DNA of 64,000 nt. It comes from Minisyncoccota bacterium (GTDB taxonomy: Bacteria; Patescibacteriota; Minisyncoccia; JBAYJV01). The stretch lies in the NCBI GenBank assembly GCA_041664925.1, contig JBAYJV010000001.1, positions 213,438 to 277,437 of the forward strand, given 5' to 3'. Position 1 is the stretch's first letter. The number at the start of each line of letters is the position of its first letter. Positions 1 to 64,000 of this stretch are shown here, one piece after another. The notes beneath the pieces are model-generated. The model was not told where the DNA came from and did no database searches. It saw nothing but the letters and a program-made list of their open reading frames with translations. Made by a program: the position numbers and the translations under genes.

Positions 1-179
1 ATATTTTCAACCGTACCCATAACGATTTTTCCTGTGTAATCGTTATGTTCCGATTCAGCTGCAAACTCTTCAGTGTTTTTCTTTAAATATTCTTCTAGTT
101 TGTCGTTGTGTTGACCATTAAAATCCCATTCATAGAGAGTTTGCATGGCAACACTTCGAGCTAAATGTCTTGAGCCCAT
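1..179 (-). CDS. nusB: Transcription antitermination factor NusB, N-terminal part (gene continues past window start)
   Basis: Minus-strand ATG at 179. Translation MGSRHLARSVAMQTLYEWDFNGQ... resembles the NusB N-terminus. Confidence 0.55.
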   Translation of the reverse strand, partial: MGSRHLARSVAMQTLYEWDFNGQHNDKLEEYLKKNTEEFAAESEHNDYTGKIVMGTVEN

Positions 180-229
180 TATAGTATAGAACTAATGAAC
201 ACAGATTAGAGAACAAATAATTCGTAAAA

Positions 230-559
230 TTATTCTACTTTTAATTCCTGCGCCCCCATTTCTCTTAATAATTTATTAAGTTCGATAAGCGCATTTGCTA
301 CTTCAAGGCGCACGAAGTCTGCTTTTTCTTCATTTCTGTCTATCATTCCTCCGCTATCTGGTATCATATGTGCCATATTGTATAGTTGCTCGAGCGGGGC
401 ATAACATTCCTCAATGGGCCTATGTAATTTTCTGATTTCTTCTCTTAACTTATTTTCTGTTTCTAGATTTTTTAAAAGTTCTGCTATATGTTCTGGTGTA
501 TTTTTATCTTCCAATTGATCGCCTTGCTCTTGTCCTGGCTTTAATTCTTGTTCTGACAT
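230..559 (-). CDS. hypothetical acidic helical protein (start taken at MSEQELK; the longer track ORF needs a TTG start)
   Basis: ORF track; no SD; lies between rpmF and nusB. Confidence 0.35.
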   Translation of the reverse strand: MSEQELKPGQEQGDQLEDKNTPEHIAELLKNLETENKLREEIRKLHRPIEECYAPLEQLYNMAHMIPDSGGMIDRNEEKADFVRLEVANALIELNKLLREMGAQELKVE

Positions 560-644
560 ATTGTTAAATTTATAAATTAAATATAAAAATCTACTTATTC
601 TGAGCTTGTTAAAGAATTTCCATATCCGTGACAATGCGTTTTGT

Positions 645-932
645 TTAGTGCTTTTTTGAAAGATCGCCTAAGTCCAATGGCTTATTGGCTTTTGTGTCTT
701 TTTCTTCTTTGGCTAATTGTTTTGATTTTTCTTTTTTCTCTTTCTTGTCCAATTTTGCTAAAACATCCACTCTTTTTATTCCTTTATAATAGCCGCAGTT
801 TGAACAAAGATTATGAGGTAAAACTGGTTCACCGCAATGAGAACAGACCCTCAGGTCTATTTTTTTAATCTTAAGATGAGAGCGTCTTTGGTTGCGTCTG
901 GAAGTTGTGTGTCTCTGTTTTGGGACGGGCAT
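645..932 (-). CDS. rpmF: 50S ribosomal protein L32 with Lys/Glu-rich C-terminal extension
   Basis: MPVPKQRHTTSRRNQRRSHLK N-terminus and CxxC...CxxC zinc ribbon typical of L32. Confidence 0.8.
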   Translation of the reverse strand: MPVPKQRHTTSRRNQRRSHLKIKKIDLRVCSHCGEPVLPHNLCSNCGYYKGIKRVDVLAKLDKKEKKEKSKQLAKEEKDTKANKPLDLGDLSKKH

Positions 933-1049
933 GAATCAATAAACATTAAAAATGAATAAACATTCTTTCTTGCGAAAGTACGACTTTCCTTGGAAAGTAA
1001 AGTTAATGGTAGCAAATAATCTTGGAAAAGTAAAGAGGGGTTGGTCCTT

Positions 1050-1559
1050 TTACAAAAAAGAGTAAAGTAAAAAGCTTAAAAGCCAGCCTAAAACAGCTCC
1101 GCCCACAATATCAATCGGCCAATGAAGACCGGTAATGATTCGACAAATACCCACTATCAGGCCCATGACCAATACTACCGAACCAAAGATGGGTGAAAAA
1201 TAAAAAATAATTGTTCCTGCGGCAAATAAAGGAGCTGCGTGTCCCGAAGGAAATGCCGGATCATTTTTTTTCTTTTTTAATAATATTTTAGTTTTTTTAT
1301 TAAGATATGGCCGCTCTGTGAAATGAAGAGTCTTAATTAAAACTGCTGCCACCCATGAAAAAGTGCTAATCAACCCAATAGCTATTAAAGAATAACGGCT
1401 TAAGCCAAAGATTTTTGCTAACGAAGGCACCAGAAATAAGATTCCTAAAAAAATTGTAAAATAAAAAACAAAATCTCTTGCCCAGAAGATAAAAAATCTA
1501 TCAAGTTTTTTCGATCTTCCTACCAAGTTATTTAGTTTGAAAAATATTACTCTGTTCAT
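1050..1559 (-). CDS. PAP2-family membrane phosphatase (undecaprenyl-diphosphatase-like)
   Basis: PSGHAA and HWPIDIVGG PAP2 motifs; multiple TM segments. Confidence 0.7.
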   Translation of the reverse strand: MNRVIFFKLNNLVGRSKKLDRFFIFWARDFVFYFTIFLGILFLVPSLAKIFGLSRYSLIAIGLISTFSWVAAVLIKTLHFTERPYLNKKTKILLKKKKNDPAFPSGHAAPLFAAGTIIFYFSPIFGSVVLVMGLIVGICRIITGLHWPIDIVGGAVLGWLLSFLLYSFL

Positions 1560-1568
1560 CTTTTAATT

Positions 1569-2804
1569 TTACATATGCTCACCGAGCTCGCCTTTGATTA
1601 TATCTTTATGTTCTGCTATTCTCTTTTCAAAAACTTTTCCCAAAATACCTGCCAAGAAAATTGAAAGTGCCGCTATTGGAAAGAAAATAACAATTCTCGA
1701 GTCAGGAAAGAGCAAGAAGAAAAAACCAGCAAAAGCGTAGATAAAAAAAGTACCCAAGTTTTGGACAACTTCACAAAAGACAATAAATCTCCCTTCATGA
1801 ATCCTTTCTCTTTGGGTCGTATCATAAATATAGGCAGTTAAAGGAGTTGTATCTAAGGTATCGCCAATTTGAAGGAAACTTTGAGCGGCGACCGCTGAAG
1901 GAGCTCCTTGGACAAAAATTTTGGCAATTTGACCAAGTGATGCCAAGAAACAGCCCGATCGAAACACTTTTATTTTATCGTACTTATCAGTTGCATGAGC
2001 CGTATAGAAAATTATTACTAAAGAAAGTAGTAGAGATATAGAACTAATAATTCCCAAATTGGCGTAATTGATTGCTATAATGAAAAGGAAAAGAGGCCAA
2101 AAAATTGTACTAATCCCAGAGTCAACTCCGTAAAGCATTAAAGATAATGTTTTTAATCGCCATCCTTTTTTGAAAATAAGACCAATTGCTGATTTATATG
2201 AATCTTGATAATGGGGCTTAATTTCAATGCTCAATATCAGAGGAATCATAGATAAAAGAAGAATAATCGTAACAATAATAAATAAAATATGAAAACCAAA
2301 CTCTGTTAAAATGAAAGCTCCTATCAATGGTCCCGCAACTGATCCAGCTAGCGTGATGACATTTAAAAAGCTTAACTGTTTTCCCCTTTTCTTTCTGCTT
2401 GATAATTTTGCAAAATCGGCATGAAAAGCCGGAAGAAAAGTGATTCTATAAAGAGTTGCTGCTATGGGCGCCAAATAAATTAACCAAGCCATTTTCCCTG
2501 AAAAAAATAAAAGAAGATAAAATGCCATTAAAAACGGGATTGAAAGAAGCATGCTATGCTTAACTCCGTACCTGGCCATTAATCTGCCACCAAGAGGAAC
2601 AAGTAAACTGTGTCCTCCTAAAATAAAAGCGTAAAACAAAAAAACCTTAGAAAGACTATTTCCAAAAAAAGTATAAAGAAAAATTGGTTCGTAAAGACCA
2701 ATTAACTGAATGCCGAAACGTCTTAATCCAACACTGTAATAAATCTCATCTACGCTTCGATGAATGAAATAATTGAAAATATGTTTGGGTCTATGAAAAA
2801 TCAT
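1569..2804 (-). CDS. polytopic membrane transporter (MFS-like)
   Basis: 411 aa, about 12 hydrophobic segments; no specific motif recognised. Confidence 0.4.
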   Translation of the reverse strand: MIFHRPKHIFNYFIHRSVDEIYYSVGLRRFGIQLIGLYEPIFLYTFFGNSLSKVFLFYAFILGGHSLLVPLGGRLMARYGVKHSMLLSIPFLMAFYLLLFFSGKMAWLIYLAPIAATLYRITFLPAFHADFAKLSSRKKRGKQLSFLNVITLAGSVAGPLIGAFILTEFGFHILFIIVTIILLLSMIPLILSIEIKPHYQDSYKSAIGLIFKKGWRLKTLSLMLYGVDSGISTIFWPLFLFIIAINYANLGIISSISLLLSLVIIFYTAHATDKYDKIKVFRSGCFLASLGQIAKIFVQGAPSAVAAQSFLQIGDTLDTTPLTAYIYDTTQRERIHEGRFIVFCEVVQNLGTFFIYAFAGFFFLLFPDSRIVIFFPIAALSIFLAGILGKVFEKRIAEHKDIIKGELGEHM

Positions 2805-2814
2805 TGTGTGTCTT

Positions 2815-2890
2815 TTAATTAGTCTCTGAGGACTTGTCTCTCAGGGCTAATCCCTGAGGACTTGTCTCTCAGGGTCAATCCCTGAGGATT
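2815..2890. repeat. tandem ~30-nt hairpin repeat (CCTGAGgacttgtctCTCAGGG x2 plus partial third copy) in the tsaC/transporter spacer
   Basis: direct reading of 2821-2885. Confidence 0.7.
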
Positions 2891-3447
2891 CTTGGAACAT
2901 TTCCAGAAGCATCAATCACTTTTGATGGCTTATGTTCTTCCAGTTCTCCGCCATCTAAAATTAAATCTGGCCTTATCTTTTCTTTTTTAAAAATTTCTAT
3001 AATCCTTCTTATGTCATTCCCTAATGGTTCACCAGAAAGATTGGCTGATGTTTGAGCAAGGGGAAATCCTAGCTCGTCTATGAGCGCTATTACTAGCTGG
3101 GAATTGGGAATACGAATACCAATTGTTTCCTTTTGAAAGGGGAGTTGTCTTATAAGTGGTAAAACAAAAGTATTGGCCGATTCTAATAATCTTTCCTGGT
3201 CTTTTCTTATTGTAGCATAATCTCTGGCCATCAAGATATCCCCAACGAAAGTCCCTATTGGCTTTTCTATGTCTCTTTTTTTTATCTCGAAGATTTTTCT
3301 AATCGCTACCTCGTCAGTCGCATCACACACCAAACCATAAACCGTGTCCGTTGGCACAATAACCACGCCGCCTGATTTGATCACATTGGCAGTTTTTTGA
3401 ATAACTGTTTCATTTAAATTTTCCAAATCAATTTTTAAAATTTCCAT
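2875..3447 (-). CDS. tsaC: L-threonylcarbamoyladenylate synthase (YrdC/TsaC family)
   Basis: VIVPTDTVYGLVCDA YrdC signature; length 190 aa. Confidence 0.8.
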   Translation of the reverse strand: MEILKIDLENLNETVIQKTANVIKSGGVVIVPTDTVYGLVCDATDEVAIRKIFEIKKRDIEKPIGTFVGDILMARDYATIRKDQERLLESANTFVLPLIRQLPFQKETIGIRIPNSQLVIALIDELGFPLAQTSANLSGEPLGNDIRRIIEIFKKEKIRPDLILDGGELEEHKPSKVIDASGNVPRILRD

Positions 3448-3493
3448 AATAGACAGATTTTAACATTCAAATTATAAAATAAAAAGGTCGGAG

Positions 3494-3880
3494 TTATTGC
3501 TCCGACCTTGTCATTTTCTCAAGCACTTCTTGTTTCTTTAGTTCTTCTTCTAGTTTATCTAGATACTTGAGAACTGCCCTCCGTTCTTTTTGGCTAAGAC
3601 CATAGAAATTTCCTTGCCTGAGATGATCCATAGTCTCCCGTAAGATTGTGATTCTTTCTTTTTGAGAAAGTCTTAATGCTTCCTCAAAAATTCTTAATCT
3701 ATCTTGTCTACCCGCCCTAACGACTGATATTTCATCTTGCGCTTCTACTTTTCTTGATGCTTGCAATTCTTCTAATGCGCAATCGATAATATTACGAATT
3801 ATGTCTTTTTGATATTCTGCTAAAGATTCAGAGTATCTATTAGCTGCTTCAAGCGCGTTAACCAGTCTCAGCGAGATCAT
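3494..3880 (-). CDS. hypothetical helical protein (start at MISLRL after SD AAAGGAGG)
   Basis: own promoter TTGACT-17-TACGAT at about 3905-3933 (minus strand); terminator hairpin 3470-3500. Confidence 0.5.
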   Translation of the reverse strand: MISLRLVNALEAANRYSESLAEYQKDIIRNIIDCALEELQASRKVEAQDEISVVRAGRQDRLRIFEEALRLSQKERITILRETMDHLRQGNFYGLSQKERRAVLKYLDKLEEELKKQEVLEKMTRSEQ

Positions 3881-3954
3881 TATTTCCTCCTTTTTGTTAG
3901 ATTTCTTTTTCTCTCCGTATCGTATCACGCTTAGAATAAAGAGTCAAGACATAT

Positions 3955-3982
3955 AAAAAAAGGCGAGCCTTGCTCGCCTGTA
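3955..3982 (-). terminator. intrinsic terminator (GGCGAGCaaGGCTCGCC + T run) after ORF 3988-4881
   Basis: hairpin followed by T-run on the minus strand. Confidence 0.6.
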
Positions 3983-3987
3983 ATGAT

Positions 3988-4881
3988 TTACATCTTCCTC
4001 AAGGCTTCATCAACAACTTGAAGCACAGGAGTAGTCTTGTAAGGATAAACACCCTCCACTGCTCCCTGATGTTTGCCAGATTGCCAACTGGCAACGATTT
4101 TCCCTGTTGGTTTAAACCCCTCTAATTCATAAGCATTAACCACTCGGTTAATAGGCTTATTACCAACAACTTCTCCATCGAGAACAATTAGATCTCCAAG
4201 CTTACAATCTAGCTTCAGGTGAAGTATTGTAAGAACATCAATCCCTCTAGTTTTGCGATCCAGACAAACTAGTGCTTGACAAATACGTTCTTTGCCTCGC
4301 CAAACAACTTTTACTTCCTGCGTAAAAGGAGTATCAATAAGAGACGCTTTAACTTCGTACAAGGGAACACTGCTTAGCTCTGAAAAAAGCCTTGATCCGC
4401 TTCTAACAATTTCTTCAAGTGCCAAATCAAAACCGAAATGATCTTGTTCAAGACATGGGCACACTAGACCGGTCGGCGTCTTCAGGAAAACTTCCTCTAC
4501 CCCTTCTCTTAGTGCAGTTCTCAGAGGATAACATATCTCTTCAATAGATCCTCCCAGACCTGAACCAATCGTATCACAATCAGGATAACTAGGCGCTCCT
4601 TTATCTCGATGAAGAGCCAATAAAACTTGCTGGCCATCGCTCAATTCGACAATCATCGCTGCTCCACCAGCTGGCCAACGCCAATCAGTGTTTGAACTAG
4701 CCTCAATGACCTTGCGGCTAAGCTTATTGACTGCCACAGAAGGATTATCAGCTATTTCAACTCGCAGATGTCCTGGTGTAATAGTAACATCAGATGTTTG
4801 TACTAGTAAAAAGGTCTCTTTTTCTTGAATTGCCAACAACTCCGCTAGTGTCAGCAAGGGAATCTGTCTCACCTCATCCAT
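3988..4881 (-). CDS. hypothetical protein, paralog A of a divergent pair (start MDEVRQ after SD AAAGGAGG)
   Basis: shares ...V.L..LhRD... and ..GG..IEE motifs with 5064-6014; G+C visibly higher than neighbours. Confidence 0.5.
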   Translation of the reverse strand: MDEVRQIPLLTLAELLAIQEKETFLLVQTSDVTITPGHLRVEIADNPSVAVNKLSRKVIEASSNTDWRWPAGGAAMIVELSDGQQVLLALHRDKGAPSYPDCDTIGSGLGGSIEEICYPLRTALREGVEEVFLKTPTGLVCPCLEQDHFGFDLALEEIVRSGSRLFSELSSVPLYEVKASLIDTPFTQEVKVVWRGKERICQALVCLDRKTRGIDVLTILHLKLDCKLGDLIVLDGEVVGNKPINRVVNAYELEGFKPTGKIVASWQSGKHQGAVEGVYPYKTTPVLQVVDEALRKM

Positions 4882-4974
4882 CTTTGTTCCTCCTTTATAG
4901 AACAGGACTTTTTGTCCCGCACCATAAACACGTTGTTTAAAGTACTGTATCTGTATTCTATGGTATTTTTTTAA

Positions 4975-5031
4975 AAAAGTCAATCTATTTAGTAATATTA
5001 TTGACAAGTTTGAAATAATTTGATAGGATGT
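4975..5031. promoter_or_regulatory. back-to-back divergent sigma70-like promoters (minus: TTGACT-17-TAGAAT; plus: TTGACA-17-TAGGAT)
   Basis: hexamers read directly; -35 boxes about 20 bp apart. Confidence 0.6.
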
Positions 5032-5063
5032 TGTCAGTTCTCAAACAAAGCATAAAAGGAGAC

Positions 5064-6014
5064 GCAATGACTTTCAAACAATTAAGCGAAGTGACTGGTC
5101 AAAGAGTTGATCTTTTGACTGTAAGAACAACTAATGCTAGTGTTTTTCAGAATCAATTAGTAGTTCATCTTAATCCAGATCCCGAAGTTTTAACAACTTC
5201 TCGCGAGCGAAGAGAGCACGGTCAAAGTGACAATCACGAATGGCTTAAGTCCCAGATTAAAAAAGTAGAGAGTTCTTCTTCTATAGCAATTATTAATGTA
5301 GCTGACCAAGATCATCCTCTTGAGGTTGTCACGGGAGATGTCTGTGTTGTCCTTGTCGTTGAAGGCAAGCGCTATATTGTGAGCTTGTTGCGAGATATCT
5401 GGCCTGTGGGCTGGCTTAGTCCGGGAGGATGTCCCAGAAGTTTTATAGAACTTTTGAATATTGTGGCTGTGGCTGAAAGAGAAGCTTGTGAAGAACTGAT
5501 CATTGCTGACACTGATATCAATATCTATGTCTTAGATTCTCCTCAAAATGTAGCACGTCACAAAGAAATACTAAGAATTCTTGGACTTTATGAACACAAG
5601 CAGAAATTCCATTTCCTCTGCACAGCACAGGTGCGAGAATTAAGTCCCTATCCTGGACATGCTAATCGTTTAACTATCTACCAAGGCGGAGAACAACTTT
5701 GCGATATCGGCAATCTCAATCTGTCTATTGATCCTGTGACAGCTTCTGTCGCAGCGACGCTTTATTGGGAAATTGAGCTGCCTATTCCTTTGTCTAAACT
5801 TCGCCTGTTTGATGGAGAGCTTCTTCCTGACGGATCACTTCTCGGTCGCCCGGTAAGACTAACCCAAAAAATTGCTCTTGCCGAAGCGCCAAGTAATGAC
5901 AAAGACGAAGTTGCCGCGCTTTTCTATCGCGGAATCAATGTTCTTAATACCAGCTGGCTAAGCCCGACCATGGCTTCCAGAATCGTTGATCCCAAACAAC
6001 CTGTTCTTTCTTAA
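5064..6014 (+). CDS. hypothetical protein, paralog B (start MTFKQLS after SD AAAGGAG; the track start at 5028 lies inside the -10)
   Basis: motif similarity to 3988-4881; promoter and SD positions. Confidence 0.5.
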   Translation, partial: AMTFKQLSEVTGQRVDLLTVRTTNASVFQNQLVVHLNPDPEVLTTSRERREHGQSDNHEWLKSQIKKVESSSSIAIINVADQDHPLEVVTGDVCVVLVVEGKRYIVSLLRDIWPVGWLSPGGCPRSFIELLNIVAVAEREACEELIIADTDINIYVLDSPQNVARHKEILRILGLYEHKQKFHFLCTAQVRELSPYPGHANRLTIYQGGEQLCDIGNLNLSIDPVTASVAATLYWEIELPIPLSKLRLFDGELLPDGSLLGRPVRLTQKIALAEAPSNDKDEVAALFYRGINVLNTSWLSPTMASRIVDPKQPVLS

Positions 6015-6033
6015 GATTTGAATACAACTAGAT

Positions 6034-6066
6034 ATGTACGAGGTTCGACCTCGTACATTTTATTTA
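6034..6066 (+). terminator. intrinsic terminator ATGTACGAGGTtcgaCCTCGTACAT + T run
   Basis: perfect 11-bp stem; the same stem recurs at 25974-25998. Confidence 0.7.
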
Positions 6067-6122
6067 TCAATATTTATTGATTAAAAAAACAGGGTTTTCT
6101 TTTACAAAAAACCCTGCTATTT

Positions 6123-6347
6123 CTAAGTTGCGGTCGCAATTTCCCTTCTAATCTGATCTCTGATATCGGCGTCTTCACTATCTGTTAAACCAAGGGCAAG
6201 TCTCATTCCATATAATTTTTGCCATGTATCGCTTTCCTCTTTAAGAGTGTACTCTATTTTGTGCTTCTTGCATTCCTCTGGTCTTAATATAGATTTTTTT
6301 ACTTCTCTCTCATAAACTTCCCGCCCTTCTTCGATAGTTTTGTGCAT
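6123..6347 (-). CDS. hypothetical 74-aa protein (start MHKTIEEG, 6 nt after GGAGGGG)
   Basis: preceded by the full leader module; terminator hairpin 6084-6118 on the minus strand. Confidence 0.5.
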   Translation of the reverse strand: MHKTIEEGREVYEREVKKSILRPEECKKHKIEYTLKEESDTWQKLYGMRLALGLTDSEDADIRDQIRREIATAT

Positions 6348-6473
6348 TTTCCCCTCCATTAGAGATTGTTGCTGAACTACAGTGAAGTTAGAAACTCTTA
6401 GGTCCCGGCTTGCCGGGACCACATTTATTTCCAAGAACTATCGACATCCTAACACATTAATAATTTTTGTCAA
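6348..6473 (-). promoter_or_regulatory. promoter (TTGACA-16-TAGGAT) plus conserved 5' leader: AGTTCTT box, GGTCCCGGCAAGCCGGGACC hairpin, TAAGAGTTTCTAAC..., ...AATCTCTAATGGAGG
   Basis: exemplar of a leader family seen at 10 or more loci in this window. Confidence 0.6.
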
Positions 6474-6527
6474 GAATTCAGCGTTCTCTGTTCTGAATTC
6501 TATATTCTAACTTCTGACTTCTGGTTT

Positions 6528-7037
6528 TTATTCTATTTTCCCCATTTCTATTTTAAACCACGGCGCATAAATTTCTGGATGGTTTTTTATGTCTTGTTTT
6601 AAGTCTTCAATATCAACCCATTTCCATTCTTCAATTTCTTCTGGATTTGGTTTTATTTCATCGCCCTCATATTCTCCAAAAAAAACTGAACACAATTCAT
6701 TCTCAGAACCAATATCTTTATATTTTACTTTATAAGAAAATTTAAATTTATGTTCCAATTCAGCTTCAATGCCTACTTCTTCTTTAAGTCGTCTTTTTGC
6801 CGCATCAAGATATTCTTCGTCTTTTCTTGGATGGCTGCAGCAAGTATTCGCCCAAAATCCTGGCCAAAGCATTTTACCTTGCGCTCTTTTTTGAATAAGC
6901 AATTTTCCTTCACTATTAAAAATAAAAATAGAAAAAGCGCGATGCTTTTTTCCTTCGCCTAGATGAGCTTTTAACTTTTCTTCGCACCCTAAAATATTAT
7001 CTTGTTCATCCACCAAAACTAAAATATCTTGTCGCAT
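6528..7037 (-). CDS. idi: isopentenyl-diphosphate delta-isomerase, type 1 (Nudix fold)
   Basis: WPGFWANTCCSHP and EE..LDAAKRRLKEEVGI motifs. Confidence 0.75.
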   Translation of the reverse strand: MRQDILVLVDEQDNILGCEEKLKAHLGEGKKHRAFSIFIFNSEGKLLIQKRAQGKMLWPGFWANTCCSHPRKDEEYLDAAKRRLKEEVGIEAELEHKFKFSYKVKYKDIGSENELCSVFFGEYEGDEIKPNPEEIEEWKWVDIEDLKQDIKNHPEIYAPWFKIEMGKIE

Positions 7038-7200
7038 AAGTTTAAAAAATTCAAAACGCAAAGCGCAAATCTCAAAGCCACAGCTCAAAATTAAAAACTA
7101 ATAAATTATAAGATTAAAAAGATTTTAGTTTTAAGTTTAGTTTTGACTTTTGAACTTTGAGTTCTGAGTTATCAATGAGTTAATTCAAAATTCTATAATA

Positions 7201-8193
7201 TTATCCCAATATCTCCATAATCGTTTTTGCCAATTTATCCGAATCATGACGAATCAAGGTTCGTTTTAATAAATCACTTTTTTCTTGTTTGTGAATTTCT
7301 CTACTTAACAAATTTTTACCTATAAATACCTTGCCATCTTTTTTGAAATTCTTTTCAGATGGAACCTTTACAAGTTCGCCTTCTTTATTATATTTATTAA
7401 GTAATTTTTTGTCAGGCGTTTCTGTATTAAATAAAACAATGTCAATTGTATTTTTTTCTAGATAACTTTCAATGGTTTGAACAAAATCAAATACAGAAGA
7501 ATTGTCAGCCTGACCATGTTTGGTCATTAAATTAATATTATAGAGAATCTTTGCTTTGGTTTGTTTTAGTGCTTTTGTAACACCATCAACTAAAAATAGA
7601 GGAATTAAGCTTGAGTAAAAATTGCCCGGCCCGATGATAATCAAATCTGCTTCTTTGATTGCAAAAAATGCTCTTGGATTTATTTTCGCTTTTGGTTGCA
7701 AAAATATTCTTTTTAGAGGATGTTTCCTTAATAATTTACATTCGGTAATTTCGTGTTCGCCAAAAAGGATCTTGCCATTTTCTAGTTCTGCCAATAATTT
7801 TGCTTTATTTAAAGTTACAGGAATGACTTTGCCTTGCAATGCTAAAATCTGATGGAGTTTTTCAAGCGCTTGATCAAAGCCACCTTCCATTTTTTCCAGC
7901 GCGGAGATCAAAAGATTGCCTAAGTTATGGCCCTTGAGTCCTCCTTTTGTAAAACGGTAACAAAAAAGCTCGCGCATAATTTCAGAAGATTCTGAAAGCG
8001 CTACCAAGCATTGTCTAATATCTCCGGGAGGAAGCACGCCCAATTCATCGCGTAAGATTCCGCTTGAACCGCCATCATCGGTCATAGCAACAATCGCGCT
8101 AAGATTAACTGGGTATTTTTTTAATCCACGCAAAACTGTATAGGTTCCAGTTCCTCCGCCCATAACAACAATTTTTTTTGTTTTAGCTGTCAT
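7201..8193 (-). CDS. YvcK/CofD-like gluconeogenesis factor family protein (UPF0052)
   Basis: KIVVMGGGTG...TDDGGSSGILR signature. Confidence 0.7.
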   Translation of the reverse strand: MTAKTKKIVVMGGGTGTYTVLRGLKKYPVNLSAIVAMTDDGGSSGILRDELGVLPPGDIRQCLVALSESSEIMRELFCYRFTKGGLKGHNLGNLLISALEKMEGGFDQALEKLHQILALQGKVIPVTLNKAKLLAELENGKILFGEHEITECKLLRKHPLKRIFLQPKAKINPRAFFAIKEADLIIIGPGNFYSSLIPLFLVDGVTKALKQTKAKILYNINLMTKHGQADNSSVFDFVQTIESYLEKNTIDIVLFNTETPDKKLLNKYNKEGELVKVPSEKNFKKDGKVFIGKNLLSREIHKQEKSDLLKRTLIRHDSDKLAKTIMEILG

Positions 8194-8265
8194 TGGAATT
8201 AATATTTTAAAATAATGAATTTTTCCAGCACTTTTCACTTTTAATTTTTAACTTTGCATTTCTTA

Positions 8266-10095
8266 TTATTCTACTGTTACTGATTTTGCCAAATTTCTCG
8301 GCTTATCAATGTCGCAACCACGCAACACCGCTACATAATAAGCAAATAATTGAAGAGGGATAACGCTTAAAATCGGCGTTAACATTTCAAGAGTTTTCGG
8401 AATATAAATAATGTCTTTAGTTATACTTTGTATTTTTTTATCTCCTTCGGTCGCAATCGCTAAAAATGGCCCTTTTCTTGCTTTAATTTCCTCCATAGCT
8501 GAAACTATTTTTTCATAAACACTGTCTTTGGGAGCTAAAAAGAAAGTCGGGAAATTTTCATCAATCAGAGCAATCGGACCGTGTTTCATTTCTCCAGCTG
8601 AATATCCTTCAGCGTGAATATAGGAAATTTCTTTAAGTTTCAATGCTCCTTCTTCTGCGACCGGAAAATTATATTTGCGTCCTAAATAAAAGAAGTCGTT
8701 GTAGTGACAATATTTTTTCGCTAAAGATTTAATAGTATTTTTTTTATCCAATACATTTTCTGCCAGTTCCGAAAGTTTGCCTAACTCATCAATAATTCTT
8801 CTTCCCATTACAAGTGACATATTTCTTTGCCTTCCTAAAAAGACCGTTAAAAGGGCTAGTACAACCAATTGAGATACAAATGCTTTTGTTGAAGCCACAC
8901 CGATTTCCGGACCAGCATGATTATAAATTCCCGCATCAGTTTCTCTGGCAATCGTCGATCCGACAACATTGATAATTCCCAAGGTTAGTACTCCTCTTCT
9001 TTTTGCTTCTCTTATTGCTAATAAAGTATCAATAGTTTCTCCTGATTGAGAAATTGCCAAGATAGCAGTATCTTCGTTCAAGATTGATTTTCGATAACGA
9101 AATTCAGAAGCATTTTCAACTTCGACAGGAATTTCCGCATACTCTTCAATCATGTATTTCCCAACCTTGCCCGCTAAAAGGGCAGTTCCCATGCCCAAAA
9201 TAATAATTCTTTTTATTTTCTTTAATCTGTCTTCCACTAGCTCTAATCCACCAAGTTTAACCATTCCATCTTTTGGAACAATTCTTCCTCTTATCGCATT
9301 CTCAATAACTTCTGGGATCTCATTCATTTCTTTCAACATAAAATGATCATATCCTGATTTCTTAGCCTGTCCAATGTCCCAATCAAGATAATTAGCTGAT
9401 CTTTCTATCTTTTTATTGTCAAGTGTTGAAAGAGAAAAATCTTTATCAGTAATTACTCCTATTTCTCCATCATTTAAATAGATAACTTTTCTGGTGTGAG
9501 CCAAAATTGCCGCTGCATCAGAGGCAATAAAGTTTTCGCCATCGCCCAATCCAACAATTAAAGGACTCGAGTTTCTGGCAAAAACGATTTTTTCAGGATC
9601 TCTTTTCGAAATTACAGCAATTGCATAGGCACCAATAACTTGCCTTAGTGATTTTTTAACCGCTTCTTCGAGAAGATTTTCAAAATTATCTTCGATAAGG
9701 TGAGTTAGAATTTCCGTATCTGTTTCGGTAATAAATTTGTGTCCTTTTTTTTGTAGTTTTTCTTTTATGGTTTTTGCGTTCTCTATAATGCCGTTATGAA
9801 CAAGATAAATTTCTTTTTTGCAATCCCATATGGGATGGGCATTTTTATCTGATGGCTCTCCGTGAGTCGCCCACCTGGTATGAGAAAGACCAGTATTGCC
9901 AGTAATTGTTTTTCCTGAAATTGTTCTTTCTAAATTCTCTATTCTTCCTTTCTTTTTATAACAACCGCCCTTGCCATTTTTACCAATTACAACTATGCCA
10001 GCTGAATCATAGCCACGATATTCAAGTCTTTTAATGCCTTCCATCAATATAGAAAAGGCTTGTTTTTTACCAACATAACCAACTATTCCACACAT
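8266..10095 (-). CDS. glmS: glutamine--fructose-6-phosphate aminotransferase
   Basis: MCGIVGY N-terminal nucleophile, two SIS domains, C-terminal VTVE. Confidence 0.9.
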   Translation of the reverse strand: MCGIVGYVGKKQAFSILMEGIKRLEYRGYDSAGIVVIGKNGKGGCYKKKGRIENLERTISGKTITGNTGLSHTRWATHGEPSDKNAHPIWDCKKEIYLVHNGIIENAKTIKEKLQKKGHKFITETDTEILTHLIEDNFENLLEEAVKKSLRQVIGAYAIAVISKRDPEKIVFARNSSPLIVGLGDGENFIASDAAAILAHTRKVIYLNDGEIGVITDKDFSLSTLDNKKIERSANYLDWDIGQAKKSGYDHFMLKEMNEIPEVIENAIRGRIVPKDGMVKLGGLELVEDRLKKIKRIIILGMGTALLAGKVGKYMIEEYAEIPVEVENASEFRYRKSILNEDTAILAISQSGETIDTLLAIREAKRRGVLTLGIINVVGSTIARETDAGIYNHAGPEIGVASTKAFVSQLVVLALLTVFLGRQRNMSLVMGRRIIDELGKLSELAENVLDKKNTIKSLAKKYCHYNDFFYLGRKYNFPVAEEGALKLKEISYIHAEGYSAGEMKHGPIALIDENFPTFFLAPKDSVYEKIVSAMEEIKARKGPFLAIATEGDKKIQSITKDIIYIPKTLEMLTPILSVIPLQLFAYYVAVLRGCDIDKPRNLAKSVTVE

Positions 10096-10200
10096 GTTAG
10101 AATTTTTTGATGAATAAAATGAATCTTAAAAATTCTTACACCCTTCCGTAGTCCCGGCTTGCCGGGACGAAGGAGGATTACAATAACTAAAAATTGAAAA
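10096..10200 (-). promoter_or_regulatory. degenerate copy of the leader family in front of glmS (CCTTCG-GTCCCGGCAAGCCGGGAC-TACGGAAGG hairpin, GTAAGAATTTTTAAG..., ...AAATTCTAACATG), no GGAGG
   Basis: direct reading of the minus strand. Confidence 0.45.
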
Positions 10201-10294
10201 TTGAAAATTTAAAATTGCTTCTTTTCCCATTATATATCCCAACTTCAAAAGCACAATAAAAAAAGGCCCGTTAACTTTTAACGGACCTGATTTT

Positions 10295-10549
10295 CTACTG
10301 AAGAACTTGTTCTGGCAACACAATATCAATCTCAACTGGGATTCCTAGTTCTCTGAATCTTCTTATGAAACAATCAAGTGCGCTTGGTAAGCCAGACCCC
10401 TCTGAAGAAGCAGAGCATTCTTCAAGCCTGTTTACTACAGCCAAAACATCGTCTTCTCTGTGCCCTTTTTGAGCAAGATGTCTTTCCGCGGCTTCTCTCA
10501 GATGATCAAAGCCACCTTCTGCAATAACTCTCACGCCTTCCCCGTCCAT
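10295..10549 (-). CDS. hypothetical 84-aa protein (higher G+C)
   Basis: SD ...CTCTAAGAGAGGAGGG-5-ATG; terminator hairpin GGTCCGTTAAAAGTTAACGGGCC + T run at 10262-10292. Confidence 0.5.
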   Translation of the reverse strand: MDGEGVRVIAEGGFDHLREAAERHLAQKGHREDDVLAVVNRLEECSASSEGSGLPSALDCFIRRFRELGIPVEIDIVLPEQVLQ

Positions 10550-10660
10550 TTTTCCCTCCTCTCTTAGAGTTTTTTCTTGAGCTCTGCGAAAGTTAAAAAT
10601 TCTTAGATCCTGAGCGTAGTCGAAGGACTACATTAATTCAATTCAAGAACTTACATTCTC
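10550..10660 (-). promoter_or_regulatory. leader-family variant (AAGTTCTTG..., GTAGTCCTTCGACTAC hairpin, GCTCAGGATCTAAGAATTTTTAAC..., CTCTAAGAGAGGAGG)
   Basis: direct reading. Confidence 0.5.
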
Positions 10661-10852
10661 TCAAAGAACTTAGTATGAGCTATTCATACTTCGTATGATA
10701 CTATCATACAATTAGATCTTTTCTTCGTCAATATTGGGTTATCCACAGGGTACCGTATGGTACCCCGCAAGCAGAGTAAATAAAAAAAGAATCTTCCGAT
10801 TCCTGCAATATTTATTCTAAATTCTAGCTTTTAAATTCTATATTCTCACAAA

Positions 10853-11689
10853 TTACTCTTTCCACTCTCGAATCGCTTTAGCGTAAGTTTCGGGTGTGCC
10901 AATATCAAACCATCTTCCTGATAATAAATATCCGTAAAAATTATTTTCTTGAATTAACTTGGGAAAAATTTCCTTTTCAATGCTGATTGTCTGGGAATTC
11001 ATATAGTCAAAAATTTCGTATTGAAAAACAAAAATACCAGCATTGACTACATAAGACTGAATATTCTTTTTTGCTGGTTTCTCTGAAAATTCTTTTACCC
11101 GCGATCCTTCCAGTTTAACCGTTCCCAACCCCATTGGATCGGATACCGATGAAAGTGCAATTGTTCCCAACGCTTTATTTGAAATATGGAAATCAATTAA
11201 ATCGTCTATATTAACATCGGCAATTTCGTCAATGTACCAGAGTAAAAATGGTTCTTGTTTAATAAACGGCTTAACAGCCAATAAGGCTGGCGCCGTTCCT
11301 TTTTCTTTCTTGTCGTCAATATAAATGATATTAACGCCAAATCTTTCACCGTTTCCAAAGTAGGCTTTTATTTTTTCTCCCAAAGTTCCAACAACGATAT
11401 AAATATTTTTTATATTATAACCTCTGAGATAATTAATCGTGTGTTCCAAGATCGGCTTGCCCTTGATCGGAATAAGCGCTTTAGGAATTTCGTAAGTCAA
11501 AGGTCTCCAGCGCACGCCCTTTCCAGCAGCCAAAATTACCGCCTGATTAATGCTCGGCCTTAAGCTCTTGGCAATCAAAGATTCGATGGCATGAGATCGA
11601 TTGCGGACTTTTTCGCCATCAACCAATCCATCAATTTTGCCAAGCAATTTTTCGTCTAATGTAATTGTAATGCGTGATTTTTTTGTCAT
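10853..11689 (-). CDS. sugar-phosphate nucleotidyltransferase with N-terminal ribbon-helix-helix (CopG-like) domain
   Basis: N-terminal ITLDEKLLGKID...RNRSHAIESLI (RHH), then LAAGKGVRWRPLT...IPKALIP NTP-transferase motif. Confidence 0.6.
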   Translation of the reverse strand: MTKKSRITITLDEKLLGKIDGLVDGEKVRNRSHAIESLIAKSLRPSINQAVILAAGKGVRWRPLTYEIPKALIPIKGKPILEHTINYLRGYNIKNIYIVVGTLGEKIKAYFGNGERFGVNIIYIDDKKEKGTAPALLAVKPFIKQEPFLLWYIDEIADVNIDDLIDFHISNKALGTIALSSVSDPMGLGTVKLEGSRVKEFSEKPAKKNIQSYVVNAGIFVFQYEIFDYMNSQTISIEKEIFPKLIQENNFYGYLLSGRWFDIGTPETYAKAIREWKE

Positions 11690-11796
11690 ACTTTTTCTTA
11701 TCTATATCTTGCCATAATTTAAAAAATATACAAGCGATTTTGTCATTCTGAGAAACTGAAGAATCCCGCGTATCTTGAGTAGTGTTAATTTTACTT

Positions 11797-11826
11797 GACA
11801 TCTGATAAGAATGTGATAATATATAA
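11797..11826 (+). promoter_or_regulatory. sigma70-like promoter TTGACA-16-TAATAT
   Basis: hexamers read directly; followed by SD AAAGGAGG and ATG at 11851. Confidence 0.5.
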
Positions 11827-11850
11827 GCAAGTGAGAGAAAAGGAGGAGAA

Positions 11851-12243
11851 ATGAGTCGAGAAATTGTCCAAGCGGGATTAACAGGATTTGTTGGACCGAT
11901 TGAACATAGCCTGCTCGATGCCCTAAACAATGCCTGGGATAACCGCACTTCGAGAGATGAAGATGGTTTAAAGAATACGCTTAGTAAGAAAATACAGAGT
12001 TTCGTTGGTCCTTTATTTAGAATAGCTACTAGTGACGGATATAAATGGTTCTGGGCAGCCAATTTCAAAATTGGCGCTGGGAAGTTAGTGTTGCTTTTCC
12101 CTTGGAGCCAAGATTGGAAGAAAAAAGACAGATCTCAGATGGACCGATCAATCGGTATTTATACAGAAGGAGAAGTTGACGACGACGCACTAAACACAGT
12201 TCTTGTTCAAATCATTAGGGCTCTTGAAAGACCAACAAGATAA
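11851..12243 (+). CDS. hypothetical 130-aa protein (G+C-richer cassette gene)
   Basis: own promoter, SD and terminator. Confidence 0.5.
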   Translation: MSREIVQAGLTGFVGPIEHSLLDALNNAWDNRTSRDEDGLKNTLSKKIQSFVGPLFRIATSDGYKWFWAANFKIGAGKLVLLFPWSQDWKKKDRSQMDRSIGIYTEGEVDDDALNTVLVQIIRALERPTR

Positions 12244-12249
12244 GAATCC

Positions 12250-12308
12250 AGAAGGAGCAGAAGAAATCTGCTCCTTTTTTTAATTTATTGAAGTCCGACT
12301 TCGATAAA
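12250..12308 (+). terminator. terminator module: GAAGGAGCagaagaaatcTGCTCCTTTTTTT followed by hairpin TTGAAG-TCCGA-CTTCGAT (direct-repeat copy A)
   Basis: near-identical to 12959-13016. Confidence 0.7.
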
Positions 12309-12420
12309 CGCATTATCCTAAGTATAGCGAAAAATCTCGCGTTTAGTTATTTCCCTTAAAATTCTTCCTCCTACAACGCTACAACATAGAGTCAGGATGA
12401 CAAAAAAAGCACATAATTAT

Positions 12421-12448
12421 TTGACATTAAAAATTATTATGATAAGAT
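12421..12448 (+). promoter_or_regulatory. sigma70-like promoter TTGACA-16-TAAGAT
   Basis: hexamers read directly. Confidence 0.5.
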
Positions 12449-12475
12449 AAAAACCGAACGGATAAAGGAGGCGTC

Positions 12476-12955
12476 ATGAAACAACCAAGTTCGGTCGAAA
12501 AAAACACTCCAATGGCTTTAATCCGCCAGAACCTGTTTGGATGGCTTGATAAAAAGGATTGGACGACACAAGAGCTAGTCGATTGGCTTACTGGTTACAA
12601 ACTCTTAGAAATCTTAAACACAGGATGCGACGACGAACCATATGGCTTAATCGTAAAAGCGCTTGAAGATGGAGTCGAGAGAAATCGGAAAAGACTCCTC
12701 AAGGATGAATTAGCGAGAAGAATCGCTAAACTCCTTAATGAAGGACCAGATGTTAACGGACCATGCGCGTCTCAGATAAGAAATGATCAATTGCTTTATA
12801 ATTTGCTTTTATTAGCAGCTTGCATAAAACGTTATCGAACTCTCCAAAGACCTCTTTGTGATATGCGACAACGAGGCAAATTAATAAACAGAAATTACTT
12901 AGCCATTAGTCTAAAGAGACTCCTTGATGATGCAATCTCACATCAATACAAGTAG
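12476..12955 (+). CDS. hypothetical 159-aa protein (cassette gene)
   Basis: SD AAAGGAGG; flanked by ~58-nt direct repeats. Confidence 0.5.
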   Translation: MKQPSSVEKNTPMALIRQNLFGWLDKKDWTTQELVDWLTGYKLLEILNTGCDDEPYGLIVKALEDGVERNRKRLLKDELARRIAKLLNEGPDVNGPCASQIRNDQLLYNLLLLAACIKRYRTLQRPLCDMRQRGKLINRNYLAISLKRLLDDAISHQYK

Positions 12956-12958
12956 AAT

Positions 12959-13016
12959 AGAAGGAGCAGAAAGAGTCTGCTCCTTTTTTAATTTATCGAA
13001 GTCCGACTTCGATAAA
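12959..13016 (+). terminator. terminator module, direct-repeat copy B (GAAGGAGCagaaagagtcTGCTCCTTTTTT + ATCGAAG-TCCGA-CTTCGAT)
   Basis: see 12250-12308. Confidence 0.7.
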
Positions 13017-13024
13017 TTATCTCC

Positions 13025-13094
13025 AATATTGACAAATAATAAACCTTGTTTTAGGATTGGGACAGTTCTTAAAAAATCTAACAAAGGAGAAAAG
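13025..13094 (+). promoter_or_regulatory. promoter TTGACA-17-TAGGAT and minimal leader (AGTTCTTAAAAAATCTAACAAAGGAG)
   Basis: direct reading. Confidence 0.5.
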
Positions 13095-13589
13095 ATGAAT
13101 GAAAGAAGAAAGACAAAGAAAGAGATTCGAGCAGAGTACGAAAGAAAATGGACTCTGGTAATGGCTCGATGGCTTGGCAGATTTGTCAGGAAGCCCAAAA
13201 ATAATGGTGATATCTTCGTGGGAATTTTCGGCGGCGAAATCGAAATATTTAAAAGACCTGTATATATGACAGATCTCCAAATATCAAAATTGTCGCCACT
13301 GGCTCAGGTAAAAGAAGAAACTAGAATACGGATGAAAAAATTTCCACCATCAGGAAAAAGATGGAACCCATTTAATGATTTCACTCCATGGATGGGTCCA
13401 AAAGGATTGCTTAAGAAAATTAGGACAACAGGTCTTTTGAATGTCTTTCTGGCAAAACTTGATCTTAGCAACCAACTTAATGGTATCGAAGAACTCTTTG
13501 GTTGGTTGGAAAATGATCCAAGTGTATTGGCAAAACTTATGGCCGAAGCGCTTGTCGAGATTCTCGAAGAAAAAAGTTTAAAGCCATAA
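13095..13589 (+). CDS. hypothetical 164-aa basic protein (start MNERRKT; the longer track ORF begins upstream of the promoter)
   Basis: promoter and SD positions. Confidence 0.5.
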   Translation: MNERRKTKKEIRAEYERKWTLVMARWLGRFVRKPKNNGDIFVGIFGGEIEIFKRPVYMTDLQISKLSPLAQVKEETRIRMKKFPPSGKRWNPFNDFTPWMGPKGLLKKIRTTGLLNVFLAKLDLSNQLNGIEELFGWLENDPSVLAKLMAEALVEILEEKSLKP

Positions 13590-13615
13590 TCGTTTGTTTC
13601 CAAAAGGAGGAAAGA

Positions 13616-13948
13616 ATGACACATGAATGGATGAAAGGGATCAGAGGGCTTGAAGTAGAAGCTGGTGCGCCGGCAAGGCTTTGGTATCCTGGAACAGGAG
13701 ACGGAATAAAGATCAGTGGAAAATTTGTGATTACTTTTGAAAACGGAGAAACGCTCGTGGGCATTTGGGAGATTTATTCTTCTCAAATGTATTTAAAAAC
13801 TAGTGATGGAAAACGCATAAGGAAAGATCATTCTTTGATCAGTCAAGCATTGCGCATAGAAATTGCAAATAGAGTTAATGAAGTCTGCAGAGTTTCATTT
13901 ACCACAATGATTCTTGAGAGTGCAATAAACGCAGAGCTTATCGATTAG
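13616..13948 (+). CDS. hypothetical 110-aa protein, probably co-transcribed with 13095-13589
   Basis: SD AAAAGGAGG; no intervening terminator. Confidence 0.5.
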   Translation: MTHEWMKGIRGLEVEAGAPARLWYPGTGDGIKISGKFVITFENGETLVGIWEIYSSQMYLKTSDGKRIRKDHSLISQALRIEIANRVNEVCRVSFTTMILESAINAELID

Positions 13949-13968
13949 TAAAAGAACAAATAGAAACA

Positions 13969-13998
13969 CAGAAGGAGCGAATAGTCGCTCCTTTTTTT
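13969..13998 (+). terminator. terminator GAAGGAGCgaatagtcGCTCCTTTTTTT (third member of the GAAGGAGC family)
   Basis: direct reading. Confidence 0.7.
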
Positions 13999-14176
13999 CA
14001 TTTTTTACCCAAGAATAAATGATTGGTTGTAAAAAATAGAACCCGCCTTTGGCGGGTATTACCAATCAAAATCGGAGGCTAAGCCTCCGATTTCTTATCT
14101 TACAACAAAATTAATCAATTTATCTTTCACCCCGCAAAATTCATTGCATTCATCGCGGGGCAAGCAAAAATCTAGA

Positions 14177-16840
14177 TCACTTAACTACAAAGTTTATTAG
14201 TTTATCCTGAACGTAGATCACTTTGACGATTTCCTTATCTCTCGTCCAGCCAATAATTTTTGAAGAAGAAAGCGCTTTTTCTTTTGCCTCTGATTCTGAA
14301 ATACCAATCGGACACTCAATCATTTCTCTGACTTTCCCATTCACCTGAACAACCAAACTAAATACGTCTTTTTTAATTAATTTTTCGTCATACTTCGGCC
14401 AAGGCTCTTCTGAAATTGACCTGAAATTAGAATTTGTTTCGGATTTCGGATTTCGGATTTCGGATTTGAGGAGTTGATATAACTCCTCTGTGATATGAGG
14501 CGCAAATGGTGAAAGGATTATTAAGAATTTTTCAAAAACTTCTTGTGCTAAATCCTTCGCTTTTTCAATTTCATTCAAAAAGATCATCATTTGAGAAACT
14601 GCCGTATTAAACTTCATCTGCTCAATGTCTTCCCCGACTTTCTTAATCGTCTGATTTAATAATCTTTCTAAATCTTTTGATTCCTGACCTTGAATCTTTG
14701 ATCCATGTTTTTCGCTTTTCGCTTTAAGCTTTACGCTTTCTCCTAAGTCCCAAACCCTACTCAAAAATCTATTCACTCCAATAACACTTTTCCCTTCCCA
14801 CGGAATTGCTTGATCAAATGGCCCCATAAACATTTCATAAAGCCTGACTGTGTCAGCTCCATATTCTTTTACGTAATCATCGGGATTAATGACATTGCCT
14901 TTTGACTTTGACATCTTAATTCCGCCCTCGCCCAAAATCATGCCATGAGCGGTTCTTTTTTTATAAGGCTCCGGTCCGCATTCTCTTGGAACTGCTCCAA
15001 TATCATAAAGAAATTTATAAATAAATCTTGAATATAATAAATGCAGTGTTGTATGCTCCATCCCGCCATTGTACCAATCAACCGGAGTCCAATATTTCAT
15101 TTGTTTCGTATTTCGTATTTCGAATTTCGAATTTTCGCTTATAGTATAAGCGATGTAGTACCAATTAGAACCCGCCCAGTTGGGCATGACATCGGTTTCT
15201 CGCCTTGCCTCGCAACCGCATTTTGGACATTTTACCTTGACCCAGTCTTTTGCCTTTGCCAATGGCGAGTCACCATCTTTCGTTGGTATAAAATCTTTAA
15301 TTTCCGGTAATTCAATCGGCAAATCTTTTTCTGGCACCGCAACCCAGCCAGGATTCAGAATTTCTCCTTCGTTGTGTTTCGTATTTCGTATTTCGTATTT
15401 CGTATTTTCCATTAATTTTTTGCACTTCGGGCAAAATATTAATGGAATCGGTTCTCCCCAATATCTTTGTCTTGAGAAAATCCAATCGCGCAAATGGTAA
15501 TTGATTGTTTTATCTCCTAATTTATTTTCCTTTAGCCAAGCGATTATTTTTTTCTGCGCTTCTTTGGTTTCAAGTCCATTCAAAAAACCAGAATTAATAT
15601 TAATGCCATCGCCCTCGTAAGCTTCGCTTTCCGCGAAGTTAGAATTTTGAATTTTGAATTTTGAATTTGTTTCGGATTTCGGATTTCGGATTTCGGATTT
15701 TAAATCATCCGTCGGCTTTACCACAATTTCGATCGGCAAATTATATCGCTTCGCGAATGCGTAATCACGAGTATCGTGTCCCGGTACTGCCATAATTGCC
15801 CCTGTTCCATAATCCATTGAAACATAATCTGCTATAAAAACAGGAATTTCTTTTTTTGTTGCTGGATTAATTGCCTTAATTCCCTTAATCTCAACTCCCG
15901 TTTTTTTCAACCCAAGGTTGACCAGCCTCGGGCTGGCTTTTTTTATATCACTAATATACTTTTCAATTTCTTCATAATTTTCGATTAACGATTCACTATT
16001 AACGATTAACGAATGATCAGGAGCAATCACCAAAAATGTCGCCCCAAAAATCGTATCTGCTCTTGTTGTGAATACCTCCAAATAGTTTTGGTCATTTGGA
16101 TTTAAATTATTAGATATTGTTTCGGATTTCTGATTTCGGATTTCGAATTTAATGCTTGCTCCTTCCGATCTACCAATCCAATTAATTTGCTGATTCTTGA
16201 TTCGATCCAAATAGTCAACATTTTTTAAATCATCGATCAGTCGATCAGCATATTTAGTAATTTTTAGAATCCATTGTTCACGTTCTTTTTTTATAACTTC
16301 GCTTCCGCATCTTTCACAAACTCCACCAACCACCTCCTCATTAGCTAAGCCAATTTTGCAGCTTGTGCACCAATTAATATTTTCTTTCGCTTTATAAGCT
16401 AAGCCATGTTTGAATAATTGGAGGAATATCCACTGGGTCCATTTATAGTATTCCGGATCGGAAGTTGAAAGCACTCGCGACCAATCAAAAGAAAATCCCA
16501 AAGATTTTAATTGCCTTGTGAAAATAGCAATATTTTCTTTGGTAATAATTTTAGGATTAACTTTTCTTTTTATGGCATAATTTTCTGTCGGTAGCCCAAA
16601 AGAATCAAAACCAATGGGATAAAGAACCGAATATCCTTCCATTCGGCGTTTTCGGCAAATAATATCCATCGCGGTATAGCTTCGTGGATGACCAGTATGA
16701 AGCCCATCTCCAGACGGATAAGGAAATTCTACTAAACCATAAAACTTCTTTTTTTCCTTATTTTCTTTAGCGTGAAAAATTCCTGTCTTTTCCCAAATAG
16801 CTTGCCACTTCTTTTCAATTTTTTCCGGATCGTAAGGCAT
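14177..16840 (-). CDS. leuS: leucine--tRNA ligase carrying five in-frame low-complexity insertions
   Basis: HTGHPRSYT (HIGH-like) and KMSKSKGN motifs; CP1 editing domain; start taken at MPYDPEKIEKKWQ. Confidence 0.9.
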   Translation of the reverse strand: MPYDPEKIEKKWQAIWEKTGIFHAKENKEKKKFYGLVEFPYPSGDGLHTGHPRSYTAMDIICRKRRMEGYSVLYPIGFDSFGLPTENYAIKRKVNPKIITKENIAIFTRQLKSLGFSFDWSRVLSTSDPEYYKWTQWIFLQLFKHGLAYKAKENINWCTSCKIGLANEEVVGGVCERCGSEVIKKEREQWILKITKYADRLIDDLKNVDYLDRIKNQQINWIGRSEGASIKFEIRNQKSETISNNLNPNDQNYLEVFTTRADTIFGATFLVIAPDHSLIVNSESLIENYEEIEKYISDIKKASPRLVNLGLKKTGVEIKGIKAINPATKKEIPVFIADYVSMDYGTGAIMAVPGHDTRDYAFAKRYNLPIEIVVKPTDDLKSEIRNPKSETNSKFKIQNSNFAESEAYEGDGININSGFLNGLETKEAQKKIIAWLKENKLGDKTINYHLRDWIFSRQRYWGEPIPLIFCPKCKKLMENTKYEIRNTKHNEGEILNPGWVAVPEKDLPIELPEIKDFIPTKDGDSPLAKAKDWVKVKCPKCGCEARRETDVMPNWAGSNWYYIAYTISENSKFEIRNTKQMKYWTPVDWYNGGMEHTTLHLLYSRFIYKFLYDIGAVPRECGPEPYKKRTAHGMILGEGGIKMSKSKGNVINPDDYVKEYGADTVRLYEMFMGPFDQAIPWEGKSVIGVNRFLSRVWDLGESVKLKAKSEKHGSKIQGQESKDLERLLNQTIKKVGEDIEQMKFNTAVSQMMIFLNEIEKAKDLAQEVFEKFLIILSPFAPHITEELYQLLKSEIRNPKSETNSNFRSISEEPWPKYDEKLIKKDVFSLVVQVNGKVREMIECPIGISESEAKEKALSSSKIIGWTRDKEIVKVIYVQDKLINFVVK
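14436..14467. repeat. heptamer microsatellite (TTTCGGA)n inside leuS, encoding SEIRNPKSETNS
   Basis: direct reading. Confidence 0.8.
15104..15137. repeat. heptamer microsatellite (TTTCGTA/TTTCGAA)n inside leuS, encoding FEIRNTK
   Basis: direct reading. Confidence 0.8.
15376..15408. repeat. heptamer microsatellite (TTTCGTA)4 inside leuS, encoding YEIRNTKHNE
   Basis: direct reading. Confidence 0.8.
15643..15703. repeat. (GAATTTT)3 + (TTTCGGA)4 inside leuS, encoding SEIRNPKSETNSKFKIQNSNF
   Basis: direct reading. Confidence 0.8.
16119..16150. repeat. heptamer microsatellite (TTTCGGA/TTTCTGA)n inside leuS, encoding FEIRNQKSETISNN
   Basis: direct reading. Confidence 0.8.
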
Positions 16841-17070
16841 AATGATTAACTCAAAAATCAAATCTTAAAACTCAAAGCCAAAACCCAAAACTATTAAGCT
16901 ATTTATTTTTTAGATTTAAGTTATGGTTTTAACTTTTGAATTTTAAGCTTTAAGTTTAACTTAATAATATCATAATATAGTACTATATTATCTAAATTTG
17001 CTTAAAAAGAAAAGAGCGCAGCTTTTACTACGCTCTTTATGTCTAATGATTTTTATTTCCTCTTCTAAGA

Positions 17071-17457
17071 TTAGGGTCTTTGAATGAATACTTCGCCGCT
17101 AATACTTTCGCCAGCTCGTTTAACCCATGAAAGAGGAATACCGTGAATGATTGTGCTATCTGTTGGTCTTTGACATGTCGTTGCCTTGGCTTCTCTTCCT
17201 GCGACCAATTCAGCAATCTGGCTAGATAGCATCCAAAGATCCATCAATGGATTTGCATCATCACTCTTCTGTAAAAGCACTTCGTCACCATGACCTTCCA
17301 CTGCGCCAATTACACAACTAGGTGAAATGTCTCTAAGACATAAGCCACTGCTTCGTTCTGTGGTATAAGCAACAACCTTTTCTCTTTTATTAAACCTAAC
17401 TAAATCATCTGGTCTGATAAAATAAAAAGTTCCGCATTTTCCCGATTGATTTTCCAT
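17071..17457 (-). CDS. hypothetical 128-aa protein (G+C-rich cassette gene)
   Basis: SD GAGGAGGAAAG-ATG; terminator hairpin at 17005-17040. Confidence 0.5.
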   Translation of the reverse strand: MENQSGKCGTFYFIRPDDLVRFNKREKVVAYTTERSSGLCLRDISPSCVIGAVEGHGDEVLLQKSDDANPLMDLWMLSSQIAELVAGREAKATTCQRPTDSTIIHGIPLSWVKRAGESISGEVFIQRP

Positions 17458-17536
17458 CTTTCCTCCTCGACTTTTCCTATTTGCTGAGCTTTTGAAGAAC
17501 TGTCAATATCTTAAATCAAAATTTATTGTGTGTCAA
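17458..17536 (-). promoter_or_regulatory. promoter TTGACA-17-TAAGAT with short leader (AGTTCTTCAAAAGCTCAGC...GTCGAGGAGG)
   Basis: about 90% identical over ~90 nt to 18085-18164. Confidence 0.6.
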
Positions 17537-17589
17537 GTCTAAAAGAAAAAAAAGGCGTAGCTCTTGCTACGCCCATCATGTTTTTGTGA

Positions 17590-18084
17590 CTATGTTTCAA
17601 TTTCAGCGCTTGCCTCTACGCCTTCACGCTGCGGCATCGCGCCTACAAAACGAGCAAGTCTCTCCAAGTATTCACGACAATCGACATGCGCAGATTTGCT
17701 TTCCGTCCCTTCGCTTTTGAATAATATAGTAGTACCATCGTCTTGATGCCTATAATCAACACGAGCACAACCCTCAGAATATTCAAAAATTACAATGCGA
17801 ACACCATTGTCAAGACAAAACAACGCGTAATCTTCGGCGACTACCCAACGAGATCTTTGACTACAAGTACCTGTAACAGACGGCTTCTTCTGAACTTCAA
17901 AGTACTGATTCTGTGCTCCATGTCTCTCTCTAGTATAGCCAACAATCCAATCAAAAGGAATGTCGCGCATACATACATGCCCCTTCTCTTCGTCTACCTG
18001 ACCAAGTGCTACTTCGCCTTTTAGCAAGTAGTCTACCTGATGAGGTAAAAAGTAAAGTCTCTCGATTGTCTGTGCGCTTCCCAT
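17590..18084 (-). CDS. hypothetical 164-aa protein (G+C-rich cassette gene, apparently unrelated to 17071-17457)
   Basis: same promoter-leader as the neighbouring gene; terminator hairpin 17549-17580. Confidence 0.5.
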   Translation of the reverse strand: MGSAQTIERLYFLPHQVDYLLKGEVALGQVDEEKGHVCMRDIPFDWIVGYTRERHGAQNQYFEVQKKPSVTGTCSQRSRWVVAEDYALFCLDNGVRIVIFEYSEGCARVDYRHQDDGTTILFKSEGTESKSAHVDCREYLERLARFVGAMPQREGVEASAEIET

Positions 18085-18164
18085 CTTTCCTCCTCGACTT
18101 TTCCTATGCGCTGAGCTTTTGAAGAACTATCAATATCCTAAGTTATAATTATTCAAATGTCAAG
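18085..18164 (-). promoter_or_regulatory. promoter TTGACA-17-TAGGAT with short leader, duplicate of 17458-17536
   Basis: direct reading. Confidence 0.6.
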
Positions 18165-18262
18165 CTAAAAACAAACAAATCGTATCAAATACGATTTATA
18201 GTTCTGATTAATTCATTCCTAATTCTTGATTCCTAATTCCAACTCGTTAACCCATTAACACG

Positions 18263-18706
18263 CTAACCCGTAACTTCTTTTCTGCAATACGGACAATGTT
18301 TCCATCCCTTTTTTATTGTTTTTCCACAATTGGGACAATGCTTAAAAATCTCACCTCCGCAAGAAGGACAGAAAACAAAGTTTTCTTTAATCTCAAGACC
18401 ACATTCGGGACAACCAAAAACATCTTGAGATAAATTTGAGAGTTCTTCTTCATAAGCCCTTTCTGATTTTGTCCTTGCTGGTCTGATTAAAAGATAGCCA
18501 AGTAATCCCGGCAAGTGAAAAAACAAAGGAAGAAGAATAACAAGATATTGAGATACCGATTTTTTATAGCGCCTTCTTGCGTCTTTGGCGACAAAGCTGA
18601 CTCCGCCTAACCAAACCACAACAAACAAAACCCAGAGTGAAGTTTTTAATATTTTAAAAAATTCACTTTTTGCTATTAAATCTAAAATTTGTTGAAACTC
18701 TTCCAT
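18263..18706 (-). CDS. membrane-anchored double zinc-ribbon protein
   Basis: TM helices followed by four CPxCG-type pairs at the C-terminus. Confidence 0.55.
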   Translation of the reverse strand: MEEFQQILDLIAKSEFFKILKTSLWVLFVVVWLGGVSFVAKDARRRYKKSVSQYLVILLPLFFHLPGLLGYLLIRPARTKSERAYEEELSNLSQDVFGCPECGLEIKENFVFCPSCGGEIFKHCPNCGKTIKKGWKHCPYCRKEVTG

Positions 18707-18707
18707 T

Positions 18708-20615
18708 TTATTGCTGAATCATAGACACAATTTCTTTGGGTGGATTTTCTATCGCGATTTTCATAATATCTGCCCACAGAGGAATAGCTAGCTGTAAACT
18801 ATCAACCGTGCTTTTTAAAAGAGAACTATCGTGATTCCCCAACCAGATGCCTACAATTATATCAGAATTATATCCAATTGCCCAAAAATCTCTTGGACCG
18901 TTACTGGTACCAGTTTTAACGCCGGTATTTTTTAAAATCGGATCGGCAGCAAATTTCTTAGTGGAAGAAAAATTATTTAAACTTTTTTTAAGAACGCTAT
19001 CTACTTCGCCAATCGCCTCTTTTGAAAAAATTTGACTTGAAGAAACTTCTGGATTTGCCATCAAAACCTTTCCGTTATTTTGTTTAACTCTGGCAAAATA
19101 ATTCGGCTTGAAACATTTTCCTTCGTTCGCTAGTGCAGTATAAGCCGAGGTAATATCAAGTAAACTTGCCGAAGCTCCGCCGATTGCCATTGAAAGACCC
19201 GCTTCTTTATTAAGATTTAAATGACAACTTGAAAGCGCATCTGTGAATCTTTTGGTGCCAATCTTTTCAAGAGTTGCAACTGCAGGAAGATTTAATGAAT
19301 TCACTAAAGCAGATTCTAGAGTTACTTTTCCTCTGAAATAGCCGCTAAAATTTTTCGGCTTATAGCCATTAAAATCCATAGGCTTGTCTTCAAGAATAGT
19401 TTTTTTTGTCCAGCCAAGATCCTGAATTGCCAAGGAATAAAGAAACGGTTTAAGAGTTGATCCCGGCTGCCTCAATGAAATTGCGCCGTTGTGCTGACCA
19501 TATTCTTCTTGATAAAAATCAGGAGAACCGACCATCGCCAAAACATCACCATTTTTCGCATTAATCACAACCACCGAACCATCATCAATTAAATATGGTT
19601 TCTTATATTTACTAATGGCATTTTTAAGAATTTTCTCTGTTTTTTCTTGAAGATTTAAATCAATAGTCGTTACAATTTCAAGACCTTCATTGATAGATTC
19701 TTCTGAAAAAATATTTTTGACATTATCTAAAACATAAAAGGAAAAATGAGGCGCCAAAACTTCTTTTTTTTCGCTTTGAAAATTTATTGGCTCCTTTTTT
19801 GCTTTATTTAATTCAAATTCATCAATAACACCCCTTTCTTTCATCAAATTTAATAATTCTTCTTTCTTTTTTGAAAGCTCTTCAGGATGATCGTAAGGAA
19901 AGAGACTATTGGGTGATCTAGGAATAGGCGCGATTGTTGCTGATTCAGCTAATGTTAAAAATTGAGCAGATTTTCCAAAAAAAGCGCGACTCGCCGCTTC
20001 AATGCCATAAATATTTGAACCAAAAGGAATTTTGTTTAAATAAAATTCTAGGATTTCCTTTTTAGAATATTTTCTTTCTATCTCACGAGCAAGAATCATT
20101 TCCTTTATTTTTCTTGAATAGCTGACGTCGCGTGTCAAAAAGAAATTAGTCGCAAGCTGTTGAGTGATAGTGCTCGCCCCGCTAATAACCCTCTTGTAAT
20201 AAAAGTTTTGCCAAAGGGCTCTGATGTTCGCCCAGAAATCAACACCAGAATGAGTGAAAAAATATTGATCCTCAGCCACCAAAATTGCCTTAAGAAAATA
20301 CGGTGAAACATTTTCAACTTTTGTGTAAATTCTTTGCTCGTCGCCAACTTCTTCATAAAGCAGTTTTCCTTCCCTGTCGTAGATATGGGTAATCGTTGGG
20401 TAATCCTCCTTAGTGATCTTAACTTCCGGAAGATCCTTGGAATAATATTCATAGACCTTATCTAGTATAGTCATTCCTAAGAAATTAATGCCGACAATGA
20501 GCAAAGTCACAAAACCTAAAAGTATGAAAAATTTGGGAAGCCAAAAAGAAAGACCCTTTGATTGTTTCGGTAAATATTTTCTTTTAAGAAGAATTTTTCG
20601 TTTTTTGCGTTGCAT
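18708..20615 (-). CDS. class A penicillin-binding protein (glycosyltransferase GT51 + transpeptidase)
   Basis: AEDQYFFTHSGVD GT51 motif; RQPGSTLKP SxxK transpeptidase motif; N-terminal TM. Confidence 0.8.
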   Translation of the reverse strand: MQRKKRKILLKRKYLPKQSKGLSFWLPKFFILLGFVTLLIVGINFLGMTILDKVYEYYSKDLPEVKITKEDYPTITHIYDREGKLLYEEVGDEQRIYTKVENVSPYFLKAILVAEDQYFFTHSGVDFWANIRALWQNFYYKRVISGASTITQQLATNFFLTRDVSYSRKIKEMILAREIERKYSKKEILEFYLNKIPFGSNIYGIEAASRAFFGKSAQFLTLAESATIAPIPRSPNSLFPYDHPEELSKKKEELLNLMKERGVIDEFELNKAKKEPINFQSEKKEVLAPHFSFYVLDNVKNIFSEESINEGLEIVTTIDLNLQEKTEKILKNAISKYKKPYLIDDGSVVVINAKNGDVLAMVGSPDFYQEEYGQHNGAISLRQPGSTLKPFLYSLAIQDLGWTKKTILEDKPMDFNGYKPKNFSGYFRGKVTLESALVNSLNLPAVATLEKIGTKRFTDALSSCHLNLNKEAGLSMAIGGASASLLDITSAYTALANEGKCFKPNYFARVKQNNGKVLMANPEVSSSQIFSKEAIGEVDSVLKKSLNNFSSTKKFAADPILKNTGVKTGTSNGPRDFWAIGYNSDIIVGIWLGNHDSSLLKSTVDSLQLAIPLWADIMKIAIENPPKEIVSMIQQ

Positions 20616-20744
20616 AGGGCTTGCGATTATGGTTCACTTCGTTTATTATATAATATGTTAGATTTTTCTGCCAAGAAATCGCAAAGCAATTGCGCGGCTT
20701 GAAAAATCTTTATATTAGAGAATCTCTGTTATAATTATAATAAT

Positions 20745-20879
20745 ATGATAAAAGGATCAAGACAACAAACAATAAAGAGAAAAAGAAAGTTTGGTTTTCT
20801 CAAACGAAGTCTCACAAAAGCCGGACGAGAAGTTTTGGCGCGTCGCAGAAGAAAGGGAAGGGCGAAGTTAACTGTTTAA
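20745..20879 (+). CDS. rpmH: 50S ribosomal protein L34 (44 aa, below the ORF-track cutoff)
   Basis: [44 protein letters not shown]; classical position upstream of rnpA. Confidence 0.8.
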
Positions 20880-20902
20880 TTCTCGCTCTGTGGCGACATT
20901 CT

Positions 20903-21250
20903 ATGTTAAAAAAGAAATACCGTCTTTCAAAAAAAGACTTTGAAACTGCTTTGAGAAAAAAAGGGACTTATCTAAAAGTAGATTTTTTGAAGTTCAAAGT
21001 AATTTACAATAATTTGGAAACAAGTCGTTTCGGTGTTTCTTGTGGTGTCAAGATTTCAAAGAAAGCAGTTATGCGTAATCAAATTAAGCGCCGCATTAAC
21101 GAGTCTTTAAGACTCAATTTTTCTTCTATAAGACTTGGTTTTGATGTCCTGGTGATGCCAGATCCAATTGTTATCGAAAAAACTTACCAAGATATAGATA
21201 AAGCAATTTTGGAATTCATAAAAATATTAAATACTGGCAGCTCCAGTTAA
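20903..21250 (+). CDS. rnpA: ribonuclease P protein component
   Basis: basic RnpA-like protein with RNQIKRRI motif; rpmH-rnpA-yidC synteny. Confidence 0.75.
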   Translation: MLKKKYRLSKKDFETALRKKGTYLKVDFLKFKVIYNNLETSRFGVSCGVKISKKAVMRNQIKRRINESLRLNFSSIRLGFDVLVMPDPIVIEKTYQDIDKAILEFIKILNTGSSS

Positions 21251-21326
21251 TATTTACCAATTACCAGCTACTGATTACCGATATTACTACTACTTAATAC
21301 TTATTACTTAATACTTAGTTTAATAT

Positions 21327-22157
21327 ATGTCCCTCTATAGCACTTTCATTCTACATCCCATCGCAAACCTAATGGTTTTGATATATAACTATCTTCCTAT
21401 TAAAGATCTAGGTTTAACGATTATTATTTTGACTATTATTATTCGACTTTTATTGTTGCCCTTATCCTATAAAGCCGCAAGAACACAAAGAGAAATCACT
21501 AAAATCCAACCAAGGCTTAAAGAAATCCAAAAGCAATACAAGGATAATCGCGAAGAACAGGCAAAGCTTTTGATGGCTCTCTATAAAGAGCACAAAATTA
21601 ACCCTCTGTCTGGTATTATTCCAATCTTAATTCAATTACCAATTCTGTTTGCCCTTTATCGTAGTTTTATGATGTTGATCAAGGGAACAGCGGCTATAGG
21701 TTCTAGTTTAGGCGCTTTAGTCGCCACCACGACAACTTCAACAATTGCTGTAATTTCTACCACAACACCTGCTATTGCTTCATTACTATATAGTTTTGTT
21801 GTCGATCCTGGCACAATTAATCCGACATTTTTGGGCTTAGTTGATTTATCTCAAAGAAATATACCGCTAGCAATAATTACGGGTCTTTTGCAGTTTGCCC
21901 TTTCCAAAATGATTGCCGGAGGAGCCCAGAAAACAAAAAGTGGTGATAAAAAATCTCCCAGTATTGGCAACATGATGGGAACCCAAATGACCTATATTTT
22001 GCCGGCCATGACTGTTTTGTTTGCTCTTCAATTACCTGCCGGCCTTCCCCTTTATTGGGCAACTACAACCCTTTTTAGTCTTGGTGAGCAGTTCTGGATA
22101 AAAAGAAAACATCCTGATCAATTAATAAAAAACGACCAAGAAATAAAAGCTTTATAA
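21327..22157 (+). CDS. yidC: membrane protein insertase YidC (short form)
   Basis: KAARTQREITKIQPRLKEIQKQYKDNREEQAKLLMALYKEHKINP motif region; 5 TM. Confidence 0.75.
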   Translation: MSLYSTFILHPIANLMVLIYNYLPIKDLGLTIIILTIIIRLLLLPLSYKAARTQREITKIQPRLKEIQKQYKDNREEQAKLLMALYKEHKINPLSGIIPILIQLPILFALYRSFMMLIKGTAAIGSSLGALVATTTTSTIAVISTTTPAIASLLYSFVVDPGTINPTFLGLVDLSQRNIPLAIITGLLQFALSKMIAGGAQKTKSGDKKSPSIGNMMGTQMTYILPAMTVLFALQLPAGLPLYWATTTLFSLGEQFWIKRKHPDQLIKNDQEIKAL

Positions 22158-22167
22158 ATTTAGTGTT

Positions 22168-23586
22168 ATGAGCGTTTTTCGTAAAATTACCCTAAATACT
22201 TTAATTGCCTCTGGAGCGAAAATAATTGATACTGTTTTCGCTCTGTTTTTAATTGCGCTTTTAACTCGTTATTTGGGCACAGAAGGATATGGTAAGTACA
22301 CGACAATCATTGCTTATGTCAACATTTTTATCACTTTTGCGAATCTGGGACTTTACAACATTCTTCTTAGAGATATTGGCAAACCGGGAGCTGACGAAAG
22401 CGAGCTTTCAAGTATTGCTTTTACTCTAAGATTTGTCGCTGGACTAATTATTGTTCCCGTATCGATTTTGATTGCTTTTCTTTTGCCATACCCGCCCATC
22501 TTAAAAATCGGCATCACTATCGCAGGCTTATCAACACTTTTTCTTTCTCTCTATCAGGTTCTTGTGCCTATTTTTCAAAAACATTTCAAAATTATTTATG
22601 TATCGATGGCGGAACTCGCCAATCGAATTATTTATTTAGGCCTTGCCTTTGTCCTTTTTACAAAATTTAATAGTGGTCTTATTCCTATTGTTTGGGCAAT
22701 GGTCATTGCAAGTTTTGTAAATTTCATTTTGGTTTTTTGTTTCGCTCAGCGCTTTACTAAAGTTAAAATTAGTTTTGATTGGAAAAAGTGGAAGCTTCTT
22801 TTAAAAGAAGCTCTTCCTATTGGAGCATCAATTATTTTCACTCTCATTTATTTCAGAATTGACACTGTTATGCTTTCGATCATGAAACCAGCAGGAGATG
22901 TGGGCATCTATGGTCTTGCTTATAAAATTCTAGAAAACCTCATATTTTTCCCTGCAATGTTTGTTGGTTTTGTTGTACCAGTTTTATCTCGTTATTATGT
23001 CGAAGATCTTCAAAAATTTAAAGAAACCTTCCAAAAAGTTTTCAATATTTTCATTTTAGGAATTGTACCTCTCGTGATTGGCTTAATTTTTACGGCCTCC
23101 CCGATTGTAAGGCTTTTAGGAGGAGAACCTTTTATGGCTGCCTCACCAGTTCTTCAAATTCTCTCAGTCGCGGTCGGTTTCATTTTCCTAGGAAGCCTTT
23201 ATGGACAAGGAGTGATTATTATAAAAAAACAATTCGTCGGTATGTGGATTTATATGGCTGGCGCTATTTTTAACATTCTTATTAATCTTTATTTTATTCC
23301 TCGTTTTTCTTATACAGGCGCCGCTATCACCACCGCCCTGACTGAATTGTTTATTACAATTTCTTTAATTTGGATAGTGAGTCGAAAAACCCATTTCTTT
23401 CCATCGCTTAAAATTTTCTCTAAAGCTTTCTTGGCAATTCTTCCTGTAATTATTTTTCTTTACCTGTTTGGAAATTTGCATATTATTTTATTAGTCGCTA
23501 TAAGCGCTATTATTTATTCCGCCGTTGTGCTTTTATTGGGAGGGATCTCTAAAAAAGATATTAAACTTTTCTTGCATCACGCTTAA
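22168..23586 (+). CDS. polysaccharide flippase (Wzx/MOP superfamily)
   Basis: 472 aa, about 12-14 TM helices, typical N-terminal region. Confidence 0.6.
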   Translation: MSVFRKITLNTLIASGAKIIDTVFALFLIALLTRYLGTEGYGKYTTIIAYVNIFITFANLGLYNILLRDIGKPGADESELSSIAFTLRFVAGLIIVPVSILIAFLLPYPPILKIGITIAGLSTLFLSLYQVLVPIFQKHFKIIYVSMAELANRIIYLGLAFVLFTKFNSGLIPIVWAMVIASFVNFILVFCFAQRFTKVKISFDWKKWKLLLKEALPIGASIIFTLIYFRIDTVMLSIMKPAGDVGIYGLAYKILENLIFFPAMFVGFVVPVLSRYYVEDLQKFKETFQKVFNIFILGIVPLVIGLIFTASPIVRLLGGEPFMAASPVLQILSVAVGFIFLGSLYGQGVIIIKKQFVGMWIYMAGAIFNILINLYFIPRFSYTGAAITTALTELFITISLIWIVSRKTHFFPSLKIFSKAFLAILPVIIFLYLFGNLHIILLVAISAIIYSAVVLLLGGISKKDIKLFLHHA

Positions 23587-23587
23587 T

Positions 23588-24922
23588 ATGAAAAAGGTCC
23601 TTCTTTTCTTTTTTTTCTTTCTGCCATTTCAATTCGCCTTGAACCCTGCGCCCGGAATTGATTTAAGTATAGCAAGACTTTTTATTGTTCTTGCTTTTTT
23701 TGTTTGGCTCATCAAAGGATTAATTAAAAACGGAGTCAAGATTTCTCATAATTATATAACCTGGGGACTTTTAATTTTCTTGTCCTTTGGATTGTTGTCT
23801 TTCATTAAAGCCGAGGAAACGGGCTGGGCGATAAGAAAGTTCTTGGTCTTTCTTTCGATTTTTCCTCTTTATTTTTTGGTTTCATCTGTCTTTCAAAAAA
23901 AAGATTTTTCAAAACTCAGTCTTTCTTTAATAATTTCAAGTACTATTGTTGGTTTTTTGGGAATCCTCCAATTTTTAAGTCAATTTATTCTTGGTCCAGA
24001 TGCCGTTTTCAATTTTTGGTCAAAATATCTAGCAAGATTTTTCTTGGGAGAATCTTTCGGTCAAGCGGTTGTTGCTAATCCTAGCTGGTGGGTAAATATT
24101 GGGGGACACACTTTGCTTCGCGCTACTTCAGTTTTTCCTGATCCTCACATGCTTTCTTTTTTTCTAGGCATGATTCTTCCCTTATTTATTCCGTTGATAA
24201 TAAAGAAGCGCCAGTCCTTAAAATTACCTTGGCTTTATGGGTTTATGGCTAGTATAGTTTTTGTCGCTTTGATTTTGACATTTTCTCGTGGCGGTTACAT
24301 TGGACTTTTGGTTTCAGGATTATGGCTCCTGTTTTATTTATTCTCTAATCGCTTAAATGAATTTGGTAAAAAGCAAAAAATAGGATTAGTTTTTATTGCC
24401 TGTATTTTATTATTAATAATCTTTTTTGTTCCTTCGGTAAAAGAACGACTTTTTTCAAGCCTGAATTTTGAGGAAGGATCAGTGGCTGGAAGACTAGAAA
24501 TTTGGCATCAAGCTTTTTCGGTTTGGCTTAAAAATTTTTGGCTAGGGGTAGGCATAGGCAATTATTCATATTATCTAAATCCACTTTACGAATACCGCCT
24601 GCCCGTTTACGCCCATAATACTTATTTGGATATTGCTGTTGAAATGGGAATTTTTGGGTTAATCGCTTGGCTTTCAGTTTTTGTCTATACATTTTATAAA
24701 TTAATAAAACTCCAATGGTTGAAAGTTGAAAATTTTCAGCCCAAAGCTGGTCGTCCTTGGGACGAAAGGTTTAAGGTACAGAGCGCCGCTCTGATTGCTT
24801 CTTTAATGTATTTTTCAGCGCATGCCCTTTTCGACACTCCTATTTATTCTCCTCAAATTCTCCCTCTTTTAATAATAATCTTGGGGCTAACAAGTATTAT
24901 GATTACAAAAGAAAAAACATGA
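23588..24922 (+). CDS. O-antigen ligase/polymerase-like membrane protein
   Basis: YAHNTYLDIAVEMGIFGL Wzy_C-type motif; start at MKKVLLFF. Confidence 0.55.
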   Translation: MKKVLLFFFFFLPFQFALNPAPGIDLSIARLFIVLAFFVWLIKGLIKNGVKISHNYITWGLLIFLSFGLLSFIKAEETGWAIRKFLVFLSIFPLYFLVSSVFQKKDFSKLSLSLIISSTIVGFLGILQFLSQFILGPDAVFNFWSKYLARFFLGESFGQAVVANPSWWVNIGGHTLLRATSVFPDPHMLSFFLGMILPLFIPLIIKKRQSLKLPWLYGFMASIVFVALILTFSRGGYIGLLVSGLWLLFYLFSNRLNEFGKKQKIGLVFIACILLLIIFFVPSVKERLFSSLNFEEGSVAGRLEIWHQAFSVWLKNFWLGVGIGNYSYYLNPLYEYRLPVYAHNTYLDIAVEMGIFGLIAWLSVFVYTFYKLIKLQWLKVENFQPKAGRPWDERFKVQSAALIASLMYFSAHALFDTPIYSPQILPLLIIILGLTSIMITKEKT

Positions 24923-25090
24923 TTCATGTGTCATTCCGTACTTGATACGGAATCCAGAAACTTTGTCATTCTAAAACCCCGCACCAATATATGGTGCGGG
25001 GTTATTGATTCTGTATTTCTTCACTTCGCTCAGAAACACAATCAATAAAAAGACCAGCCCTAGGCTGGTCTTGCTTCTTATATACTGATA

Positions 25091-25876
25091 CTAAACGTGT
25101 TCGCCTCCTCCCCTTAATCCAACGCGTCTCCGTCTTTTTTCATCAGCTTTTCTTTTTTCTTTCTTTTCTTCTTGTAGCGTCCAAAGGAAAAGATAAGTTG
25201 CGATTCTTACTTGTTTTAATGCTTGACTGAAAAGAAAATGATCTTGTTCTTGTTCTAATCTTCTTTCAAAAACTGCCTTAACTTCTGTAAGGAAGTTTTG
25301 ATTTTCGCTAGTGTTTACATGATCATAAAGCATCATTATGGCATCTTCCTGAGAAGGATTATCCAATAAATCAATCCCGTATCCATTTTTGATAAAAACA
25401 TCAATTACTATTCGCCTAATGGTCAAATTTCTTGTTGTCTCAAATAAATCTATTAAAAATTTCTTTACAATGCCTCTATTAGGGTTAACAAGTCCCGTGT
25501 GGTTTCTTAAACATTTCAACAATTCTGTAATGGCCTCTGTCTGTAGTTCAGACCATCTTTCTGGATAAAACATATCTCCAAAATTACATCCCATCAAGTC
25601 TTCCAAGAGATGATGAGTTAGACAAACAAGCGTCTGTTTATTACCAGCATTTGCGTAGGCAACATAAATTCTTATCCTTTGCCATCTTTCATTTATCGTT
25701 AAGTCTCTAACCTGCGCCATTTTAAAGAACAATCCATCGGCTGTTTCCTGGCAATCTGTTTTCTTTATTTCCTCTGAAAACACATCTAAGGAACTCTCTC
25801 CTGGATGCCGAACACCCCAGTCAAAACCTTTTCTGAATGTTTTGACCGCTACCGGCTCGATCGCCTTACCTGTTTG
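25091..25876 (-). CDS. hypothetical 262-aa protein (G+C-richer orphan; start MQTGKAIEP after GGAG)
   Basis: promoter TTGACA-17-TAGGAT about 25905-25933 on the minus strand; terminator hairpin 25040-25075. Confidence 0.5.
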   Translation of the reverse strand, partial: QTGKAIEPVAVKTFRKGFDWGVRHPGESSLDVFSEEIKKTDCQETADGLFFKMAQVRDLTINERWQRIRIYVAYANAGNKQTLVCLTHHLLEDLMGCNFGDMFYPERWSELQTEAITELLKCLRNHTGLVNPNRGIVKKFLIDLFETTRNLTIRRIVIDVFIKNGYGIDLLDNPSQEDAIMMLYDHVNTSENQNFLTEVKAVFERRLEQEQDHFLFSQALKQVRIATYLFLWTLQEEKKEKRKADEKRRRRVGLRGGGEHV

Positions 25877-25973
25877 CATTGCTTTCTCCTTTTCCTCGCC
25901 CGCCATTCTCGGCAGACATCTATATCCTATGTTATTTAACAAAAATTGTCAAGTATTATATAGTGAAAACAAA

Positions 25974-25998
25974 ATGTACGAGGTTGAATCTCGTACAT
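25974..25998 (-). terminator. terminator hairpin ATGTACGAGAttcaaCCTCGTACAT for the pgeF-like gene; same stem as 6034-6058
   Basis: direct reading; T-rich on the minus strand. Confidence 0.6.
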
Positions 25999-26018
25999 TT
26001 TTATGGTTATAAAAATTA

Positions 26019-27032
26019 TTATTCGGTCTCTGATTTTTTTAACGCCATAAGAAAGGCGAAAGAATCTCTTTTTTCCTGTCCTTCGAGGCGCTCCGAAGGA
26101 AACAGTTTGTTCCCTTTTTCGCTCATTGTTGAATATCCAGAAACCTGAATATGTTCTTCTAGCACGCCCGCTTTAAGTAAAGAAGTTTTAATCGCAAGAC
26201 CGGTATCAAGGAAATAAAATCCGGGTTTTTCCGGTCGAGCCTTAAAGAATGTTGCGACTTCTTCTGGGGTATAAATCGGATTTTCTTCTTCGTCTTTTGC
26301 GCCAATAAATTCATTATAAACCTTTTGGTCTACTTCAAAATCTTCTCCGCCAGCGCGAGGACCAATTACTACCAAAAGATCTTCTGGTTTTGATCCATAA
26401 TGTTTGCACATAGCCTCAACACCTTTGCGAGAAATCTGCTTTAGTGTTCCTTTCCAGCCAGAATGAAAAGCTCCAATCGCTTCATTTGTTGGATCATAAA
26501 TTCCAACCGGCGCGCAGTCAGCCGCTACAACCATAAGAGGAATCTCTCTAAGATTAGTAATCATACCGTCAGCTAAAACTCTGGCGCGCTCTTTTTTATC
26601 TTTGGCCAAACATTCTTCATCAATAACGGCGATATTATTTCCATGTTCAAGCGCAGTTTTTTGAATATTATGAGGGTCAACTCCCGGAGCAATTCTTCGC
26701 AAGGCATTGATGATAATTCGACCAGCGCTAATTTTATCTTTCCTTTTTTTAGGATCTTCTTTGTCAAATCTTTCATCAAATCGATCTTGGGGTGCCGTAA
26801 TTCTAATCCTTTCATTTTCCCGATCAAGAATTCTTTTTAATTCTTTTGTTGTCGCGCCTACCCCTAAGCGATCTTTAAACTTTTCAAAAATCGAAGCTTT
26901 CCAAACCCCATCCCTAATGACCTCTCTATCATTTTCAATTTCTTCTTTGATTTCTTCATTGATTTCAATTGTCGAATCTTCTTGTATTGGATCTTCTTCC
27001 ATTCTAATTTCTGGTTGTTGTTCAAATGACAT
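26019..27032 (-). CDS. peptidoglycan editing factor PgeF/YfiH family (Cu-oxidase_4) with ~100-aa acidic N-terminal extension
   Basis: ADCAPVGIYDP...AFHSGWKGT motifs. Confidence 0.7.
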   Translation of the reverse strand: MSFEQQPEIRMEEDPIQEDSTIEINEEIKEEIENDREVIRDGVWKASIFEKFKDRLGVGATTKELKRILDRENERIRITAPQDRFDERFDKEDPKKRKDKISAGRIIINALRRIAPGVDPHNIQKTALEHGNNIAVIDEECLAKDKKERARVLADGMITNLREIPLMVVAADCAPVGIYDPTNEAIGAFHSGWKGTLKQISRKGVEAMCKHYGSKPEDLLVVIGPRAGGEDFEVDQKVYNEFIGAKDEEENPIYTPEEVATFFKARPEKPGFYFLDTGLAIKTSLLKAGVLEEHIQVSGYSTMSEKGNKLFPSERLEGQEKRDSFAFLMALKKSETE

Positions 27033-27051
27033 AGTGAGTTAGTTAGTTTCG

Positions 27052-27912
27052 CTATAAAGACAAAACAGATTGTTTTGTATATTTTAAATTAAGATTTTTA
27101 TGAATATTTTTTATAAAAATTTTTCCTGTTTTTTTATTATCTTTTTTCTGTGTCCCATTTTTAATGTGATATTCGATTCCGCTATCTTCACAAAATCTAG
27201 TAACTGTTTCAGCGCAATCATGATAAAAGTCCCCCTTATAACTGAATTGTGTCGATTCTACGTTGTAATTCAATTTTCCAAAAATAATTTTATTCACAAA
27301 AGAAACTTTTTTTAGAATTTTTAGTAAATCTTGCTTTACCAAATTTTCAGTTGGATATGGCTCCATACTAATCCAGGTTTTCAAGCCTTTGTTGTGTAAA
27401 AATTTTAATGATTCAATTCTTTTTCCATAAGGAGCTGTGTACGGTTCAAATCTTGTTTTAAATTTTTTATCTAAAGAAACTAAAGTAATCCCATATTCAT
27501 TATTTTTGCCATATTTTTTAGTATTAGTTAGGTCTTTCGGGTAAATTCCTTTTGTTAAAACCGTACAACGAATATTGTCTTTATTTAATCTTTCTATAAT
27601 TCTTAGAGTTAGATCCGTTACTTCTGGGTATTTATACATAAAAGGATCTGTAGAAAAACAGAGATGAACAAATTTAATCTTATTTTTATATTTAGGAATT
27701 TCTTTATCCAGTAGCTCTAAGGCGTTAATTACTATTTTGGGTTGTAACCATTCTTCGTAACTTTTTATTATTCCGCATCTTTTTTTCATCATCATTGCAT
27801 AGCAAGGAAATTTACACCCGTGAGCGCATCCCTCTACATGATTTATACAAAAATCAGCATATTCAACACCGCTTCTATATAATAAAGTTTTTCTTTTTAT
27901 TTGAGAAATCAT
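27052..27912 (-). CDS. radical-SAM-related three-Cys protein (SplB/DNA-repair-photolyase-like, COG1533-type)
   Basis: INHVEGCAHGCKFPCYA resembles the NPYxGCxHGCxYCYA box but with C-x3-C-x3-C spacing. Confidence 0.45.
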   Translation of the reverse strand: MISQIKRKTLLYRSGVEYADFCINHVEGCAHGCKFPCYAMMMKKRCGIIKSYEEWLQPKIVINALELLDKEIPKYKNKIKFVHLCFSTDPFMYKYPEVTDLTLRIIERLNKDNIRCTVLTKGIYPKDLTNTKKYGKNNEYGITLVSLDKKFKTRFEPYTAPYGKRIESLKFLHNKGLKTWISMEPYPTENLVKQDLLKILKKVSFVNKIIFGKLNYNVESTQFSYKGDFYHDCAETVTRFCEDSGIEYHIKNGTQKKDNKKTGKIFIKNIHKNLNLKYTKQSVLSL

Positions 27913-27936
27913 ATTCTTACTTTTATTATAACATTT

Positions 27937-29022
27937 TTAGATTAAGCTGAATAATTCTTTTTCATTAAACGATCTTGCACCTTTTCTTTTGTTATTCCTA
28001 ATTAATTTTCCTTCTTTTTCTAATGAAACAAGAACCTCCTTAAAGTCTTGTTTCCTATAACAGTGTTTTCCTGTTAATAATCTATCTAATATCTTATCCA
28101 ATGAAATATTAACTGTTCCATTAAATACTTTATACACTTCTATTTTTAAATCTTGCAAAAAAAACAAAGTATTTCTTGTTGGTTCTTTTTTAACAAACTC
28201 ATCTTTCATTTTTTCCAATCCTCTAAGATTTTTCGTAGCATATATTAAATAGTAAATGTGATTGCCTATTGAATTTTTAATGTTTTTAACAGCATAGTAT
28301 TTAAAACCAATTGAAATCAGATTTGTAAGATATATGTCTAGATATTTTTCTCTTGCAACTCTTGGAGAAATCCTATTCTTTTTTCTTTCTCGATATACAT
28401 TCTTCCAATCCTTGCAACCAAAAATTAAATCAATTTTATTTTCCATTTCCATATTGATTTCTTTCTTCTCTTCTAGTGGCATATAACGACTAATTGCCAT
28501 ACCGAAAGGAAAATTAATTAAAGCCTCTGCTTTGCTTCTCTCTCCGATCTTTCTAATTGTATCCCAATATAAATCTCCTGCTTGAGGATCTAGTAAAGCC
28601 ATAAAAGGTGTATTTTCATTAAATTGCTTTAAGATTGAATCAATTTCTTTATTGCAATCACCATTTTTTATTACAACGTTCCTTTTGGAAAAATCTCCGC
28701 TTACAATATTTTTTAAACAATCACATTTGTTTTGATCTAGTTCAATAAAAAAATATTTAGTAAATGGAGGTTCTATGCTTAATGATATTAACGTTGATCC
28801 TTTCTTGGTTTCTTTTGTCTTTTTGGTTTTACAAAGCCCAGAGCCAGCAAATGCATCAATAAAACAATATTCTTTAAAGCCTGCAAAATTTAAAATATTT
28901 GAATAAGCACCCAAATATTTTCTAATATATTCTAATTTTAACTCTGTCCATTTTCCTATATCGTTACCGAAAACCTTTTTTGCCATATTTTTATAAATTA
29001 TTATATTTTTTCTTAAATCCAT
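27937..29022 (-). CDS. SAM-methyltransferase-like protein, possibly three-Cys-motif partner (TcmP-like)
   Basis: FIDAFAGSGL motif-I-like box; adjacent to the three-Cys protein; track start at 29049 overlaps the upstream terminator. Confidence 0.4.
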   Translation of the reverse strand: MDLRKNIIIYKNMAKKVFGNDIGKWTELKLEYIRKYLGAYSNILNFAGFKEYCFIDAFAGSGLCKTKKTKETKKGSTLISLSIEPPFTKYFFIELDQNKCDCLKNIVSGDFSKRNVVIKNGDCNKEIDSILKQFNENTPFMALLDPQAGDLYWDTIRKIGERSKAEALINFPFGMAISRYMPLEEKKEINMEMENKIDLIFGCKDWKNVYRERKKNRISPRVAREKYLDIYLTNLISIGFKYYAVKNIKNSIGNHIYYLIYATKNLRGLEKMKDEFVKKEPTRNTLFFLQDLKIEVYKVFNGTVNISLDKILDRLLTGKHCYRKQDFKEVLVSLEKEGKLIRNNKRKGARSFNEKELFSLI

Positions 29023-29055
29023 TTTAACGAACAATAAATAATTATGCAAAAAAAT

Positions 29056-29084
29056 ACCTGTATTAACAGGTATTAAAAACTTCT
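29056..29084 (-). terminator. terminator AATACCTGTtaatACAGGTATTTTTTT for ORF 29106-29555
   Basis: perfect 9-bp stem + T run on the minus strand. Confidence 0.65.
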
Positions 29085-29105
29085 ATTGAACGGCCAAATA
29101 AATCT

Positions 29106-29555
29106 TTATTCTAACTTAAGGGTATTATTATCAATAATCTTTCCGTAAAAATCTAACCTTTCACCTGTTTGATCATTAATTCCTAAGCTCAAATAACTAT
29201 TGTCTTTTGCTTTAAAATCCCAAAATCTTTCGCTATCACCTTTTTTAAACATTCCTTCTCCTTGAATTTCTTCAGCGACAGCATGAGTCGAATATAGAAA
29301 TTTAAATTTTTTTCCTTCAAAATTAAGTTCTTTTGAAAACGGTTGCTGAAAAAAAGTTTTTATTTCTTTAACCAAAAGAAACATATTGCTATTCAAGTCA
29401 TCCGCAAAAACATAACCATCATTTAAACAACATTTGATATAAAAACTGCCATCGTCAAACCTGAATTTAACCACTTCTTCTACGATAAAATCTTTTCCAT
29501 CGGCTGATAATTTTATGTTCGGTTTAATTTTTGTACGAAATTCTGCAACTTCCAT
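29106..29555 (-). CDS. hypothetical 149-aa protein
   Basis: ORF track. Confidence 0.45.
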   Translation of the reverse strand: MEVAEFRTKIKPNIKLSADGKDFIVEEVVKFRFDDGSFYIKCCLNDGYVFADDLNSNMFLLVKEIKTFFQQPFSKELNFEGKKFKFLYSTHAVAEEIQGEGMFKKGDSERFWDFKAKDNSYLSLGINDQTGERLDFYGKIIDNNTLKLE

Positions 29556-29567
29556 AAATAGTTTATT

Positions 29568-29807
29568 TTATGATTTCTTTTTTAATTTCTTTATCATATC
29601 AACCAAGGCAATTAAAACACCGATGCCCATCAGTCCATATCCTACTAATCTATTTTCTCCAAAAATAATTCCTGCCAGCACAAAAGCAAAAGCTAAGCCG
29701 GCGAGAGGAGAAAGTTTGCTCCCTGATTTTTTTCCTTTCATAAAAAACATCAAGCTTGCGATAACCGCTAATACTGCTATGGCGATTATAATATAAATCT
29801 GTTTCAT
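29568..29807 (-). CDS. small two-TM membrane protein
   Basis: 79 aa, two hydrophobic helices, Lys-rich C-terminus. Confidence 0.45.
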   Translation of the reverse strand: MKQIYIIIAIAVLAVIASLMFFMKGKKSGSKLSPLAGLAFAFVLAGIIFGENRLVGYGLMGIGVLIALVDMIKKLKKKS

Positions 29808-29824
29808 GTTTATAATTTTATAAT

Positions 29825-30409
29825 TTATTTTTCCAAAATAATTTTTAATAACTCTGGAAATTCTTCAGTTCCCATATGGCTTATTACATAATGTCCGTGA
29901 TTTTTTAATTCAATAATTTTTCCTCCTAATGCTTCGTGAAAAATTTTTAAACTTTCTTTTCCGTCACTTTCTTCATCGTCAGAAGTAAACATGATTATTT
30001 CGCCAACTCTTGATTTTATACTCCCGTCAATTTGATAGTTATAAAAAGCTTCTCTCGCTTCATCGCCCAAATCATTAATTTTCCATGGGGCAACAAGGAT
30101 GAGTTTGGAAATTTTTTTCTTTGTTTCCCCAAGCCAACGAACTAAAAAAGCACAACCACAGCTGTGCCCGATTAAAATTGTGTTTTCCCCAATATCATAT
30201 TTCTCAAACTCATTTTTATATTTTGTATAATCAGGCTTCCATGGGGTTGGCATGAGGGGCGTTTCCGTTTCTATTCCTCTTTTTAACAACTCTTTTTTAA
30301 TCCATGGCATCCAGTGTTTATCATAATCCCTTGTTTCCGGACTCATCGCTTTTTCAACATTCGAAGGACAACCATGAATAATAAAAACTTTTCCTTGTGT
30401 AAGTTTCAT
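29825..30409 (-). CDS. alpha/beta hydrolase (YdeN/RBBP9-like serine hydrolase)
   Basis: GHSCG nucleophile-elbow motif. Confidence 0.6.
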   Translation of the reverse strand: MKLTQGKVFIIHGCPSNVEKAMSPETRDYDKHWMPWIKKELLKRGIETETPLMPTPWKPDYTKYKNEFEKYDIGENTILIGHSCGCAFLVRWLGETKKKISKLILVAPWKINDLGDEAREAFYNYQIDGSIKSRVGEIIMFTSDDEESDGKESLKIFHEALGGKIIELKNHGHYVISHMGTEEFPELLKIILEK

Positions 30410-30424
30410 AAAAAACATGAAAAT

Positions 30425-30862
30425 TTATAATTTTATCCCCCGAAATTTCATATAGTCTTTTATAGTTTTGTCGTAACTCTCAGCCAAATTCATTTCAAGG
30501 GCTTCTTTTGGACTAACCCACTTATATTCAACTAGTTCTTTGTTATCAATTTTAACATCAGGGGTCTCTGTTTTACAGAAAATATCAAAATAAACAAAAT
30601 GAGCCGGTCTATCAAAATCCTGAGAGTCAATAAGTTCACCATATGAAATTATCCCTTCTGATTTGAGAGATAATCCCACCTCTTCTTCAGCCTCTCTTAA
30701 AAGTGCTTCATTAATTGTTTCGCCAGGCTCAATATGACCACCTGGCATTGTCCATTTATTGTGCCATTTCGGTGATTTGACAAGCAATATTTTGCCATCA
30801 GAATTTTCAATGATAGCCGAACCAACCACCTCTACGCCTCTTGGAAATTTATTATCTTTCAT
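30425..30862 (-). CDS. NUDIX hydrolase
   Basis: GGHIEPGETINEALLREAEEEVGL Nudix box. Confidence 0.75.
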   Translation of the reverse strand: MKDNKFPRGVEVVGSAIIENSDGKILLVKSPKWHNKWTMPGGHIEPGETINEALLREAEEEVGLSLKSEGIISYGELIDSQDFDRPAHFVYFDIFCKTETPDVKIDNKELVEYKWVSPKEALEMNLAESYDKTIKDYMKFRGIKL

Positions 30863-30921
30863 AAATACATAAATTATTAATGTGATTTTATTCTGTGCAA
30901 GCTGTAGTTAAGTTATTGTAG

Positions 30922-31272
30922 TTATACTAACCTTTCAACAAATTCAACTTTATTTTTATCTGGATCTAATACGCTAAAGTTTTTACCCCATTTCTGAATA
31001 GTTAACTCTTTGTAAATTTGCACATTCTTTTGTTGTAGCAACTCATACCAATTTTCGATTCCACTCTCCATAGAAATAATTACCGTTTGAGCTCCTGGCA
31101 ATTCTCTTTCTTTGTCTTTCTTCTTGATGCCTAATTTTGCGCCATTGGAAAAAATAAAAGACACATACTTATCGCCATCTTGATATTCAAGATTAAAGCC
31201 AAAAATATCCCGATAAAATTCGGTAATTTTGTTAATGTTATCTGTATAAAATACTGCGGTTTCTAGGTTCAT
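30922..31272 (-). CDS. VOC/glyoxalase-family protein
   Basis: size and beta-alpha-beta(3) pattern; weak motif support. Confidence 0.45.
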   Translation of the reverse strand: MNLETAVFYTDNINKITEFYRDIFGFNLEYQDGDKYVSFIFSNGAKLGIKKKDKERELPGAQTVIISMESGIENWYELLQQKNVQIYKELTIQKWGKNFSVLDPDKNKVEFVERLV

Positions 31273-31667
31273 ATATGAGTTAACCAATTCTTCATTGGCA
31301 TAACTATGTCGTCAATCACATTATATTCTATGATTAGGCTGGCAATTCCCTTGGTTGTGTCTTTTATTTGTGTTCCTTTTTTTGCTATAACAATTACTTT
31401 TTTATTAAGAGTAAAAGCCATGCCAGCTTCTATAGCCCTTCCCGTTGGTTTATTTGTCATATCAATTAACAATACATCTGATTTACTGATTTCGTCTTTG
31501 GCTCGTTTCATCAGCTCCTGAGGATTATTAAATATTTTTATGTAATTTTCAATATCTCGGATAAAACAAAAGTCTTCAAAACCAGCCATTCTTACAAGTT
31601 CGCAAAGATGTTCAATTTCTTTCTTATTTTCTCCATTTTGAAAACTAGCTGTTATAAAGACTTTCAT
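31269..31667 (-). CDS. nucleoside 2-deoxyribosyltransferase-like protein
   Basis: LLIDMT...GRAIEAGMA...KKVIVI pattern. Confidence 0.45.
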   Translation of the reverse strand: MKVFITASFQNGENKKEIEHLCELVRMAGFEDFCFIRDIENYIKIFNNPQELMKRAKDEISKSDVLLIDMTNKPTGRAIEAGMAFTLNKKVIVIAKKGTQIKDTTKGIASLIIEYNVIDDIVMPMKNWLTHI

Positions 31668-31847
31668 AGATATACAAAGTAAAATTTCGTGGACTGGGAG
31701 GGACTTGTCCCAGAAACTTCTATCCCGATAATTCGGGATTAGAATTTCGGGATCCCGTCATTGTAATTCCGGTAAACCGGAATAACAAGTGACTGGGAAA
31801 CCCTCTACCTCCCCGGCATGCCGGGGTGTTCTACCATCCTTAATATA
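31668..31847 (-). promoter_or_regulatory. GC-rich multi-hairpin element between tRNA-Ala and the downstream gene (CCCCGGCATGCCGGGG, TTCCGGTTTACCGGAA, CCCGAATTATCGGG, CTGGGAcaagtcccTCCCAG; contains AGAAGTTTCTGGGAC)
   Basis: hairpins belong to the same families used in the leader modules. Confidence 0.4.
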
Positions 31848-31918
31848 TGGACTCACCGGGAATCGAACCCGGATATCGACAATGCGAATGTCGCGTAATA
31901 CCGTTATACTATGAGCCC
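31848..31918 (-). tRNA. tRNA-Ala (anticodon CGC)
   Basis: cloverleaf folds by hand; G3:U70; anticodon loop UUCGCAU; T-loop GGUUCGAUUCC; CCA not encoded. Confidence 0.85.
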
Positions 31919-32033
31919 ATTGAAGGAAACTCAAAACTTAAATCTCAAAACGCAAAACCATAACTTAAAACTAAAAGCTTAATAGTTTTAATTTTTGAAT
32001 TTTGGCTTTAACTTTTGAGCTTTGAGCTCTAAG

Positions 32034-32477
32034 CTATCCTCTTATCTTTCTCGCAATTCTTCTCAAGGTTTCATCTTCGGCTTTTTCACCCGACCTGGTA
32101 TCAATAAATCCCGGGTAATTTTCATAATAAACCGTTTCATCAGAAGCAGTCATTTTGGATTCATCATCATTGTGCATCGGATAAAGCTTTATATGAGCAT
32201 GATCGACTCCGGTACCCTCAATTACCAAAGCGACTCTTTCTACCTCCAATTTTTTCTTTAAAATATGACTGAGCGCTTTTCCCGAAGTTAAAAAATTGCG
32301 AAATGTTTCCTCGGGCATTTTTGTAAAATCGGAAGGATAGTGGATTTTTGAAATCACAACTGCTTGTCCCTCGGTATTGGGAAACAAGTCTAAAATTCCG
32401 ATGCTATTTTTATCTTCGTAAATTTTATGCGCTTCGATCTCGCCTGAAATAATTTTACAAAATAGACACTTAGGCAT
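32034..32477 (-). CDS. HIT-family (histidine triad) hydrolase
   Basis: CLFCKII...HxHxK pattern. Confidence 0.7.
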   Translation of the reverse strand: MPKCLFCKIISGEIEAHKIYEDKNSIGILDLFPNTEGQAVVISKIHYPSDFTKMPEETFRNFLTSGKALSHILKKKLEVERVALVIEGTGVDHAHIKLYPMHNDDESKMTASDETVYYENYPGFIDTRSGEKAEDETLRRIARKIRG

Positions 32478-32495
32478 ATTTGAATTTAAAATAAT

Positions 32496-33065
32496 TTAGG
32501 CCTTGCTAACTCTTTCCGTGTAATCACCTGTTTCGGTATTCACCATAATTCTGTCGCCTGTGTTTATGAAAACAGGAGCTTTTATTTCTGTGCCATTTTC
32601 AAGAACAATCATTTTTGTTCCTCTCTGGGCAGCATCGGATTTGTCTCCCGGAGGCGCTTCTTTTACTAGAAATTCCATTTTAACGGGGATTTCCAAGGAA
32701 ACAATTTTTTCATCAAATTCCATCGCTCTAACAATGCTGTTTGGTTTTAAAAATCTTACCTGATCGCCAATAATCTTTTCTTCAATCATAAACCTTTTTG
32801 AGGGATTATTTATTTCACAAAACCAAAACTCGCCTCGATGGCTATAAAGATATTTAATTTCTCGCTTTGAAATATCGGCTTCTTCAAAGGTATCAGCCGC
32901 CCTGAAGCTTAAAGTCAGCACATTTCCTGAAATCAAGTTTTTAATTTTTGCTTGGAGCGAAGAAGCGCCCCTAGCAACAAAAACATGCTTAGATTCTAAA
33001 ACTCTGAAGGGCTGTTTTTGCCAGAGAAAAACGGTGTTTACTTTTAAATCATTAATAGACAACAT
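32496..33065 (-). CDS. efp: elongation factor P
   Basis: 189 aa; N-terminal KOW-like region with SSLQAKIKNLISG. Confidence 0.8.
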   Translation of the reverse strand: MLSINDLKVNTVFLWQKQPFRVLESKHVFVARGASSLQAKIKNLISGNVLTLSFRAADTFEEADISKREIKYLYSHRGEFWFCEINNPSKRFMIEEKIIGDQVRFLKPNSIVRAMEFDEKIVSLEIPVKMEFLVKEAPPGDKSDAAQRGTKMIVLENGTEIKAPVFINTGDRIMVNTETGDYTERVSKA

Positions 33066-33252
33066 AATTAAATTAAAAACTTAAAGTTAAAAATGCCTGC
33101 CTGCCGGTAGGCAGGAAAAATAACAATTTAAAATTAAAAATTATTAAATACTTCCGATATTTTTCACTTTTCGCTTTACGTTTTTCGTTTTTCTAATATA
33201 CCATAATTTATGAAAAAGAAAAGGCCTAGTCGCAATAACTAGGCCTATGGTA

Positions 33253-33741
33253 TCAATTACTGCTCTCTAGTTTTCCTTTTACAGAAGTTAAATTACTAAC
33301 ATGAGTAGGACTTTTCTTAATCAAACATCTTCGTGCTTGTACCGTCTGAACAGTTCTTCCAAGATATTTAGCAAGCTCACGATCTTTTGCTCCTGTAGCA
33401 ATTATTACTTTCTTAGAATCGATGATTATTTTAAACAAAATCATGATTTCTTCAAGAGTACTATACGCTTCTCCGCTGTTATAATTGTGTTCTGCGCCAA
33501 TTATATAATTCCTTTTCTTTCCCTCATTTCTTTTGTGTGGATTTCTACTTCTCCATCTTTTGTGATTCTTATAATGACGACCAGGATGATCGGCGCGCCA
33601 TTGCTTGTTATATTCTCGATCACGTTTTCTTGCTTTTTCAAGATTCTCTGTCCGCCACCAATGATCATAACATCTTCTGCACATGCCTCGTGCATAGACC
33701 TTTCTTCCGCATCCCTCCGTCTTGCACTTTTTCTCGGACAT
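33253..33741 (-). CDS. hypothetical basic protein with N-terminal Cys4 zinc finger and C-terminal HTH-like segment (ATG start; the track start is a GTG upstream)
   Basis: CKTEGCGRKVYARGMCRRCY; ELAKYLGRTVQTVQARR. Confidence 0.5.
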   Translation of the reverse strand: MSEKKCKTEGCGRKVYARGMCRRCYDHWWRTENLEKARKRDREYNKQWRADHPGRHYKNHKRWRSRNPHKRNEGKKRNYIIGAEHNYNSGEAYSTLEEIMILFKIIIDSKKVIIATGAKDRELAKYLGRTVQTVQARRCLIKKSPTHVSNLTSVKGKLESSN

Positions 33742-33925
33742 TTTCACCCTCCTTTAGAGATTCTTAGCAAAGTCATGAGCTTAGAAACTCTTAAGTCCCG
33801 TACCGTGCTTGCTCTGGTACGGGACAGTTATTATCAGCACACCTCTTCGTGTACTTGGCGAAGGACTACCTCACCTTTCCTCCCAAGAACTTCTCTTATT
33901 CTATAATATATTTATTTTTTGTCAA
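33742..33925 (-). promoter_or_regulatory. promoter TTGACA-16-TAGAAT with full leader module (AGTTCTTGG, GTCCCGTACCAGAGCAAGCACGGTACGGGAC hairpin, TAAGAGTTTCTAAGCTCA..., GCTAAGAATCTCTAAAGGAGG)
   Basis: direct reading; the -35 overlaps the 3' end of udg. Confidence 0.6.
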
Positions 33926-34508
33926 GCACTTTCTTGATTATTTTAAAGTCTTCTATAAGGGTTTCTTTTTGATTAGCATCATATACAGCAACAGCGGGGT
34001 GATAGAGAGGAATGATTTTTCGCTGTTTTTCTTCAAAAACTTGTCCTCTAATTTTGCTAATTCCTTGAACTTTATCGGTGAAACCAAATTTTTCTAAAAT
34101 ATATCTAGTCGCAAAATTGCCTAAGGTACAGATTATTTTTGGGTTAATAATTTCAATTTGCTTATCTAGATAAGAAACGCAATTAGAAATTTCGTTAGGT
34201 AGGGGATTTCGATTATCGGGCGGACGACATTTTAAAATATTGCAAATATAAACATCTTCTCTTTCAAGCCCAATCGCTTCCAAAAGTTCCGATAAAACTT
34301 CGCCTGATCTACCGCAAAATGGCCGACCCTGCAAATCTTCGTTTTTTCCCGGGGCTTCGCCAATAAACATAATTCCAGCGCTATGACTTCCTTGGCCAAT
34401 TACAGGCAAGGTTCGCGTTTTATAGAGCGGACAGTTTTGACAAGCAATAACTTGGTTTTTTACATCAAGCAATCCTTTGTCGGCTTTTGTTAGTTTATTT
34501 TTATCCAT
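33912..34508 (-). CDS. udg: uracil-DNA glycosylase, family 4
   Basis: GEAPG motif and CQNCPL Fe-S Cys cluster. Confidence 0.8.
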   Translation of the reverse strand: MDKNKLTKADKGLLDVKNQVIACQNCPLYKTRTLPVIGQGSHSAGIMFIGEAPGKNEDLQGRPFCGRSGEVLSELLEAIGLEREDVYICNILKCRPPDNRNPLPNEISNCVSYLDKQIEIINPKIICTLGNFATRYILEKFGFTDKVQGISKIRGQVFEEKQRKIIPLYHPAVAVYDANQKETLIEDFKIIKKVLDKK

Positions 34509-34606
34509 AATGTTAAAATATTTTAACCTGATTTAATTCTATCATTTTTTAAAATAATCAAAAAGTGTTACAATGAGAATTGTTATATAATTTGTAAATT
34601 AAAAAA

Positions 34607-35188
34607 ATGAAAGAAACTCTAAAAAACTTAACCAAGGCCTTTATCGGCGAATCTCAAGCGAGAAATCGCTACACTTTTTATTCAAGAGTTGCTCAAAAAG
34701 AAGGTTACGAACAAATCGGCGAAATTTTCCTCCTAACGGCTGATAATGAAAAAGCTCATGCCAAGAGACTCTTTGAGCATATTCAAGAATTAAAGAAAGA
34801 AGAAAAAGATTCTAGTGAAGTTACGGTTGAAGCTGGTATGCCAGCAGTTTATGGAACAACTATAGAAAACTTGAAAGCATCAATTGAAGGCGAAAACTTT
34901 GAAAATACAAAAATGTACCCAGAGTTTGCTGACACAGCCGAAAAAGAAGGTTATCTAGAAATCGCTAAAAGGTTGAAGGCAATTGCCATGGCTGAACTTC
35001 ATCACAAAGAAAGATACGAAAAACTTTTAGCGCAACTTGAGGCTGGAACGGTTTTTAAAAAAACAAAAGAAACTTGGTGGGTTTGTCGTGAATGCGGCTA
35101 TATCCATTTTGGCACCACTCCTCCAGAAGCTTGCCCATCTTGCGATCACCCGACCGCTTTTTATCAGGTCCAGTGTGAAAATTATTAA
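34607..35188 (+). CDS. rbr: rubrerythrin
   Basis: ferritin-like E...EXXH pairs plus C-terminal CxxC...CxxC rubredoxin domain. Confidence 0.8.
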   Translation: MKETLKNLTKAFIGESQARNRYTFYSRVAQKEGYEQIGEIFLLTADNEKAHAKRLFEHIQELKKEEKDSSEVTVEAGMPAVYGTTIENLKASIEGENFENTKMYPEFADTAEKEGYLEIAKRLKAIAMAELHHKERYEKLLAQLEAGTVFKKTKETWWVCRECGYIHFGTTPPEACPSCDHPTAFYQVQCENY

Positions 35189-35196
35189 ATATAACT

Positions 35197-35574
35197 ATGA
35201 CAAAATTAAACCAAATTTATCGCTGCAATATTTGCGGCAATATCGTTGAGATGATTCATGAAGGCGCTGGCCAGCTTGTTTGTTGCGGACAGGCCATGGA
35301 ATTACTTCTAGAAAAAACCGAAGATCAAGGAGCAGAAAAACATCTTCCTGTCGCAAAAAAAATTGATGGTGGTGTCAGAATAAAAATTGGCTCTGTCGCT
35401 CATCCTATGGAAAAAGAACATTATATTGAATGGATAGAAATCATCACTGAAGATGGGAAAGTTGGCAGAAAGTTCTTGCGTCCCGACGACAAACCAGAGG
35501 CTGATTTTTTCACGCCAAGTTCGCCAAAAACATTTAGAGCTTATTGCAATCTTCACGGATTGTGGAAGGCATAG
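35197..35574 (+). CDS. dfx: desulfoferrodoxin / superoxide reductase
   Basis: N-terminal CNICGN...CCG desulforedoxin domain + SOR domain. Confidence 0.75.
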   Translation: MTKLNQIYRCNICGNIVEMIHEGAGQLVCCGQAMELLLEKTEDQGAEKHLPVAKKIDGGVRIKIGSVAHPMEKEHYIEWIEIITEDGKVGRKFLRPDDKPEADFFTPSSPKTFRAYCNLHGLWKA

Positions 35575-35580
35575 TAAAAA

Positions 35581-36708
35581 ATGAATACTAAAGAAACTGT
35601 CGGTATTATTGTTCACAAATACGAAAATCCCAATATTTTTTCTGTTCCCTATGGAGAGCAGAATAATTTTTTTAATGAACTATTAATAGAGGCAAAAAAA
35701 ATAAATTTAGAATTGTTTATTTTCCAACCAAAAGATATTAATTGGAAGAAAAAAACTATTAAAACTTTTGTCAATATAAACAATAACTTTATTGAAAAAG
35801 AAATGCCTCTTCCCGACATAGTTTACGACAGAATGTTTTCCAAGACAGCTCAAGAAATCGAAATTTTCAAAGAAGTCCATAAAAAATTTAATCAACTAAA
35901 TATTTTAATTGTTAATTCGAGAAAGTTTATCAAATTGACATGCAATAAATGGGAATTTTATCAATTGTTATATAAAAATAAATTTTTTAGACCCTATCTC
36001 CCCAAAACTTTTCTTTATGAAATAAATATTGCTAAACATTTATTAAAAAAGTGTCGAGCTGTTATTTTAAAACCAAAATACGGAGGACTGGGAACCGGAA
36101 TTATTAGTGTTATTAAAAAAAATTTTATCTTACCAATCTATATTATTGAGTATCAAACTAAAAATAATAGCATTCACAAAAAATATAAAAAATTTAACAT
36201 TTCTCTAAAAACAATTTCATCTTTGATCGAAAAAGGTTGGAAAAGAGGCGGTGGTTATATCGTCCAAGAAAAACTGACTGTAGCTCAATATCAAAAAAGA
36301 GTTTTTGATCTCAGGGTCATGATGCAAAAAACAAAAAAGGGCTGGTCTGTAAGCGGTATTGGCGGAAGAGTCGCCCCTCTAAAAGGATTCTTGGCCAATA
36401 TTCATGCTGGAGGAACAATAGAAAATGGAGTAGATATAATAAAAAATGTTTTTCCTAAAAAATCTACAATCATTCTTAGAAAAATTAAAAAACTTAGCGT
36501 AGCCTTAGCCAGTTATTTAGAAAAGTCCACGGGACCGGCTATCGAAATGGGGGTTGATTGTATCCTAGATAAGAGAGGAAATATCTGGATTATAGAAGTA
36601 AATTCAAAACCTTCGCGATTCATATTTTCTCGAAAAGATATGCTCCATCTTAGAAAAAAAATGATCTTACGACCATTACTATATATGAAGTGGTTAATTG
36701 AGAATTAA
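35581..36708 (+). CDS. YheC/YheD-family ATP-grasp protein
   Basis: KPKYGGLGTGI ATP-grasp-like phosphate-binding loop; overall architecture. Confidence 0.5.
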   Translation: MNTKETVGIIVHKYENPNIFSVPYGEQNNFFNELLIEAKKINLELFIFQPKDINWKKKTIKTFVNINNNFIEKEMPLPDIVYDRMFSKTAQEIEIFKEVHKKFNQLNILIVNSRKFIKLTCNKWEFYQLLYKNKFFRPYLPKTFLYEINIAKHLLKKCRAVILKPKYGGLGTGIISVIKKNFILPIYIIEYQTKNNSIHKKYKKFNISLKTISSLIEKGWKRGGGYIVQEKLTVAQYQKRVFDLRVMMQKTKKGWSVSGIGGRVAPLKGFLANIHAGGTIENGVDIIKNVFPKKSTIILRKIKKLSVALASYLEKSTGPAIEMGVDCILDKRGNIWIIEVNSKPSRFIFSRKDMLHLRKKMILRPLLYMKWLIEN

Positions 36709-36738
36709 AACTACTTGTCAAATTTATTAGAAAAACAG

Positions 36739-36778
36739 CTCGTTAATTGAGCTGTATTTTTGTTTTTTTATAGATTGT
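36739..36778. terminator. bidirectional terminator ACAGCTCgttaattGAGCTGT flanked by A/T runs
   Basis: between convergent genes. Confidence 0.65.
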
Positions 36779-37696
36779 TTATTTTTTAAAAAAGACTCTT
36801 TGAGGAATTTTTTTTAAATGCCATCGTTCCTTCCATCCTAAATCTTCTACGCCAGCATCAAGGTATTTTGTTCCAAGAGAAATTGCCTTTTCAAAATTCT
36901 TTGCTGTTAAGTACGTTCCAAGACTAGGAAAATCTTTTTTGTTTGCCCCTGAGTTTATATAAGTGTAGATGTCTTTATATTTTAGCGCCAAAGATACTGC
37001 TTCTTTTTTGCCATTTATAATAATCGTCAGAACTTGAAAACTTAAATCAAGTTTGAGCAAATCTCGAAAAATTTCTTTTCTATGAGGCGTACTAAAAACA
37101 GAATCATCACCAAAACTTCTAATATTTAATTCAAATAATTGATCAACGTCTTCAAAATTATTTTCAAGAATCTTTGGTTGATATAACCTTTCAATTCGAC
37201 GAAGAAGTTTTTTCATTTTGGCGCACGACTTTTGACTGAATTCCCTTGAAAGATAATCATTGGTATTTTTAAGACCAGAAAGATCAGCAACATATTTATA
37301 TTCCAGAATATCGAATTTCTTTGTAAAATCGTCTTCTCCAATAATATCATCTAGTCCCGCTTCTTGCTCAATGGCCTCATAAAATTTAGGAATATATTTT
37401 TCATAACCAGATTTTATGAATATCCGATTATCTTCCATATAACCACCACCAATAAAATCTAAATATCCTTTTTCGGCATTAAATTGTAGCGGAAGCAAGC
37501 CAATATTTTCTTGACCAATTCGTCCTACATAAAAAAATAAGGGATGCTGGAAATACTTATAAAAACAGTATCTCACATCCCAAAGATCATACATGATTTC
37601 ATTAGGACTTAACTCTTGCCAAACTTTTTTTGCTTCTTCTATTTTATCAATTCGGCTAATTTTCAATTTTTGATCACTGCTATCTTTAGGCATCAT
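36779..37696 (-). CDS. GNAT-fold acyltransferase (FemAB/CelD/BioF2-like, Acetyltransf_6-type)
   Basis: size and secondary-pattern resemblance; no catalytic motif verified. Confidence 0.4.
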   Translation of the reverse strand: MMPKDSSDQKLKISRIDKIEEAKKVWQELSPNEIMYDLWDVRYCFYKYFQHPLFFYVGRIGQENIGLLPLQFNAEKGYLDFIGGGYMEDNRIFIKSGYEKYIPKFYEAIEQEAGLDDIIGEDDFTKKFDILEYKYVADLSGLKNTNDYLSREFSQKSCAKMKKLLRRIERLYQPKILENNFEDVDQLFELNIRSFGDDSVFSTPHRKEIFRDLLKLDLSFQVLTIIINGKKEAVSLALKYKDIYTYINSGANKKDFPSLGTYLTAKNFEKAISLGTKYLDAGVEDLGWKERWHLKKIPQRVFFKK

Positions 37697-37700
37697 ATAT

Positions 37701-40163
37701 TTAGAGCACGCTCGGTTGGAGATGATGATAGGGAGGGTGATTTTTATATCTTTTTATCGCCATCCTGATAATCTCTTCCAAAAAATCTCCATAATCCAAC
37801 CCAATTACTTTTGCTGAATTAGGCACAGAGTCGCCAATATTAATCGAAGGGTTGGGATTTAATTCCAAAACATAGGGGTTATTATTTTTATCTACTCTCA
37901 ATTCGACTCGTCCATAATCATGACAATCTAAAATATTGTAGGTATCAAGAGCAATTTCAGTAATAAGTTTTGAAAGTTTCTTGCTAATATTTTTTGGTGG
38001 TCGTTGAATAGTGATTCCTTTGTCATAAGCATCATCTTCTTCCCATTTCGCTTCAAAAGGATAAATGTGCCAATATCCAGGAGGCATTTTATCAAACATA
38101 GACCTTGTTAGTGGCAAGACTCTTAGATCATCTTCTTCACTTCCTAAAATTGAAACATCATACTCATCTCCATCAATATATTCTTCTATAATCGCTGGTC
38201 GGCCAATTTCCATAATAATTTTTTCAAGTTGTTTTTCTAGTCTTTTTTTATTAGTTACCACCGAATCATTGGTAATGCCGATAGAATTGTCTGTGTTAGC
38301 TGGTTTTACTATCAATGGATACCTTAGATCCTCTCTGATATCGTCCTCTAAACTATAAATATAATCCCATTTCGGTGTCGGCATATTGTGGAATGCCAGC
38401 AACTTTTTAACCCTAATCTTGTCAATGCATAATCCAAGAGTAAATGAACTTGATCCCGTATAAGGAATTTGAAGCGCGTCTAAAATTGCCGCGGCATGGG
38501 GTTCAAGCAGACTTGATTCATTGATTCTTTCGCAGACATTAAAGATAAGATCGACATCGCTCTTTCTTAAATCTTCGAGTACGCGCGAAAGATTATTAAA
38601 ATCAAAGAAAGTCACTCGATATCCCCGTTCTATCAGGGTTTTTTCAATATTCTTTCCAACTGACATTAAATCTTTCTCAACTGCCCCAGCATTTTCATCA
38701 TAAAAATTACATGCAATACCAATATGGAGATTTCTCTGATTTTTTATCGACATTCTTCTAATCTTTTCAATTTTTCCGCTCCTAATAAGAATGTCTTGAT
38801 TGATAGCTGAAGGTGAAAAATGATTTTTACGCAATGTTTTTCCAATCGATGAAGCCGATTGAAAACGAGCCACTTCATAATTAACGCAATCCAAGGCCTC
38901 TTTTAGATTGTCTTGAGCATCTAAAGGATTATCGCCAGAAACCACAATCCATCCCAAATATTCGTACCCTTCAGGTGGCACCAAGACGGGATCGCCAATT
39001 TTTTTAAAAAATTCGATTTCTTCTACAAATGGTTTCTTCTTTATTTTCTCATCTATGTCAAATTGAACAATAATGCCAGAGTAATTGCTTAAAAAATCAT
39101 GTGACGCTAAATACATGTAAGGATTTTCTGGCTTATTGATTTTCGGAAAATATATTCCTAGGGCAATTTTGGCAGCTCCTTCGATAAAATCAATACGCCA
39201 AGCTTTTTTTATACTGTCGTAAATTTCATCTCCTCCCATTCTTAAATTAACCTCGATTGGCACAGGACCTTCTTTTGTTGATTTAGCTTCAAGATGAATA
39301 CAGCCATCTTGTATTCCCAGTTTTTCCAAAATTTCATCGGCCATAACTATAAGAGCCTCTTTATTTTTTTCTGGCAAACCCGATGGCGTTAAACGTCCCG
39401 TTTCGACAAAAAATGGTTCATTGGTTTTATTATTATCAGAAATAGAATGAAACTTAACTCTGCCATTTTGAATTAAAATATCGATATCAACCTCATCCCC
39501 GTCAATGTATTCTTCTATCATTATGTCTGTTCCGTCATTAAGCGCAGATTCCACCTCAGTATTAATGCTTTTTTTAATATATTGATAAGTTGATGTTAAT
39601 TCTTCTTCATTGTCGACTCTTACAACAAAGGCGCTGCTTGCTCCAAATGTTGGTTTAATCACTAAGGGAAATCCTAATTCCTTTGAAATTTTCTTTAAAT
39701 CCTCTGCTGATTTGACCATAATATGCCTTGGTGTCGGTAGGTTATTTTCTTGACAAAATTCACGAAACAGATATTTATTTCTAACCCTCTTTGAAATATT
39801 AAGAGGGATGCCTATAAAATTAAATTTATCTGTTATTTTTGAAGTCAAAAGAACATCGTCTTCCCAAAAAGTAATTGCTCCGTCAATTTTTATATTGGGA
39901 TTATTTGCCATAAAATCTTTTATGGCTTGGATTGATTCTGTATGATTGGTGTTATCTGCCAAAATCCAGTGATCAACATAAGGTTGCGCCCAGTTTTTTT
40001 CTTTATTGAGCACCACTATTTGAAGTCCCATTTTCTTAAGCTTCTGAATTACAAAACGCTTCTTAATAGAACCAGTATTTACCAAAAGAATTGTTTTTCC
40101 TAAAAGAGAATTTACGCCATTGTTTGGATTTAAAATTTTATCGTTATGATGACTATCTTTCAT
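37701..40163 (-). CDS. tandem ATP-grasp ligase (N-terminal ATP-grasp + C-terminal D-Ala-D-Ala-ligase-like ATP-grasp)
   Basis: FPLVIKPTFGASS and YPLIVKPANTDNS phosphate loops; DYGRVELRVDKNNNPYVLELNPNPSI Ddl-like C-terminus. Confidence 0.65.
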   Translation of the reverse strand: MKDSHHNDKILNPNNGVNSLLGKTILLVNTGSIKKRFVIQKLKKMGLQIVVLNKEKNWAQPYVDHWILADNTNHTESIQAIKDFMANNPNIKIDGAITFWEDDVLLTSKITDKFNFIGIPLNISKRVRNKYLFREFCQENNLPTPRHIMVKSAEDLKKISKELGFPLVIKPTFGASSAFVVRVDNEEELTSTYQYIKKSINTEVESALNDGTDIMIEEYIDGDEVDIDILIQNGRVKFHSISDNNKTNEPFFVETGRLTPSGLPEKNKEALIVMADEILEKLGIQDGCIHLEAKSTKEGPVPIEVNLRMGGDEIYDSIKKAWRIDFIEGAAKIALGIYFPKINKPENPYMYLASHDFLSNYSGIIVQFDIDEKIKKKPFVEEIEFFKKIGDPVLVPPEGYEYLGWIVVSGDNPLDAQDNLKEALDCVNYEVARFQSASSIGKTLRKNHFSPSAINQDILIRSGKIEKIRRMSIKNQRNLHIGIACNFYDENAGAVEKDLMSVGKNIEKTLIERGYRVTFFDFNNLSRVLEDLRKSDVDLIFNVCERINESSLLEPHAAAILDALQIPYTGSSSFTLGLCIDKIRVKKLLAFHNMPTPKWDYIYSLEDDIREDLRYPLIVKPANTDNSIGITNDSVVTNKKRLEKQLEKIIMEIGRPAIIEEYIDGDEYDVSILGSEEDDLRVLPLTRSMFDKMPPGYWHIYPFEAKWEEDDAYDKGITIQRPPKNISKKLSKLITEIALDTYNILDCHDYGRVELRVDKNNNPYVLELNPNPSINIGDSVPNSAKVIGLDYGDFLEEIIRMAIKRYKNHPPYHHLQPSVL

Positions 40164-40541
40164 AGTGATATTTTGAATAAAAAAAGACCCGCTTTCTTTT
40201 TTGTTCTAAAGAATGATTGCGAGTTTAATTGAACCAAGGTCTTGCCAGGAGGCTCGTCTCCTTCGTCAACGCTAGTCGATAATGAATCAGAAATTGGTTT
40301 CTTAAATAAATTTTTCATTCGTTATTTTTTAATTCCTATAAAGATAATATCTCCTTCGTCGATTTTATTCCTATCAGAATAATAATCCCTTTCCTCTCAT
40401 TGTCAATATGTGAATAATTTCTCTTTTATTGGCCAAAAACGGTTGATTTGTATAGCTATCAAGTGCTTCAGAAATTCTCTTGCTAAGCTGTTTTTATATG
40501 ATAACCTGAAATTAGAATAGTACTTTTTAAAAGGAGGAAAT

Positions 40542-40874
40542 ATGTGCGATAGAACTTTGGCCGATGTTCTTGTTTTTGACATCGGAATAATGGGACGGCA
40601 ATCACCTAACGGATCTGTTGAATTTTGCAATGCTTTCGTAAGAAAACATCTTGGGGGAATTACTGGAGAGATTCCCAAAATAGCTTGTCCTATATGCAAA
40701 CAAGGTGTCTTAATTGAAACTGAAAGAGGTGATGTTTTTTCTGAACCAACTCACCTTGGAGAAGGTATTTCTCAAGAAAAAGCATCAATTCCTATCGGAA
40801 GAAGTATTCGCCTCAGGTGTTCCGAATGTCAAAAAGTTTTCTCAGGAAAACGCATTTTCCTCACGGTCGCTTAG
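40542..40874 (+). CDS. hypothetical Cys-rich 110-aa protein
   Basis: CPICKQG...CSECQ pairs; SD AAAGGAGG. Confidence 0.5.
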   Translation: MCDRTLADVLVFDIGIMGRQSPNGSVEFCNAFVRKHLGGITGEIPKIACPICKQGVLIETERGDVFSEPTHLGEGISQEKASIPIGRSIRLRCSECQKVFSGKRIFLTVA

Positions 40875-40878
40875 ATAG

Positions 40879-40932
40879 CAAACCCCGGCAAGCCGGGGTT
40901 TTTCTTGACAATGCTAAAAACAATGATAGAAT
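40879..40932 (+). promoter_or_regulatory. fused terminator-promoter module: AAACCCCGGCAAGCCGGGGTTTTT then TTGACA-16-TAGAAT
   Basis: direct reading; sister copy at 41571-41627. Confidence 0.65.
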
Positions 40933-40956
40933 GAAAATGACCTAAAGGAGGTCACA

Positions 40957-41562
40957 TTGAACAAGAGAATGAATAGTTTCGGAGTTTTGATCGTTGCGGT
41001 GTTGGTTTTCGTTTCTTTACTTTCCGGAGTAGCGTTGGGAGCAGATCAAGGTATTGTTCTTTTATATAACACTCCCAGGACTGTGATGATTCCTTATCGA
41101 GTTGATGGTGTCGATATTCGATATTCGCTCGATGACAATATTGGAGTAAAACTGCAAGTGTATTTTCAGATTCCCTTTGGATCAGAAATCTATCTGGCAA
41201 AAAAATATGTTCCAGACTATTTCTTGGGAATGAATTATCAAGTAGAATTACCTCAACTTCCTAGTAATAAAAAATTTATAGGAGCGCCTTGTTCAAAATT
41301 GGTCTTTGGAATTCAAACCTATACATGGTGCGATTCGTCAGGCTCTTGGTTTCAATTACTTTCGTCGCTTCCTCCTATGCTTAGTGAACCATCAAAGGAC
41401 ATTCCTCACGCACCCATTAGTATTGATGGCAGCACCAATAAGCTCGTCTTCATTAATGTTCCCGATGGTCGCTGGTTGATGATTACTCTGCCCACCGGAG
41501 AAAGCCGCGAAGGCTATTGTAAGGCTTATTTATACAAACCAGTTCTTCCTATAAATCCTTAG
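40957..41562 (+). CDS. secreted hypothetical protein (signal peptide, probable TTG start 5 nt after AAAGGAGG)
   Basis: MNKRMNSFGVLIVAVLVFVSLLSGVALGA signal peptide. Confidence 0.5.
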   Translation: MNKRMNSFGVLIVAVLVFVSLLSGVALGADQGIVLLYNTPRTVMIPYRVDGVDIRYSLDDNIGVKLQVYFQIPFGSEIYLAKKYVPDYFLGMNYQVELPQLPSNKKFIGAPCSKLVFGIQTYTWCDSSGSWFQLLSSLPPMLSEPSKDIPHAPISIDGSTNKLVFINVPDGRWLMITLPTGESREGYCKAYLYKPVLPINP

Positions 41563-41570
41563 AGAAATCC

Positions 41571-41627
41571 AAGCCCCGGCAAGATGTCGGGGTTTTTTTT
41601 GACAATACACAACTAAAGATATAAGAT
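41571..41627 (+). promoter_or_regulatory. fused terminator-promoter module: CCCCGGCAAGATGTCGGGGTTTTTTT then TTGACA-17-TAAGAT
   Basis: direct reading. Confidence 0.65.
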
Positions 41628-41657
41628 ATTTATAGTTCCATATAGCCAAGGAGGAAA

Positions 41658-42074
41658 ATGGCCATAAACGAAAAACAGTGGCAAAAAGAGACAAGGAAGT
41701 TTCATAGAGATGCCTTGAAAGTTATTGATTCGGCTCGAGACAAAGTTATTGTTTATAATCCCGGTCTTGTTAGCGATGTCTTTCAAGACGGACAGATCGC
41801 AGAAGCGATAAAAAGAGCTAAGGCTAGAGATATCAAAATCACCATTCTCGTTCAGAGAAGTAATTCTGCAAATATTGAAGCATTCTTGGCACAATTTGGT
41901 GAAGATGTAGTTTTCGTAGAAGAAGATTTGGATAGGCATGCCTATGTGATATCCGATATTGGATATGTCAAATTCTTAAAAAGAGCCACATGTGTTGAAT
42001 CAATCTACATTCAAGAAGGCGATGTTGGTTCTATTATCAAAACCATTACTGAAGAACTTAGAAGAGCTAACTAA
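41658..42074 (+). CDS. hypothetical 138-aa protein
   Basis: SD CAAGGAGG. Confidence 0.5.
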   Translation: MAINEKQWQKETRKFHRDALKVIDSARDKVIVYNPGLVSDVFQDGQIAEAIKRAKARDIKITILVQRSNSANIEAFLAQFGEDVVFVEEDLDRHAYVISDIGYVKFLKRATCVESIYIQEGDVGSIIKTITEELRRAN

Positions 42075-42098
42075 AGTAGATAGAATACAAACCCCGAC

Positions 42099-42130
42099 AG
42101 ATATGTCGGGGTCTTTTTTTTATTATAAAA
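42099..42130 (+). terminator. terminator AAACCCCGACAGATATGTCGGGGTCTTTTTTTT
   Basis: direct reading. Confidence 0.7.
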
Positions 42131-42300
42131 CAAAAAATCGCCCCCATTAGCCTGAGGCGAAGAAGACCGAAAGACAGAGCTTTCGGCGAAACATTCCCCG
42201 AGGAGTAATCCAGCCTTACCTAGGAGTAGATAAAACCACATTATCCGTATTCTAAGGAAATGCCCCACCCCGACAAAAATCGGGGGTTCTCGCGCCTACA
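42131..42300. other. G+C-richer non-coding stretch with two hairpins (CCGAAAGacagagCTTTCGG; CCCCGAcaaaaaTCGGGG); possible sRNA or decayed cassette
   Basis: no convincing ORF on either strand. Confidence 0.3.
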
Positions 42301-42532
42301 GACTAATAAGGGCGAAACGAAAAAACCTGAACCCTCCATAAGTTCATTATATTCGCTCCTATTCAGTTTATATACCTAGTATAGCAGAAAAAAGAAAAAA
42401 GTCAATAGTTTCGACCTCAGCATGAGTAGTTTTGAGTTATTTAGAGAAAATTTGACATCTATTTTATAATGCTTTATGATATTGATAGTACACAAATTTC
42501 GCCTTTTTAAAGGAGAGAAAAAGGAGAGAAAC

Positions 42533-42808
42533 ATGGACGATATCCAAAAAAGAGACGTTAGGACAATATTAGATGCATCTACTGAGGATGCGAAGTATTT
42601 CTATGAAAACCTCGAATCATTAAGGCAGCAATATCCTGACAAGTATGTGGCTATTCACGACGGAGAAGTTATCGCCTCAGGCAAGAATTATTCGAAACTA
42701 TTACAAAGATTGCGTACTCAATATGGACAAAGGGCTGTCTCGTCTTTCTTTATAAACTTCGTAGATCTTCACCCTGTTTCGTGGATTCTTTCTGCAATGT
42801 CTGCTTAG
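42533..42808 (+). CDS. hypothetical 91-aa protein
   Basis: promoter TTGACA-17-TATGAT; SD AAAAGGAG; terminator 42822-42862. Confidence 0.5.
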   Translation: MDDIQKRDVRTILDASTEDAKYFYENLESLRQQYPDKYVAIHDGEVIASGKNYSKLLQRLRTQYGQRAVSSFFINFVDLHPVSWILSAMSA

Positions 42809-42989
42809 TCCTCTGTTTAGGGAATGTCAAAAAAACATTCCCTCTTTTTTTAATATATGAAAAATTATCTAGAGAATATGGATAAAATATGCTTGAAAAT
42901 GCTGAATGCTTTTGACTTTACCGATTTTTTTGGTAAAATTCATTTATTATAAACTTTAAATTTTTAATTTTAAACTTTTAACTTGAAAC

Positions 42990-43700
42990 ATGTCTGGTCA
43001 TTCAAAATGGGCAACAATTAAACATAAAAAAGCCTTGCTCGACCAAAAACGAGGCAAAGTTTTTTCTCAGTTGGTTCGACAGATTCAAATCGCTGCTAGA
43101 GATAATCCCGACCCATCTACTAATCCAAGTTTGAGAGTTTTGGTTGATAAAGCCAAGGCTTCTAATATGCCAAATGACAATATTGAGCGCGCTATTAAAA
43201 AGGGTAGCGGTCAAGAAGATGGTTCTGTTATTGAAGAGTTAACTCTCGAAGCATATGGTCCTGTTGGTAGCGCTTTTTTAATTGAAGCGATTACTGATAA
43301 CCACAATCGAACTGTCGCAGAAATGAAACATCTTGTAGAAAGAAATGGCGGCCATATGGCTGAAAAAGGTTCTGTCGCCTGGCTTTTTGAGAAAAAAACT
43401 ATTTTCAAAATCTCTCTTTCTGATTGGAATGAAGATTTAGAACTTGCCTTGATTGATGCCAGTCTTGAAGACAGTCAAAAAACAGACGATGGCGTTTTGC
43501 TTTTATTTAATCCTCAGTTCGAATCTCAGGCAAGGCAAATTTTCAAAGATAAAGGAGTAACTTTAATATCAGAAGAGCTTGATTGGCAGGCGAAAAATCC
43601 TATCGAACTTTCTGGAGGAGATTTAGAAAAAGTTGAAAATTTCAACGACCTCATTGACGAAAATGATGATACTAAGGCAGTATATAATAATTTAGGTTGA
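42990..43700 (+). CDS. YebC/PmpR-family transcriptional regulator
   Basis: MSGHSKWATIKHKKA N-terminus. Confidence 0.85.
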   Translation: MSGHSKWATIKHKKALLDQKRGKVFSQLVRQIQIAARDNPDPSTNPSLRVLVDKAKASNMPNDNIERAIKKGSGQEDGSVIEELTLEAYGPVGSAFLIEAITDNHNRTVAEMKHLVERNGGHMAEKGSVAWLFEKKTIFKISLSDWNEDLELALIDASLEDSQKTDDGVLLLFNPQFESQARQIFKDKGVTLISEELDWQAKNPIELSGGDLEKVENFNDLIDENDDTKAVYNNLG

Positions 43701-43718
43701 TTAATTAGATTCAAAAAT

Positions 43719-44198
43719 ATGAAAATTCTTGGCATCGATCCTGGTACTGCTAGAACTGGTTATGGTTCGATTCGTTCTGTAGGTAAAAAGATGACTTGTC
43801 TCGATTATGGTTGTATCGAAACTTCTCAGGAGGAAAGCGATGCCAAGCGATTAACTAGAACATATCATGCTGTCAAGAAAATTCTTGATAAGGAAAAACC
43901 TGACCTTGTCATAGTTGAGCGCCTTTTCTTTTTTAAGAACATGAAAACCGTTATGACTGTTTCTCAATCCAGGGGTGTAATTTTGATGGCTTGTGAACAA
44001 AAAAAAGTTCCTATCATTGAATATACCCCTCTTCAAATTAAACAAAGTCTTTCTGGTTATGGCAGAGCTCAAAAGAAGGAAGTTCAAGAATGCGTTAAAA
44101 AACATCTTGGACTTGAGGACATCCCTCGTCCCGATGACGCTGCCGACGCTTTAGCGGGAGCAATTTGTCATCATCTGCGCAAAAACGAAAAAAAATGA
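43719..44198 (+). CDS. ruvC: crossover junction endodeoxyribonuclease RuvC
   Basis: ILGIDPGTARTGYG and acidic catalytic residues; yebC-ruvC synteny. Confidence 0.8.
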   Translation: MKILGIDPGTARTGYGSIRSVGKKMTCLDYGCIETSQEESDAKRLTRTYHAVKKILDKEKPDLVIVERLFFFKNMKTVMTVSQSRGVILMACEQKKVPIIEYTPLQIKQSLSGYGRAQKKEVQECVKKHLGLEDIPRPDDAADALAGAICHHLRKNEKK

Positions 44199-44231
44199 TA
44201 AAAAATAAAATAAATCTATTAAATTTTGACC

Positions 44232-44882
44232 ATGACTACTATTCTTTCCTATATAGTTAATCAAGGTGTCTCCGAACAAGTTTTGTCATATATCTTGTTG
44301 GCACCGCTCGTAGCGACCTTGATTGTTTTTTTAAGGCAGGTAATCGGATTAAAAAGCTTAGGCGTCTATCATCCTCTTCTTTTGGCTTTTGCCTTCGCTA
44401 GCGCTGGATTAAAAGAAGGGCTGTTTTTTTTCCTGTTAATTGTCCTTCTTGCTAATGCTATAACATATGTAGTTAAAAAGTTTCCCCTTCTTTACCTTCC
44501 GAGACTGACAATCGTTGTGACAGTCACCACTCTAGCTTTAATTTTAGTTATATCAATTATTCGTCTTTCGGATTACAGTTTAGCGCTAAGTGGTTACTTT
44601 CCTATTATCATCATCCTTGCACTAAGCGATAAGTTAGTCACCGCTCAAATGAAAAGAAATATAAAACCCGCATTGATTTTAACTGGCAGCACCCTTGCAG
44701 TAGCTCTTTTGGGATATTTTATTCTTAATATTGTTTGGTTACAAAACATTGTTTTAAATTATCCTTTAATTTTTCTTCTGGTTATAGTCGTGATAAATAT
44801 TTTTCTCGGACGTTTTCATGGTCTTCGTTTAAATGAGCTCTGGCGTTTTCGTCATCTCTTAAAATTACCTCCAAAGAATTAA
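44232..44882 (+). CDS. 7-TM membrane protein partnered with the RimK-like ligase (7TM 'inactive-transglutaminase-fused'-type family)
   Basis: about 7 hydrophobic helices; stop overlaps the next start (TAATG). Confidence 0.45.
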   Translation: MTTILSYIVNQGVSEQVLSYILLAPLVATLIVFLRQVIGLKSLGVYHPLLLAFAFASAGLKEGLFFFLLIVLLANAITYVVKKFPLLYLPRLTIVVTVTTLALILVISIIRLSDYSLALSGYFPIIIILALSDKLVTAQMKRNIKPALILTGSTLAVALLGYFILNIVWLQNIVLNYPLIFLLVIVVINIFLGRFHGLRLNELWRFRHLLKLPPKN

Positions 44883-46180
44883 TGTTCAATACCCTTAAAA
44901 ACTATCACGGCATTTTGGGACTTAATGCTCGAAACTTAGACTATGTTATCAAAAAACATGGTCAACGTCTTGATGTTGCCAATAATAAATTGTTGACAAA
45001 AAAAATTCTTCAAGGCGCTGGTTTGCCGATGCCAGAAACATATTTTGTTATTCGCAATAAAAAAGATTTTAATAAATTTAATTGGGACCTACCTAAATCG
45101 TTCGTTATCAAACCAAGTCGCAGCTTAGGCGGCGAAGGCGTGTTGATTGTCTATGGCAAGAAAAAAAATATTCCTACATGGATTAAAGCAGGACAACGAT
45201 TAATAGACTTAGAAGAAATCAAACACCATATTTATAATATTCTTGAAGGTAATTTCAGCCCTAAGGAAAAAGAAGATAGGGCTATTTTTGAAGAACGCGT
45301 TAAGTTACATCCCGCTTTTAAACCGTATACATTTAAAGGAGGCATTCCTGACGTTAGAGTTATTGTCTATCAAAAGATTCCTATAATGGCTCAACTGAGA
45401 TTGCCCACAGAAGAATCAGAAGGACGAAGCAATTTACATCTTGGAGGTATTGGAGTAGGCATTGATCTAAAAACTGGCATTACTACAACCTCTATCCTCC
45501 ATGATCATTTTATAGATAAAATTCCGGGCACAAGACACATTTTGTCTGGCATTCAAATTCCTTATTGGAAAGATGTTTTGAGAATTGCCGCTCTTGCTCA
45601 AAAACATGCTGGCATCGACCTTCTTGGTATTGATATCGCCATAGATAGAGAAAAAGGTCCGATGATTTTTGAAATAAATTCAAGGCCAGGCATTGCCATT
45701 CAAATGGCAAATCAATCTCCGTTAAGAGAAAGATTGGAAAGAATTGAAGGACTTAAGATCAAGTCAGCCAATCGGGGAACAAAAATTGCTCAAGAACTTT
45801 TTGGCGGAGAAGTTGAGGAAGAACTTGAAGAGATTAGTGGACGAAAAGTTATTGGTTTGTTTGAATTTATCGATATTATTGGTCCAAATAATAAAAAACT
45901 CAGACTGACTGCCAAGATTGATACTGGCGCCTATCGAACTTCTGTCGACAAAGATGTAATAGATAAACTTGGCTTGAAGGAAAGTAAAAAAAAGATTAAA
46001 TTTGTTTCATCTCTCGGAGGAGAGGAAAGATCCCTTGTTGATTTGGCTTTTTCTCTTGCGGGGCAAAGCATAGAAACAGAAGCTTCAATTGCTAATCGAT
46101 CAAATTTAAAATATAGCATAATTATTGGCAGACGCGATTTAAATCTTTTTCTGATTGACCCATTAAAGAAGATTAGTTAA
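44882..46180 (+). CDS. alpha-L-glutamate-ligase-like (RimK-related) ATP-grasp fused to C-terminal retropepsin-like DTGA aspartic protease
   Basis: FVIKPSRSLGGEGV ATP-grasp loop; C-terminal AKIDTGAYRTSV and IIIGRRDL. Confidence 0.65.
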   Translation: MFNTLKNYHGILGLNARNLDYVIKKHGQRLDVANNKLLTKKILQGAGLPMPETYFVIRNKKDFNKFNWDLPKSFVIKPSRSLGGEGVLIVYGKKKNIPTWIKAGQRLIDLEEIKHHIYNILEGNFSPKEKEDRAIFEERVKLHPAFKPYTFKGGIPDVRVIVYQKIPIMAQLRLPTEESEGRSNLHLGGIGVGIDLKTGITTTSILHDHFIDKIPGTRHILSGIQIPYWKDVLRIAALAQKHAGIDLLGIDIAIDREKGPMIFEINSRPGIAIQMANQSPLRERLERIEGLKIKSANRGTKIAQELFGGEVEEELEEISGRKVIGLFEFIDIIGPNNKKLRLTAKIDTGAYRTSVDKDVIDKLGLKESKKKIKFVSSLGGEERSLVDLAFSLAGQSIETEASIANRSNLKYSIIIGRRDLNLFLIDPLKKIS

Positions 46181-46195
46181 TAAATTATTCATAAC

Positions 46196-48826
46196 ATGGC
46201 AAAAAGAAAATACTACCGCCATCAGGACGGAGTCGGTAGTATTCCTATAAATAAAAAAAGAAAATATCATGCTTGGCGCAAAAGAAGTTTTAGTGCTTAC
46301 CTGCGTCTATTTTTTAAATTAAGTCTTATTGGGATTGCTTCGTTGTTTTTTGTTATTCTTCTGGCTTTCATCTATTACACCAAAGATCTTCCTAATCCTC
46401 AGGAAGTCCTCAATAAGCCATTTGATCAATCTACAAAAATTTATGCTCGTGATGAAAAAACTCTCCTTTATGAAGTCTTTAATGGTGGAAAAAGAACTGT
46501 TGTTGGCATTGAAAACATTTCTCCTTACGTCATAAATGCGACCATAGCCATAGAAGACAATAATTTTTATAAGCATCCCGGTATTGATTTCAGGGGAATT
46601 TTGAGATCTGCCTGGATTGCGGTAAAAACCGGTGGACAATATGTTCAGGGAGCATCAACGATTACTCAGCAATTTGTTAGAAATTCTCTCTTAACTCTTG
46701 ATCGGACTATCAGTAGAAAATTAAAAGAAATTATTTTGTCATTGGAACTAGAAAGAAGATACACAAAAAATGACATTTTGGCTTTCTATTTAAATCAAAT
46801 ACCCTACGGATCAAATACCTACGGTGTTGAATCAGCCAGTCGGGCCTTTTTTGGAAAATCAGTTAAAGATGTCACTTTGGGAGAAGCCGCAATTCTAGCT
46901 GCCATACCCAAAGCCCCATCAAAATATTCTCCTTATGGTACTAACCCCGAACTTCTTTTGGGTCGCCAGAAATTAGTCTTAAAAAGAATGAAAGATCTTG
47001 GATATATTACAGAAAAGGAAATGACTGATGCTTTGGCAGAAAAGATTGAATTCCAGAAACAAAAAACTGGATTTAAGGCTCCTCATTTTGTCATGTATAT
47101 CAAAGAACAATTAGAGGCAAAATATGGTAAAGATGTTATCGAAACGGGAGGGCTTCATGTTTATACAACTCTTGATTGGGATTTACAGCAAAAAGCTGAA
47201 GAAATTGTCTCAAAAAATGGTGTTCAAAATGAAAAAGAGTTTGGCGCAAAAAATGCTGCTTTAGTTGCTATCGATCCTAGGACTGGTGAAATTTTATCTA
47301 TGGTTGGTTCCAGAGATTATTTCGACACAGAAAATGATGGCAATGTAAATGTTGCCCTTAGACCTCGCCAGCCCGGATCTGCCTTTAAGCCTTTTGCTTA
47401 TTCAACTGCTTTCGCAAAAGGATATACGCCAGACACAATTCTTTATGATGTTAAAACTGAGTTCAATCCTTATTGCCTCTCTAGCGCTGTTCAAGCCAAG
47501 GATCAGTTCGGCTTAGACTGCTATCATCCTAATAATTATGACAATAACGAGCGTGGTCCTCTCACGATGCGCTCAGCCTTAGCTCAATCACTTAATATTC
47601 CTTCCGTTAAAACTCTTTACCTGGCAGGAATAGACGACACGATTGCGCTGGCAAAAAAAATGGGCATTTCTACCCTTGAAGATCGATCACGCTTTGGATT
47701 AGCTTTAGTTCTTGGCGGAGGCGAAGTTAAGCTTCTAGAATTAACCTCAGCTTACGGGATTTTTGCTACCGAAGGATTAAAAAATAATTATTACAGCATT
47801 GTTCGCGTTGAGGATGGTAAAGGAAATATCCTTGAAGAATATAAGCCCGAACAGCCAGAAAGAGTTTTGGATCAAAATGTTTCTCGATTGATCACTGATG
47901 TTTTATCAGATAATAATGCTCGCGCGCCGATATTTGGCACTGCCAGCTCCTTGTATTTTGGAGATACTCCTGTAGCGGCAAAAACTGGAACAACTCAAGA
48001 TTATCGAGATGGTTGGACAATTGGTTATACGCCAAATTTCGTCGCTGGTGTTTGGACCGGCAATAATGATAATTCATCTATGGGTAAAACTGCTGGCATC
48101 AGAACTGCCGGACTGATTTGGCATGAATTTATGCTCGAAGCTCTAAAAAATAGAGAAAAAACAAGCTTTAATCCGCCAACTATTGCTGTTCCAGATAAGC
48201 CGGTATTAAGAGGAGTGGTCGGCGGAGAGACTGTTAAGATAGATACTGTTTCTGGCAAGCGAGCTACTGACTTAACACCGCCGGAATTAATAGAAGAAAA
48301 AACTTTTTTGAAGGCCCATTGCATTCTTTACTATGTAAACAAAGATGATCCTCAGGGTCCTGCGCCAACAAATCCAGCTGATGATCCTCAGTTTAATAAC
48401 TGGGAACAAGCTGTTAGGTCGTGGGCGCAAGATCCAGCAAGAGGCAATCTTGTCGAAGAAATCCCTCCTCAAGAATTTGACAATATTCATACGCTAGAAA
48501 ATAAACCGATTCTTGAGATATTATCGCCCGGCAACGGCGATACGCTCAGAAGCGATACTGTTAGAATTTCCGCTGATGTCAGGGCTAATTATCCAATTAA
48601 AGAAGTAGATTTTTTCTTTGACGATATTTTCCTGGGATCAAAAGTTTCCTCTCCTTATGATTGGAGTTTTAAACCATCAGGAGATCAATTGTTGGGTCGT
48701 CACAAAATCACGGTTAAGGCCTATGACATCTATCTAAACTCATCCGCAAAGAGTATTAATATTACAACTGATATTGGAAATATTTCTGATAGCAGCGAAG
48801 CAACAGGTACCATTATAATTCCGTAA
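46196..48826 (+). CDS. class A penicillin-binding protein (second copy) with ~250-aa C-terminal extension
   Basis: AIEDNNFYKHPGID GT51 motif; RQPGSAFKP SxxK motif. Confidence 0.8.
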   Translation: MAKRKYYRHQDGVGSIPINKKRKYHAWRKRSFSAYLRLFFKLSLIGIASLFFVILLAFIYYTKDLPNPQEVLNKPFDQSTKIYARDEKTLLYEVFNGGKRTVVGIENISPYVINATIAIEDNNFYKHPGIDFRGILRSAWIAVKTGGQYVQGASTITQQFVRNSLLTLDRTISRKLKEIILSLELERRYTKNDILAFYLNQIPYGSNTYGVESASRAFFGKSVKDVTLGEAAILAAIPKAPSKYSPYGTNPELLLGRQKLVLKRMKDLGYITEKEMTDALAEKIEFQKQKTGFKAPHFVMYIKEQLEAKYGKDVIETGGLHVYTTLDWDLQQKAEEIVSKNGVQNEKEFGAKNAALVAIDPRTGEILSMVGSRDYFDTENDGNVNVALRPRQPGSAFKPFAYSTAFAKGYTPDTILYDVKTEFNPYCLSSAVQAKDQFGLDCYHPNNYDNNERGPLTMRSALAQSLNIPSVKTLYLAGIDDTIALAKKMGISTLEDRSRFGLALVLGGGEVKLLELTSAYGIFATEGLKNNYYSIVRVEDGKGNILEEYKPEQPERVLDQNVSRLITDVLSDNNARAPIFGTASSLYFGDTPVAAKTGTTQDYRDGWTIGYTPNFVAGVWTGNNDNSSMGKTAGIRTAGLIWHEFMLEALKNREKTSFNPPTIAVPDKPVLRGVVGGETVKIDTVSGKRATDLTPPELIEEKTFLKAHCILYYVNKDDPQGPAPTNPADDPQFNNWEQAVRSWAQDPARGNLVEEIPPQEFDNIHTLENKPILEILSPGNGDTLRSDTVRISADVRANYPIKEVDFFFDDIFLGSKVSSPYDWSFKPSGDQLLGRHKITVKAYDIYLNSSAKSINITTDIGNISDSSEATGTIIIP

Positions 48827-48867
48827 AAAAAGAGGCTTGTGTGACGTTGTATATTGATTTGTTAGAC

Positions 48868-48905
48868 ACTGATTTGTTAGACACCGAGTGTCTAACAAGT
48901 TTTTT
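48868..48905 (+). terminator. terminator TTGTTAGACACcgaGTGTCTAACAA + T run (preceded by direct repeat TTGTTAGACAC)
   Basis: direct reading. Confidence 0.7.
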
Positions 48906-48943
48906 TATATTAGCAAAAAAGTGCCATATGTGTGTGCACATTA

Positions 48944-48972
48944 CCATAAACTATTGACTTTTGATATATAAT
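48944..48972 (+). promoter_or_regulatory. tRNA-operon promoter TTGACT-17-TACAAT
   Basis: direct reading; leader contains a long hairpin (GTTGAAACatcgaaGGGCAAGCAA / TTGCTTGCTCaccgaaGTTTCAAC) at 49000-49075. Confidence 0.55.
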
Positions 48973-49081
48973 ATGCTACAATGAGTAGTATTGAGTATCG
49001 GTCCTTTGTTGAAACATCGAAGGGCAAGCAATTGCAAAAATATTATAAAAACAACTTGCTTGCTCACCGAAGTTTCAACAT

Positions 49082-49157
49082 GCTCCGGTAGCTCAGTGGA
49101 CAGAGCGACGGCCTTCTAAGCCGTGGGTCGGGGGTTCAAATCCTCTCCGGAGTACCA
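49082..49157 (+). tRNA. tRNA-Arg (anticodon TCT), CCA encoded
   Basis: hand-folded cloverleaf; anticodon loop CUUCUAA. Confidence 0.85.
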
Positions 49158-49161
49158 GAAA

Positions 49162-49238
49162 GGGTCCGTAGCTCAGTTGGATAGAGCAGCCGGCTCATAA
49201 CCGGTAGGTCTCGGGTTCAAGTCCCGGCGGACCCACCA
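49162..49238 (+). tRNA. tRNA-Met (anticodon CAT; elongator-type or Ile2 precursor), CCA encoded
   Basis: anticodon loop CUCAUAA; 1-72 paired; no 3xGC in anticodon stem. Confidence 0.8.
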
Positions 49239-49246
49239 GAGCAGCA

Positions 49247-49321
49247 GGGCGCATAACTCAGCGGAAGAGTAGCGGACTTTTAATCCGTTAGCCGCGGGTT
49301 CGATCCCCGCTGCGCCCACCA
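49247..49321 (+). tRNA. tRNA-Lys (anticodon TTT), CCA encoded
   Basis: anticodon loop CUUUUAA; acceptor GGGCGCA/UGCGCCC. Confidence 0.85.
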
Positions 49322-49362
49322 GCCCCGCACTAAACAGAGTTAGTGCGGGGATCTTTTTTTTA
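49322..49362 (+). terminator. terminator CCCCGCACTAAacagagTTAGTGCGGGG + T8
   Basis: direct reading. Confidence 0.8.
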
Positions 49363-49369
49363 TAGACTA

Positions 49370-49397
49370 TTGACAACATTTTTGTTTATCCTATAAT
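49370..49397 (+). promoter_or_regulatory. promoter TTGACA-16-TATAAT driving the ncRNA
   Basis: consensus hexamers. Confidence 0.65.
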
Positions 49398-49404
49398 TGT
49401 TTTT

Positions 49405-49640
49405 ACTGGGGGCGGGCGTCGCAGATGGTTCGGTTGTTGGTGTAACTTGTGGTTACAGACGCATAGTTGCAGACGCAGACTCGGATCTTGTGAGAGTAGG
49501 TAAGTAGCTTTCAAGTCTCCATCAATAGACGGCGTTCTCGGGCTGCGCGCCTCCCCCTTCTTCATTCTAAAAGTTCTTTGAATCAAATTTCGTTCATAAG
49601 CGATACTCCCGAGAGAAGCATAGGCTTCTCTCTTTTTTTG
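49405..49640 (+). ncRNA. candidate structured small RNA (~150-nt core 49408-49557 closed by 5' GGGGGCGGGCGTCGCAG / 3' CTGCGCGCCTCCCCC; possibly 6S-like)
   Basis: own consensus promoter; long closing helix; no ORF; terminator 49607-49640. Confidence 0.45.
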
Positions 49641-49709
49641 TTGCTTTTCGGGGAAATAGTTGACAAATAAATATATAGTTGTAGAATGACAATATCTAAG
49701 GAGGTTTCT

Positions 49710-50036
49710 ATGGCAAACATGTCATTAGTAGGACATGAGAATGTTAGGGTTGAAGTTGTTGGCATTAACAATCGAAAAGGTGAAATCAATATCGTTATTT
49801 CTTATACATTAAAACAATTGCTGAGCAGCGAAACAGAATCACTGGTTATTCCATCAGAAAAACAAGCTCTTATAAAAACATTAATGGGTTTGACTTCAAT
49901 AGAACTTGATTCTCTCCGTGTTGCATTAATATCGTTACGAGGCGTTATGCACGATAACGATAAAAATCTTAGTTTTTCAATTCTTCGAACTATTGAATTT
50001 GTTCGTAACTGGAATCCGGAAAAAGAAAATGACTAA
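49710..50036 (+). CDS. hypothetical 109-aa protein (start MANMSLVG after AAGGAGG)
   Basis: promoter TTGACA-16-TAGAAT at 49660-49687; flanked by ~50-nt direct repeats. Confidence 0.5.
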   Translation: MANMSLVGHENVRVEVVGINNRKGEINIVISYTLKQLLSSETESLVIPSEKQALIKTLMGLTSIELDSLRVALISLRGVMHDNDKNLSFSILRTIEFVRNWNPEKEND

Positions 50037-50046
50037 TAGATCAGTT

Positions 50047-50098
50047 CTCCCGAGAGAAGCATAGGCTTCTCTCTTTTTTGTTGATTTTTGGAGAAAAT
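50047..50098 (+). terminator. terminator CTCCCGAGAGAAGCATAGGCTTCTCTCTTTTTT; direct-repeat copy of 49606-49658
   Basis: ~50 nt near-identical. Confidence 0.75.
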
Positions 50099-50118
50099 GA
50101 AGTGATAATTATTTAATT

Positions 50119-51363
50119 ATGAAATACGATTTAATTGTCATTGGCGGAGGACCAGCCGGCATGATGGTAGCTGGAAGAGCGGCAGAAAATGGCGCTCGTG
50201 TTTTGTTGATTGAAAAAAACGATATTCTTGGAAAAAAACTTCTATTAACCGGCAAAGGAAGATGCAATATCACTCATGCCGAATTTAATGTTGAAAATTT
50301 TTGCCGTTATTTTGGAAAAAGTAGCTACTTTTTGAAACCCGCCCTATATCAATTTGGCCCCAAAGAAATCATTGATTTTTTTGAAAAAAGAAATGTTGGT
50401 ATAAAAATCGAACGAGGAAAGCGCGCTTTTCCAAAAAGTGATAAATCTCAAGATGTTTTAAGGGCGCTTATTGATTATTTGAAAAACACGAATGTTGAAA
50501 TAAAAACTGGATCAACCGTAAAATCAGTAATTACAGAAAACAAAGAAATAAAAAAAATAATCTTATCAGATGGCAAGATCTTTGAAGCAAATAATTACGC
50601 AGTCTGCAGTGGCGGACAATCTTACCCATTAACAGGATCAATAGGCGACGGTTACCTGTGGCTCGAAAAAATGGAACACAGTATTGTACCTCCAAGACCC
50701 GCCTTAGTGCCAATTATTGTCAAAGAAAGATTTGTAAAAGATATTGAAGGGTTGAGCCTAAAAAATGTTTCTATTGCTATTTTTCAAAACAATAAAAAAA
50801 TAGACTCACGTTTTGGCGAAGCTTTATTCACAGATAATGGTATGAGCGGACCAATTATTTTAGATATGAGCAAGAAAATTGGCGAGCTTTTAAAGACAGG
50901 TAGCGTTGACCTTGAAATAGATTTTAAGCCTGCGCTAAGTTTTGAAATTTTAGATGAACGGCTTTTGCGAGATTTTAAAGAATTTTCTGGAAAGATGTTT
51001 AAAAATTATCTTGATGAGCTTCTGCCAAAAAAAATTATTCCTTTAATATTAAAACTTTCCGGTATTGACCCAGAGAAAAAGATTAATTCTATATCAAAAG
51101 ATGAGCGAAAAAAAATAATCCATCTGCTCAAAAATTTCAAGCTTACTATTGATAGAACTGACGGATTTGAGAATGCTATTATAACGGCTGGCGGAGTGAG
51201 TTTAAAAGAAGTTGATCCAAAAACCATGAAATCAAAAATTATAAAAAACCTCTATTTAGCAGGAGAAATATTGGACATAGATGGTCCAACCGGAGGTTTT
51301 AACTTGCAAGTTTGTTGGTCAACTGGTTTTGCGATTGGAGAAAATTTTAAAAAAATTAAATAG
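50119..51363 (+). CDS. HI0933/BaiN-family FAD-dependent oxidoreductase
   Basis: DLIVIGGGPAG dinucleotide fold; family-typical length. Confidence 0.7.
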   Translation: MKYDLIVIGGGPAGMMVAGRAAENGARVLLIEKNDILGKKLLLTGKGRCNITHAEFNVENFCRYFGKSSYFLKPALYQFGPKEIIDFFEKRNVGIKIERGKRAFPKSDKSQDVLRALIDYLKNTNVEIKTGSTVKSVITENKEIKKIILSDGKIFEANNYAVCSGGQSYPLTGSIGDGYLWLEKMEHSIVPPRPALVPIIVKERFVKDIEGLSLKNVSIAIFQNNKKIDSRFGEALFTDNGMSGPIILDMSKKIGELLKTGSVDLEIDFKPALSFEILDERLLRDFKEFSGKMFKNYLDELLPKKIIPLILKLSGIDPEKKINSISKDERKKIIHLLKNFKLTIDRTDGFENAIITAGGVSLKEVDPKTMKSKIIKNLYLAGEILDIDGPTGGFNLQVCWSTGFAIGENFKKIK

Positions 51364-51369
51364 AAAAAT

Positions 51370-52167
51370 ATGAAAATTGGGCTCAAGATAAAATACACAA
51401 GAAATGCTTCTTCGATTTTTCCATATCTAGATAAATTGCGTGGAAAAATTGATTATCTTGAATTAGGAACACGTCCAGAAGAAGATTTTCATCAATTCGA
51501 AATTTTAAAAAACCAGGGATTTTCTTTTACAGTCCATGCCCCTATGCAAGAAAATAATGTTAATATTGCAGAGCCAAAGAAAGATGTTTCTAGTCACCAT
51601 GGCATTGATATCGCTAGGCAAGCCGCTGACCTTTTCGATGCACCTGTTATAGTTATTCATCCTGGAGATGTTGAAACTGAAAATTCTTCTATCGAACATA
51701 TGGTAACATTGCTTAATGAGTATCGTGATTCAAGATTCTATATCGAGAATTTATATGACCAAGCAAGATCTCTCCCATTTATAAGAATTGCTTACGATAT
51801 CAATAATCTAAAGCGCACAAAAAATGAAGCAAAAACAGGATTTTGTTTAGATTTTGGACATGCTTTAGTTCAGGCTTCGCGAGAAAAAAGAGAATATTAC
51901 AGTTACATAGAAGAGATGGCAAGAGAACTTCACCCGACCTATTTTCATCTTCACAATGGCGATGGGCTGGAAGATAAACATTGGCCTATTTCTTACCGAA
52001 AAGGGTTTATTGACTACAAAAAAATTACCCATCTTTGGCCAGAAAACGCTATGCTTACCCTAGAAATCGCTGTCTTTGATGAGAATAATGCCTTTAATAT
52101 TAAGAGTGTTTTAGGGGATGTGGATTACTTGAGAAATTTGCTTATTGACACAGGGAAAATAAAATAG
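51370..52167 (+). CDS. xylose-isomerase-like TIM-barrel protein (sugar-phosphate isomerase/epimerase or AP-endonuclease-2 fold)
   Basis: weak motif resemblance only. Confidence 0.4.
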   Translation: MKIGLKIKYTRNASSIFPYLDKLRGKIDYLELGTRPEEDFHQFEILKNQGFSFTVHAPMQENNVNIAEPKKDVSSHHGIDIARQAADLFDAPVIVIHPGDVETENSSIEHMVTLLNEYRDSRFYIENLYDQARSLPFIRIAYDINNLKRTKNEAKTGFCLDFGHALVQASREKREYYSYIEEMARELHPTYFHLHNGDGLEDKHWPISYRKGFIDYKKITHLWPENAMLTLEIAVFDENNAFNIKSVLGDVDYLRNLLIDTGKIK

Positions 52168-52288
52168 AAAATATTAATTAGAAAAGGTGATTGCGTCGAT
52201 CCATTTTTTACGGACCGAAACCGATCACCTTTTTGTTTTAAAATAAAAGCGCAAGAAGTCTTTTCCTGCGCCATCTGTTGTGAATACA

Positions 52289-52681
52289 TTAATCTATGAG
52301 AAGCCTATTGCTTGCTTTTAGAGCAGGCACCCTACAAAGCATAGCAATTTCCTCTGGAGTCTTATAACACAAAGTTAAAAGAACTAAAAAGAAAAGCAAG
52401 GAATTGGGAACAAATACTCCTTGAAGAGGATATTCAATCAAATGAGCATCTTCTTCGTGAAGATCTTTCTCGTTAACCCATGTCCATTTCTTTGTACCAC
52501 CATGAAATAGCGACCACCCAAGACCAAGCGGTCCCCTAAGAAGTCCTCCTTGAATCCCTCTTCCTTCAGGACATTCAAAGATTAAGAGAAAAAGAGGATT
52601 CACTCTTTCTTGGTCTGATTTTAGATATACCTTGACACATCTTGCGGGTTTTAGATCTATTCTCTCAGCCTCGTCTGTCAT
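52289..52681 (-). CDS. hypothetical 130-aa protein with C-terminal TM
   Basis: second gene of a leader-driven two-gene unit. Confidence 0.45.
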   Translation of the reverse strand: MTDEAERIDLKPARCVKVYLKSDQERVNPLFLLIFECPEGRGIQGGLLRGPLGLGWSLFHGGTKKWTWVNEKDLHEEDAHLIEYPLQGVFVPNSLLFFLVLLTLCYKTPEEIAMLCRVPALKASNRLLID

Positions 52682-52701
52682 TCAACCTCCTTTTAATAAT
52701 T

Positions 52702-52989
52702 CTAAAGATTAATCTCTGTCTTGCGACGCATCATCGTCCAGGAAATACTACACACAACATTGCCAATAAGTAGCAGAAAGACGAGATAGCCCGCCTTAGC
52801 ACCACAAACAAGTTTTTTTCGACAAATTATGATTGTCGCCACAGAAATAATACCCACCGAAAGAAGCGTTAGTGTGAGGGTTGTGTTTGATACGCTAAAA
52901 AATGATCCAATTAAAGTCGTTATACTGACATAAGTCAAAAGACAGCCCAAAACCACCCACCAATCGTATGACCTAATCCACTTTTTCAT
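52702..52989 (-). CDS. hypothetical 95-aa membrane protein
   Basis: CTCTAACGGAGGGAAAG-ATG. Confidence 0.5.
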   Translation of the reverse strand: MKKWIRSYDWWVVLGCLLTYVSITTLIGSFFSVSNTTLTLTLLSVGIISVATIIICRKKLVCGAKAGYLVFLLLIGNVVCSISWTMMRRKTEINL

Positions 52990-53146
52990 CTTTCCCTCCG
53001 TTAGAGATTCTTAACGAACTTGTGAGTTTAGAAACTCTTACGTCCCGGCTTGCCCTGCCTACCGGCAGGCAGGCGGGACAACCTTAGTTATTTTTAAAGA
53101 ACTTGCCAGTTTTAAAATCTTATCATTTTACTATTTTATAGTCAAG
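52990..53146 (-). promoter_or_regulatory. promoter TTGACT-17-TAAGAT with full leader module (AAGTTCTTT, GTCCCGCCTGCCTGCCGGTAGGCAGGGCAAGCCGGGAC hairpin, GTAAGAGTTTCTAAACTCAC, GTTAAGAATCTCTAACGGAGG)
   Basis: direct reading. Confidence 0.6.
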
Positions 53147-53193
53147 GATTATATATAAAAACAGGGAGACGAACTACTCGTCTCCCTTTTTCT

Positions 53194-54195
53194 CTAGTAA
53201 AGATACTTTGGATCGATTTCTTGTCCTAAATGGATTGCTCGGACAACATCTGCTAGCATTTGCGCAATTGAAATGATTTTCGTATTTGGTAATCGTTTTG
53301 TTGCGGGAATTGGCAAGCTATTGGTAAAAATAAATTCAACGCTAATTCCTCTTGATCTTGCTAATCCTACGATATGGAAAAGTTTTTTATTAGCAAGTCC
53401 GCAAAGAACACCATGGGCAGAAATATAGATAAATCTTTTAAGGATTGGGTAATTTTCAATAAGATCAATTGCGATGTCTTCAAAAGTTCCACCTTCACTG
53501 ATCTCATCGTCAATACCAATGACGATTTCTTTAACTTCTCCATCAATTCCAAGAAATTTTGATTTACCATCACCCGATCTGCTTTTTTTGCCATGAATTA
53601 CTGGCAACCTCATTTCTTTGGCGAAAGTTGCTAACCGCTCTTCCCGTCCTCCGTCTGGAGTTAAAAGAGTAACATTGTCAGCCCCAATCAATCCTTCTAA
53701 CTCCTCAACGATCCGATATTTTGCCCCCAAGTGAATTACTGGTACGCCAAAATATTCTTTGACATCAAGATTATGAAGCATAATAATAACAACTTGGTCA
53801 GCGCCAGCAAGTTTTATCTCTTCGGCATAAAGCTTGGCTCCAATGGGAACACCTTTTGGTTTTTCCCGATGCGATCTGCCGTAAGAGAAATAGCCAATAA
53901 CTGCAATAACCTTTCTGGCTCCATTTTCTTTAGCAGCACGCATCAATTTCTTAAACTCAGCAAACTCTTCCTCAATCCCTCTAGTCGGTGCAAAAGTATG
54001 AAACACGAAGACAGTGCAACCATCTACATTAGAACCTTCTTCTTCTATGAGTAACTGAGGTAGCGTGTTTTCGTTTGGAAACTTAAGTATCTGATGGCGA
54101 GCGTGATCAATGCCAAGAATTTTAGCAACTTCTTCCATTAAATCTGGATGAGCACTGGTGCTTAACAGCCGAACTTTTTCTAATCCCGTTGCCAT
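53194..54195 (-). CDS. ribose-phosphate pyrophosphokinase (PRPP synthetase)-family protein, divergent
   Basis: MLHNLDVKEYFGVPV, PDGGREERLATFA and IVIGIDDEISEGGTF correspond to Prs flag/PRPP-binding motifs. Confidence 0.55.
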   Translation of the reverse strand: MATGLEKVRLLSTSAHPDLMEEVAKILGIDHARHQILKFPNENTLPQLLIEEEGSNVDGCTVFVFHTFAPTRGIEEEFAEFKKLMRAAKENGARKVIAVIGYFSYGRSHREKPKGVPIGAKLYAEEIKLAGADQVVIIMLHNLDVKEYFGVPVIHLGAKYRIVEELEGLIGADNVTLLTPDGGREERLATFAKEMRLPVIHGKKSRSGDGKSKFLGIDGEVKEIVIGIDDEISEGGTFEDIAIDLIENYPILKRFIYISAHGVLCGLANKKLFHIVGLARSRGISVEFIFTNSLPIPATKRLPNTKIISIAQMLADVVRAIHLGQEIDPKYLY

Positions 54196-54359
54196 AACAC
54201 ACCTCCGTTAGAGATTCTTAGCGAACTTTTGTGAGCCTAGAAGCTCTTACGTCCTGCCGTAGCTCCGGTTTACCGGAGCGAAGGAGGACCGCCTTTATTC
54301 TATTGTGAATGAACTTTTCCCCTTATTCTTCTTTTATCAAAGTTTTAAACGAATGTCAA
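54196..54359 (-). promoter_or_regulatory. promoter (TTGACA, weak -10) with full leader module (GGTCCTCCTTCGCTCCGGTAAACCGGAGCTACGGCAGGAC hairpin, GTAAGAGCTTCTAGGCTCAC, GCTAAGAATCTCTAACGGAGG)
   Basis: direct reading; perfect palindrome GTGTTACCaGGTAACAC at 54383-54399 just upstream. Confidence 0.55.
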
Positions 54360-54514
54360 AGAAATCGTATGTTATATTATGTAGTGTTACCAGGTAACAC
54401 TAAATAAACCCCGCACCAATTTGGTACGGGGTTCTTAATTTTGTTTCTTTTCGCTTTACTCAAAGACAAAATTAGAAAAAAGCGCCGAGTCTGACTCAGC
54501 GCCATGATTTAGAA

Positions 54515-54838
54515 CTAAGCATGCGGAAGTTGTTCTTCCCACAATTGCTTATCTTCTCCCAATAACCGATTTTTAATCGGCTTAAGTTGAATGGCAAGTT
54601 CTTCTTCACTTAATGTTCTTGGATCAACTCCTAATTGATTTGTTAATTCTTTGCGAAAACGCCTCATAACTACTTCGATTAACTTACTCTTAGGAACCTG
54701 ACATGCTTCTGAAAGCACCTCGAGAAAATCACAGACATCGGCTGTAATATTAAATTTCTATTCAATTGTTCGCTTCGAGGTACCCACGGTACAGTACCCA
54801 ATCCTTCACGAACTTTAACATCTTCTCTTTTCATCTTT
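54515..54838 (-). pseudogene. small gene apparently split by a frameshift: 51-aa ORF from ATG 54838 (leader + SD) overlaps a GTG-started 67-aa ORF (54718-54515) in another frame
   Basis: direct translation of both frames; terminator at 54478-54510. Confidence 0.35.
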
Positions 54839-54956
54839 CCTCCTATTAGATTCTCTTTGTGAGTTTACGAACATCAGAAAATCTTACATCCTGAGTTTAT
54901 CGAAGGATTATTTTTAAGAACTATTAATATCTTACTATTATTTCAATTTATGTCAA
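54839..54956 (-). promoter_or_regulatory. promoter TTGACA-16-TAAGAT with leader (AGTTCTTAAAAATAATCCTTCGATAAACTCAGGAT, GTAAGATTTTCTGA..., ACTCACAAAGAGAATCTAATAGGAGG)
   Basis: closely related to the leader at 62294-62532. Confidence 0.6.
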
Positions 54957-55010
54957 GGGTTAATGTTGTTATTAATCAAAAAGGAGACACTTTCTCTGTG
55001 TCCCCTCGTT

Positions 55011-55217
55011 TTATACAGAAATACTTTTTTTCAAAGAACGATTTTTGAAATAGGCATAGATTTTCCCTCGCCGCCTTGTATACCTCTCTGGACTCCACGT
55101 CCAAACATCATGAATGGGAATTCCTGCGATAAGAAACGAGATGCAAGGTCCAATTACAGCAAATACCGCTGCGCCAAATACGCACATTATCGCAAATTCA
55201 ACAAAACTCAATTCCAT
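55011..55217 (-). CDS. small membrane protein (68 aa)
   Basis: SD AAGGGAGG 6 nt before ATG; preferred over the overlapping + strand ORF. Confidence 0.45.
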   Translation of the reverse strand: MELSFVEFAIMCVFGAAVFAVIGPCISFLIAGIPIHDVWTWSPERYTRRRGKIYAYFKNRSLKKSISV

Positions 55218-55344
55218 TTTTCCTCCCTTTGGCTTCTAATAAAATGATATCAAAATTTGTTTTTAAATCAACTTTAATCCACTTTTAGTCATCATCCTTT
55301 TAATGGTATAATAGATCTAATGAATTAGAAAACATAAATAGTTT

Positions 55345-55725
55345 TTGGTTTTGTTGTTTGTTTTTATTGTTTCTATGAATACTGTTTCTTATGCCATAAA
55401 AGGATTGTTGCGAAGTTTTTTGGGATTTTTTGGCGATTGGTATCTCGTTTTTCCTCAAATTTATTGGAAAAAAACGCTTAAATTTACCAAAGAACTTGAT
55501 AAAAGTCTCGCCTTTAGAGAAATGGCGCGTAATTGGTTTAGTCCCCTTTATCAGGACTACAATATCGTTGGATTTTTGGTTGGTATTTGTATCAGAACTC
55601 TTTGGATTATTTTTGACTCTATTTTTTATATTTTCTTTTTCTTTTTCGCCAGCCTGATTTTTATCATCTGGCTTTTGATTTTGCCTTGCATTATTTATTT
55701 AATCTTATATAACCTCGTACCGTGA
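55345..55725 (+). CDS. hypothetical polytopic membrane protein
   Basis: stop overlaps the GTG start of the next gene (GTGA). Confidence 0.45.
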   Translation: MVLLFVFIVSMNTVSYAIKGLLRSFLGFFGDWYLVFPQIYWKKTLKFTKELDKSLAFREMARNWFSPLYQDYNIVGFLVGICIRTLWIIFDSIFYIFFFFFASLIFIIWLLILPCIIYLILYNLVP

Positions 55726-58292
55726 ATCAAGAAACAAACAATCCCAAAGAAGAACAGACAGAAAAGACTTTTGGTTATTTATATTTCAAAGACCCACTAG
55801 TTGAGCTTCCTAAAACATTTCGCTTCCCCCTTCTTTTAATATCTTTTGCTGTTTGGGGATTGATAACTTTAGTTAGTTTTCTGGGGATTCTTTTTGGTAT
55901 ATTTCGCGTACTAGAAAACGGCAATTTCGAACCAGATCCGGTATTGTCATTTTTTTGGTTTGGAATTATTTTGATGCTTTACGCAATTCATCATTTATAC
56001 AAATCTAAAAAATCTTGGAAATCTCTCTTGGATTTAGGAAAAAGAGGTGATTTGTCCAGTACAGAAATCAATATTGCTGAATATTTCAATCCCAAGAGTA
56101 AAAAAATTCTATCTCTAGCCTATAACGAATCTAGGGTTACCAATGACCCATTAGAACTGGTTCTTTTCAAGACCCTAATCTCTACTCCAGAAACAGAAGA
56201 TTTTTTGAATCATCTTGAGCTCGATTCTGAAACCATAAACAATGAATTTAGAAATAAGATTAAAACATTTAATAGGGATTATGAATTATCAAAAGAAACG
56301 CCGAGACAATCTCTCGAAGAAATAACCCAAAGGAGCTTTGTCGAAGCCTATAATACTGGGTCATCAGATATCAGATCGTATCATTTCTTGATGGCGCTTT
56401 TTTCTAAACCTCATCCTGTCCTAGAAGATCTTTTCTTAAAACATAATATTGAGCTTGAAGATGCACGAAATGTTGCCACTTGGCTGCGCATGAAGAATAA
56501 TCTTATTGTTTCTAGGCAAAGACCTCGTCGAGTCAAACATAAAGTAATGAATCGATCGTTTACGGCAAAACCGACTTATTTTCTTGATAGTTTTAGTGAT
56601 GATCTAACTGATTTGGCGCGTCATGGTGTTTTTGCTTCCCTTATTGGCCATCAAGAGGAATATAAGGAAATGATCAATATTCTAAATCAAGATGCAAGAA
56701 ATAACGCTTTAATTGTCGGAAGCGCCGGTAGTGGCAGACAAGCCATCATCAACGAATTAGCTCGAAGAATTTCAATAGACGATATTCCAAAAAACCTCTA
56801 CGACAAAAGATTGGTTTGTTTAGATGCAGGCAGTATGCTAGCGGGACTCAAAACGCCGGGAGAACTCCAAGAAAGACTTCAGAAAATTATGGATGAAATT
56901 ATCGCCTCAAAGAATATCATTCTAGGCATTCCCCAGATTCACGACTTAATCCGTGCTGTTGAAAATCAATCACTTTCCTTTATGAGCTTTTTTGGTCCCG
57001 TATTTGAATCTGTTAATTTTCCTTTAATTGCCTCAACTGATGAAACTAACTATCACCAACTTATCGAAAAGAGAAGTGACCTAGCTGGAACATTTAATAT
57101 TGTAAAAATAAAAGAGATATCAAGAGAAGATGCTTTCAAGTTTTTAATAAGAGAAGCGATTGTTTTTGAAAAACAAGGAGGAGTTGCGATTGGTCATTTT
57201 GCCATAAAGGAAGCTATTGATTTATCTGAGCGTTTCATTAAAAATCGCCTCTTGCCAAGCAAAGCTTATGATCTTTTAACTCAGGCTGTTGAAGAGGCAA
57301 AAACAAAAGGAAAGAAATTTATAACCCGAGAAGATATTGGCGTTAGTCTTTCAAAATCAACCGGGATTCCTGTTGGTCAAGCCAGTACTGGTGAAGCAAA
57401 AGAACTTTTAAACTTAGAAGAAAAACTTCATGAAAAAATGATTGATCAAGAACCTGCCGTTAAGGCGGTAAGCGAAGTCTTAAGACAAGCTAGGGCAGGG
57501 CTTGAAAGACGTACTGGCCCAATCGGCACTTTTCTTTTTGTTGGTCCAACCGGCGTCGGTAAAACCGAGCTTGCCAAGGCATTAGCTGAAACATATTTTG
57601 GCGGCGAAGAAAGAATGGTTAGATTTGATATGTCAGAATATCAATCATCCGACAGTATTTACCGATTAATTGGAACCAAAGATAGTGGAGGATTTCTGAC
57701 AGAAAAAATCAAGAATCAGCCTTTTTGCCTCTTGCTTTTAGATGAATTTGAAAAAGCTTATCATGATGTTTTAAATCTTTTCCTTCAAGTTTTTGAAGAT
57801 GGTCGTATTACCGATGAATTGGGAAATGTTGTTGATTTTACCAATACGATTATTATTGCCACTTCAAATGCCCACGCTGTTTTAATTCAAGAAAAACTCA
57901 AAGAAGGAATGGCAATTCAAGAGCTGCAAAAACTTATTAGAGAAAAACTTACCGACATTTATCGCCCAGAACTTTTAAATAGGTTTGATGAAGTTATTGT
58001 TTTTAAAACCTTAGAAGCCAAAGAATTGGAACAGATTGCTGTTCTGAAATTAAAAACTCTTTTTACTAGACTTGAAGAAGAACAAAGTGTAAAATTCTCA
58101 ATAACCCAAGAAGCGCTCAAGAAAATTTCTGAGCTTGGCTACGATCCCCAAAACGGCGCTCGCCCCATTAGACGCGCCATTTCTAAATATATAAACAATT
58201 TAATTGCCAATGCCATTTTGACTGGAGAATTGAAAAAAGGAGAAAGTTATAGTATAGATTTTATAGATAATAAATTTATCATAAAAGCGTAA
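55722..58292 (+). CDS. membrane-anchored Clp/Hsp100-like AAA+ ATPase (2 TM + Clp_N repeats + degenerate D1 + intact D2)
   Basis: D2 Walker A GPTGVGKTELAKALAE and Walker B LLLLDEFEKA; D1 P-loop reads GSAGSGRQA (no Lys). Confidence 0.65.
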   Translation: MNQETNNPKEEQTEKTFGYLYFKDPLVELPKTFRFPLLLISFAVWGLITLVSFLGILFGIFRVLENGNFEPDPVLSFFWFGIILMLYAIHHLYKSKKSWKSLLDLGKRGDLSSTEINIAEYFNPKSKKILSLAYNESRVTNDPLELVLFKTLISTPETEDFLNHLELDSETINNEFRNKIKTFNRDYELSKETPRQSLEEITQRSFVEAYNTGSSDIRSYHFLMALFSKPHPVLEDLFLKHNIELEDARNVATWLRMKNNLIVSRQRPRRVKHKVMNRSFTAKPTYFLDSFSDDLTDLARHGVFASLIGHQEEYKEMINILNQDARNNALIVGSAGSGRQAIINELARRISIDDIPKNLYDKRLVCLDAGSMLAGLKTPGELQERLQKIMDEIIASKNIILGIPQIHDLIRAVENQSLSFMSFFGPVFESVNFPLIASTDETNYHQLIEKRSDLAGTFNIVKIKEISREDAFKFLIREAIVFEKQGGVAIGHFAIKEAIDLSERFIKNRLLPSKAYDLLTQAVEEAKTKGKKFITREDIGVSLSKSTGIPVGQASTGEAKELLNLEEKLHEKMIDQEPAVKAVSEVLRQARAGLERRTGPIGTFLFVGPTGVGKTELAKALAETYFGGEERMVRFDMSEYQSSDSIYRLIGTKDSGGFLTEKIKNQPFCLLLLDEFEKAYHDVLNLFLQVFEDGRITDELGNVVDFTNTIIIATSNAHAVLIQEKLKEGMAIQELQKLIREKLTDIYRPELLNRFDEVIVFKTLEAKELEQIAVLKLKTLFTRLEEEQSVKFSITQEALKKISELGYDPQNGARPIRRAISKYINNLIANAILTGELKKGESYSIDFIDNKFIIKA

Positions 58293-58293
58293 A

Positions 58294-58680
58294 ATGCAAA
58301 GCGAAAAGCGTAAAACAACAATGCAAAATTCAAAACTAGATCTAAAGAAACGTGCTTATGTTTATGCTTTAGATATTATAAAATTTATCAATACTTTGCC
58401 CAATAATAAAACGGTTGATGTTTTAACAAAACAATTACTAAGGAGCGCAACAAGTGTTGGTGCCAATATAATTGAGGCACAAGCAGGAAGAACCCGAAAA
58501 GATTTTGTCAATTTTTTTACACATGCCTTGAAATCGGCCAATGAAAGCGTATTCTGGCTTTGTCTTTTAAAGGATAGCCACAACGCAAATTTAGATTCAA
58601 CAGAAAAGCTCATAAAAGAAACTCAAGAACTTGCAAATATCTTAGGGGCAAGTATTTTAACTCTTAAGGGCAGAAGATAG
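58294..58680 (+). CDS. four-helix-bundle protein (TIGR02436-like; start possibly at 58321)
   Basis: LLRSATSVGANIIEAQAGRTRKDFVNFFTHALKSANES pattern. Confidence 0.6.
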   Translation: MQSEKRKTTMQNSKLDLKKRAYVYALDIIKFINTLPNNKTVDVLTKQLLRSATSVGANIIEAQAGRTRKDFVNFFTHALKSANESVFWLCLLKDSHNANLDSTEKLIKETQELANILGASILTLKGRR

Positions 58681-58733
58681 TTTTAAATTTTAAATTTTTA
58701 TTCTACGCTTTGCGCTTTACATTTTAAGTTTTT

Positions 58734-60167
58734 ATGTCTAACCAAGAAATATCTAAAATTTTATATGAAATATCGGAATATTTAGAGATGGAAGATGAGC
58801 CGTTTCGTCCGATTGCCTATAACAGAGCAGCCCGCGTGATTGATTTGCAAAACCGAAGCCTTTCGGCAATTTATGATCGTGAAGGCATCAAGGGACTTGA
58901 TAGAATTCCTGGCATTGGCCAAGAAATTTCCAAGAAAATTGAGGAATTGCTTTTGACTGGTAGATTACAATATCTTGAAAAACTCAAAGCCGAATCGCCC
59001 GTTGATGTATCAACCCTCACAAAGATAGAAGGATTGGGCCCTAAAAAAATAAAGACACTTTATCGCGAATTAGATATTCGAAACCTTGATGATTTGGTAA
59101 AAGCTGTTCAATCTCACAAGATCAGAGACCTTGATGGTTTCGGTGAAAAATCAGAAGCCAATATTTTAAAAGGGATTGATGCTTTAAAAAATCAAAAAGA
59201 AAGATTGCCCCTTGAAAAGGTCCTGCCTGTCGCCCGAGACATTAAGCAAAAATTGGCATCGCTTCCAGAAGTAAAAAAAGTTGAAATCGCTGGATCGATT
59301 AGAAGGAAAAAAGAAACCGTTGGTGATATTGACGTTTTAGTAGTATCTGATGATCCGAATAAGGTTGCTGATTTTTTTGTAACCCTTCCTCAGATCGTTG
59401 ATGTATACGGTAAGGGAAAAACCAAGTCATCTGGAAGATTAGATATCGGCATTGATGTTGATTTGCGAATTGTTCCGGAAGATTCCTTTGGAGCAGCACT
59501 TCAATATTTTACTGGAAGCCAAGTCCATAATATTAAATTAAGAAGCCTTGCACGTAAAAAGGGCTATAAATTGAGTGAATACGGACTTTTTAAGGGAAAT
59601 GAAAAAATTGCCGGTAAAACCGAAGAAGAAATTTACCAAAAACTTGGTATCAGATATATCGAACCAGAAAAAAGAAAAGGAGAAAACGAAATTGTCATTA
59701 CTGATACCAATATTCACGAAAAATCAGTAGGCACAGTCATTTTTTATAAAACACAGAATAAAAAAATTGAGTACCTGTTACTTCATTATCCTAAAGGAGT
59801 AAGAACAAAATTTCATGGACATTGGGACCATGTGAAGGGCCATGTTGATGAAGGGGAAAGTGAAACAGAAACATTAATCCGAGAAATTGAAGAAGAAACT
59901 GGACTTATACACGGTGACCTTGAAATCATAGACGGATTTAGAGAGGACATCCATTACAATTTTAGAACCGAACGCGGTCTTCATTATAAAGAAGTTATTT
60001 TCTATTTGGTCCGTTCGAATACAAAAGAAGTTCATATCTCTGAAGAACATGATGATTACAAATGGCTCTTGTACGAAGATGCGCTTGAGACAATTACTTT
60101 TCAGGGAGGAAAAGATATTTTGACAAAAGCAAATGCGTTTTCTATAAAAATGTTTCATGACCAATGA
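58734..60167 (+). CDS. DNA polymerase beta-like (PolX) nucleotidyltransferase fused to a C-terminal NUDIX hydrolase domain
   Basis: HhH-rich N-terminus, GSIRRKKETVGDIDVLV PolX box; C-terminal GHVDEGESETETLIREIEEETGL Nudix box. Confidence 0.65.
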   Translation: MSNQEISKILYEISEYLEMEDEPFRPIAYNRAARVIDLQNRSLSAIYDREGIKGLDRIPGIGQEISKKIEELLLTGRLQYLEKLKAESPVDVSTLTKIEGLGPKKIKTLYRELDIRNLDDLVKAVQSHKIRDLDGFGEKSEANILKGIDALKNQKERLPLEKVLPVARDIKQKLASLPEVKKVEIAGSIRRKKETVGDIDVLVVSDDPNKVADFFVTLPQIVDVYGKGKTKSSGRLDIGIDVDLRIVPEDSFGAALQYFTGSQVHNIKLRSLARKKGYKLSEYGLFKGNEKIAGKTEEEIYQKLGIRYIEPEKRKGENEIVITDTNIHEKSVGTVIFYKTQNKKIEYLLLHYPKGVRTKFHGHWDHVKGHVDEGESETETLIREIEEETGLIHGDLEIIDGFREDIHYNFRTERGLHYKEVIFYLVRSNTKEVHISEEHDDYKWLLYEDALETITFQGGKDILTKANAFSIKMFHDQ

Positions 60168-60462
60168 TTTCCAAGAAAAAGTTTATGAGGCAACAAAGAA
60201 AATTCCTTGCGGCAAAGTATCAACTTATGGTATGATTGCCTGCGTTATTGGAAATTGTCTGGCATCCCGAGCGGTCGGAAACGCACTTAATAAAAATTTC
60301 AGTACCGATATTCCCTGTCACCGCGTTATTAAGTCTGATGGGACAATTGGTGGTTATCGTGGAAATATTTCCCAAAAGATTATAAAATTAGAAAAAGAAG
60401 GTGTTAAAATAAAAAATAACAAAATCGATTTAAAAAAATTTGGTTGGCTAGAAATTCCATAA
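60157..60462 (+). CDS. ogt: methylated-DNA--protein-cysteine methyltransferase, DNA-binding domain only
   Basis: PCHRVI active-site motif; overlaps the PolX-Nudix stop by 11 nt. Confidence 0.7.
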   Translation: MTNDFQEKVYEATKKIPCGKVSTYGMIACVIGNCLASRAVGNALNKNFSTDIPCHRVIKSDGTIGGYRGNISQKIIKLEKEGVKIKNNKIDLKKFGWLEIP

Positions 60463-60938
60463 TTAATAATTTTATTAATATGACAAACGAATTTGAGAAC
60501 AAAAAACCCGAATCCCTCGATCAGCAACAACGAGAATTGAATAAGGAAGAAGGAGAAATTATAAATTTAGACAATGAGTTGATTTTTAAAAAATTACACG
60601 TCAAGAGAGATGAATACGAACAGCGTATTAAGAAATACGAAGATAAAGTAGCTTCAGAAACCCTAACATTTGATGATCTCCGTGAAATTCGCGATGCGAT
60701 TCACAAAAAATTAGTTCTTGATCATCTTTTGGCAATCGGCAAAACAACTTTTGATTCAACAAAAATTTTCGTTAAGCAGGAACTTCTAAAACCAACAAGA
60801 ATAGGTAGTCGAGAAATTGATATTGGTTACGATGTTGTTGATATGATTAATGCCTGGCACGTAATTGTAGATTATGTTAAAACAGGAGGAGGAAATGTTG
60901 ATGGAGGAACAGGATTACCTGAAATAGAACAAAAATGA
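60444..60938 (+). CDS. hypothetical protein (start possibly MTNEFENK at 60480)
   Basis: ORF track. Confidence 0.4.
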   Translation: MARNSIINNFINMTNEFENKKPESLDQQQRELNKEEGEIINLDNELIFKKLHVKRDEYEQRIKKYEDKVASETLTFDDLREIRDAIHKKLVLDHLLAIGKTTFDSTKIFVKQELLKPTRIGSREIDIGYDVVDMINAWHVIVDYVKTGGGNVDGGTGLPEIEQK

Positions 60939-61378
60939 AACAAGAATATCCAAAATATAAATATATCTTTCTCTTTTTCGAAGCCATTGAAGACACGCTT
61001 CATTTTAAGCGTTTAATCCCTTATTGGTTTCCTGCTTGGTCTTGGGTGGTTTTTATCTGGTTTATGTCAAGTCGGTCAAGTTTTGATAATATTCCATGGC
61101 GACTAGATCCTGCTTGGCACCTTTTCGCTTTTGGTTTTCTTGCTTTTTGGATTTATCGCGCCTTTAGAAGCTACACATTCTCCGTATTAGATTCTTATAT
61201 TCTTGCTGCCGTAGGATCATTCCTTTATGGAGTTCTTGACGAAGTTCATCAGCTTTTCGTTCCGGGAAGAACATTTAGCGTTTTTGATATGCTAACAGAC
61301 CTTGTTGGTATTCTTGTTTTGGGACTCATTATTAGATTAGTGATTCAGTTTAAAGAAAAAAATACGCAATCAACATGA
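60935..61378 (+). CDS. VanZ-like membrane protein
   Basis: DEVHQLFVPGRTFSVFDMLTDLVG motif. Confidence 0.65.
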   Translation: MKQEYPKYKYIFLFFEAIEDTLHFKRLIPYWFPAWSWVVFIWFMSSRSSFDNIPWRLDPAWHLFAFGFLAFWIYRAFRSYTFSVLDSYILAAVGSFLYGVLDEVHQLFVPGRTFSVFDMLTDLVGILVLGLIIRLVIQFKEKNTQST

Positions 61379-62250
61379 AAATTACTAAAAAAACTCTCAT
61401 ATATTCAGCTGTCGTAGCAGCGATTATTACGCTAGCCATTATGGCTATTTTTAGAGGAAATGAAGATGATTGGATTTGCGAAAATCACCAATGGGTAAAA
61501 CATGGCCATCCTTCAGCTTCTATGCCATCAGAACCGTGCGGCAATATTGTCCTTGATAAACCTACTATCAACGAAGAAATAACAAGCCCGCTTTTGATTG
61601 AAGGACGCGCCCGAGGCACTTGGTATTTTGAAGCCAGTTTCCCTATTAAATTAATAGACGGTGCTGGTAATGTTCTTGCTACCGGTATTGCTCAAGCTCA
61701 GGGCGATTGGATGACAGAAGATTTTGTGCCATTTAAAGCAAGCCTTGATTTCAAAGTAGATACGCTGACAATTGCCAATCTTGTTTTAGTAAAAGACAAT
61801 CCCTCTGGTCTTCCGGAAAATGACGACCAAATGAGTGTGCCGATTAATCTTATTTCTTCTGAAAAAATGACCATTAATGTTTATTTTAATAATTCCAAGC
61901 TCGATCCAGAAATTACTTGTGAAAAAGTTTTTCCCGTTAAAAGAGAAATTCCCAAAACTCAAGCAGTCGCTAGAGCTGCCATTGAGGAACTTCTCAAGGG
62001 TCCAACCGATGAAGAAAAACAAGAAGAATATTCAACTGCCATCAATGACGGTGTTAAAGTTCAAAGCCTAACTATCGATAAAGAAATCGCTAAGATTGAT
62101 TTTAACAAACAATTAGAATTTCAAGTTGGCGGATCGTGTCGAGTCGCTGCGATTGCTCATCAAATCACCGAAACCTTAAAACAATTTTTGACAGTTAAAG
62201 ATGTTATTATATCAATCGATGGTCGAACTGAAGATATTTTACAGCCTTAA
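61375..62250 (+). CDS. Gmad2 + GerMN domain lipoprotein-like protein
   Basis: N-terminal TM, Gmad2-like Ig region, C-terminal GerMN-like segment. Confidence 0.5.
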   Translation: MKITKKTLIYSAVVAAIITLAIMAIFRGNEDDWICENHQWVKHGHPSASMPSEPCGNIVLDKPTINEEITSPLLIEGRARGTWYFEASFPIKLIDGAGNVLATGIAQAQGDWMTEDFVPFKASLDFKVDTLTIANLVLVKDNPSGLPENDDQMSVPINLISSEKMTINVYFNNSKLDPEITCEKVFPVKREIPKTQAVARAAIEELLKGPTDEEKQEEYSTAINDGVKVQSLTIDKEIAKIDFNKQLEFQVGGSCRVAAIAHQITETLKQFLTVKDVIISIDGRTEDILQP

Positions 62251-62293
62251 AAAATAATTATTTATCAAAAAACCGCGTCAAATGCGGTTTTTT

Positions 62294-62532
62294 GTTTGAC
62301 AACAGGTATTAATTATGATAAATAGATACTAGTCCTATAAATCAGTTCTTTTAAAAATCCTTCGACTTCGCTCAGGACAAGCTCCTTCGACTTCGCTCAG
62401 GACAAGCTCCTTCGACTTCGCTCAGGACAAGCTCCTTCGACCCTTCAATTAAATTCAGGGCAGGCTTCGCTCAGGATGTAATTTTTTCTAAACCTCACAT
62501 CCGTTCGGCAAGAAAAACTAACAGGAGGAAAT
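62294..62532 (+). promoter_or_regulatory. promoter TTGACA-17-TAAATA and long leader of the same family, expanded by a tandem triplication
   Basis: AGTTCTTTTAAAAATCCTTCGACTTCGCTCAGGAC..., GTAATTTTTTCTAAACCTCAC, AAGAAAAACTAACAGGAGG. Confidence 0.55.
62359..62440 (+). repeat. 25-nt unit CCTTCGACTTCGCTCAGGACAAGCT x3 plus a partial 4th copy inside the leader
   Basis: perfect tandem copies. Confidence 0.9.
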
Positions 62533-62895
62533 ATGGCAAATCGGAAAATAGAAATCACGAAAAGCATAAAAAATTTTCTAGGATCAGTCCTAGTAACTTT
62601 TAAGATGATGGAGTTAATTATGTTTTATTGCCTTTTCTACATAGATTGTCCTATTTATGTGGATCATGAGAATGCTACTGTTTATGCAAAGACTGAAAAA
62701 ATGACAAAGAAAAAAAGAATCAGACGATCTGTGTGGGCATACATTATGTCTACGTTCCTATTTCTTATAGCGCTTGCTATTATGTCAACTCCTAGTGAAC
62801 TCTTTGTTGTCGGATGTATTTTAGGAATCATGTCTATCGGTTTAAATTCTATAGCATACTTCGACTTGACTAAGGTCACATCTATAAAAGCGTAG
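62533..62895 (+). CDS. hypothetical membrane protein (120 aa)
   Basis: SD CAGGAGG. Confidence 0.5.
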   Translation: MANRKIEITKSIKNFLGSVLVTFKMMELIMFYCLFYIDCPIYVDHENATVYAKTEKMTKKKRIRRSVWAYIMSTFLFLIALAIMSTPSELFVVGCILGIMSIGLNSIAYFDLTKVTSIKA

Positions 62896-62905
62896 AGGAG
62901 GAAAG

Positions 62906-63259
62906 ATGGCACAGGAAAGAACTTTCAGGAAAATCCGCATCGATAAATACACAAGAGATCTTTTGAAAAAAGCAGGAATTGAAAAAGCTTCTCGCTTTCC
63001 TCTTAAGGTCTCACAAGATCAAGTTGATGCGCTGAAAACAACCCTGGAGGCAATATTGCCAAAAGAGCGATCTGATTTCAGGTTTACAACCGCAGAAGAC
63101 AGTTCTGGTATCTATATTGTTTGTCTAGGTCCTTCTGGTTTTACGGCTACGCAATTCCTGAAGATAATGAGCTTGAATCCTGGTGTTGATTGGAAAAAGA
63201 TGAGAGTTTATAGTCCTTTTTGTCGAAGACCTCCGTTCTTTGCCTTCGCTTGCGCTTAA
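62906..63259 (+). CDS. hypothetical 117-aa protein
   Basis: SD GAGGAGG. Confidence 0.5.
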   Translation: MAQERTFRKIRIDKYTRDLLKKAGIEKASRFPLKVSQDQVDALKTTLEAILPKERSDFRFTTAEDSSGIYIVCLGPSGFTATQFLKIMSLNPGVDWKKMRVYSPFCRRPPFFAFACA

Positions 63260-63262
63260 ACA

Positions 63263-63297
63263 AAAAACCCCGGAAAGCCGGGGTCTTTTTTTTATTC
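63263..63297. terminator. bidirectional terminator AAAACCCCGGAAAGCCGGGGTCTTTTTTTT (CCCCGG family)
   Basis: between convergent genes. Confidence 0.75.
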
Positions 63298-63305
63298 TAA
63301 ATTCT

Positions 63306-63653
63306 TTATGCTTTCACTTTCGTCACAATCTTTTCAAATATAACCGGATGATTTTCAGCTAAGTTAGCCAAAATTTTTCTATCAAGCTCGATTTTTTTCT
63401 GCTTCAATATATTGATAAACTTTGAGTAGGTTAAACCATATTGACGAACACCGGCGTTAATCTTTATCTGCCAGAGCTGCCTGAAATCCCTCTTTCTAAC
63501 GCGTCTATCGCGATAAGCATAAGTAAGAGCTTTATAGACGGCTTGTTTTGCCGCAACATATTTTGATTTGCGACCCCATCTGTAGCCCTTTGCCATTTTT
63601 ATAATAGCTTTTTTTCGAGCTCGTTTTGCTTTTGATCGTTTTACTCTAGCCAT
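63306..63653 (-). CDS. rplT: 50S ribosomal protein L20
   Basis: [15 protein letters not shown]... Confidence 0.85.
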
Positions 63654-63657
63654 TTTT

Positions 63658-63843
63658 TTATTTTACAGCCTTTCTAATTTGGCGCGCAACACATTCAGGA
63701 AGCACTCGAGGATTGCGTTTTTTTCTTCTGTCTTTTCCTGATAATTTTGATCGGAAATGATCTTGTCCAGCGCCACGATAAACAACCTTACCATTTCTGG
63801 TAATTTTGAATCTTTTTAAAATTGATTTTCTTGTTTTTTTCAT
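63658..63843 (-). CDS. rpmI: 50S ribosomal protein L35
   Basis: 61 aa, Lys/Arg-rich, upstream of rplT. Confidence 0.8.
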
Positions 63844-63871
63844 AGTATTGTTCTAATTTTCTGAAAAATAC

Positions 63872-64000
63872 TTACTTTCTTGAAATGGTCATTTGTATTC
63901 CTTTAGGATTGTTCTTTGGTGCTTGCTCTACATTGTATGCCTCTGATATCTTAGAGAGAAAATTGTTAAGCTTTTCTTTAATTACATCTATGTGTGCTTT
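63872..64000 (-). CDS. infC: translation initiation factor IF-3, C-terminal part (gene continues past window end)
   Basis: ...EAYNVEQAPKNNPKGIQMTISRK* resembles the IF-3 C-terminus; infC-rpmI-rplT synteny. Confidence 0.6.
   Translation of the reverse strand, partial: KAHIDVIKEKLNNFLSKISEAYNVEQAPKNNPKGIQMTISRK

Follow-up and report, generated by a model that had tools for sequence, protein, structure and literature searches.

The pneumococcal BOX element (modules A, repeated B, and C) and the Correia element of Neisseria represent short modular intergenic repeats that are co-transcribed with their neighbors; their internal modules vary in number, their terminal modules are complementary and fold, their spread is genome-specific, and they affect downstream expression. 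MIRUs, the interspersed repetitive units of mycobacteria, are orientation-specific repeats residing between the cistrons of operons, with a varying tandem copy number; they carry short overlapping reading frames and show no conserved hairpin-plus-SD design. A GTAG-like head is a feature of REP sequences. The ermC, aprE, and ompA leaders, as well as the cryIIIA STAB-SD, are 5′ stabilizers of Gram-positive and E. coli mRNAs, each being a feature of a single gene. The lambda nut site consists of boxA, a short spacer, and a boxB hairpin, the conserved loop of which binds the N protein; control of mRNAs by Nus factors has so far been described for suhB, lambda N, and CRISPR arrays. For the CPR/Patescibacteria, which possess tiny genomes and few recognizable regulators, expression control is almost unstudied, and no described leader family was found for them in the literature.

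Within the window, i.e., the whole analyzed stretch of 64,000 nucleotides from a Minisyncoccota bacterium, eight leaders (four full copies and four variants) are built from common parts. Read in the sense of the gene, these are a TTGACA/TAnnAT promoter, the 5′ box AGTTCTT(N)AAAA at approximately +1, at least one GC-rich hairpin, box 1 (TAAGAG[C/T]TTCTAA), a loop (..TCAC..GTTC..), box 2 (TAAGAATCTCTAA), N-GGAGG, and ATG. Both boxes carry TAAGARYYTCTAA as a direct repeat. A leader contains one to four units of a hairpin plus a 13-nt box, the last box (box 2) pairing with the preceding box 1 to form the helix P2, which ends exactly 3 nt before the SD. The latter is strong (GGAGG, often GGAGGUG) and lies 1–4 nt past ..TCTAA, with the start codon following after another 5–10 nt. 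Four to six further, short leaders contain only promoter, 5′ box, and SD. The earlier note had described such a leader family in front of unrelated genes, and its existence was confirmed at these positions by the sequence itself and by a whole-window scan, with filters off, using R1, a covariance model of box 1, loop, and box 2. Strong R1 matches were obtained at 54208–54249, 53001–53040, 6359–6400, and 33754–33793 (53–63 bits, E values of 3e-15 to 2e-12). The downstream genes are indeed unrelated, eight out of ten lacking a Pfam family and the other two encoding Prs and GlmS; most of them are short and apparently monocistronic. The members claimed in the earlier note reside on the minus strand, except for those at 13025–13094 and 62294–62532 (plus strand).

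The full leader at 6348–6473 (minus strand) precedes a gene for a 74-aa orphan and comprises the −35 (6473–6468) and −10 (6451–6446) elements, the 5′ box AGTTCTTGGAAA (6439–6428), a GC hairpin (6420–6401), P2 (6400–6359), the SD (6357–6353), and the ATG at 6347 (R1: 60 bits, E 2.4e-14). Two hairpins (approximately 33869–33835 and 33825–33795) are present in the leader of a 162-aa orphan gene at 33742–33925 (minus strand; −35 at 33925–33920, −10 at 33903–33898, 5′ box at 33891–33885), followed by P2 (33793–33754), the SD (33752–33748), and the ATG at 33741 (53 bits). The third full copy, located at 52990–53146 (minus strand) upstream of a gene for a 95-aa membrane orphan, features a −35 element at 53145–53140, a −10 element at 53122–53117, the 5′ box AGTTCTTTAAAA (53103–53092), a composite hairpin (53079–53042), P2 (53040–53001), the SD (52999–52995), and the ATG at 52989 (60.5 bits); an additional R1 match at 53084–53122 (25.4 bits) corresponds to the promoter and 5′-box region of this leader and is no separate member. 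The prs-like gene, the 333-aa product of which matches Pfam Pribosyltran_N, is preceded by the leader at 54196–54359 (minus strand), with the −35 element at 54359–54354, the 5′ box variant AGTTCATTCACA (54315–54304), a nested hairpin (54289–54251), P2 (54249–54208), the SD (54206–54202), and the ATG at 54195 (63 bits).

Among the variants, the glmS leader (10096–10190, minus strand) carries the 5′ box-like AGTTATT (10188–10182), a nested hairpin (10178–10140), and a P2 variant (10138–10097; 26.3 bits, E 8e-5) with the outer stem AGAA/UUCU, the ATG at 10095 directly following ..TCTAAC; an SD is absent from this leader, and no glmS ribozyme was found in the Rfam scan of the window. The leader of an 84-aa orphan gene (10550–10731, minus strand) contains a −35 element (10731–10726), a −10 element (10708–10703), two 5′ boxes (10670–10659 and 10651–10640), a hairpin (10628–10607), a P2 variant (10605–10564; 27.1 bits, E 5e-5), the SD (10559–10555), and the ATG at 10549. 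Upstream of a 51-aa ORF, the leader at 54835–54956 (minus strand) comprises −35 (54956–54951) and −10 (54934–54929) elements, the 5′ box AGTTCTTAAAAA (54922–54911), a hairpin (54908–54888), a P2 variant at 54886–54846 (AGAUUUUCU/AGAGAAUCU; weak R1 match of 11.8 bits), the SD (54843–54839), and the ATG at 54834. On the plus strand, a 120-aa membrane protein gene follows the leader at 62296–62532 (−35 at 62296–62301, 5′ box AGTTCTTTTAAAA at 62344–62356), in which three to four tandem 25-nt hairpin units (TCCTTCGACTTCGCTCAGGACAAGC) occupy positions 62358–62477 ahead of a P2 variant (62479–62521; partial R1 match at 62486–62514, 15.9 bits), the SD (62524–62528), and the ATG at 62533.

The short forms proposed at 17458–17536, 18085–18164, and 13025–13094 share promoter, 5′ box, and SD with the family, but neither hairpin nor P2. 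The first of them (minus strand) consists of a promoter, 6 nt, AGTTCTTCAAAA (17501–17490), an SD, and the ATG at 17457; the almost identical leader at 18085–18163 (minus strand, 5′ box at 18128–18117) is conserved in a related locus (L099:2787). The third (13029–13094, plus strand) reads TTGACA, 17 nt, TAGGAT, 6 nt, AGTTCTTAAAAA (13064–13075), ATCTAAC, AAAGGAG, and ATG at 13095. Two short leaders on the plus strand had been overlooked, namely 5001–5066 (TTGACA, 17 nt, TAGGAT, 6 nt, AGTTCTCAAAC from 5036, AAAAGGAGA, and ATG) and 41599–41650. A multi-hairpin form suggested at 31668–31847 was dismissed, since it lacks the boxes and yielded no R1 match.

An Infernal-type covariance-model search, proposed in the earlier note as a check, detected copies in related loci as well as in the window, where E values go down to 3e-15. 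At E ≤ 1, the models returned 42 matches representing 30 distinct sequences in 1.33 Mb, approximately 1.1 Mb of which originated from other Bacillota and CPR loci, and all but one of the matches fell into the clade of the window. The single match outside this clade, in a Clostridia locus (L039), looks like a chance hit. Models R1 and R2 revealed nothing convincing in relatives with 68–72% GlmS identity or in other CPR and Bacillota loci. A pattern scan for box 1, box 2, and SD gave no matches in 185,579 species genomes and recovered 15 loci from JGI metagenomes. The leader family is confined to a narrow clade of Paceibacterota within the CPR.

Compared to BOX and Correia elements, the leader cassette shows no sequence relation, is strictly gene-sense, has its 3′ end fused to the SD at a fixed spacing, and possesses neither inverted-repeat ends nor a TA duplication. 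In contrast to MIRUs, most of its copies follow a promoter. As in the ermC, aprE, ompA, and STAB-SD elements, a strong SD and stable RNA structure close to the 5′ end serve coding sequences without mutual relation; however, the cassette represents a repeated family, and its first hairpin starts 12–40 nt from +1 unless the uncompensated pairing between 5′ box and box 1 forms. By analogy to these elements, a stabilizer-type action is a plausible way for the block of hairpin and P2 to work.

We give about even chances to the reading that the leaders represent a lineage-specific, modular, cis-acting, and recombining RNA expression cassette, which, in a single Paceibacterota clade, makes up the 5′ UTR or an intercistronic stretch of numerous mRNAs. 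Regarding its mode of action, we infer that it loads Nus factors, that it protects and insulates the ribosome-binding site, or both. The cassette would act on the nascent or mature RNA of whichever gene follows. Its single-stranded 5′ element, A-GUUCUU-N-(A/G)AAA, the start of which usually coincides with the first nucleotide transcribed from a consensus sigma-70 promoter, may load Nus factors on RNA polymerase by means of its boxA-like end, thereby tethering the RNA 5′ end and modulating elongation or SD access, in the manner of E. coli suhB and the lambda N leader. Together, the GC hairpin and P2 would create a fixed block of structure immediately ahead of the ribosome-binding site, shielding its upstream side from decay and from upstream sequence. 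A single reusable leader providing unrelated, mostly orphan genes with a boxA-like site close to the promoter, a block of structured RNA, and a strong ribosome-binding site of standard type would be a compact means to express, and perhaps co-regulate, many genes, and a natural analog of the insulated ribosome-binding-site cassettes of synthetic biology.

The leader comprises two separable entities, namely the boxA-like 5′ element and the module of hairpin plus P2, because the module occurs between cistrons and upstream of the tmRNA, and short leaders carry the 5′ box alone. In locus L017 (2095–2195), a module is located 12 nt after a stop codon, with neither promoter nor 5′ box, and another one resides between smpB and the tmRNA. 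Modules are rapidly reshuffled: genomes with 88–90% identical GlmS differ in whether a module is present, and orthologous leaders also vary in the identity of the hairpin and in the number of tandem units. Thus, the orthologue of the short leader at window position 13029 contains a hairpin-plus-P2 module in L099 (minus strand, leader ending at 7237), and the leader of the 84-aa gene is long in the window (10550) and in L008 and reduced to the 5′ box in L099, L101, L102, and L103. The leader at 6348 has a promoter identical to that of its counterpart in L017 and a different hairpin, while tandem units occur in L006, L007, L012, and L018. Box variants are genome-specific, box position 7 being T in three full copies of the window and C in the fourth as well as in most of the loci L004–L018. 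Copies may be homogenized, exchanged, and gained via recombination between leaders with common conserved flanks.

The same observations would be expected if the family were an interspersed repeat, selfish or neutral, comparable to BOX, REP/REPIN, Correia, or PATE elements, spread by transposition or gene conversion and tolerated in 5′ UTRs, with the pairing serving mobility via single-stranded DNA hairpins; we regard this explanation as possible, though rather unlikely. Narrow spread and fast turnover, with the family being undetectable outside its clade, fit such a repeat, as do the REP-head-like GTAG, GTTG, or GTGG ahead of most hairpins and the fact that hairpin energies are equal on either strand. 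However, all leader-type copies are oriented with the next gene and keep the same 3-nt spacing to the SD, gene 3′ regions and the intervals of convergent genes contain no copy, and copies never form inverted pairs as in REPINs. P2 and the hairpin base are far better conserved than the hairpin interior, and the closing pair of the GC hairpin, which is the only part of the hairpin informative on strand, is G-C, A-U, or G-U (at least six distinct cases) but never A-C. The idea of a transposable or recombining cassette was upheld in its second half only: in two filled/empty pairs (window 13029 versus L099, and L099:9059 versus L008 and window 10550), the difference is an internal indel between the conserved 5′ box and ..ATCTAA-SD, with neither terminal inverted repeats nor target duplication, so that a MITE- or Correia-type element was rejected. 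In addition, no transposase was found among the genes called in the neighborhoods L001 and L099–L105. If the family were nevertheless selfish, it would still be the first described BOX-like modular element in the phylum and a useful recombination marker in uncultivated lineages.

The stem between box 1 and box 2 postulated in the earlier note is real: P2 was recovered by RNAalifold on a plain MAFFT alignment, where 97% of its cells are paired and its covariation score of 0.237 (0.072 in shuffles) was reached by none of 500 shuffles, and sliding the partners lowered the score to at most 0.038. In the model-fitted alignment, both sides change in 5 out of 10 P2 pairs, and the score amounts to 0.336 as compared to 0.104. 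The stem therefore holds up in the larger alignment, with 96–97% of cells paired and scores (0.24–0.34) above those of the shuffles (0.07–0.10). The compensatory change from TAAGC/GCTAA to TAAAC/GTTAA and the G-U pair in TAGGC/GCTAA were verified and extend to 30 distinct copies; these changes sit at the tip of P2, outside the boxes. Pairing is also retained in the outer-stem variants AGAG/CUCU, AGAA/UUCU, AGAU/AUCU, and ACG/CGU (L102). P2 wobbles do not favor the sense strand (3 G-U versus 6 A-C cells).

P2 is AU-rich, and its two asymmetric mismatches and the loop words are conserved. In the nearest-neighbor model, 8 out of 11 leaders show an ensemble probability of P2 below 0.2 and 10 out of 11 one of 0.4 or less, with only the leader at 33742 reaching approximately 0.8 (ViennaRNA). 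Pairing of the SD with UCUCU is a frequent prediction. Because of this thermodynamic weakness, P2 is probably held by a protein. A further alternative is that the boxes, P2, and the loop ..UCAC..GUUC.. form a recognition site by the SD for one sequence-specific trans-acting factor, either an RNA-binding protein or a small RNA, controlling a large, Csr-like post-transcriptional regulon. The weakness of P2 on its own, the conservation of mismatches and loop words, and 19 invariant out of 44 columns, far more than pairing alone needs, agree with this proposal. On the other hand, the conservation may reflect a recent common origin of the copies, and no candidate factor was found. A separate structured RNA of approximately 145 nt, carrying the same kind of hairpin and located away from gene starts, was observed in relatives and could serve as a decoy, but it is absent from the window and its 20-kb flanks. 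Overall, we consider such a binding platform unlikely.

Further pairings were rejected or demoted. P1, formed by AGUUCUU with AAGAGCU of box 1, is predicted in 2 out of 11 leaders and looks compensated in a few internal units (AAGCUC/GAGCUU in L012 and AAACUC/GAGUUU in L018); it was reduced to a possible alternative pairing, because the 5′ box variants AGTTCAT, AGTTATT, and AGTTCTA are uncompensated in box 1 and modules exist without a 5′ box. A relay, in which a factor on the 5′ box allows full P2 and thereby frees the SD, was abandoned: comparing the predicted SD accessibility of 11 leaders after forcing the 5′ box single-stranded, a clear increase was seen in two only. A pseudoknot between UCAC of the P2 loop and GUGA after the SD showed a weak association in a by-eye count (approximately 10 out of 17 versus 1 out of 8 leaders). 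Upstream ORFs were discarded as well, the ATG found before some hairpins having no SD and often reading ATG-TAG.

The 5′ box has the consensus A-GTTCTT-N-(A/G)AAA in 48 promoters of the clade, with the GTTCTT part invariant and position 7 variable. In the window, a −10 hexamer followed by 6 nt and AGTTC was observed nine times, compared to 0.82 expected occurrences, and none of 100 shuffles reached this number. The spacing of 6 nt from the −10 element given in the earlier note applies to several leaders and to approximately 25 promoters of the clade, but at least five leaders, including those at 52990, 54196, 10550, and 62294, have 13–32 nt instead; at 6–32 nt after the −10 element, the box should be part of the transcript, and its pairing with box 1 is predicted in some leaders. 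The boxA consensus GYTCTTTAANA, in which C4 and T6 are critical, is gamma-proteobacterial (PMC5725501); eight nucleotides of boxA are read by NusB–NusE (PMC3177189). A boxA located 6 to approximately 200 nt ahead of the SD, with structured RNA in between, controls translation in suhB and lambda N (PMC5725501). The 5′ box fits the core of boxA, the NusB-S10 binding site, and perfect matches to the gamma-proteobacterial consensus were found at 53092–53102, in L004, at L099:7331, and at L099:9059. The match is short and of low complexity, and GYTCTTTAANA with one mismatch is not enriched window-wide (30 versus 28 expected). A gene for NusB (PF01029) is located at the window edge; no 16S sequence was present in the window and the 103 loci searched.

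The leaders resemble lambda nutL in that a GYUCUU core is followed by an A-rich stretch and a GC hairpin just after a promoter. Lambda nutL reads CGCTCTTAAAAATTAA-GCCCTGAAGAAGGGC and the leader at 54922 reads AGTTCTTAAAAATAAT-CCTTCG..AGG, with agreement at 13 out of 14 positions over boxA and spacer. The order of boxA-like element, A-rich spacer (4–30 nt), and GC hairpin is thus present; however, unlike in the lambda nut site, loop sequences vary among the hairpins and a conserved N-type loop is absent. In contrast to lambda nutL, suhB, and the rrn leader (boxB-boxA-boxC), the first base of the element is +1 or +2, and approximately half of the strong promoters have it ahead of their genes, whereas gamma-proteobacterial genomes contain 0–7 boxA sites each. 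Of the leader of the 84-aa gene, relatives down to 68% GlmS identity retain nothing but the 5′ box. In its strongest form, the Nus reading states that approximately half of the strong promoters start transcripts with a functional boxA, that NusB-S10 is loaded genome-wide on mRNAs in addition to rRNA, with AGUUCUUUAAAA RNA as the proposed ligand, and that hairpin and P2 are nut-like extensions determining, gene by gene, whether the polymerase-tethered RNA loop exposes or hides the ribosome-binding site. A recombining RNA cassette would then provide a general layer of protein-coupled transcription and translation control. This extension appears doubtful. Irrespective of it, antitermination as such would have little to do, because most of the genes are short and seem to be transcribed singly. 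Should NusB-S10 indeed bind the 5′ box, control of mRNAs by Nus factors would expand from a few genes to a sizeable portion of a genome.

The fixed 6-nt distance from the −10 element is unlike known boxA sites and could mean a DNA-level initiator element. Accordingly, AGTTCTT at +1 might act as an initiator or promoter-escape element, and the boxes, being direct repeats, as operators for a global transcription factor. This explanation is very unlikely, considering the leaders with longer distances, the modules existing without any promoter, the compensatory changes at the P2 tip, and the conserved asymmetric mismatches, which are unexpected for a palindromic operator.

The leader family matches no known RNA family: the Rfam scan of the whole window yielded four tRNAs and, at gathering scores, no other curated family, nothing relevant was detected at E ≤ 0.1 in L005, L008, and L009, and L104 and L105 contained tmRNA and tRNAs only. 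The earlier note's view that this is not a classical riboswitch was corroborated by the lack of an Rfam match, by the missing relationship among the genes served, and by the free exchange of hairpins. The 5′ UTR location and the possible alternative pairings (5′ box/box 1 and UCUCU/SD) might suggest a riboswitch or attenuator sensing a ligand or the temperature; this is extremely improbable, given that the portion of aptamer size is the one that varies, the hairpins are not followed by a terminator, P2 excludes the SD, and 5′ box changes are uncompensated. An RNA thermometer masking the SD was likewise rejected, as P2 ends before the SD and does not contain it, and the possible UCUCU/GGAGG mini-helix is not retained in L102 with its ACG/CGU outer stem. 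Finally, a scan of 52600–55100 for intrinsic terminators or attenuators flagged true terminators upstream of promoters rather than leader hairpins.

Four full leaders, all on the minus strand, are located at 6348-6473, 33742-33925, 52990-53146 and 54196-54359, where the earlier note had placed them, and share a common order of parts. In the coding direction of the gene that follows, each consists of a promoter (TTGACA, 16-17 nt, TAnnAT), a 5' box (AGTTCTT(N)AAAA), one or two GC-rich hairpins starting with GTCC and ending with GGAC or GGAT, and, after a single base, box 1 (TAAGAG(C/T)TTCTAA), a loop (NN-TCAC-..-GTTC-NN) and box 2 (TAAGAATCTCTAA), followed by the Shine-Dalgarno (SD) sequence N-GGAGG(TG) and, 4-8 nt later, the ATG. 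Boxes 1 and 2 form the helix P2, which together with the GC hairpin is referred to as the module. When every window position was scored with R1, a covariance model of box 1, loop and box 2, the four copies reached 53-63 bits each (E-values from 3e-15 to 2e-12). Variant leaders lie at 10096 (glmS), 10550, 54835 and 62296 (the last on the plus strand); R1 scored 27.1 bits at 10564 and 26.3 bits at 10097, and matched the remaining two weakly. A 25.4-bit match (53084-53122) falls within the promoter and 5'-box region of the 52990 leader and represents no separate member. Short leaders, composed of promoter, 5' box and SD only, were found at 17458, 18085 and 13029 (+), as well as at 5001 (+) and 41599 (+), the latter two having been overlooked previously, while the multi-hairpin form listed at 31668-31847 has to be removed, carrying none of the boxes and no R1 match. 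The arrangement of a -10 element, 6 nt and AGTTC occurs nine times in the window vs. 0.82 expected, a count reached in none of 100 shuffles. The leader family is real, and bigger than originally described. Eight of the ten downstream genes in the window lack a Pfam family, the other two being Prs and GlmS; in relatives, leaders also precede genes for a sigma factor, an aminotransferase, an acyltransferase and membrane proteins. In two genomes, glmS (window 10093-10140, minus strand; L099:9958-10003, a syntenic locus of a relative) lacks an SD sequence and its ATG follows P2 by 1-4 nt; no glmS ribozyme was found.

The window's GlmS has the same sequence as a protein named by NCBI as originating from a Candidatus Paceibacterota MAG (contigs of 350-433 kb, three sources), and its LeuRS shows at most 55% identity to any of 185,579 species representatives. 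A pattern of box 1, box 2 and SD gave no match in the 185,579 species-representative genomes, and 15 loci in JGI metagenomes (L004-L018). R1 was applied to 1.33 Mb comprising the window, these loci, syntenic loci of relatives (L099-L103; GlmS 88%, 72%, 70% and 68% identical to the window's) and approximately 60 Bacillota and CPR loci. The 42 matches obtained, 30 of them distinct, were confined to the window's species, L004-L018 and L099/L100, bar one chance-like match in the 1.33 Mb; a broader model, R2, yielded nothing convincing beyond these. Together with 20 kb of flanking sequence, the window contains 11 modules in 84 kb.

Orthologous leaders differ between relatives. In L099, the counterpart of the short leader at 13029 contains an insert of 62 nt made up of hairpin and P2, and the 10550 leader is long in the window and L008, and short in L099, L101, L102 and L103; as these four orthologues keep the 5' box GTTCTTTG(A/G) only, the module was gained at 10550. 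For the 74-aa gene, the window and L017 leaders have nearly the same promoter and P2 and differ in their hairpins, and two or three units stand in tandem in L006, L007, L012 and L018. The hairpins are drawn from a limited set that includes nested forms and in which certain words recur (CCTTCG, CTACGG, CTCAGGA, CCCGGCAAGCCGGG). Module indels fall between the conserved 5' box and ..ATCTAA-SD, and neither inverted ends nor duplications were seen at leader indels between orthologues. Therefore, of the transposable or recombining cassette proposed earlier, exchange between leaders via shared flanks fits better than transposition. A selfish BOX/REP-like repeat would account for this turnover and the narrow range; it does not match the strict orientation and spacing, and we regard it as unlikely. 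True terminators at 40878-40901, 41573-41592 and 63266-63286 have the CCCGGCAAGCCGGG-type hairpin also present inside leaders. Leader repeats of a different kind were noticed in L102 (GlmS 70% identical) at 17620-17785 and 8130-8295, one leader having five or six copies of AAGAACCTT and the glmS leader tandem ATATAAGCAAAGCTTGG-hairpin units, so repeat-built leaders are a wider habit of the group.

The stem with two mismatches and compensatory changes, first described in the earlier note, was recovered when 21 copies in a plain MAFFT alignment were folded with RNAalifold; it comprises ten pairs, and both mismatches (C/U opposite U, A opposite A) are conserved. In the MAFFT alignment A2, pairing holds in 97% of cells, and the covariation score is 0.237 vs. 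0.072 for shuffled alignments (0 of 500 reaching it) and at most 0.038 with slid partners. The larger, model-fitted alignment of 30 distinct copies likewise supports the structure (96% of cells paired; both-sided change in five of ten pairs; 0.336 vs. 0.104). Tip pairs vary among GC, CG, AU and UA, C10-G34 becomes G-C or U-A in other copies, and the outer stem AGAG/CUCU becomes AGAA/UUCU (glmS), AGAU/AUCU (four copies) or ACG/CGU (70% relative); seven of the ten pairs are invariant among canonical copies. Wobble pairs in P2 are uninformative on the strand. The sense strand is indicated, because copies are invariably co-oriented with genes and the hairpin is closed by G-C, A-U or G-U, never by A-C. 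In the energy model P2 is weak, with an ensemble probability below 0.2 in eight and at most 0.4 in ten of 11 full leaders; the strong sequence conservation of so weak a helix suggests that a protein holds it. That the leaders serve a global RNA-binding factor as a binding platform would fit this conservation and the decoy-like RNA in relatives, and seems to us rather improbable.

The 5' box and the module are separable parts. In L017 a module lacking promoter and 5' box follows the 74-aa gene, 12 nt past its stop codon, and immediately precedes the SD of the next gene; another such copy, a GC hairpin with a P2-like helix (CAAGATTTTGTA..ACAAAATCTAG), stands between smpB and the first base of tmRNA in the flank L104 (2915-3000, minus strand), about 7-8 kb past the window end. 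Conversely, the 5' box alone occurs at many promoters of the clade, about 25 with exactly 6 nt from -10 to AGTTC. The promoter-less copies clash with a DNA-level element, highly improbable despite the fitting +1 spacing of the 5' box. Upstream of ArgRS, L104:3890-4125 (+) holds a module and SD before a 16-codon ORF (MKKRLGVLVCAETAVE), followed by a terminator-like hairpin just ahead of the ArgRS start.

Among known systems, the 5' part comes closest to boxA/nut leaders, and the remainder to modular co-transcribed repeats (BOX, Correia, MIRU). The 5' box, whose invariant core GUUCUU precedes (N)(A/G)AAA, agrees with the boxA consensus GYTCTTTAANA, which was derived for gamma-proteobacteria and has C4 and T6 as its critical positions (PMC5725501); NusB-NusE read just the first 8 nt of boxA (PMC3177189). 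The consensus is matched perfectly at 53092-53102, in L004 (GTTCTTTAACA) and at two places in L099. The 54922 leader reads AGTTCTTAAAAATAAT and then its own hairpin, comparable to lambda nutL, which in the phage record reads CGCTCTTAAAAATTAA followed by the boxB hairpin. The spacer boxA of the mycoplasma group is GTTCTTTGAAAACT. This sequence is a conserved primer site in the mycoplasma 16S-23S spacer (PMC3019172). NusB is encoded at the window edge. Against the boxA reading, the motif is short, AT-rich and not enriched overall in the window, and its position is fixed at +1, unlike known boxA sites.

A conserved, oriented and covarying RNA design thus ends at the ribosome-binding site before unrelated genes, and we infer that it acts in cis on expression. 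We think that two actions are combined: the boxA-like 5' end would load Nus factors, and GC hairpin and P2 would form a fixed block beside the SD that shields and insulates the cistron start. In E. coli suhB and lambda N, a boxA located as far as about 200 nt ahead of the SD controls translation across structured RNA, through an RNA loop held at the polymerase (PMC5725501). Such a block would explain modules between cistrons and before tmRNA. A riboswitch, discounted in its classical form by the earlier note, or an attenuator was rejected, as the family matches no curated RNA family (Rfam) and a terminator scan of 52600-55100 flagged none of the leader hairpins there. An SD-masking thermometer is unsupported because the SD lies outside P2, and modelling in silico did not bear out a relay that couples the 5' box to exposure of the SD.

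Further elements were noticed. A three-hairpin element of about 145 nt (L008:10990-11180 (+), L009:9985-10180 (+), L009:7050-7245 (-) and L005:210-400 (-)) lies between surface-protein genes (PKD, LTD), away from gene starts; with just four copies compared, both-sided changes occur at 10 of the 38 predicted pairs, and the third hairpin is P2-like (TAAATTCTAAnn..nnTAAGAATTTTA). No Rfam family matches this element, and the window lacks it. A candidate small RNA at 49370-49640 (+), with no Rfam match at E ≤ 1, comprises a perfect TTGACA-16-TATAAT promoter, approximately 170-250 nt of GC-rich non-coding sequence whose ends can pair (GGGGGCGGGCG..CGCGCCTCCCCC), and a terminator-like hairpin. Upstream of the 84-aa orphan gene (10690-10760, minus strand), a DnaA-box-like CTGTGGATAAC and a palindromic run GTATGATAGTATCATAC..AGTATGA overlap the promoter and probably represent a gene-specific operator; the sites are conserved in every relative as far as 68% GlmS identity (L099:~9000, L101:~9330, L102:~7630 and L103:~9560).

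Follow-up and report, generated by a model that had tools for sequence, protein, structure and literature searches.

A strain-variable genomic island of the replacement type probably occupies positions 11,797–13,998 of the window, the 64,000-nt stretch of DNA that was analysed. It is built of modular transcription units, sits in a fixed slot in a family-level clade of Candidatus Paceibacterota and would be reshaped by ordinary recombination, with no dedicated recombinase. The host is an uncultivated Candidatus Paceibacterota (CPR) known as a metagenome-assembled genome (MAG). The slot lies between the gene of a sugar nucleotidyltransferase fused to a ribbon-helix-helix (RHH) domain and leuS, and this gene order was seen in about 12 distinct relatives. 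Within the island, a unit is composed of a strong TTGACA promoter, an AAGGAGG ribosome-binding site, one or more ORFs and a predicted intrinsic terminator with a GGAGC stem (Table 1).

Table 1. Features of the island and its conserved flanks (positions in the window)
Feature	Position	Strand	Remarks
Left conserved flank: sugar-1-phosphate nucleotidyltransferase with N-terminal RHH (CopG) domain	10853..11689	-	Pfam NTP_transferase
Spacer segment of ~35 nt, copy 1, GTCATTCTGAG..GAATCCCGCGT	11738..11775	+	also left arm of a 14-nt inverted repeat bracketing the ORF1 unit
Promoter P1, TTGACA-16-TG-TAATAT	11795..11822	+	score 10/12, extended TG
ORF1, 130 aa	11851..12243	+	family also in L014, L011, L017, L034
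DR-a: intrinsic terminator (12250-12281), then palindrome TTTATTGAAGTCCGACTTCGATAAA	12250..12308	+	after ORF1
Spacer segment, copy 2	12309..12348	+	begins exactly at the end of DR-a
Promoter P2, TTGACA-16-TG-TAAGAT	12421..12448	+	score 10/12, extended TG; kept in L008, L011, L014, L016
ORF2, 159 aa	12476..12955	+	recombinant allele
DR-b: intrinsic terminator, then palindrome (perfect 15+1+15 at 12989-13019)	12959..13016	+	after ORF2
Promoter P3, TTGACA-17-TAGGAT	13029..13057	+	score 10/12; DR-b/P3 block 93% identical to L011
ORF3, 164 aa	13095..13589	+	family also in L011, L014, L017, L035; two tandem paralogues in L034
ORF4, 110 aa	13616..13948	+	family also in L035, L023, L028-L030
T3: GGAGC-family terminator, short-stem type, without palindrome	13970..13995	+	after ORF4; covariation analysis
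Right island border: two more hairpins, ACCCGCC..GGCGGGT and AAATCGGAGGC..GCCTCCGATTT	14041..14093	undefined	common to L008, L017
36-nt duplicate of the leuS 3′ end (VKDKLINFVVR*)	14095..14130	-	left end of the 99.2%-identity tract with L034
Right conserved flank: leucyl-tRNA synthetase (leuS)	14177..16861	-

Island content at a fixed slot

Comparison of homologous loci (designated by L numbers) showed that individual units vary in presence among relatives at one slot. The window has the order 1-2-3-4, the islands of L011 and L014 have 2-3-1, that of L017 has 3-1 and that of L034 has 3a-3b-1. Only family 2 is found in L008 and L022; L035 holds ..3-4, L028 and L029 hold fam16-4, L030 holds family 4 alone, and L023 holds family 4 plus others. 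The islands span 0.6–3 kb and comprise 1–4 genes. A preliminary description of this DNA had proposed interchangeable cassettes, and this is borne out by relatives holding different subsets and orders of the same families between the nucleotidyltransferase gene and leuS. The 58-nt repeats DR-a and DR-b are restricted to this locus, both in the window and in every related locus searched. A literature search on hypervariable islands in Patescibacteria returned nothing relevant.

The left-flank nucleotidyltransferase gene is transcribed divergently from the island. Its RHH_1 domain was detected with an E value of 3.7e-6 and 27.1 bits (cutoff 20.5), and the NCBIfam matches to the protein start at residue 49. 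The tRNA nearest to the island is about 18 kb off, and an Rfam scan of the window gave four tRNAs only, with no match in the island.

The four ORFs

The four plus-strand ORFs are present as first described. They are mutually dissimilar (BLASTP E at least 0.085; hhalign probability at most 1.3% between family profiles), the comparison of profiles giving no sign of hidden paralogy among the families. The dN/dS values are 0.10–0.40 for ORF1, 0.16–0.40 for ORF2, 0.19–0.42 for ORF3 and 0.22–0.52 for ORF4, compared with 0.01–0.02 for the left-flank nucleotidyltransferase; the island genes evolve 10–20 times faster than the neighbouring gene. With values of 0.1–0.5, ORF1–4 are real genes.

A G+C content of 42–45%, taken as a sign of foreign origin, had been ascribed to this region. 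The figure is wrong, since positions 11797–13998 have 38.2% G+C against 35.7% for the window, a small excess. The ORFs range over 38.2–41.5% and the spacers over 32–34%, and native genes at 3988–6014 reach 41–43%. Nor is a foreign origin supported, with an excess of just about 2.5 points and with families that are long-standing residents of the slot in this clade; their residency reaches relatives whose flanking gene is only 64–66% identical.

Each of the four families has 2–5 protein clusters among 5.8 billion proteins, all at the island slot, and no homologue of ORF1–4 was found away from the slot in that set. ORF3 had 4 matches among 1.84 billion representatives, and the ORF4 family is the most widespread of the four; the ORF1 family provides the last island gene in L014, L011, L017 and L034. 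No Pfam match to ORF1–4 reached the curated cutoff, and PHROGs, PADLOC and NCBIfam gave nothing significant, with defence, toxin-antitoxin and phage families covered. Sequence searches of the PDB with the family profiles of ORF1, ORF2 and ORF4 gave nothing under E 0.25. The AF2 model of ORF1 (pLDDT 70.5, pTM 0.67) has an alpha/beta fold, for which the best match among PDB folds (E 0.07, TM 0.25–0.4) allows no assignment. The model of ORF2 is all-helical and of low confidence (pLDDT 58), with no fold match in Foldseek. The products of ORF1–4 are small, lineage-specific, fast-evolving cytoplasmic proteins. They represent four new small-protein families (five or six with those of relatives), which are strain-specific and, by their signals, presumably strongly expressed. 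A role in conflict or interaction would fit proteins that evolve fast, vary between strains and have strong expression signals. These traits make the island families candidate factors of phage or host interaction in Paceibacterota, a group for which, to our knowledge, almost nothing has been learned about such functions.

Promoters and transcription units

Every gene had been assigned its own promoter in the preliminary description. This holds for the three TTGACA promoters of ORF1–3 and fails for ORF4. The latter begins 26 nt after ORF3, with a ribosome-binding site only between them; hence there are three transcription units rather than four, and ORF4 is predicted to be co-transcribed with ORF3. 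The window has 16 matches to the pattern TTGACA-N16-18-TAnnAT where 0.78 would be expected, so the promoter type is real in this organism.

The alignment of P1 and its 5′ UTR with P2 and its 5′ UTR scored above all 2000 shuffles; those of P1/P3 and P2/P3 did not exceed all 2000. The P1 block is probably a paralogue of the P2 block, judging from this likeness, which comes partly from common consensus elements. The similarity between the two spacer copies was matched by 12 of 2000 shuffles, giving moderate support for duplication. The motif GTCATYCTGA was considered as a dispersed repeat and rejected, as only the two island copies are exact and one-mismatch counts are at chance level.

Terminators and the palindrome

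The two direct repeats are real, with 86% identity in the terminator part and 97% in the 33-nt palindrome segment, and a third terminator with a related stem does close the array. The 58-nt repeat is a predicted intrinsic terminator followed by a palindrome of 25–31 nt; it folds as two separate perfect hairpins in tandem, with z-scores of -6.4 to -8.8 for both repeat halves. The terminator stems start 7, 4 and 22 nt past the stop codons of ORF1, ORF2 and ORF4, and the copies have U-runs and free energies of -17 to -33 kcal/mol. Across 16 terminator copies, 98.4% of cells pair, compared with 53–78% in slid controls; compensatory changes were found in 4 of the 12 stem pairs, and 19 cells have double changes. 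A GC-rich stem-loop with a U-run behind a stop codon and compensatory substitutions points to intrinsic termination. Across the 33 loci compared, the terminator motif occurs nowhere outside the island.

A module orthologous to DR-b is found in L011 and L014. In L011, DR-a has its nearer match (90%) in the ORF2-type repeat and not in the one behind ORF1, a resemblance that calls for gene conversion or for the specific exchange proposed below. In L029, two terminator copies are 100% identical across 41 nt.

The palindrome is missing from L008, L017, L023, L028–L030, L034 and L035, and these loci are equally variable. No further copies were found in the flanks of the 33 related loci, and viral contigs held none. 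Intergenic stretches of an Omnitrophota MAG (on two of its contigs) and of a further Patescibacteria MAG do contain its exact 25-nt core, a finding that a purely local terminator duplication does not explain.

Mosaic alleles and rearrangement junctions

L034 and the window are 99.17% identical over 14095–24076 (9,982 nt). Left of 14095, the nucleotidyltransferase gene is 87% identical, there is otherwise no homology, and the island content is different. The right breakpoint is thereby mapped; on the left, the L034 contig reaches only as far as the nucleotidyltransferase gene.

ORF2 is itself a mosaic, its 5′ two thirds resembling L008 and its 3′ third resembling L016 and L011, with the switch in identity inside the gene near 12810. 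For ORF2, dS is 0.36 between the window and L008 and 1.76 between the window and L011; for ORF3 it is 0.39 between the window and L011, and for the flanking gene 0.77–1.05. The block of DR-b, P3 and the 5′ part of ORF3 is 85–93% identical to L011. In L008, the ORF2 terminator is joined to sequence found after T3 in the window. The ORF3-ORF4 and ORF3-ORF1 arrangements are alike as far as the start codon, spacer and ribosome-binding site included, and become alike again at the terminator. Rearrangement junctions fall in terminator hairpins, at the edge of the palindrome and at ribosome-binding sites, with one inside ORF2. The preliminary description is upheld to the extent that several junctions coincide with the repeated terminator or palindrome.

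We propose that the 58-nt repeats are paralogous copies of one terminator-plus-palindrome module, whose spread and continued similarity could be due to local duplication or gene conversion. Their role evident from the predicted structures would be to form terminator hairpins. As a side effect, general recombination or replication slippage might use them as short stretches of homology, and perhaps as hairpin-prone sites of breakage, and units could in this way be deleted, duplicated and swapped. Whole or partial replacement of islands would come about when co-occurring divergent strains recombine homologously by way of the conserved flanks. The palindrome of 25–31 nt after the terminator is a trait of one sub-clade. 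The 1-2-3-4 order most likely arose from a 2-3-1-like ancestor. In such a scheme, the unit of spacer, P2, ORF2, terminator and palindrome would have been tandemly duplicated, ending exactly at the palindrome edge; the first ORF2 copy would then have been replaced by ORF1, with exchange at the ribosome-binding site and the terminator; and the distal ORF1 would have been exchanged for ORF4 at ribosome-binding site and terminator junctions. This path is pieced together from a small number of metagenomic haplotypes, and the events can also be ordered in other ways.

Search for a mobility mechanism

The dedicated repeat-mediated insertion mechanism of the preliminary description finds no support: the window is without a recombinase, the repeats are without attC features, junctions also lie elsewhere and palindrome-free relatives are equally variable. 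No integrase, recombinase or transposase domain was found in any gene of the 64-kb window, and the island DNA has no similarity to phage and plasmid collections. The R''-L''/L'-R' boxes and the GTTRRRY core of attC are absent from the 58-nt repeat, which has no GTT triplet. Instead of promoterless cassettes, three units have TTGACA promoters of their own, conserved in relatives.

A site-specific cassette system of the integron or Xer/dif type, with the palindrome as the site for a tyrosine recombinase or another factor encoded elsewhere by which units are cut out and put in, is very unlikely in our view. It would account for the palindrome at unit boundaries, for the movement of ORF1 between positions together with its downstream repeat, for the duplication junction in the window exactly at the outer edge of the palindrome, for the symmetric arm changes (TTTATCGAAGTC..GACTTCGATAAA versus TTTAACGGAAGTC..GACTTCCGTTAAA) and for the palindrome core in intergenic DNA of other phyla. 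The outer ends of the palindrome, GTTAAAT, are also, we presume, reminiscent of the XerD-arm ends of dif sites. However, only two palindromes exist in 64 kb, both here and none at the end of ORF4, so that sites do not flank every module; the palindrome-free L034, L035, L017 and L028–L030 vary as much; and junctions are found at ribosome-binding sites, at terminator stems and inside ORF2. The palindrome is moreover symmetric around one base (15+1+15), which makes any central region odd-sized (7), in contrast to the 11+6+11 layout of dif (PMC6449649). Only a slim chance is also given to the palindrome TTTATCGAAGTC-S-GACTTCGATAAA of 25–31 nt being recognised by a factor that acts in trans to move or regulate the small-gene units, be it an Xer-type recombinase elsewhere or the adjacent RHH-nucleotidyltransferase. 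In that case CPR bacteria would have in this locus a minimal system for exchanging cassettes without an integrase, and the core in Omnitrophota and in another Patescibacteria lineage would reflect a cross-phylum mobile or regulatory element.

Alternatively, the palindrome might be a transcription-factor operator, for example for the divergent RHH-nucleotidyltransferase or another regulator, kept for regulation of the downstream promoter rather than for termination or recombination. This is unlikely. In its favour, 10 nt separate the DR-b palindrome from the -35 box of P3 downstream, an arrangement kept in L011 and L014; copies elsewhere are near promoter-like boxes (in L006 directly behind TATAAT, in L005 with a TTGACG -35 box about 35 nt further downstream); the neighbouring gene codes for an RHH domain that binds DNA; and symmetric arm changes suit a site bound by a dimer no less than a hairpin. 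Against it, 113 nt lie between the DR-a palindrome and P2, the copy behind ORF1 adjoins the leuS stop codon in L011 and L014 with no downstream promoter, the constant partner of the palindrome is a terminator and not a promoter, and many relatives have equivalent promoters without it. Independent insertion of a small mobile non-coding element (MITE- or REP-like), made of terminator and palindrome, after ORF1 and ORF2 is hardly probable. The near-identity of the copies over 58 nt and the core in other phyla would suit it, and so would L029 and L034, where the terminator T-run adjoins the next -35 box and the palindrome of the window sub-clade resembles an insert of ~30 nt. Against this, the orthologous positions after ORF2 and ORF1 in L011 and L014 rule out independent recent insertions, the many dispersed copies expected of REP/MITE elements are lacking in the 64 kb and in the flanks of the 33 related loci, target-site duplications are absent, as are terminal inverted repeats other than the palindrome, and the window has no RAYT or transposase. 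Terminators with an A-tract, a GC core and a U-tract are a common design, and nearby hairpins also have GGAG cores (14069–14093). The likeness could accordingly be put down to chance or convergence, strong terminators in an AT-rich genome looking alike, in an ordinary operon-poor stretch. That reading is extremely unlikely: GAAGGAGC..GCTCCTT occurs 3 times, all inside the array and nowhere else in the window, against 0.01 expected, identity runs through loops, upstream context and the palindrome segment, and no locus has the motif outside the island, with the two identical copies of L029 as a further case.

Comparison with known systems

The reading as a replacement-type island has a close counterpart in flexible genomic islands, which vary between strains at a fixed position and are swapped through homologous recombination in the conserved sequence on either side (Lopez-Perez et al. 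2014, PMC4033161). As in these, the slot is fixed between core genes, content differs beside a near-identical flank (99.2%), identity drops abruptly at the edge, mobility genes are lacking in the 64-kb window and alleles are mosaic. Different from them, the present islands have 0.6–3 kb and 1–4 genes instead of glycosylation and O-antigen clusters of tens of kb, encode ORFan small cytoplasmic proteins in a CPR host and are reshuffled internally at repeated promoter, ribosome-site and terminator modules.

Integron arrays have an adjacent intI with attI and Pc, and their cassettes are mostly promoterless and expressed from Pc. The island resembles them in its short, unrelated, same-strand ORFs, its structured imperfect repeats of about 60 nt and its varying content among relatives. 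It differs in having no intI or attI in the 64-kb window, no R''/L''/L'/R' layout or GTTRRRY core, promoters of its own, junctions beyond the repeats and families drawn from no broad mobile pool. The recombinase-associated rAID-1 orphan-immunity arrays of Bacteroidales assemble up to 31 genes, with recognisable immunity homologues, and a conserved XerD-family recombinase (Ross et al., bioRxiv 10.1101/471110). Small, diverse, fast-evolving genes, repetitive intergenic sequences and slightly skewed G+C are common to both, whereas the island has at most four genes, no recombinase in the 64-kb window and no immunity or defence match (PADLOC, Pfam, NCBIfam). The plasmid dif (pdif) modules of Acinetobacter are moved by XerC/XerD, and their sites of 28 bp (11+6+11) have distinct arms and flank every module (PMC6449649). 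They too are small modules of 1–3 genes with short palindromic sites, shuffled between replicons or strains; the palindrome described here is perfect with one central base, is limited to a sub-clade and to some boundaries, and is chromosomal in a CPR bacterium. The island terminators share with ordinary intrinsic terminators a GC-core stem between an A-tract and a U-run, compensatory changes and a place directly behind stop codons. What sets them apart is that one stem sequence serves unrelated genes, is limited to a single locus and is coupled in one sub-clade to a second, AT-rich perfect palindrome.

The locus offers a small, clean case of a genome-reduced CPR bacterium keeping a strain-variable locus without mobile-element machinery, where regulatory modules (promoter, ribosome-binding site, terminator) would serve also as recombination joints and alleles would be swapped whole between coexisting strains. 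It also calls for caution among users of MAGs, as one bin holds two island haplotypes and the contigs break at the locus. The window and L034 belong to one NCBI MAG, with protein accessions MFA6895932 and MFA6895939, seven apart, and locus tags WC242_01820 and WC242_01855. The two WC242 loci are more likely to be strain haplotypes binned together than a true duplication in a single genome, since the ENA contig that carries the window passes straight from ORF4 into leuS and beyond.

Organization of the island

The region between the nucleotidyltransferase gene and leuS is a small strain-variable ORFan island, shuffled by recombination and composed of modular transcription units. As the preliminary description held, the four ORFs bear no similarity to each other, with BLASTP E values of 0.085 or higher and hhalign probabilities of at most 1.3% between the family profiles. 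Their families are new, in a host clade with few described examples: among 5.8 billion proteins ORF2 is represented by five clusters, ORF1 by four and ORF4 by two, and ORF3 has four matches among 1.84 billion cluster representatives. Profile-library searches gave no match above cutoff for ORF1–4, and no PDB sequence scored below E 0.25 against the profiles of ORF1, ORF2 and ORF4. The AF2 models of ORF1 (an alpha/beta sandwich, pLDDT 70.5, pTM 0.67) and ORF2 (all-helical, with a low-confidence pLDDT of 58) had no significant Foldseek match in the PDB. No signal peptide or transmembrane segment is evident when the four sequences are read by eye.

The family alignments contain conserved motifs: GPIEHSLLDALNxAW, FPW and MDRSIGIY in ORF1; DDEPY, LKDELA and NDxLLYNL in ORF2; WLGRFVxKPK, WNPF..PW and MAEALVEIL in ORF3; and WMKGI and G.F...FE.G...G.W in ORF4. 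Pairwise dN/dS is 0.10–0.52 for all four families, and therefore ORF1–4 are genuine coding genes under purifying selection; the neighbouring nucleotidyltransferase has 0.01–0.02 in the same genome pairs, and the non-synonymous evolution of ORF1–4 is 10–20 times faster than that of this gene. In L011–L013 the ORF1 homologue, with an in-frame TAA as codon 9, is annotated from a start further downstream (109 aa) and may be a decaying copy; that of L014 is intact (129 aa).

Coordinates of features in the window and of related sites in fetched loci (L numbers)
Feature	Position	Strand	Remarks
Sugar-1-phosphate nucleotidyltransferase	10853–11689	−	Left flank; N-terminal ribbon-helix-helix CopG domain (RHH_1, E 3.7e-6)
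Spacer segment, ~35 nt	11738–11775; 12309–12348		Second copy directly after DR-a
Inverted repeat, 14 nt	11738–11751; 12392–12405		Arms TTTTGTCATTCTGA / TCAGGATGACAAAA
P1	11795	+	TTGACA-16-TAATAT, extended TG
ORF1	11851–12243	+	130 aa
DR-a	12250–12308		Direct repeat after ORF1
P2	12421	+	TTGACA-16-TAAGAT, extended TG
ORF2	12476–12955	+	159 aa
DR-b	12959–13016		Direct repeat after ORF2
P3	13029	+	TTGACA-17-TAGGAT
ORF3	13095–13589	+	164 aa
ORF4	13616–13948	+	110 aa
T3	13970–13995		Third terminator
leuS 3′-end duplicate	14095–14130	−	36 nt; reads VKDKLINFVVR-stop; common to L034
leuS	14177–16861	−	Right flank
leuS in-frame insertions	14438–14466; 15105–15133; 15378–15406; 15671–15699; 16121–16149	−	Heptamer repeats
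ORF1 homologue, 5′ part	L011 11249–11275		Contains the in-frame TAA
Palindrome core copy	L004 2130–2154		Omnitrophota MAG JADHYL01; purB-purC spacer
Palindrome core copy	L006 7754–7778		Omnitrophota MAG JADHYL01, separate contig; directly after TATAAT box
Palindrome core copy	L005 7934–7958		Patescibacteria MAG JBBTTI01; beside DnaA-box-like TTATCCACA and a promoter

The consensus promoters assigned earlier to units one to three are the best three plus-strand matches, each 10/12 and located 29–38 nt 5′ of the starts of ORF1–3. In the window 16 sites fit TTGACA-N16-18-TAnnAT, where 0.78 would be expected; three of the 16 lie inside the 2.2-kb island stretch, and the predicted TTGACA-type promoter is a genuine signal in the host organism. 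Promoters of this CPR host are strongly sigma-70-like, with −10 boxes in the window that are mostly TAGGAT or TAAGAT. A promoter for every gene had been claimed, which holds for ORF1–3 but not for ORF4; the latter is promoterless and lies 26 nt behind ORF3 with a ribosome-binding site, so that the array comprises three transcription units. P1 with its 5′ UTR aligns to P2 with its 5′ UTR at a score of 15 (shuffles −3.4 ± 4.4, reached by 0/2000), and the two are paralogous by sequence; in the same comparison the P1/P3 and P2/P3 alignments are not significant despite the same consensus boxes.

Terminators and palindrome

DR-a and DR-b are direct repeats as originally noted, with 86% identity in the terminator part, 97% in the palindrome part and one T-run indel, and a third terminator does close the array. 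The motif GAAGGAGC..GCTCCTT has three copies in 64 kb, all of them in the array, against 0.01 expected. Each direct repeat forms two adjacent hairpins, a 12-bp stem with a U-run and then an AT-rich stem of 11–14 bp, with folding free energies of −26 to −32 kcal/mol and z-scores of −6.4 to −8.8. In the stems of 16 terminator copies, taken from 10 haplotypes, 98.4% of the cells pair, against 53–78% in slid controls. Compensatory double changes occur in four of the 12 stem pairs (19 cells), for example GCAGA/TCTGC versus GCGA/TCGC and GCGG/CCGC, or AAGGAG/CTCCTT versus AGAGGAG/CTCCTCT and GGGGAG/CTCCCC. Given this covariation, the U-runs and the place just 3′ of stop codons, the repeat hairpins are identified as intrinsic terminators, and would be expected to end transcription there.

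The two repeats hold the only copies of the palindrome core in the window, where 0.04 would be expected. Among the fetched loci the palindrome is an add-on present only in the window, L011–L015 and L021; in L029, L034 and similar relatives the terminator T-run directly adjoins the next −35 box. Its arms vary symmetrically between variants, which fits a hairpin and a dimeric binding site alike, and the single asymmetric change, in DR-a, preserves a U-G pair on the plus strand only. An exact scan of 185,579 species genomes for the 25-nt core TTTATCGAAGTCSGACTTCGATAAA found three other sites, all intergenic, one of which (L005) shares the single-base variant of DR-a. It is very improbable that the palindrome is the recognition site of a dedicated factor; if it proved to be one, the significance of the locus would rise substantially.

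Two haplotypes and the content of the slot in relatives

By exact protein matches the window belongs to a MAG of Candidatus Paceibacterota (CPR/Patescibacteria), and identical copies of the locus occur in three independent data sets. The locus L034 (GCA_041671265.1, contig JBAZBV010000002.1) matches positions 14095–24076 of the window (9,982 nt) at 99.17% identity; its nucleotidyltransferase gene has only 87% nucleotide identity, and its island content is different. Judging from the protein accessions and their locus tags, a single NCBI MAG contains both versions, on successive contigs of which one ends and the next starts at this locus (WC242_01815–01835 and WC242_01840–01855, with MFA6895932/WC242_01820 being the window ORF2 and MFA6895939/WC242_01855 the ORF1-like gene of L034). 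The simplest reading is that two coexisting strains, differing by replacement of the nucleotidyltransferase-plus-island segment, were binned together, and the MAG bin is probably a composite of the two. The right-hand breakpoint of the replaced segment is sharp and coincides with the duplicate of the leuS 3′ end, which lies exactly at the edge of the identity tract with L034 and is followed, across 14095–14176, by a CCCCGC..GCGGGG hairpin and then by the real leuS stop codon. This duplicate is nearer to the leuS end of L008 (94%) than to the window's own. Among haplotypes the nucleotidyltransferase protein is 96–97% identical, with DNA only 87–89% identical.

Anchored on the nucleotidyltransferase and on homologues of the ORFs, the slot was fetched from about 12 distinct relatives, and the island content was classified by tblastn and all-against-all BLASTP.

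Island content by locus (1–4, ORF1–4 families; T, terminator; P, promoter; DR′, DR-like repeat; fam16, a further family; identities to the window)
Locus	Identity	Island
Window		1-2-3-4
L034	leuS 96.6% aa	3a-3b-T-P-1-T
L035	ORF4 77% aa	..3-4-T
L008/L022	Flank gene 97% aa	2-T only, plus membrane protein gene on opposite strand
L011/L014	Flank gene 97% aa	2-DR-P3-3-1-DR′
L017	Flank gene 73% aa	3-T-P-1-T
L023	Flank gene 76% aa	4 plus unrelated minus-strand genes
L028/L029	Flank gene 66% aa	fam16-T-P-(58-aa membrane peptide)-4-T
L030	Flank gene 64% aa	4-T; decayed terminator remnant fused to promoter in front

Of the two findings that the preliminary description named as refuting the cassette proposal, one is therefore absent and the other present. 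The units stand at differing positions in the relatives, but the repeats are confined to this locus; in all 33 loci scanned for it, each of up to ~20 kb, the terminator motif lies solely inside the island. In L007/L008/L022 a 151-aa membrane protein gene is located between leuS and the island, and the leucyl-tRNA synthetase, of 1125 aa, has an inserted Ham1p_like (ITPase) domain.

Mosaicism and rearrangement

Synonymous distances (dS) are 0.36 for ORF2 between the window and L008, 0.39 for ORF3 between the window and L011, 1.76 for ORF2 between the window and L011 and 0.77–1.05 for the flanking gene; these distances are incongruent. A switch of block identities marks the window ORF2 as a recombinant: its 5′ two thirds match L008 at 83–97%, and the final ~45 codons are L016/L011-like. 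The block of DR-b, P3 and the first half of ORF3 is 85–93% identical to L011.

The junctions of structural differences coincide with short shared functional motifs. In L008 the ORF2 terminator is fused to the window sequence that comes after T3, a deletion between terminator copies. The ORF3-ORF4 (window, L035) and ORF3-ORF1 (L011, L014) arrangements are alike from the spacer through the ribosome-binding site as far as the start codon, and reconverge at the terminator. A spacer segment occurs twice, with a similarity reached by 12 of 2000 shuffles, and a 14-nt inverted repeat encloses the entire ORF1 unit; the same arms are only ~75–90 nt apart in L008 and L016, both of which are without ORF1. 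The L008 fusion, the ORF3 joints, the P1/P2 paralogy and the spacer duplication together suggest a path of rearrangement. A unit of spacer, P2, ORF2, terminator and palindrome would have been tandemly duplicated, ending on the right precisely where the palindrome ends; ORF1 would then have been swapped in for ORF2 in the stretch from the ribosome-binding site to the terminator, and the distal ORF1 may finally have been swapped for ORF4 at joints of the same kind. Terminator copies resemble each other more within one genome than orthologous copies do across genomes, which points to duplication or gene conversion; the two copies of L029 are identical over 41 nt, and identity between DR-a and the ORF2-type repeat of L011 is 90%.

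Comparison with known systems

The preliminary description proposed a cassette array of foreign origin, built by a repeat-mediated insertion mechanism. The anatomy is real except for the G+C content, which had been put by eye at about 42–45% and measures 38.2% in the region (ORFs 38.2–41.5%, spacers 32–34%), the window as a whole having 35.7% and its native genes at 3988–6014 reaching 41–43%; "cassette" is fair for the behaviour of the units, but a dedicated mechanism of insertion by repeats is not supported. Integrase, recombinase and transposase domains are absent from every gene of the 64-kb window, in which RuvC is the sole recombination protein, and an Rfam search finds only four tRNAs, the nearest ~18 kb from the island. 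Phage and plasmid records contain nothing similar to the DNA of the island. All four ORF families are long-term residents of one slot and are found nowhere else in the protein searches, which speaks against the foreign origin and against import from any wide pool of mobile genes.

None of the three tested defining features of an integron is found here: intI is absent from the window, the island repeats lack the attC architecture and the GTTRRRY core, and, in contrast to integrons, the units carry their own promoters. Xer/dif modules have an 11+6+11 geometry (PMC6449649), whereas the palindrome of the island is perfect around a single central base and does not flank every unit. The rAID-1 arrays look like the island, with diverse genes of small size, spacers of repetitive sequence and a skewed G+C, but their defining features are a XerD-family recombinase and immunity homologues (bioRxiv 10.1101/471110); the island has no immunity homologues, and there is no such recombinase in the 64-kb window. 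Unlike REP or MITE elements, the repeat is present in only two copies, both local, in the 64-kb window. The replacement-type flexible genomic island (PMC4033161) fits best among the systems compared, having a fixed slot with differing content in near-identical strains, an abrupt identity breakpoint (seen here on the right side, the contig ending at the left) and no mobility genes.

Each of the five in-frame insertions in leuS consists of three heptamer copies of the TTCGGAT or TTCGTAT type (21 nt) and encodes a SEIRNPKSE- or YEIRNTK-like peptide within leucyl-tRNA synthetase. The heptamer pattern has 16 matches against 0.43 expected, nearly all within leuS, and looks like a repeat colonising coding sequence with the frame kept.

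Follow-up and report, generated by a model that had tools for sequence, protein, structure and literature searches.

We found that a gene pair of a Paceibacterota MAG belongs to a family of horizontally mobile cassettes in which a conserved radical SAM protein is tightly linked, and sometimes fused, to a protein of the TcmP family that is swapped as an allele, in a context rich in restriction-modification (R-M) genes. Such a pair most likely alters DNA chemically. The explanation that we favour, although we give it slightly less than an even chance, is that both proteins would form a two-subunit, SAM-dependent radical SAM enzyme acting on a DNA base, with TcmP setting its specificity, and that the horizontally moving cassette would serve where hosts, phages and mobile elements are in conflict.

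In the ORF map of the window (the whole stretch of DNA that was analysed, 64 kb), the cassette consists of two co-oriented genes of the minus strand, tcmP upstream and the radical SAM gene downstream. An earlier note on this DNA had described an open reading frame at 27052-27912 and a co-oriented one upstream of it, the two ending at 29049, and both are present on that strand (the upstream one at 27937-29049); NCBI already names the two proteins (TcmP and radical SAM) for the source MAG. The features of the locus are the following.

29568-29807: gene of a membrane-like protein of 79 aa (ORF map)
29106-29555: gene of a DUF4178 protein (30 bits, GA 25)
29053..29074, minus strand: terminator-like hairpin and T-run between the upstream DUF4178 gene and the cassette (prediction)
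29000..29027, minus strand: promoter-like site TTAAAA-16-TATAAT, shortly ahead of the ATG of tcmP (10/12 match)
27937..28986, minus strand: tcmP, 349 aa from the ATG at 28986, with a predicted RlmJ-like class-I methyltransferase fold and a C-terminal winged-helix-like domain (TIGR04474, AF2, Foldseek)
28834..28863, minus strand: motif I (SAM-binding loop) of TcmP, FIDAFAGSGL (translation, conservation)
28573..28596, minus strand: motif IV-like LLDPQAGD of TcmP (D133-P134), where amino-methyltransferases have DPPY (translation, conservation)
27940..28179, minus strand: C-terminal domain of TcmP, ~80 aa, three helices and a beta hairpin, winged-helix-like (AF2)
27913..27936, minus strand: intergenic spacer of 24 nt from the tcmP stop to the radical SAM start (operon junction)
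27052..27912, minus strand: radical SAM gene, 286 aa, SPL-like fold, CX3CX3C clade (Pfam PF04055, Foldseek)
27796..27831, minus strand: predicted [4Fe-4S] box GCAHGCKFPCYA with C29, C33 and C37 in CX3CX3C spacing (translation)

For the upstream gene the reading frame proposed earlier stands, the TTG at 29049 being the opening of the maximal ORF. The true start is probably the ATG at 28986, because this start is common to all homologues and to the NCBI model (349 aa). A terminator-like hairpin and the promoter-like site both fall inside the 5' extension so removed; two such hairpins were found against 0.8 expected, and the promoter-like site is a weak prediction, since the count of comparable sites around the locus is below the shuffled expectation. 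The G+C content of both genes, estimated by eye at about 28%, was measured at 27.4% for the radical SAM gene and 27.5% for tcmP, giving 27.3% for the cassette against 35.7% for the window. No stretch of the same length within the window is lower in GC (z = -3.28), and GC3 is 20.6% compared with 27-34% for the genes beside the cassette. No att-like repeats, integrase or adjacent tRNA marking an island were found in the window.

The upstream protein, which the earlier note had likened to TcmP, matches NCBIfam TIGR04474 with 172.6 bits (cutoff 53) over model positions 1-258 of 263. Its AF2 model (pLDDT 90.4) gave as best Foldseek matches E. coli RlmJ (6qdx_B, E 1.1e-6, TMq 0.45, TMt 0.56) and the DUF519 protein 2oo3 (E 1.2e-6), in agreement with the methyltransferase fold anticipated for this partner, here of class I; as a group, the best matches are rRNA/tRNA methyltransferases (RlmJ, Trm1) and viral RNA methyltransferases. 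Since the hhalign comparison of the TcmP profile with E. coli RlmJ was not significant (probability 0.8%, motif I alone aligned), the link with RlmJ rests on the fold and on a motif order compared by eye, namely an N-terminal Lys, hhDxxAGxG, GSP, an acidic motif II and hhDP. RlmJ/DUF519, the 23S rRNA m6A2030 methyltransferase, differs in that TcmP has DPPY cut to D-P and an extra winged-helix tail; moreover, RlmJ is encoded by a housekeeping gene whereas TcmP is mobile and hypervariable.

The FIDAFAGSGL box that had been read as motif I-like is encoded at 28834-28863. Over 67 divergent TcmPs we observed that D44 is conserved in 97%, G50 in 94%, D133 in 100% and P134 in 97%. Together with K17, Y24, G63 and R167, all of which are present in the window TcmP, these residues are 88-100% conserved while the median identity is about 21%, so they look active-site-like. 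The full (D/N)PP(Y/F) catalytic motif is absent from TcmP, in which D-P alone is conserved; because motif IV is cut in this way, methyl transfer by TcmP is not assured. The AF2 elements of the C-terminal domain are helices 276-288, 296-303 and 312-324 and strands 328-330 and 345-348. This tail has sub-threshold matches to PF22560 (GMT-like wHTH, E 0.0056) and to the MCM4 WHD, and PF22560 scores above GA in the TcmP of another locus (L007).

The downstream protein matches Pfam PF04055 Radical_SAM with 44.4 bits (GA 29.5). Its similarity to the COG1533-type models, a search with which the earlier note had proposed, stays below threshold (PA0069, 43 bits for a cutoff of 360; Rv2578c, 39 for 430). 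The protein is far below the cutoff of all the specific NCBIfam models, reaches 36.1 bits with TIGR04470 (radical SAM mobile pair protein B, cutoff 410) and 22.1 bits with DUF5131/phage Gp37-Gp68 (PF07505, GA 28.9), and has no Pfam match to PF20903 SPL at E <= 0.01. Its AF2 model is of medium confidence (pLDDT 73.6), with about 35 C-terminal aa predicted to be disordered. The top Foldseek match is spore photoproduct lyase (SPL, 4fhc; E 4.6e-7, TMq 0.61, 295 aligned columns) and the top matches are all radical SAM enzymes (SPL, SuiB, PFL-AE, QueE, LipA); as modelled, the protein adopts the partial TIM barrel of that superfamily. Searching the PDB by sequence and by profile gave no match for either family, and the modelled similarities, of the radical SAM protein to SPL and of TcmP to RlmJ, are both remote.

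A SplB/COG1533-like box with C-x3-C-x3-C spacing had been proposed for this protein. The box GCAHGCKFPCYA is indeed encoded at 27796-27831; the canonical CX3CX2C is absent from the window protein and the clade-wide consensus reads GCxHGCx[FY]PCYA. This spacing is not due to chance since it recurs across the clade, in 119 of the 120 closest homologues, in 89 of 93 matches in the fetched loci and in 83 of 107 assessable representatives at 50% identity. C29, C33 and C37 are 100% conserved, C85 and C241 97%. The canonical GCxHGCxYCYA is found in relatives at about 45% identity or less. The window protein represents an SplB-like clade of its own, in which the insertion of a single residue (Pro) is a derived trait, and its CX3CX3C box is the predicted SAM-cleaving [4Fe-4S] site. 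A literature search on 'CX3CX3C' returned nothing beyond a peptide motif and a NifB mention that is probably a misprint.

We found 3806 homologues of the radical SAM protein, the best 120 of them at 68-81% identity, and JGI labels such homologues 'DNA repair photolyase'. Within E <= 1e-30 the family falls into at least 129 clusters at 50% identity; its sequences number in the thousands, and its hosts are both bacteria and archaea, among them CPR organisms, whose tiny genomes keep few accessory genes. Like SplB/COG1533 proteins, the window protein has a box of the type GCxHGCx(Y/F)-CYA, SPL as its closest structure and DNA as presumed substrate, and RadicalSAM.org places SPL and DUF5131 in one megacluster. 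Unlike them, it has a Pro inserted before the third Cys, it is obligately paired with TcmP, and it is shorter (286 aa against 340 aa for SplB).

Conservation of the neighbourhood concerns the pair itself: tcmP and the radical SAM gene are linked in 70 of the 77 assessable species-representative loci (67 with tcmP immediately upstream and co-oriented, 2 fused, 1 adjacent-divergent), and no additional gene is found with them repeatedly. The gap between the two, as judged from the ORFs of 67 other loci, ranges from -56 to +148 nt, mostly from -13 to +47. Independent TcmP-radical SAM fusion proteins number at least four (L073, L015, P0177 and P0180), and it is from the linkage and these fusions that we deduce a partnership, which in the unfused pairs would take the form of a complex. 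One CX3CX3C relative (P0185) is fused to a HIRAN domain (34 bits, above GA) and another relative to a sigma-70 r4 HTH. The DUF-like protein and the small membrane protein that had been pointed out as neighbours are there (DUF4178 and the 79-aa protein); we rejected both as parts of the module, since the closest relatives are without them. A YkgJ-like CxxCxxCC protein was likewise discarded as an accessory: it is fused in P0202 and near the pair in L001 and L092 but is not recurrent.

The two partners evolve very differently. Median identity is 60% for the radical SAM protein and 21% for TcmP, and the former exceeds the latter in 99.3% of 2221 comparisons (cases with a more similar TcmP were set aside, as local alignments may be short). 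At a fixed radical SAM identity, TcmP identity is bimodal. Two syntenic loci (L032 and L037) have radical SAM genes 82% identical in DNA and tcmP genes without nucleotide similarity, and in two others (L041 and L078) the radical SAM gene (88%) is the sole common part. These comparisons show TcmP being replaced as an allele in situ. Being hypervariable and allele-swapped beside a conserved radical SAM protein, it behaves as a specificity subunit. The situation recalls the HsdS subunit of Type I R-M systems and the target-recognition domains of Type IIG enzymes, where recombination at a fixed locus likewise renews the part that sets specificity while the catalytic partner is conserved. We draw this as an analogy and no more: HsdS and TcmP are unrelated, sequence-specific DNA recognition by TcmP is putative, and the whole tcmP gene is replaced here whereas those systems swap target-recognition domains.

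R-M domains are the commonest immediate neighbours of the pair, some abutting or overlapping it, and R-M genes make up a minority, roughly 1/8, of the flanking genes. Relatives also adjoin BREX, Abi genes and DNA methyltransferases. The window copy has no adjacent R-M gene and, like many others, lies outside recognisable defence islands; no dedicated nuclease partner is conserved across the loci. The GC of the cassette is below that of its flanks in 56 of 57 loci and the closest relatives, which come from different phyla and domains, have contexts unrelated to one another, which argues for horizontal mobility. Many hosts are groundwater or gut anaerobes. The pair is rare in sequenced phages, and Synechococcus phage Ssp-JY39 carries the classic TcmP and DUF5131 pair.

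That classic pair corresponds to PDC-M41/M30, two of the 145 PADLOC phage-defence candidates (Payne et al. 2024 preprint), the pair having been predicted from its embedding in BREX/DISARM/RM loci. The A component belongs to the same family as the window TcmP (132.9 bits, E 5e-39 with PDC-M41A; 37.8 bits with PDC-M30A), both are two-gene cassettes whose other member has a three-Cys box ending in CYA, and both lie in or beside R-M/BREX loci. The B component differs. The window radical SAM protein is not a DUF5131 protein and has no match to PADLOC models at E <= 0.1; DUF5131 proteins, which have a CX6CX2C box (GCTKVxPGCxHCYA), reach 330-346 bits with PDC-M41B/M30B. Gene order is also different, DUF5131 preceding tcmP in the classic Acetobacter and Leisingera pairs. 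The 'three-Cys motif' label given to the window protein is right in that a three-Cys box lies beside tcmP, but the partner of that name which the PADLOC candidates model, and which RefSeq annotates next to tcmP on the plasmids examined, is DUF5131. The window pair is a partner-swapped variant of PDC-M41/M30, which PADLOC would not call since it has no model for this radical SAM protein.

How might such a pair work? DNA as target is suggested by SPL, the best solved-structure match of the radical SAM protein, by the HIRAN and sigma-70 r4 HTH fusions, by the winged-helix tail of TcmP and by the best fold match of TcmP, the base-flipping m6A methyltransferase RlmJ. TcmP would bind DNA via its tail and its variable regions and flip the target base into a pocket that resembles that of RlmJ and has K17, Y24, D133-P134 and R167 as its lining. 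It would then probably methylate the flipped base using its own SAM site (D44xFxGxG and acidic motif II). The radical SAM protein would hold a [4Fe-4S] cluster on C29/C33/C37 and cleave a second SAM to a 5'-deoxyadenosyl radical, which would take a hydrogen either from the base that TcmP presents or from the methyl group just added to it, yielding a further-modified base; C85 may serve as radical relay or H-donor. The product would alter how nucleases, for instance those of neighbouring R-M systems, treat that DNA, TcmP being the exchangeable specificity subunit and the radical SAM protein the conserved catalytic one. A role in conflict is suggested by the R-M neighbours, the match to PDC-M41A/M30A and the relatives beside BREX, Abi and DNA methyltransferase genes. 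Against a protective modification weigh the minority share of R-M genes among the flanking genes, their absence beside the window copy and the want of a conserved nuclease partner. One nucleic-acid base does receive successive treatment by a methyltransferase of class I and a radical SAM enzyme in wybutosine synthesis, where methylation by Trm5 is followed by TYW1. Radical SAM chemistry on DNA-borne bases also has a precedent in the isomerases that tailor phage thymine hypermodifications (PMC13458397). Neither of these precedents is an obligate mobile gene pair, and the homology with them shown here goes no further than the superfamily.

A destructive, restriction-like role fits the same data equally well. 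In its stand-alone form, an anti-phage defence that needs no self-modification, which we consider possible though less probable than base modification, TcmP would be a variable sensor of foreign DNA, recognising for example a phage-specific modified base or a sequence flipped into its pocket, and the radical SAM protein would be the effector, either abstracting hydrogen from that DNA by radical chemistry, with strand breaks or base destruction as the outcome, or making a toxic nucleotide analogue as viperins do. Sensor or specificity components of immune systems typically show this pattern, hypervariable and exchanged as alleles next to an effector that is conserved. The PADLOC candidacy of TcmP with DUF5131, the occurrence of the pair in surroundings of the defence-island type (BREX, Abi, Hna and R-M genes) and its rarity in phages point the same way, but the carriage of such a pair by phage Ssp-JY39 and the many copies outside recognisable defence islands, including that of the window, do not. 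The weak pVip matches are marginal (E about 1e-4) and come solely from a distant relative with the canonical motif. Moreover, we know of no radical SAM 'nuclease', and an intact SAM motif I/II with a motif IV-like D-P would be needless in a pure reader.

The earlier note had suggested modification or repair, and the hypervariability and allele swapping of TcmP make repair the less likely of the two. An SPL-like enzyme reversing a photoproduct-like crosslink or an aberrant alkylation in lesions found and flipped by TcmP, an improbable scheme in our opinion, would agree with SPL as the closest solved fold, with the sub-threshold PA0069/Rv2578c similarity, the JGI name, a HIRAN domain recognising damaged DNA or DNA ends, and the SOS-linked contexts in which SplB-like radical SAM genes reportedly occur. 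However, a fixed lesion is hard to square with a partner whose identity between close relatives is 21% and whose alleles are swapped. The distribution is sporadic, low-GC and horizontal, no NCBIfam or Pfam SPL model is matched at threshold, and many of the hosts, being groundwater or gut anaerobes, live without UV exposure. Still a little less probable is a mobile Cfr/RlmN- or RlmJ m6A-like module modifying rRNA or tRNA, for example for resistance to a ribosome-targeting compound or toxin, since, despite the RNA methyltransferases (RlmJ, Trm1, viral enzymes) among the top TcmP matches and the precedent of Cfr, a mobile radical SAM gene able to modify rRNA, a conserved RNA target is at odds with a TcmP that is hypervariable and replaced as an allele, the winged-helix, HIRAN and HTH elements and the R-M embedding point to DNA, and the nearest fold of the radical SAM protein is the DNA enzyme SPL and not RlmN/Cfr.

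As the earlier note had supposed, no function is established for the pair: the searched literature yielded no paper giving one, and for TcmP, DUF5131, COG4422 and PDC-M41/M30 it held annotation mentions only. What this analysis adds is the 70/77 linkage and the fusions, the folds, the HIRAN fusion, the R-M neighbours and the contrast in variability between the two partners. To our knowledge, radical SAM enzymes acting directly on DNA are very few, the known cases being spore photoproduct lyase and some phage tailoring enzymes. Should the pair modify or attack DNA, restriction-modification and epigenetic biology would gain a new chemistry, and also a natural modular system, with a conserved catalytic subunit and specificity subunits that can be swapped, which might be put to use. 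Defence-finding tools miss the window variant since the DUF5131 form alone is modelled. We propose, as a speculative reading, that TcmP-radical SAM pairs may constitute an unrecognised class of programmable DNA-targeting radical enzymes, in which an exchangeable RlmJ-like reader and flipper feeds bases to an SPL-like CX3CX3C radical SAM protein, resulting either in a new base hypermodification used as an epigenetic self-mark or in a nuclease-free radical restriction. The CX3CX3C box would add one more well-populated departure from the canonical motif of radical SAM enzymes.

The window comes from a metagenome-assembled genome of Candidatus Paceibacterota (CPR), and both cassette genes had been annotated beforehand. 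The two co-oriented genes of low GC content described in an earlier note are indeed present on the minus strand (27.4% and 27.5% GC vs 35.7% for the window). The fall in GC is also visible at third codon positions, and no other stretch of equal length in the 64 kb has so low a GC (z = -3.28).

Features of the tcmP-rSAM cassette in the window
27052-27912, minus strand: radical SAM (rSAM) gene, ORF of 286 aa
27796-27831, minus strand: Cys box GCAHGCKFPCYA in the translation of the downstream protein (rSAM)
27937-29049, minus strand: longest tcmP ORF, upstream of and co-oriented with the rSAM gene
28834-28863, minus strand: FIDAFAGSGL in the translation of the upstream protein (TcmP)
29000-29027: promoter-like site, inside the 5' extension of the longer tcmP ORF
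29053-29074: terminator-like hairpin, inside the same 5' extension

The true start of tcmP is almost certainly the ATG at 28986, giving a protein of 349 aa, since every TcmP homologue has a MAKK/MKKK N-terminus at this ATG, the NCBI gene model also begins there, and the hairpin and promoter-like site fall within the longer extension. For rSAM, NCBI gives MSQIK (285 aa) vs MISQIK from the ATG at 27912 (286 aa), a trivial difference; NCBI seems to begin translation one codon later, with a codon other than ATG.

The upstream protein, proposed earlier to be a TcmP, scored 172.6 bits with TIGR04474 (cutoff 53); a Pfam search at E <= 0.01 assigned it no domain. The downstream protein, thought to be radical-SAM-like, is above the Pfam Radical_SAM threshold (44.4 vs 29.5). 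The rSAM scores well under every specific NCBIfam cutoff (PA0069 43/360, Rv2578c 39/430, mobile-pair B 36/410) and also under the DUF5131 threshold (22.1/28.9). PDB sequences searched with both family profiles gave no match for TcmP or rSAM.

We fetched 80 species-representative genomes with an rSAM of 53-80% identity, from taxa including CPR, Bacillota, Actinomycetota, Gammaproteobacteria, Omnitrophota, Woesearchaeota and Methanosarcinales. We observed that in 67 loci tcmP lies immediately 5' of rSAM in the same orientation, while it is fused to rSAM in 2 and adjacent but divergent in 1, a linkage of 70/77 assessable loci (91%); tcmP is absent from 7, 3 loci are at contig ends and one rSAM is frameshifted. 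Among these loci (L numbers) and the 50%-identity representatives of rSAM relatives (P numbers), TcmP-rSAM fusions are L073 (596 aa), L015 (588 aa), P0177 (634 aa) and P0180 (592 aa). Linkage and fusions point to tcmP and rSAM as one functional unit. No recurring third gene was found beside the pair in the fetched loci. The DUF4178 and membrane genes noticed next to it are not kept with the pair and were rejected as module parts: they are bystanders, since the closest TcmP relatives (72-75% identical) occupy unrelated contexts.

The window cassette is flanked by PgeF on one side and DUF4178 on the other; it has no restriction-modification (R-M) neighbour, and neither att repeats nor an integrase nor a tRNA gene beside it were found. 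The DUF4178 gene just upstream (29106-29555, minus strand) is likewise low in GC (29.1%, GC3 21%); missing from relatives of the cassette, it may be a separate acquisition. Also on the minus strand, an ORF of 283 aa (25091-25942), whose C-terminus is rich in Lys/Arg and whose GC is normal for the window, has no Pfam, NCBIfam or PHROG match and only marginal PADLOC ones (BrxF 0.0057, AriB 0.0076), and the ORF at 33912-34508, with a GEAPG...RPFCGRSG pattern, resembles by eye a family-4 uracil-DNA glycosylase.

Several homologous loci depart from the simple pair. On the L015 Actinomycetota contig, a split pair (6873-8849, plus strand) and the fused protein (11462-13228, minus strand) lie ~2.6 kb apart, perhaps giving the contig two neighbouring specificities. 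In L009 (Patescibacteria), a CcrM-like N6_N4 DNA adenine methyltransferase (1378-2196, plus strand; 214 bits), not tcmP, overlaps the start of rSAM (2180-3100); here a bona fide DNA methyltransferase may have naturally taken the place of TcmP. P0178 (1002 aa) has its CX3CX3C-clade rSAM domain at 746-996, behind a 745-aa region of unassigned family that opens by eye with a methyltransferase-like pattern and has no Pfam or TcmP HMM match. The TcmP at L084:6223-8004 (593 aa) has a ~240-aa N-terminal extension of unassigned family. YkgJ-type CxxCxxCC metal-cluster proteins, which could be redox helpers, are fused to the rSAM relative P0202 (residues ~327-412) and close to two pairs (L001:7515-7745, L092:3537-3803); as a constant accessory they were rejected, not being recurrent in the 80 loci.

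The C-x3-C-x3-C spacing read earlier in the window protein proved to be clade-wide: it occurs in 119/120 closest rSAM clusters, 89/93 matches within fetched loci and 83/107 assessable representatives. The canonical GCxHGCxYCYA is found in 21 representatives, all more distant (~45% identity or less), so that the extra Pro is a derived insertion of a single residue, arisen inside an SplB-like lineage. From this distribution, three forms of TcmP partner can be distinguished.

Cys boxes of TcmP partners
DUF5131 (Gp37/Gp68): GCTKVGPGCDHCYA, spacing CX6CX2C
Canonical rSAM (Nostoc plasmid): GCLHGCTFCYV, spacing CX3CX2C
Window rSAM clade: GCAHGCKFPCYA, spacing CX3CX3C

The three predicted cluster cysteines are 100% conserved, and C85 (within CFxTDPF) and C241 97%. 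In our literature search, no paper presented CX3CX3C as a cluster motif of radical SAM enzymes.

Median pairwise identity between loci is 60% for rSAM and 21% for TcmP; in 99.3% of 2221 comparisons rSAM is better conserved than TcmP, the correlation between the two identities is weak (rho 0.34), and TcmP identity is bimodal where rSAM identity is held fixed.

Example pairs of loci with similar rSAM and divergent TcmP (identity)
L041 / L078: rSAM 92%, TcmP 28%
L016 / L018: rSAM 87%, TcmP 26%
L032 / L037: rSAM 87%, TcmP 31%
L083 / L084: rSAM 85%, TcmP 29%

Between L032 and L037, syntenic DNA is 83% identical across about 7 kb upstream, 82% in the rSAM gene and 75% downstream, with no nucleotide similarity in the intervening tcmP; between L041 and L078, the rSAM gene and about 40 nt upstream are the sole common part. 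Thus tcmP alleles are exchanged in situ while the rSAM beside them stays, as a subunit that sets specificity or acts as sensor would behave.

The AF2 model of TcmP (pLDDT 90.4) has a class-I methyltransferase fold; among solved structures it comes closest to E. coli RlmJ and the DUF519 protein 2oo3 (E about 1e-6, TMt up to 0.56). By eye, short motifs follow one another in parallel order in TcmP and RlmJ; as their hhalign comparison was not significant, the kinship is placed only at fold level. K17, Y24, D44, G50, G63, D133, P134 and R167, conserved at 88-100% in 67 TcmPs (median identity about 21%), may be read as the putative signature of an active site; DPPY is not present in full. The C-terminal domain is modelled as three helices and a hairpin, with sub-threshold winged-helix matches in the window protein and a PF22560 'GMT-like wHTH' match above threshold in the TcmP of L007. 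The rSAM model, of medium confidence (pLDDT 73.6), best matches spore photoproduct lyase (SPL) 4fhc (E 5e-7, TMq 0.61), then other radical SAM enzymes. In RadicalSAM.org, DUF5131 and SPL are neighbouring sub-clusters of a single megacluster (PMC9477430).

The SPL-like rSAM fold, the TcmP winged-helix tail, HIRAN/HTH fusions and the genomic company are evidence for a DNA substrate. The CX3CX3C rSAM P0185 carries a fused HIRAN domain (34 bits, exceeding GA), and another rSAM relative is joined to a sigma-70 region-4 HTH. Among the 113 genes directly flanking the 67 pairs (130 Pfam families), R-M is the commonest class (N6_N4_Mtase 9, N6_Mtase 3, MmeI_Mtase 3, ResIII 3; Eco57I, Type_ISP_C and HSDR_N 2 each). 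Among the R-M genes abutting or overlapping pairs are those for a Type I HsdR (L008), Type IIG/ISP enzymes (L035, L036, L097) and an MmeI-like enzyme (L001); in a Bacillota element, tcmP-rSAM-Mod-Res, the rSAM-Mod gap is 1 nt. This mobile element (Mod 710 aa, Res 954 aa, TnpV-like genes close by) is nearly colinear in L076, L077, L086 and L087 (6814-13757), has relatives in L079, L081 and L085, and was also found in 'Bacteriophage sp.' fecal contigs (MT836112). Plasmid-borne classic TcmP pairs adjoin BREX, Abi genes, a DNA methyltransferase and an integrase, and in S. meliloti the Hna defence gene neighbours tcmP (PMC12445080). Cassette GC is under flank GC in 56/57 loci (median -6 points, p = 6e-11). 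Sequenced phages seldom have the pair; TcmP + DUF5131 occurs in one cyanophage.

The best-supported reading, which we hold tentatively, is a predicted two-subunit enzyme targeting a DNA base. TcmP would recognise DNA, then flip out a base and possibly methylate it; the SPL-like subunit would afterwards perform radical chemistry on that base, and nucleases would recognise the DNA differently. A destructive, restriction-like role is somewhat unlikely, yet the same data fit it and a protective modification alike. DNA repair is improbable and RNA modification slightly more so, both disfavoured mainly because TcmP is hypervariable and the fusions and contexts are DNA-linked. The earlier observation is real and its interpretation holds.

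The PADLOC candidates PDC-M41 and PDC-M30 were proposed through 'guilt-by-embedding' within loci of BREX, DISARM and Type I R-M (bioRxiv 10.1101/2024.01.29.577857); their component A is TcmP and their component B is DUF5131. TcmP is common to both systems, whereas the partner here is a CX3CX3C rSAM, which matches no PADLOC model, so the cassette represents a partner-swapped form of a known candidate system. Current defence-finding tools would miss it.
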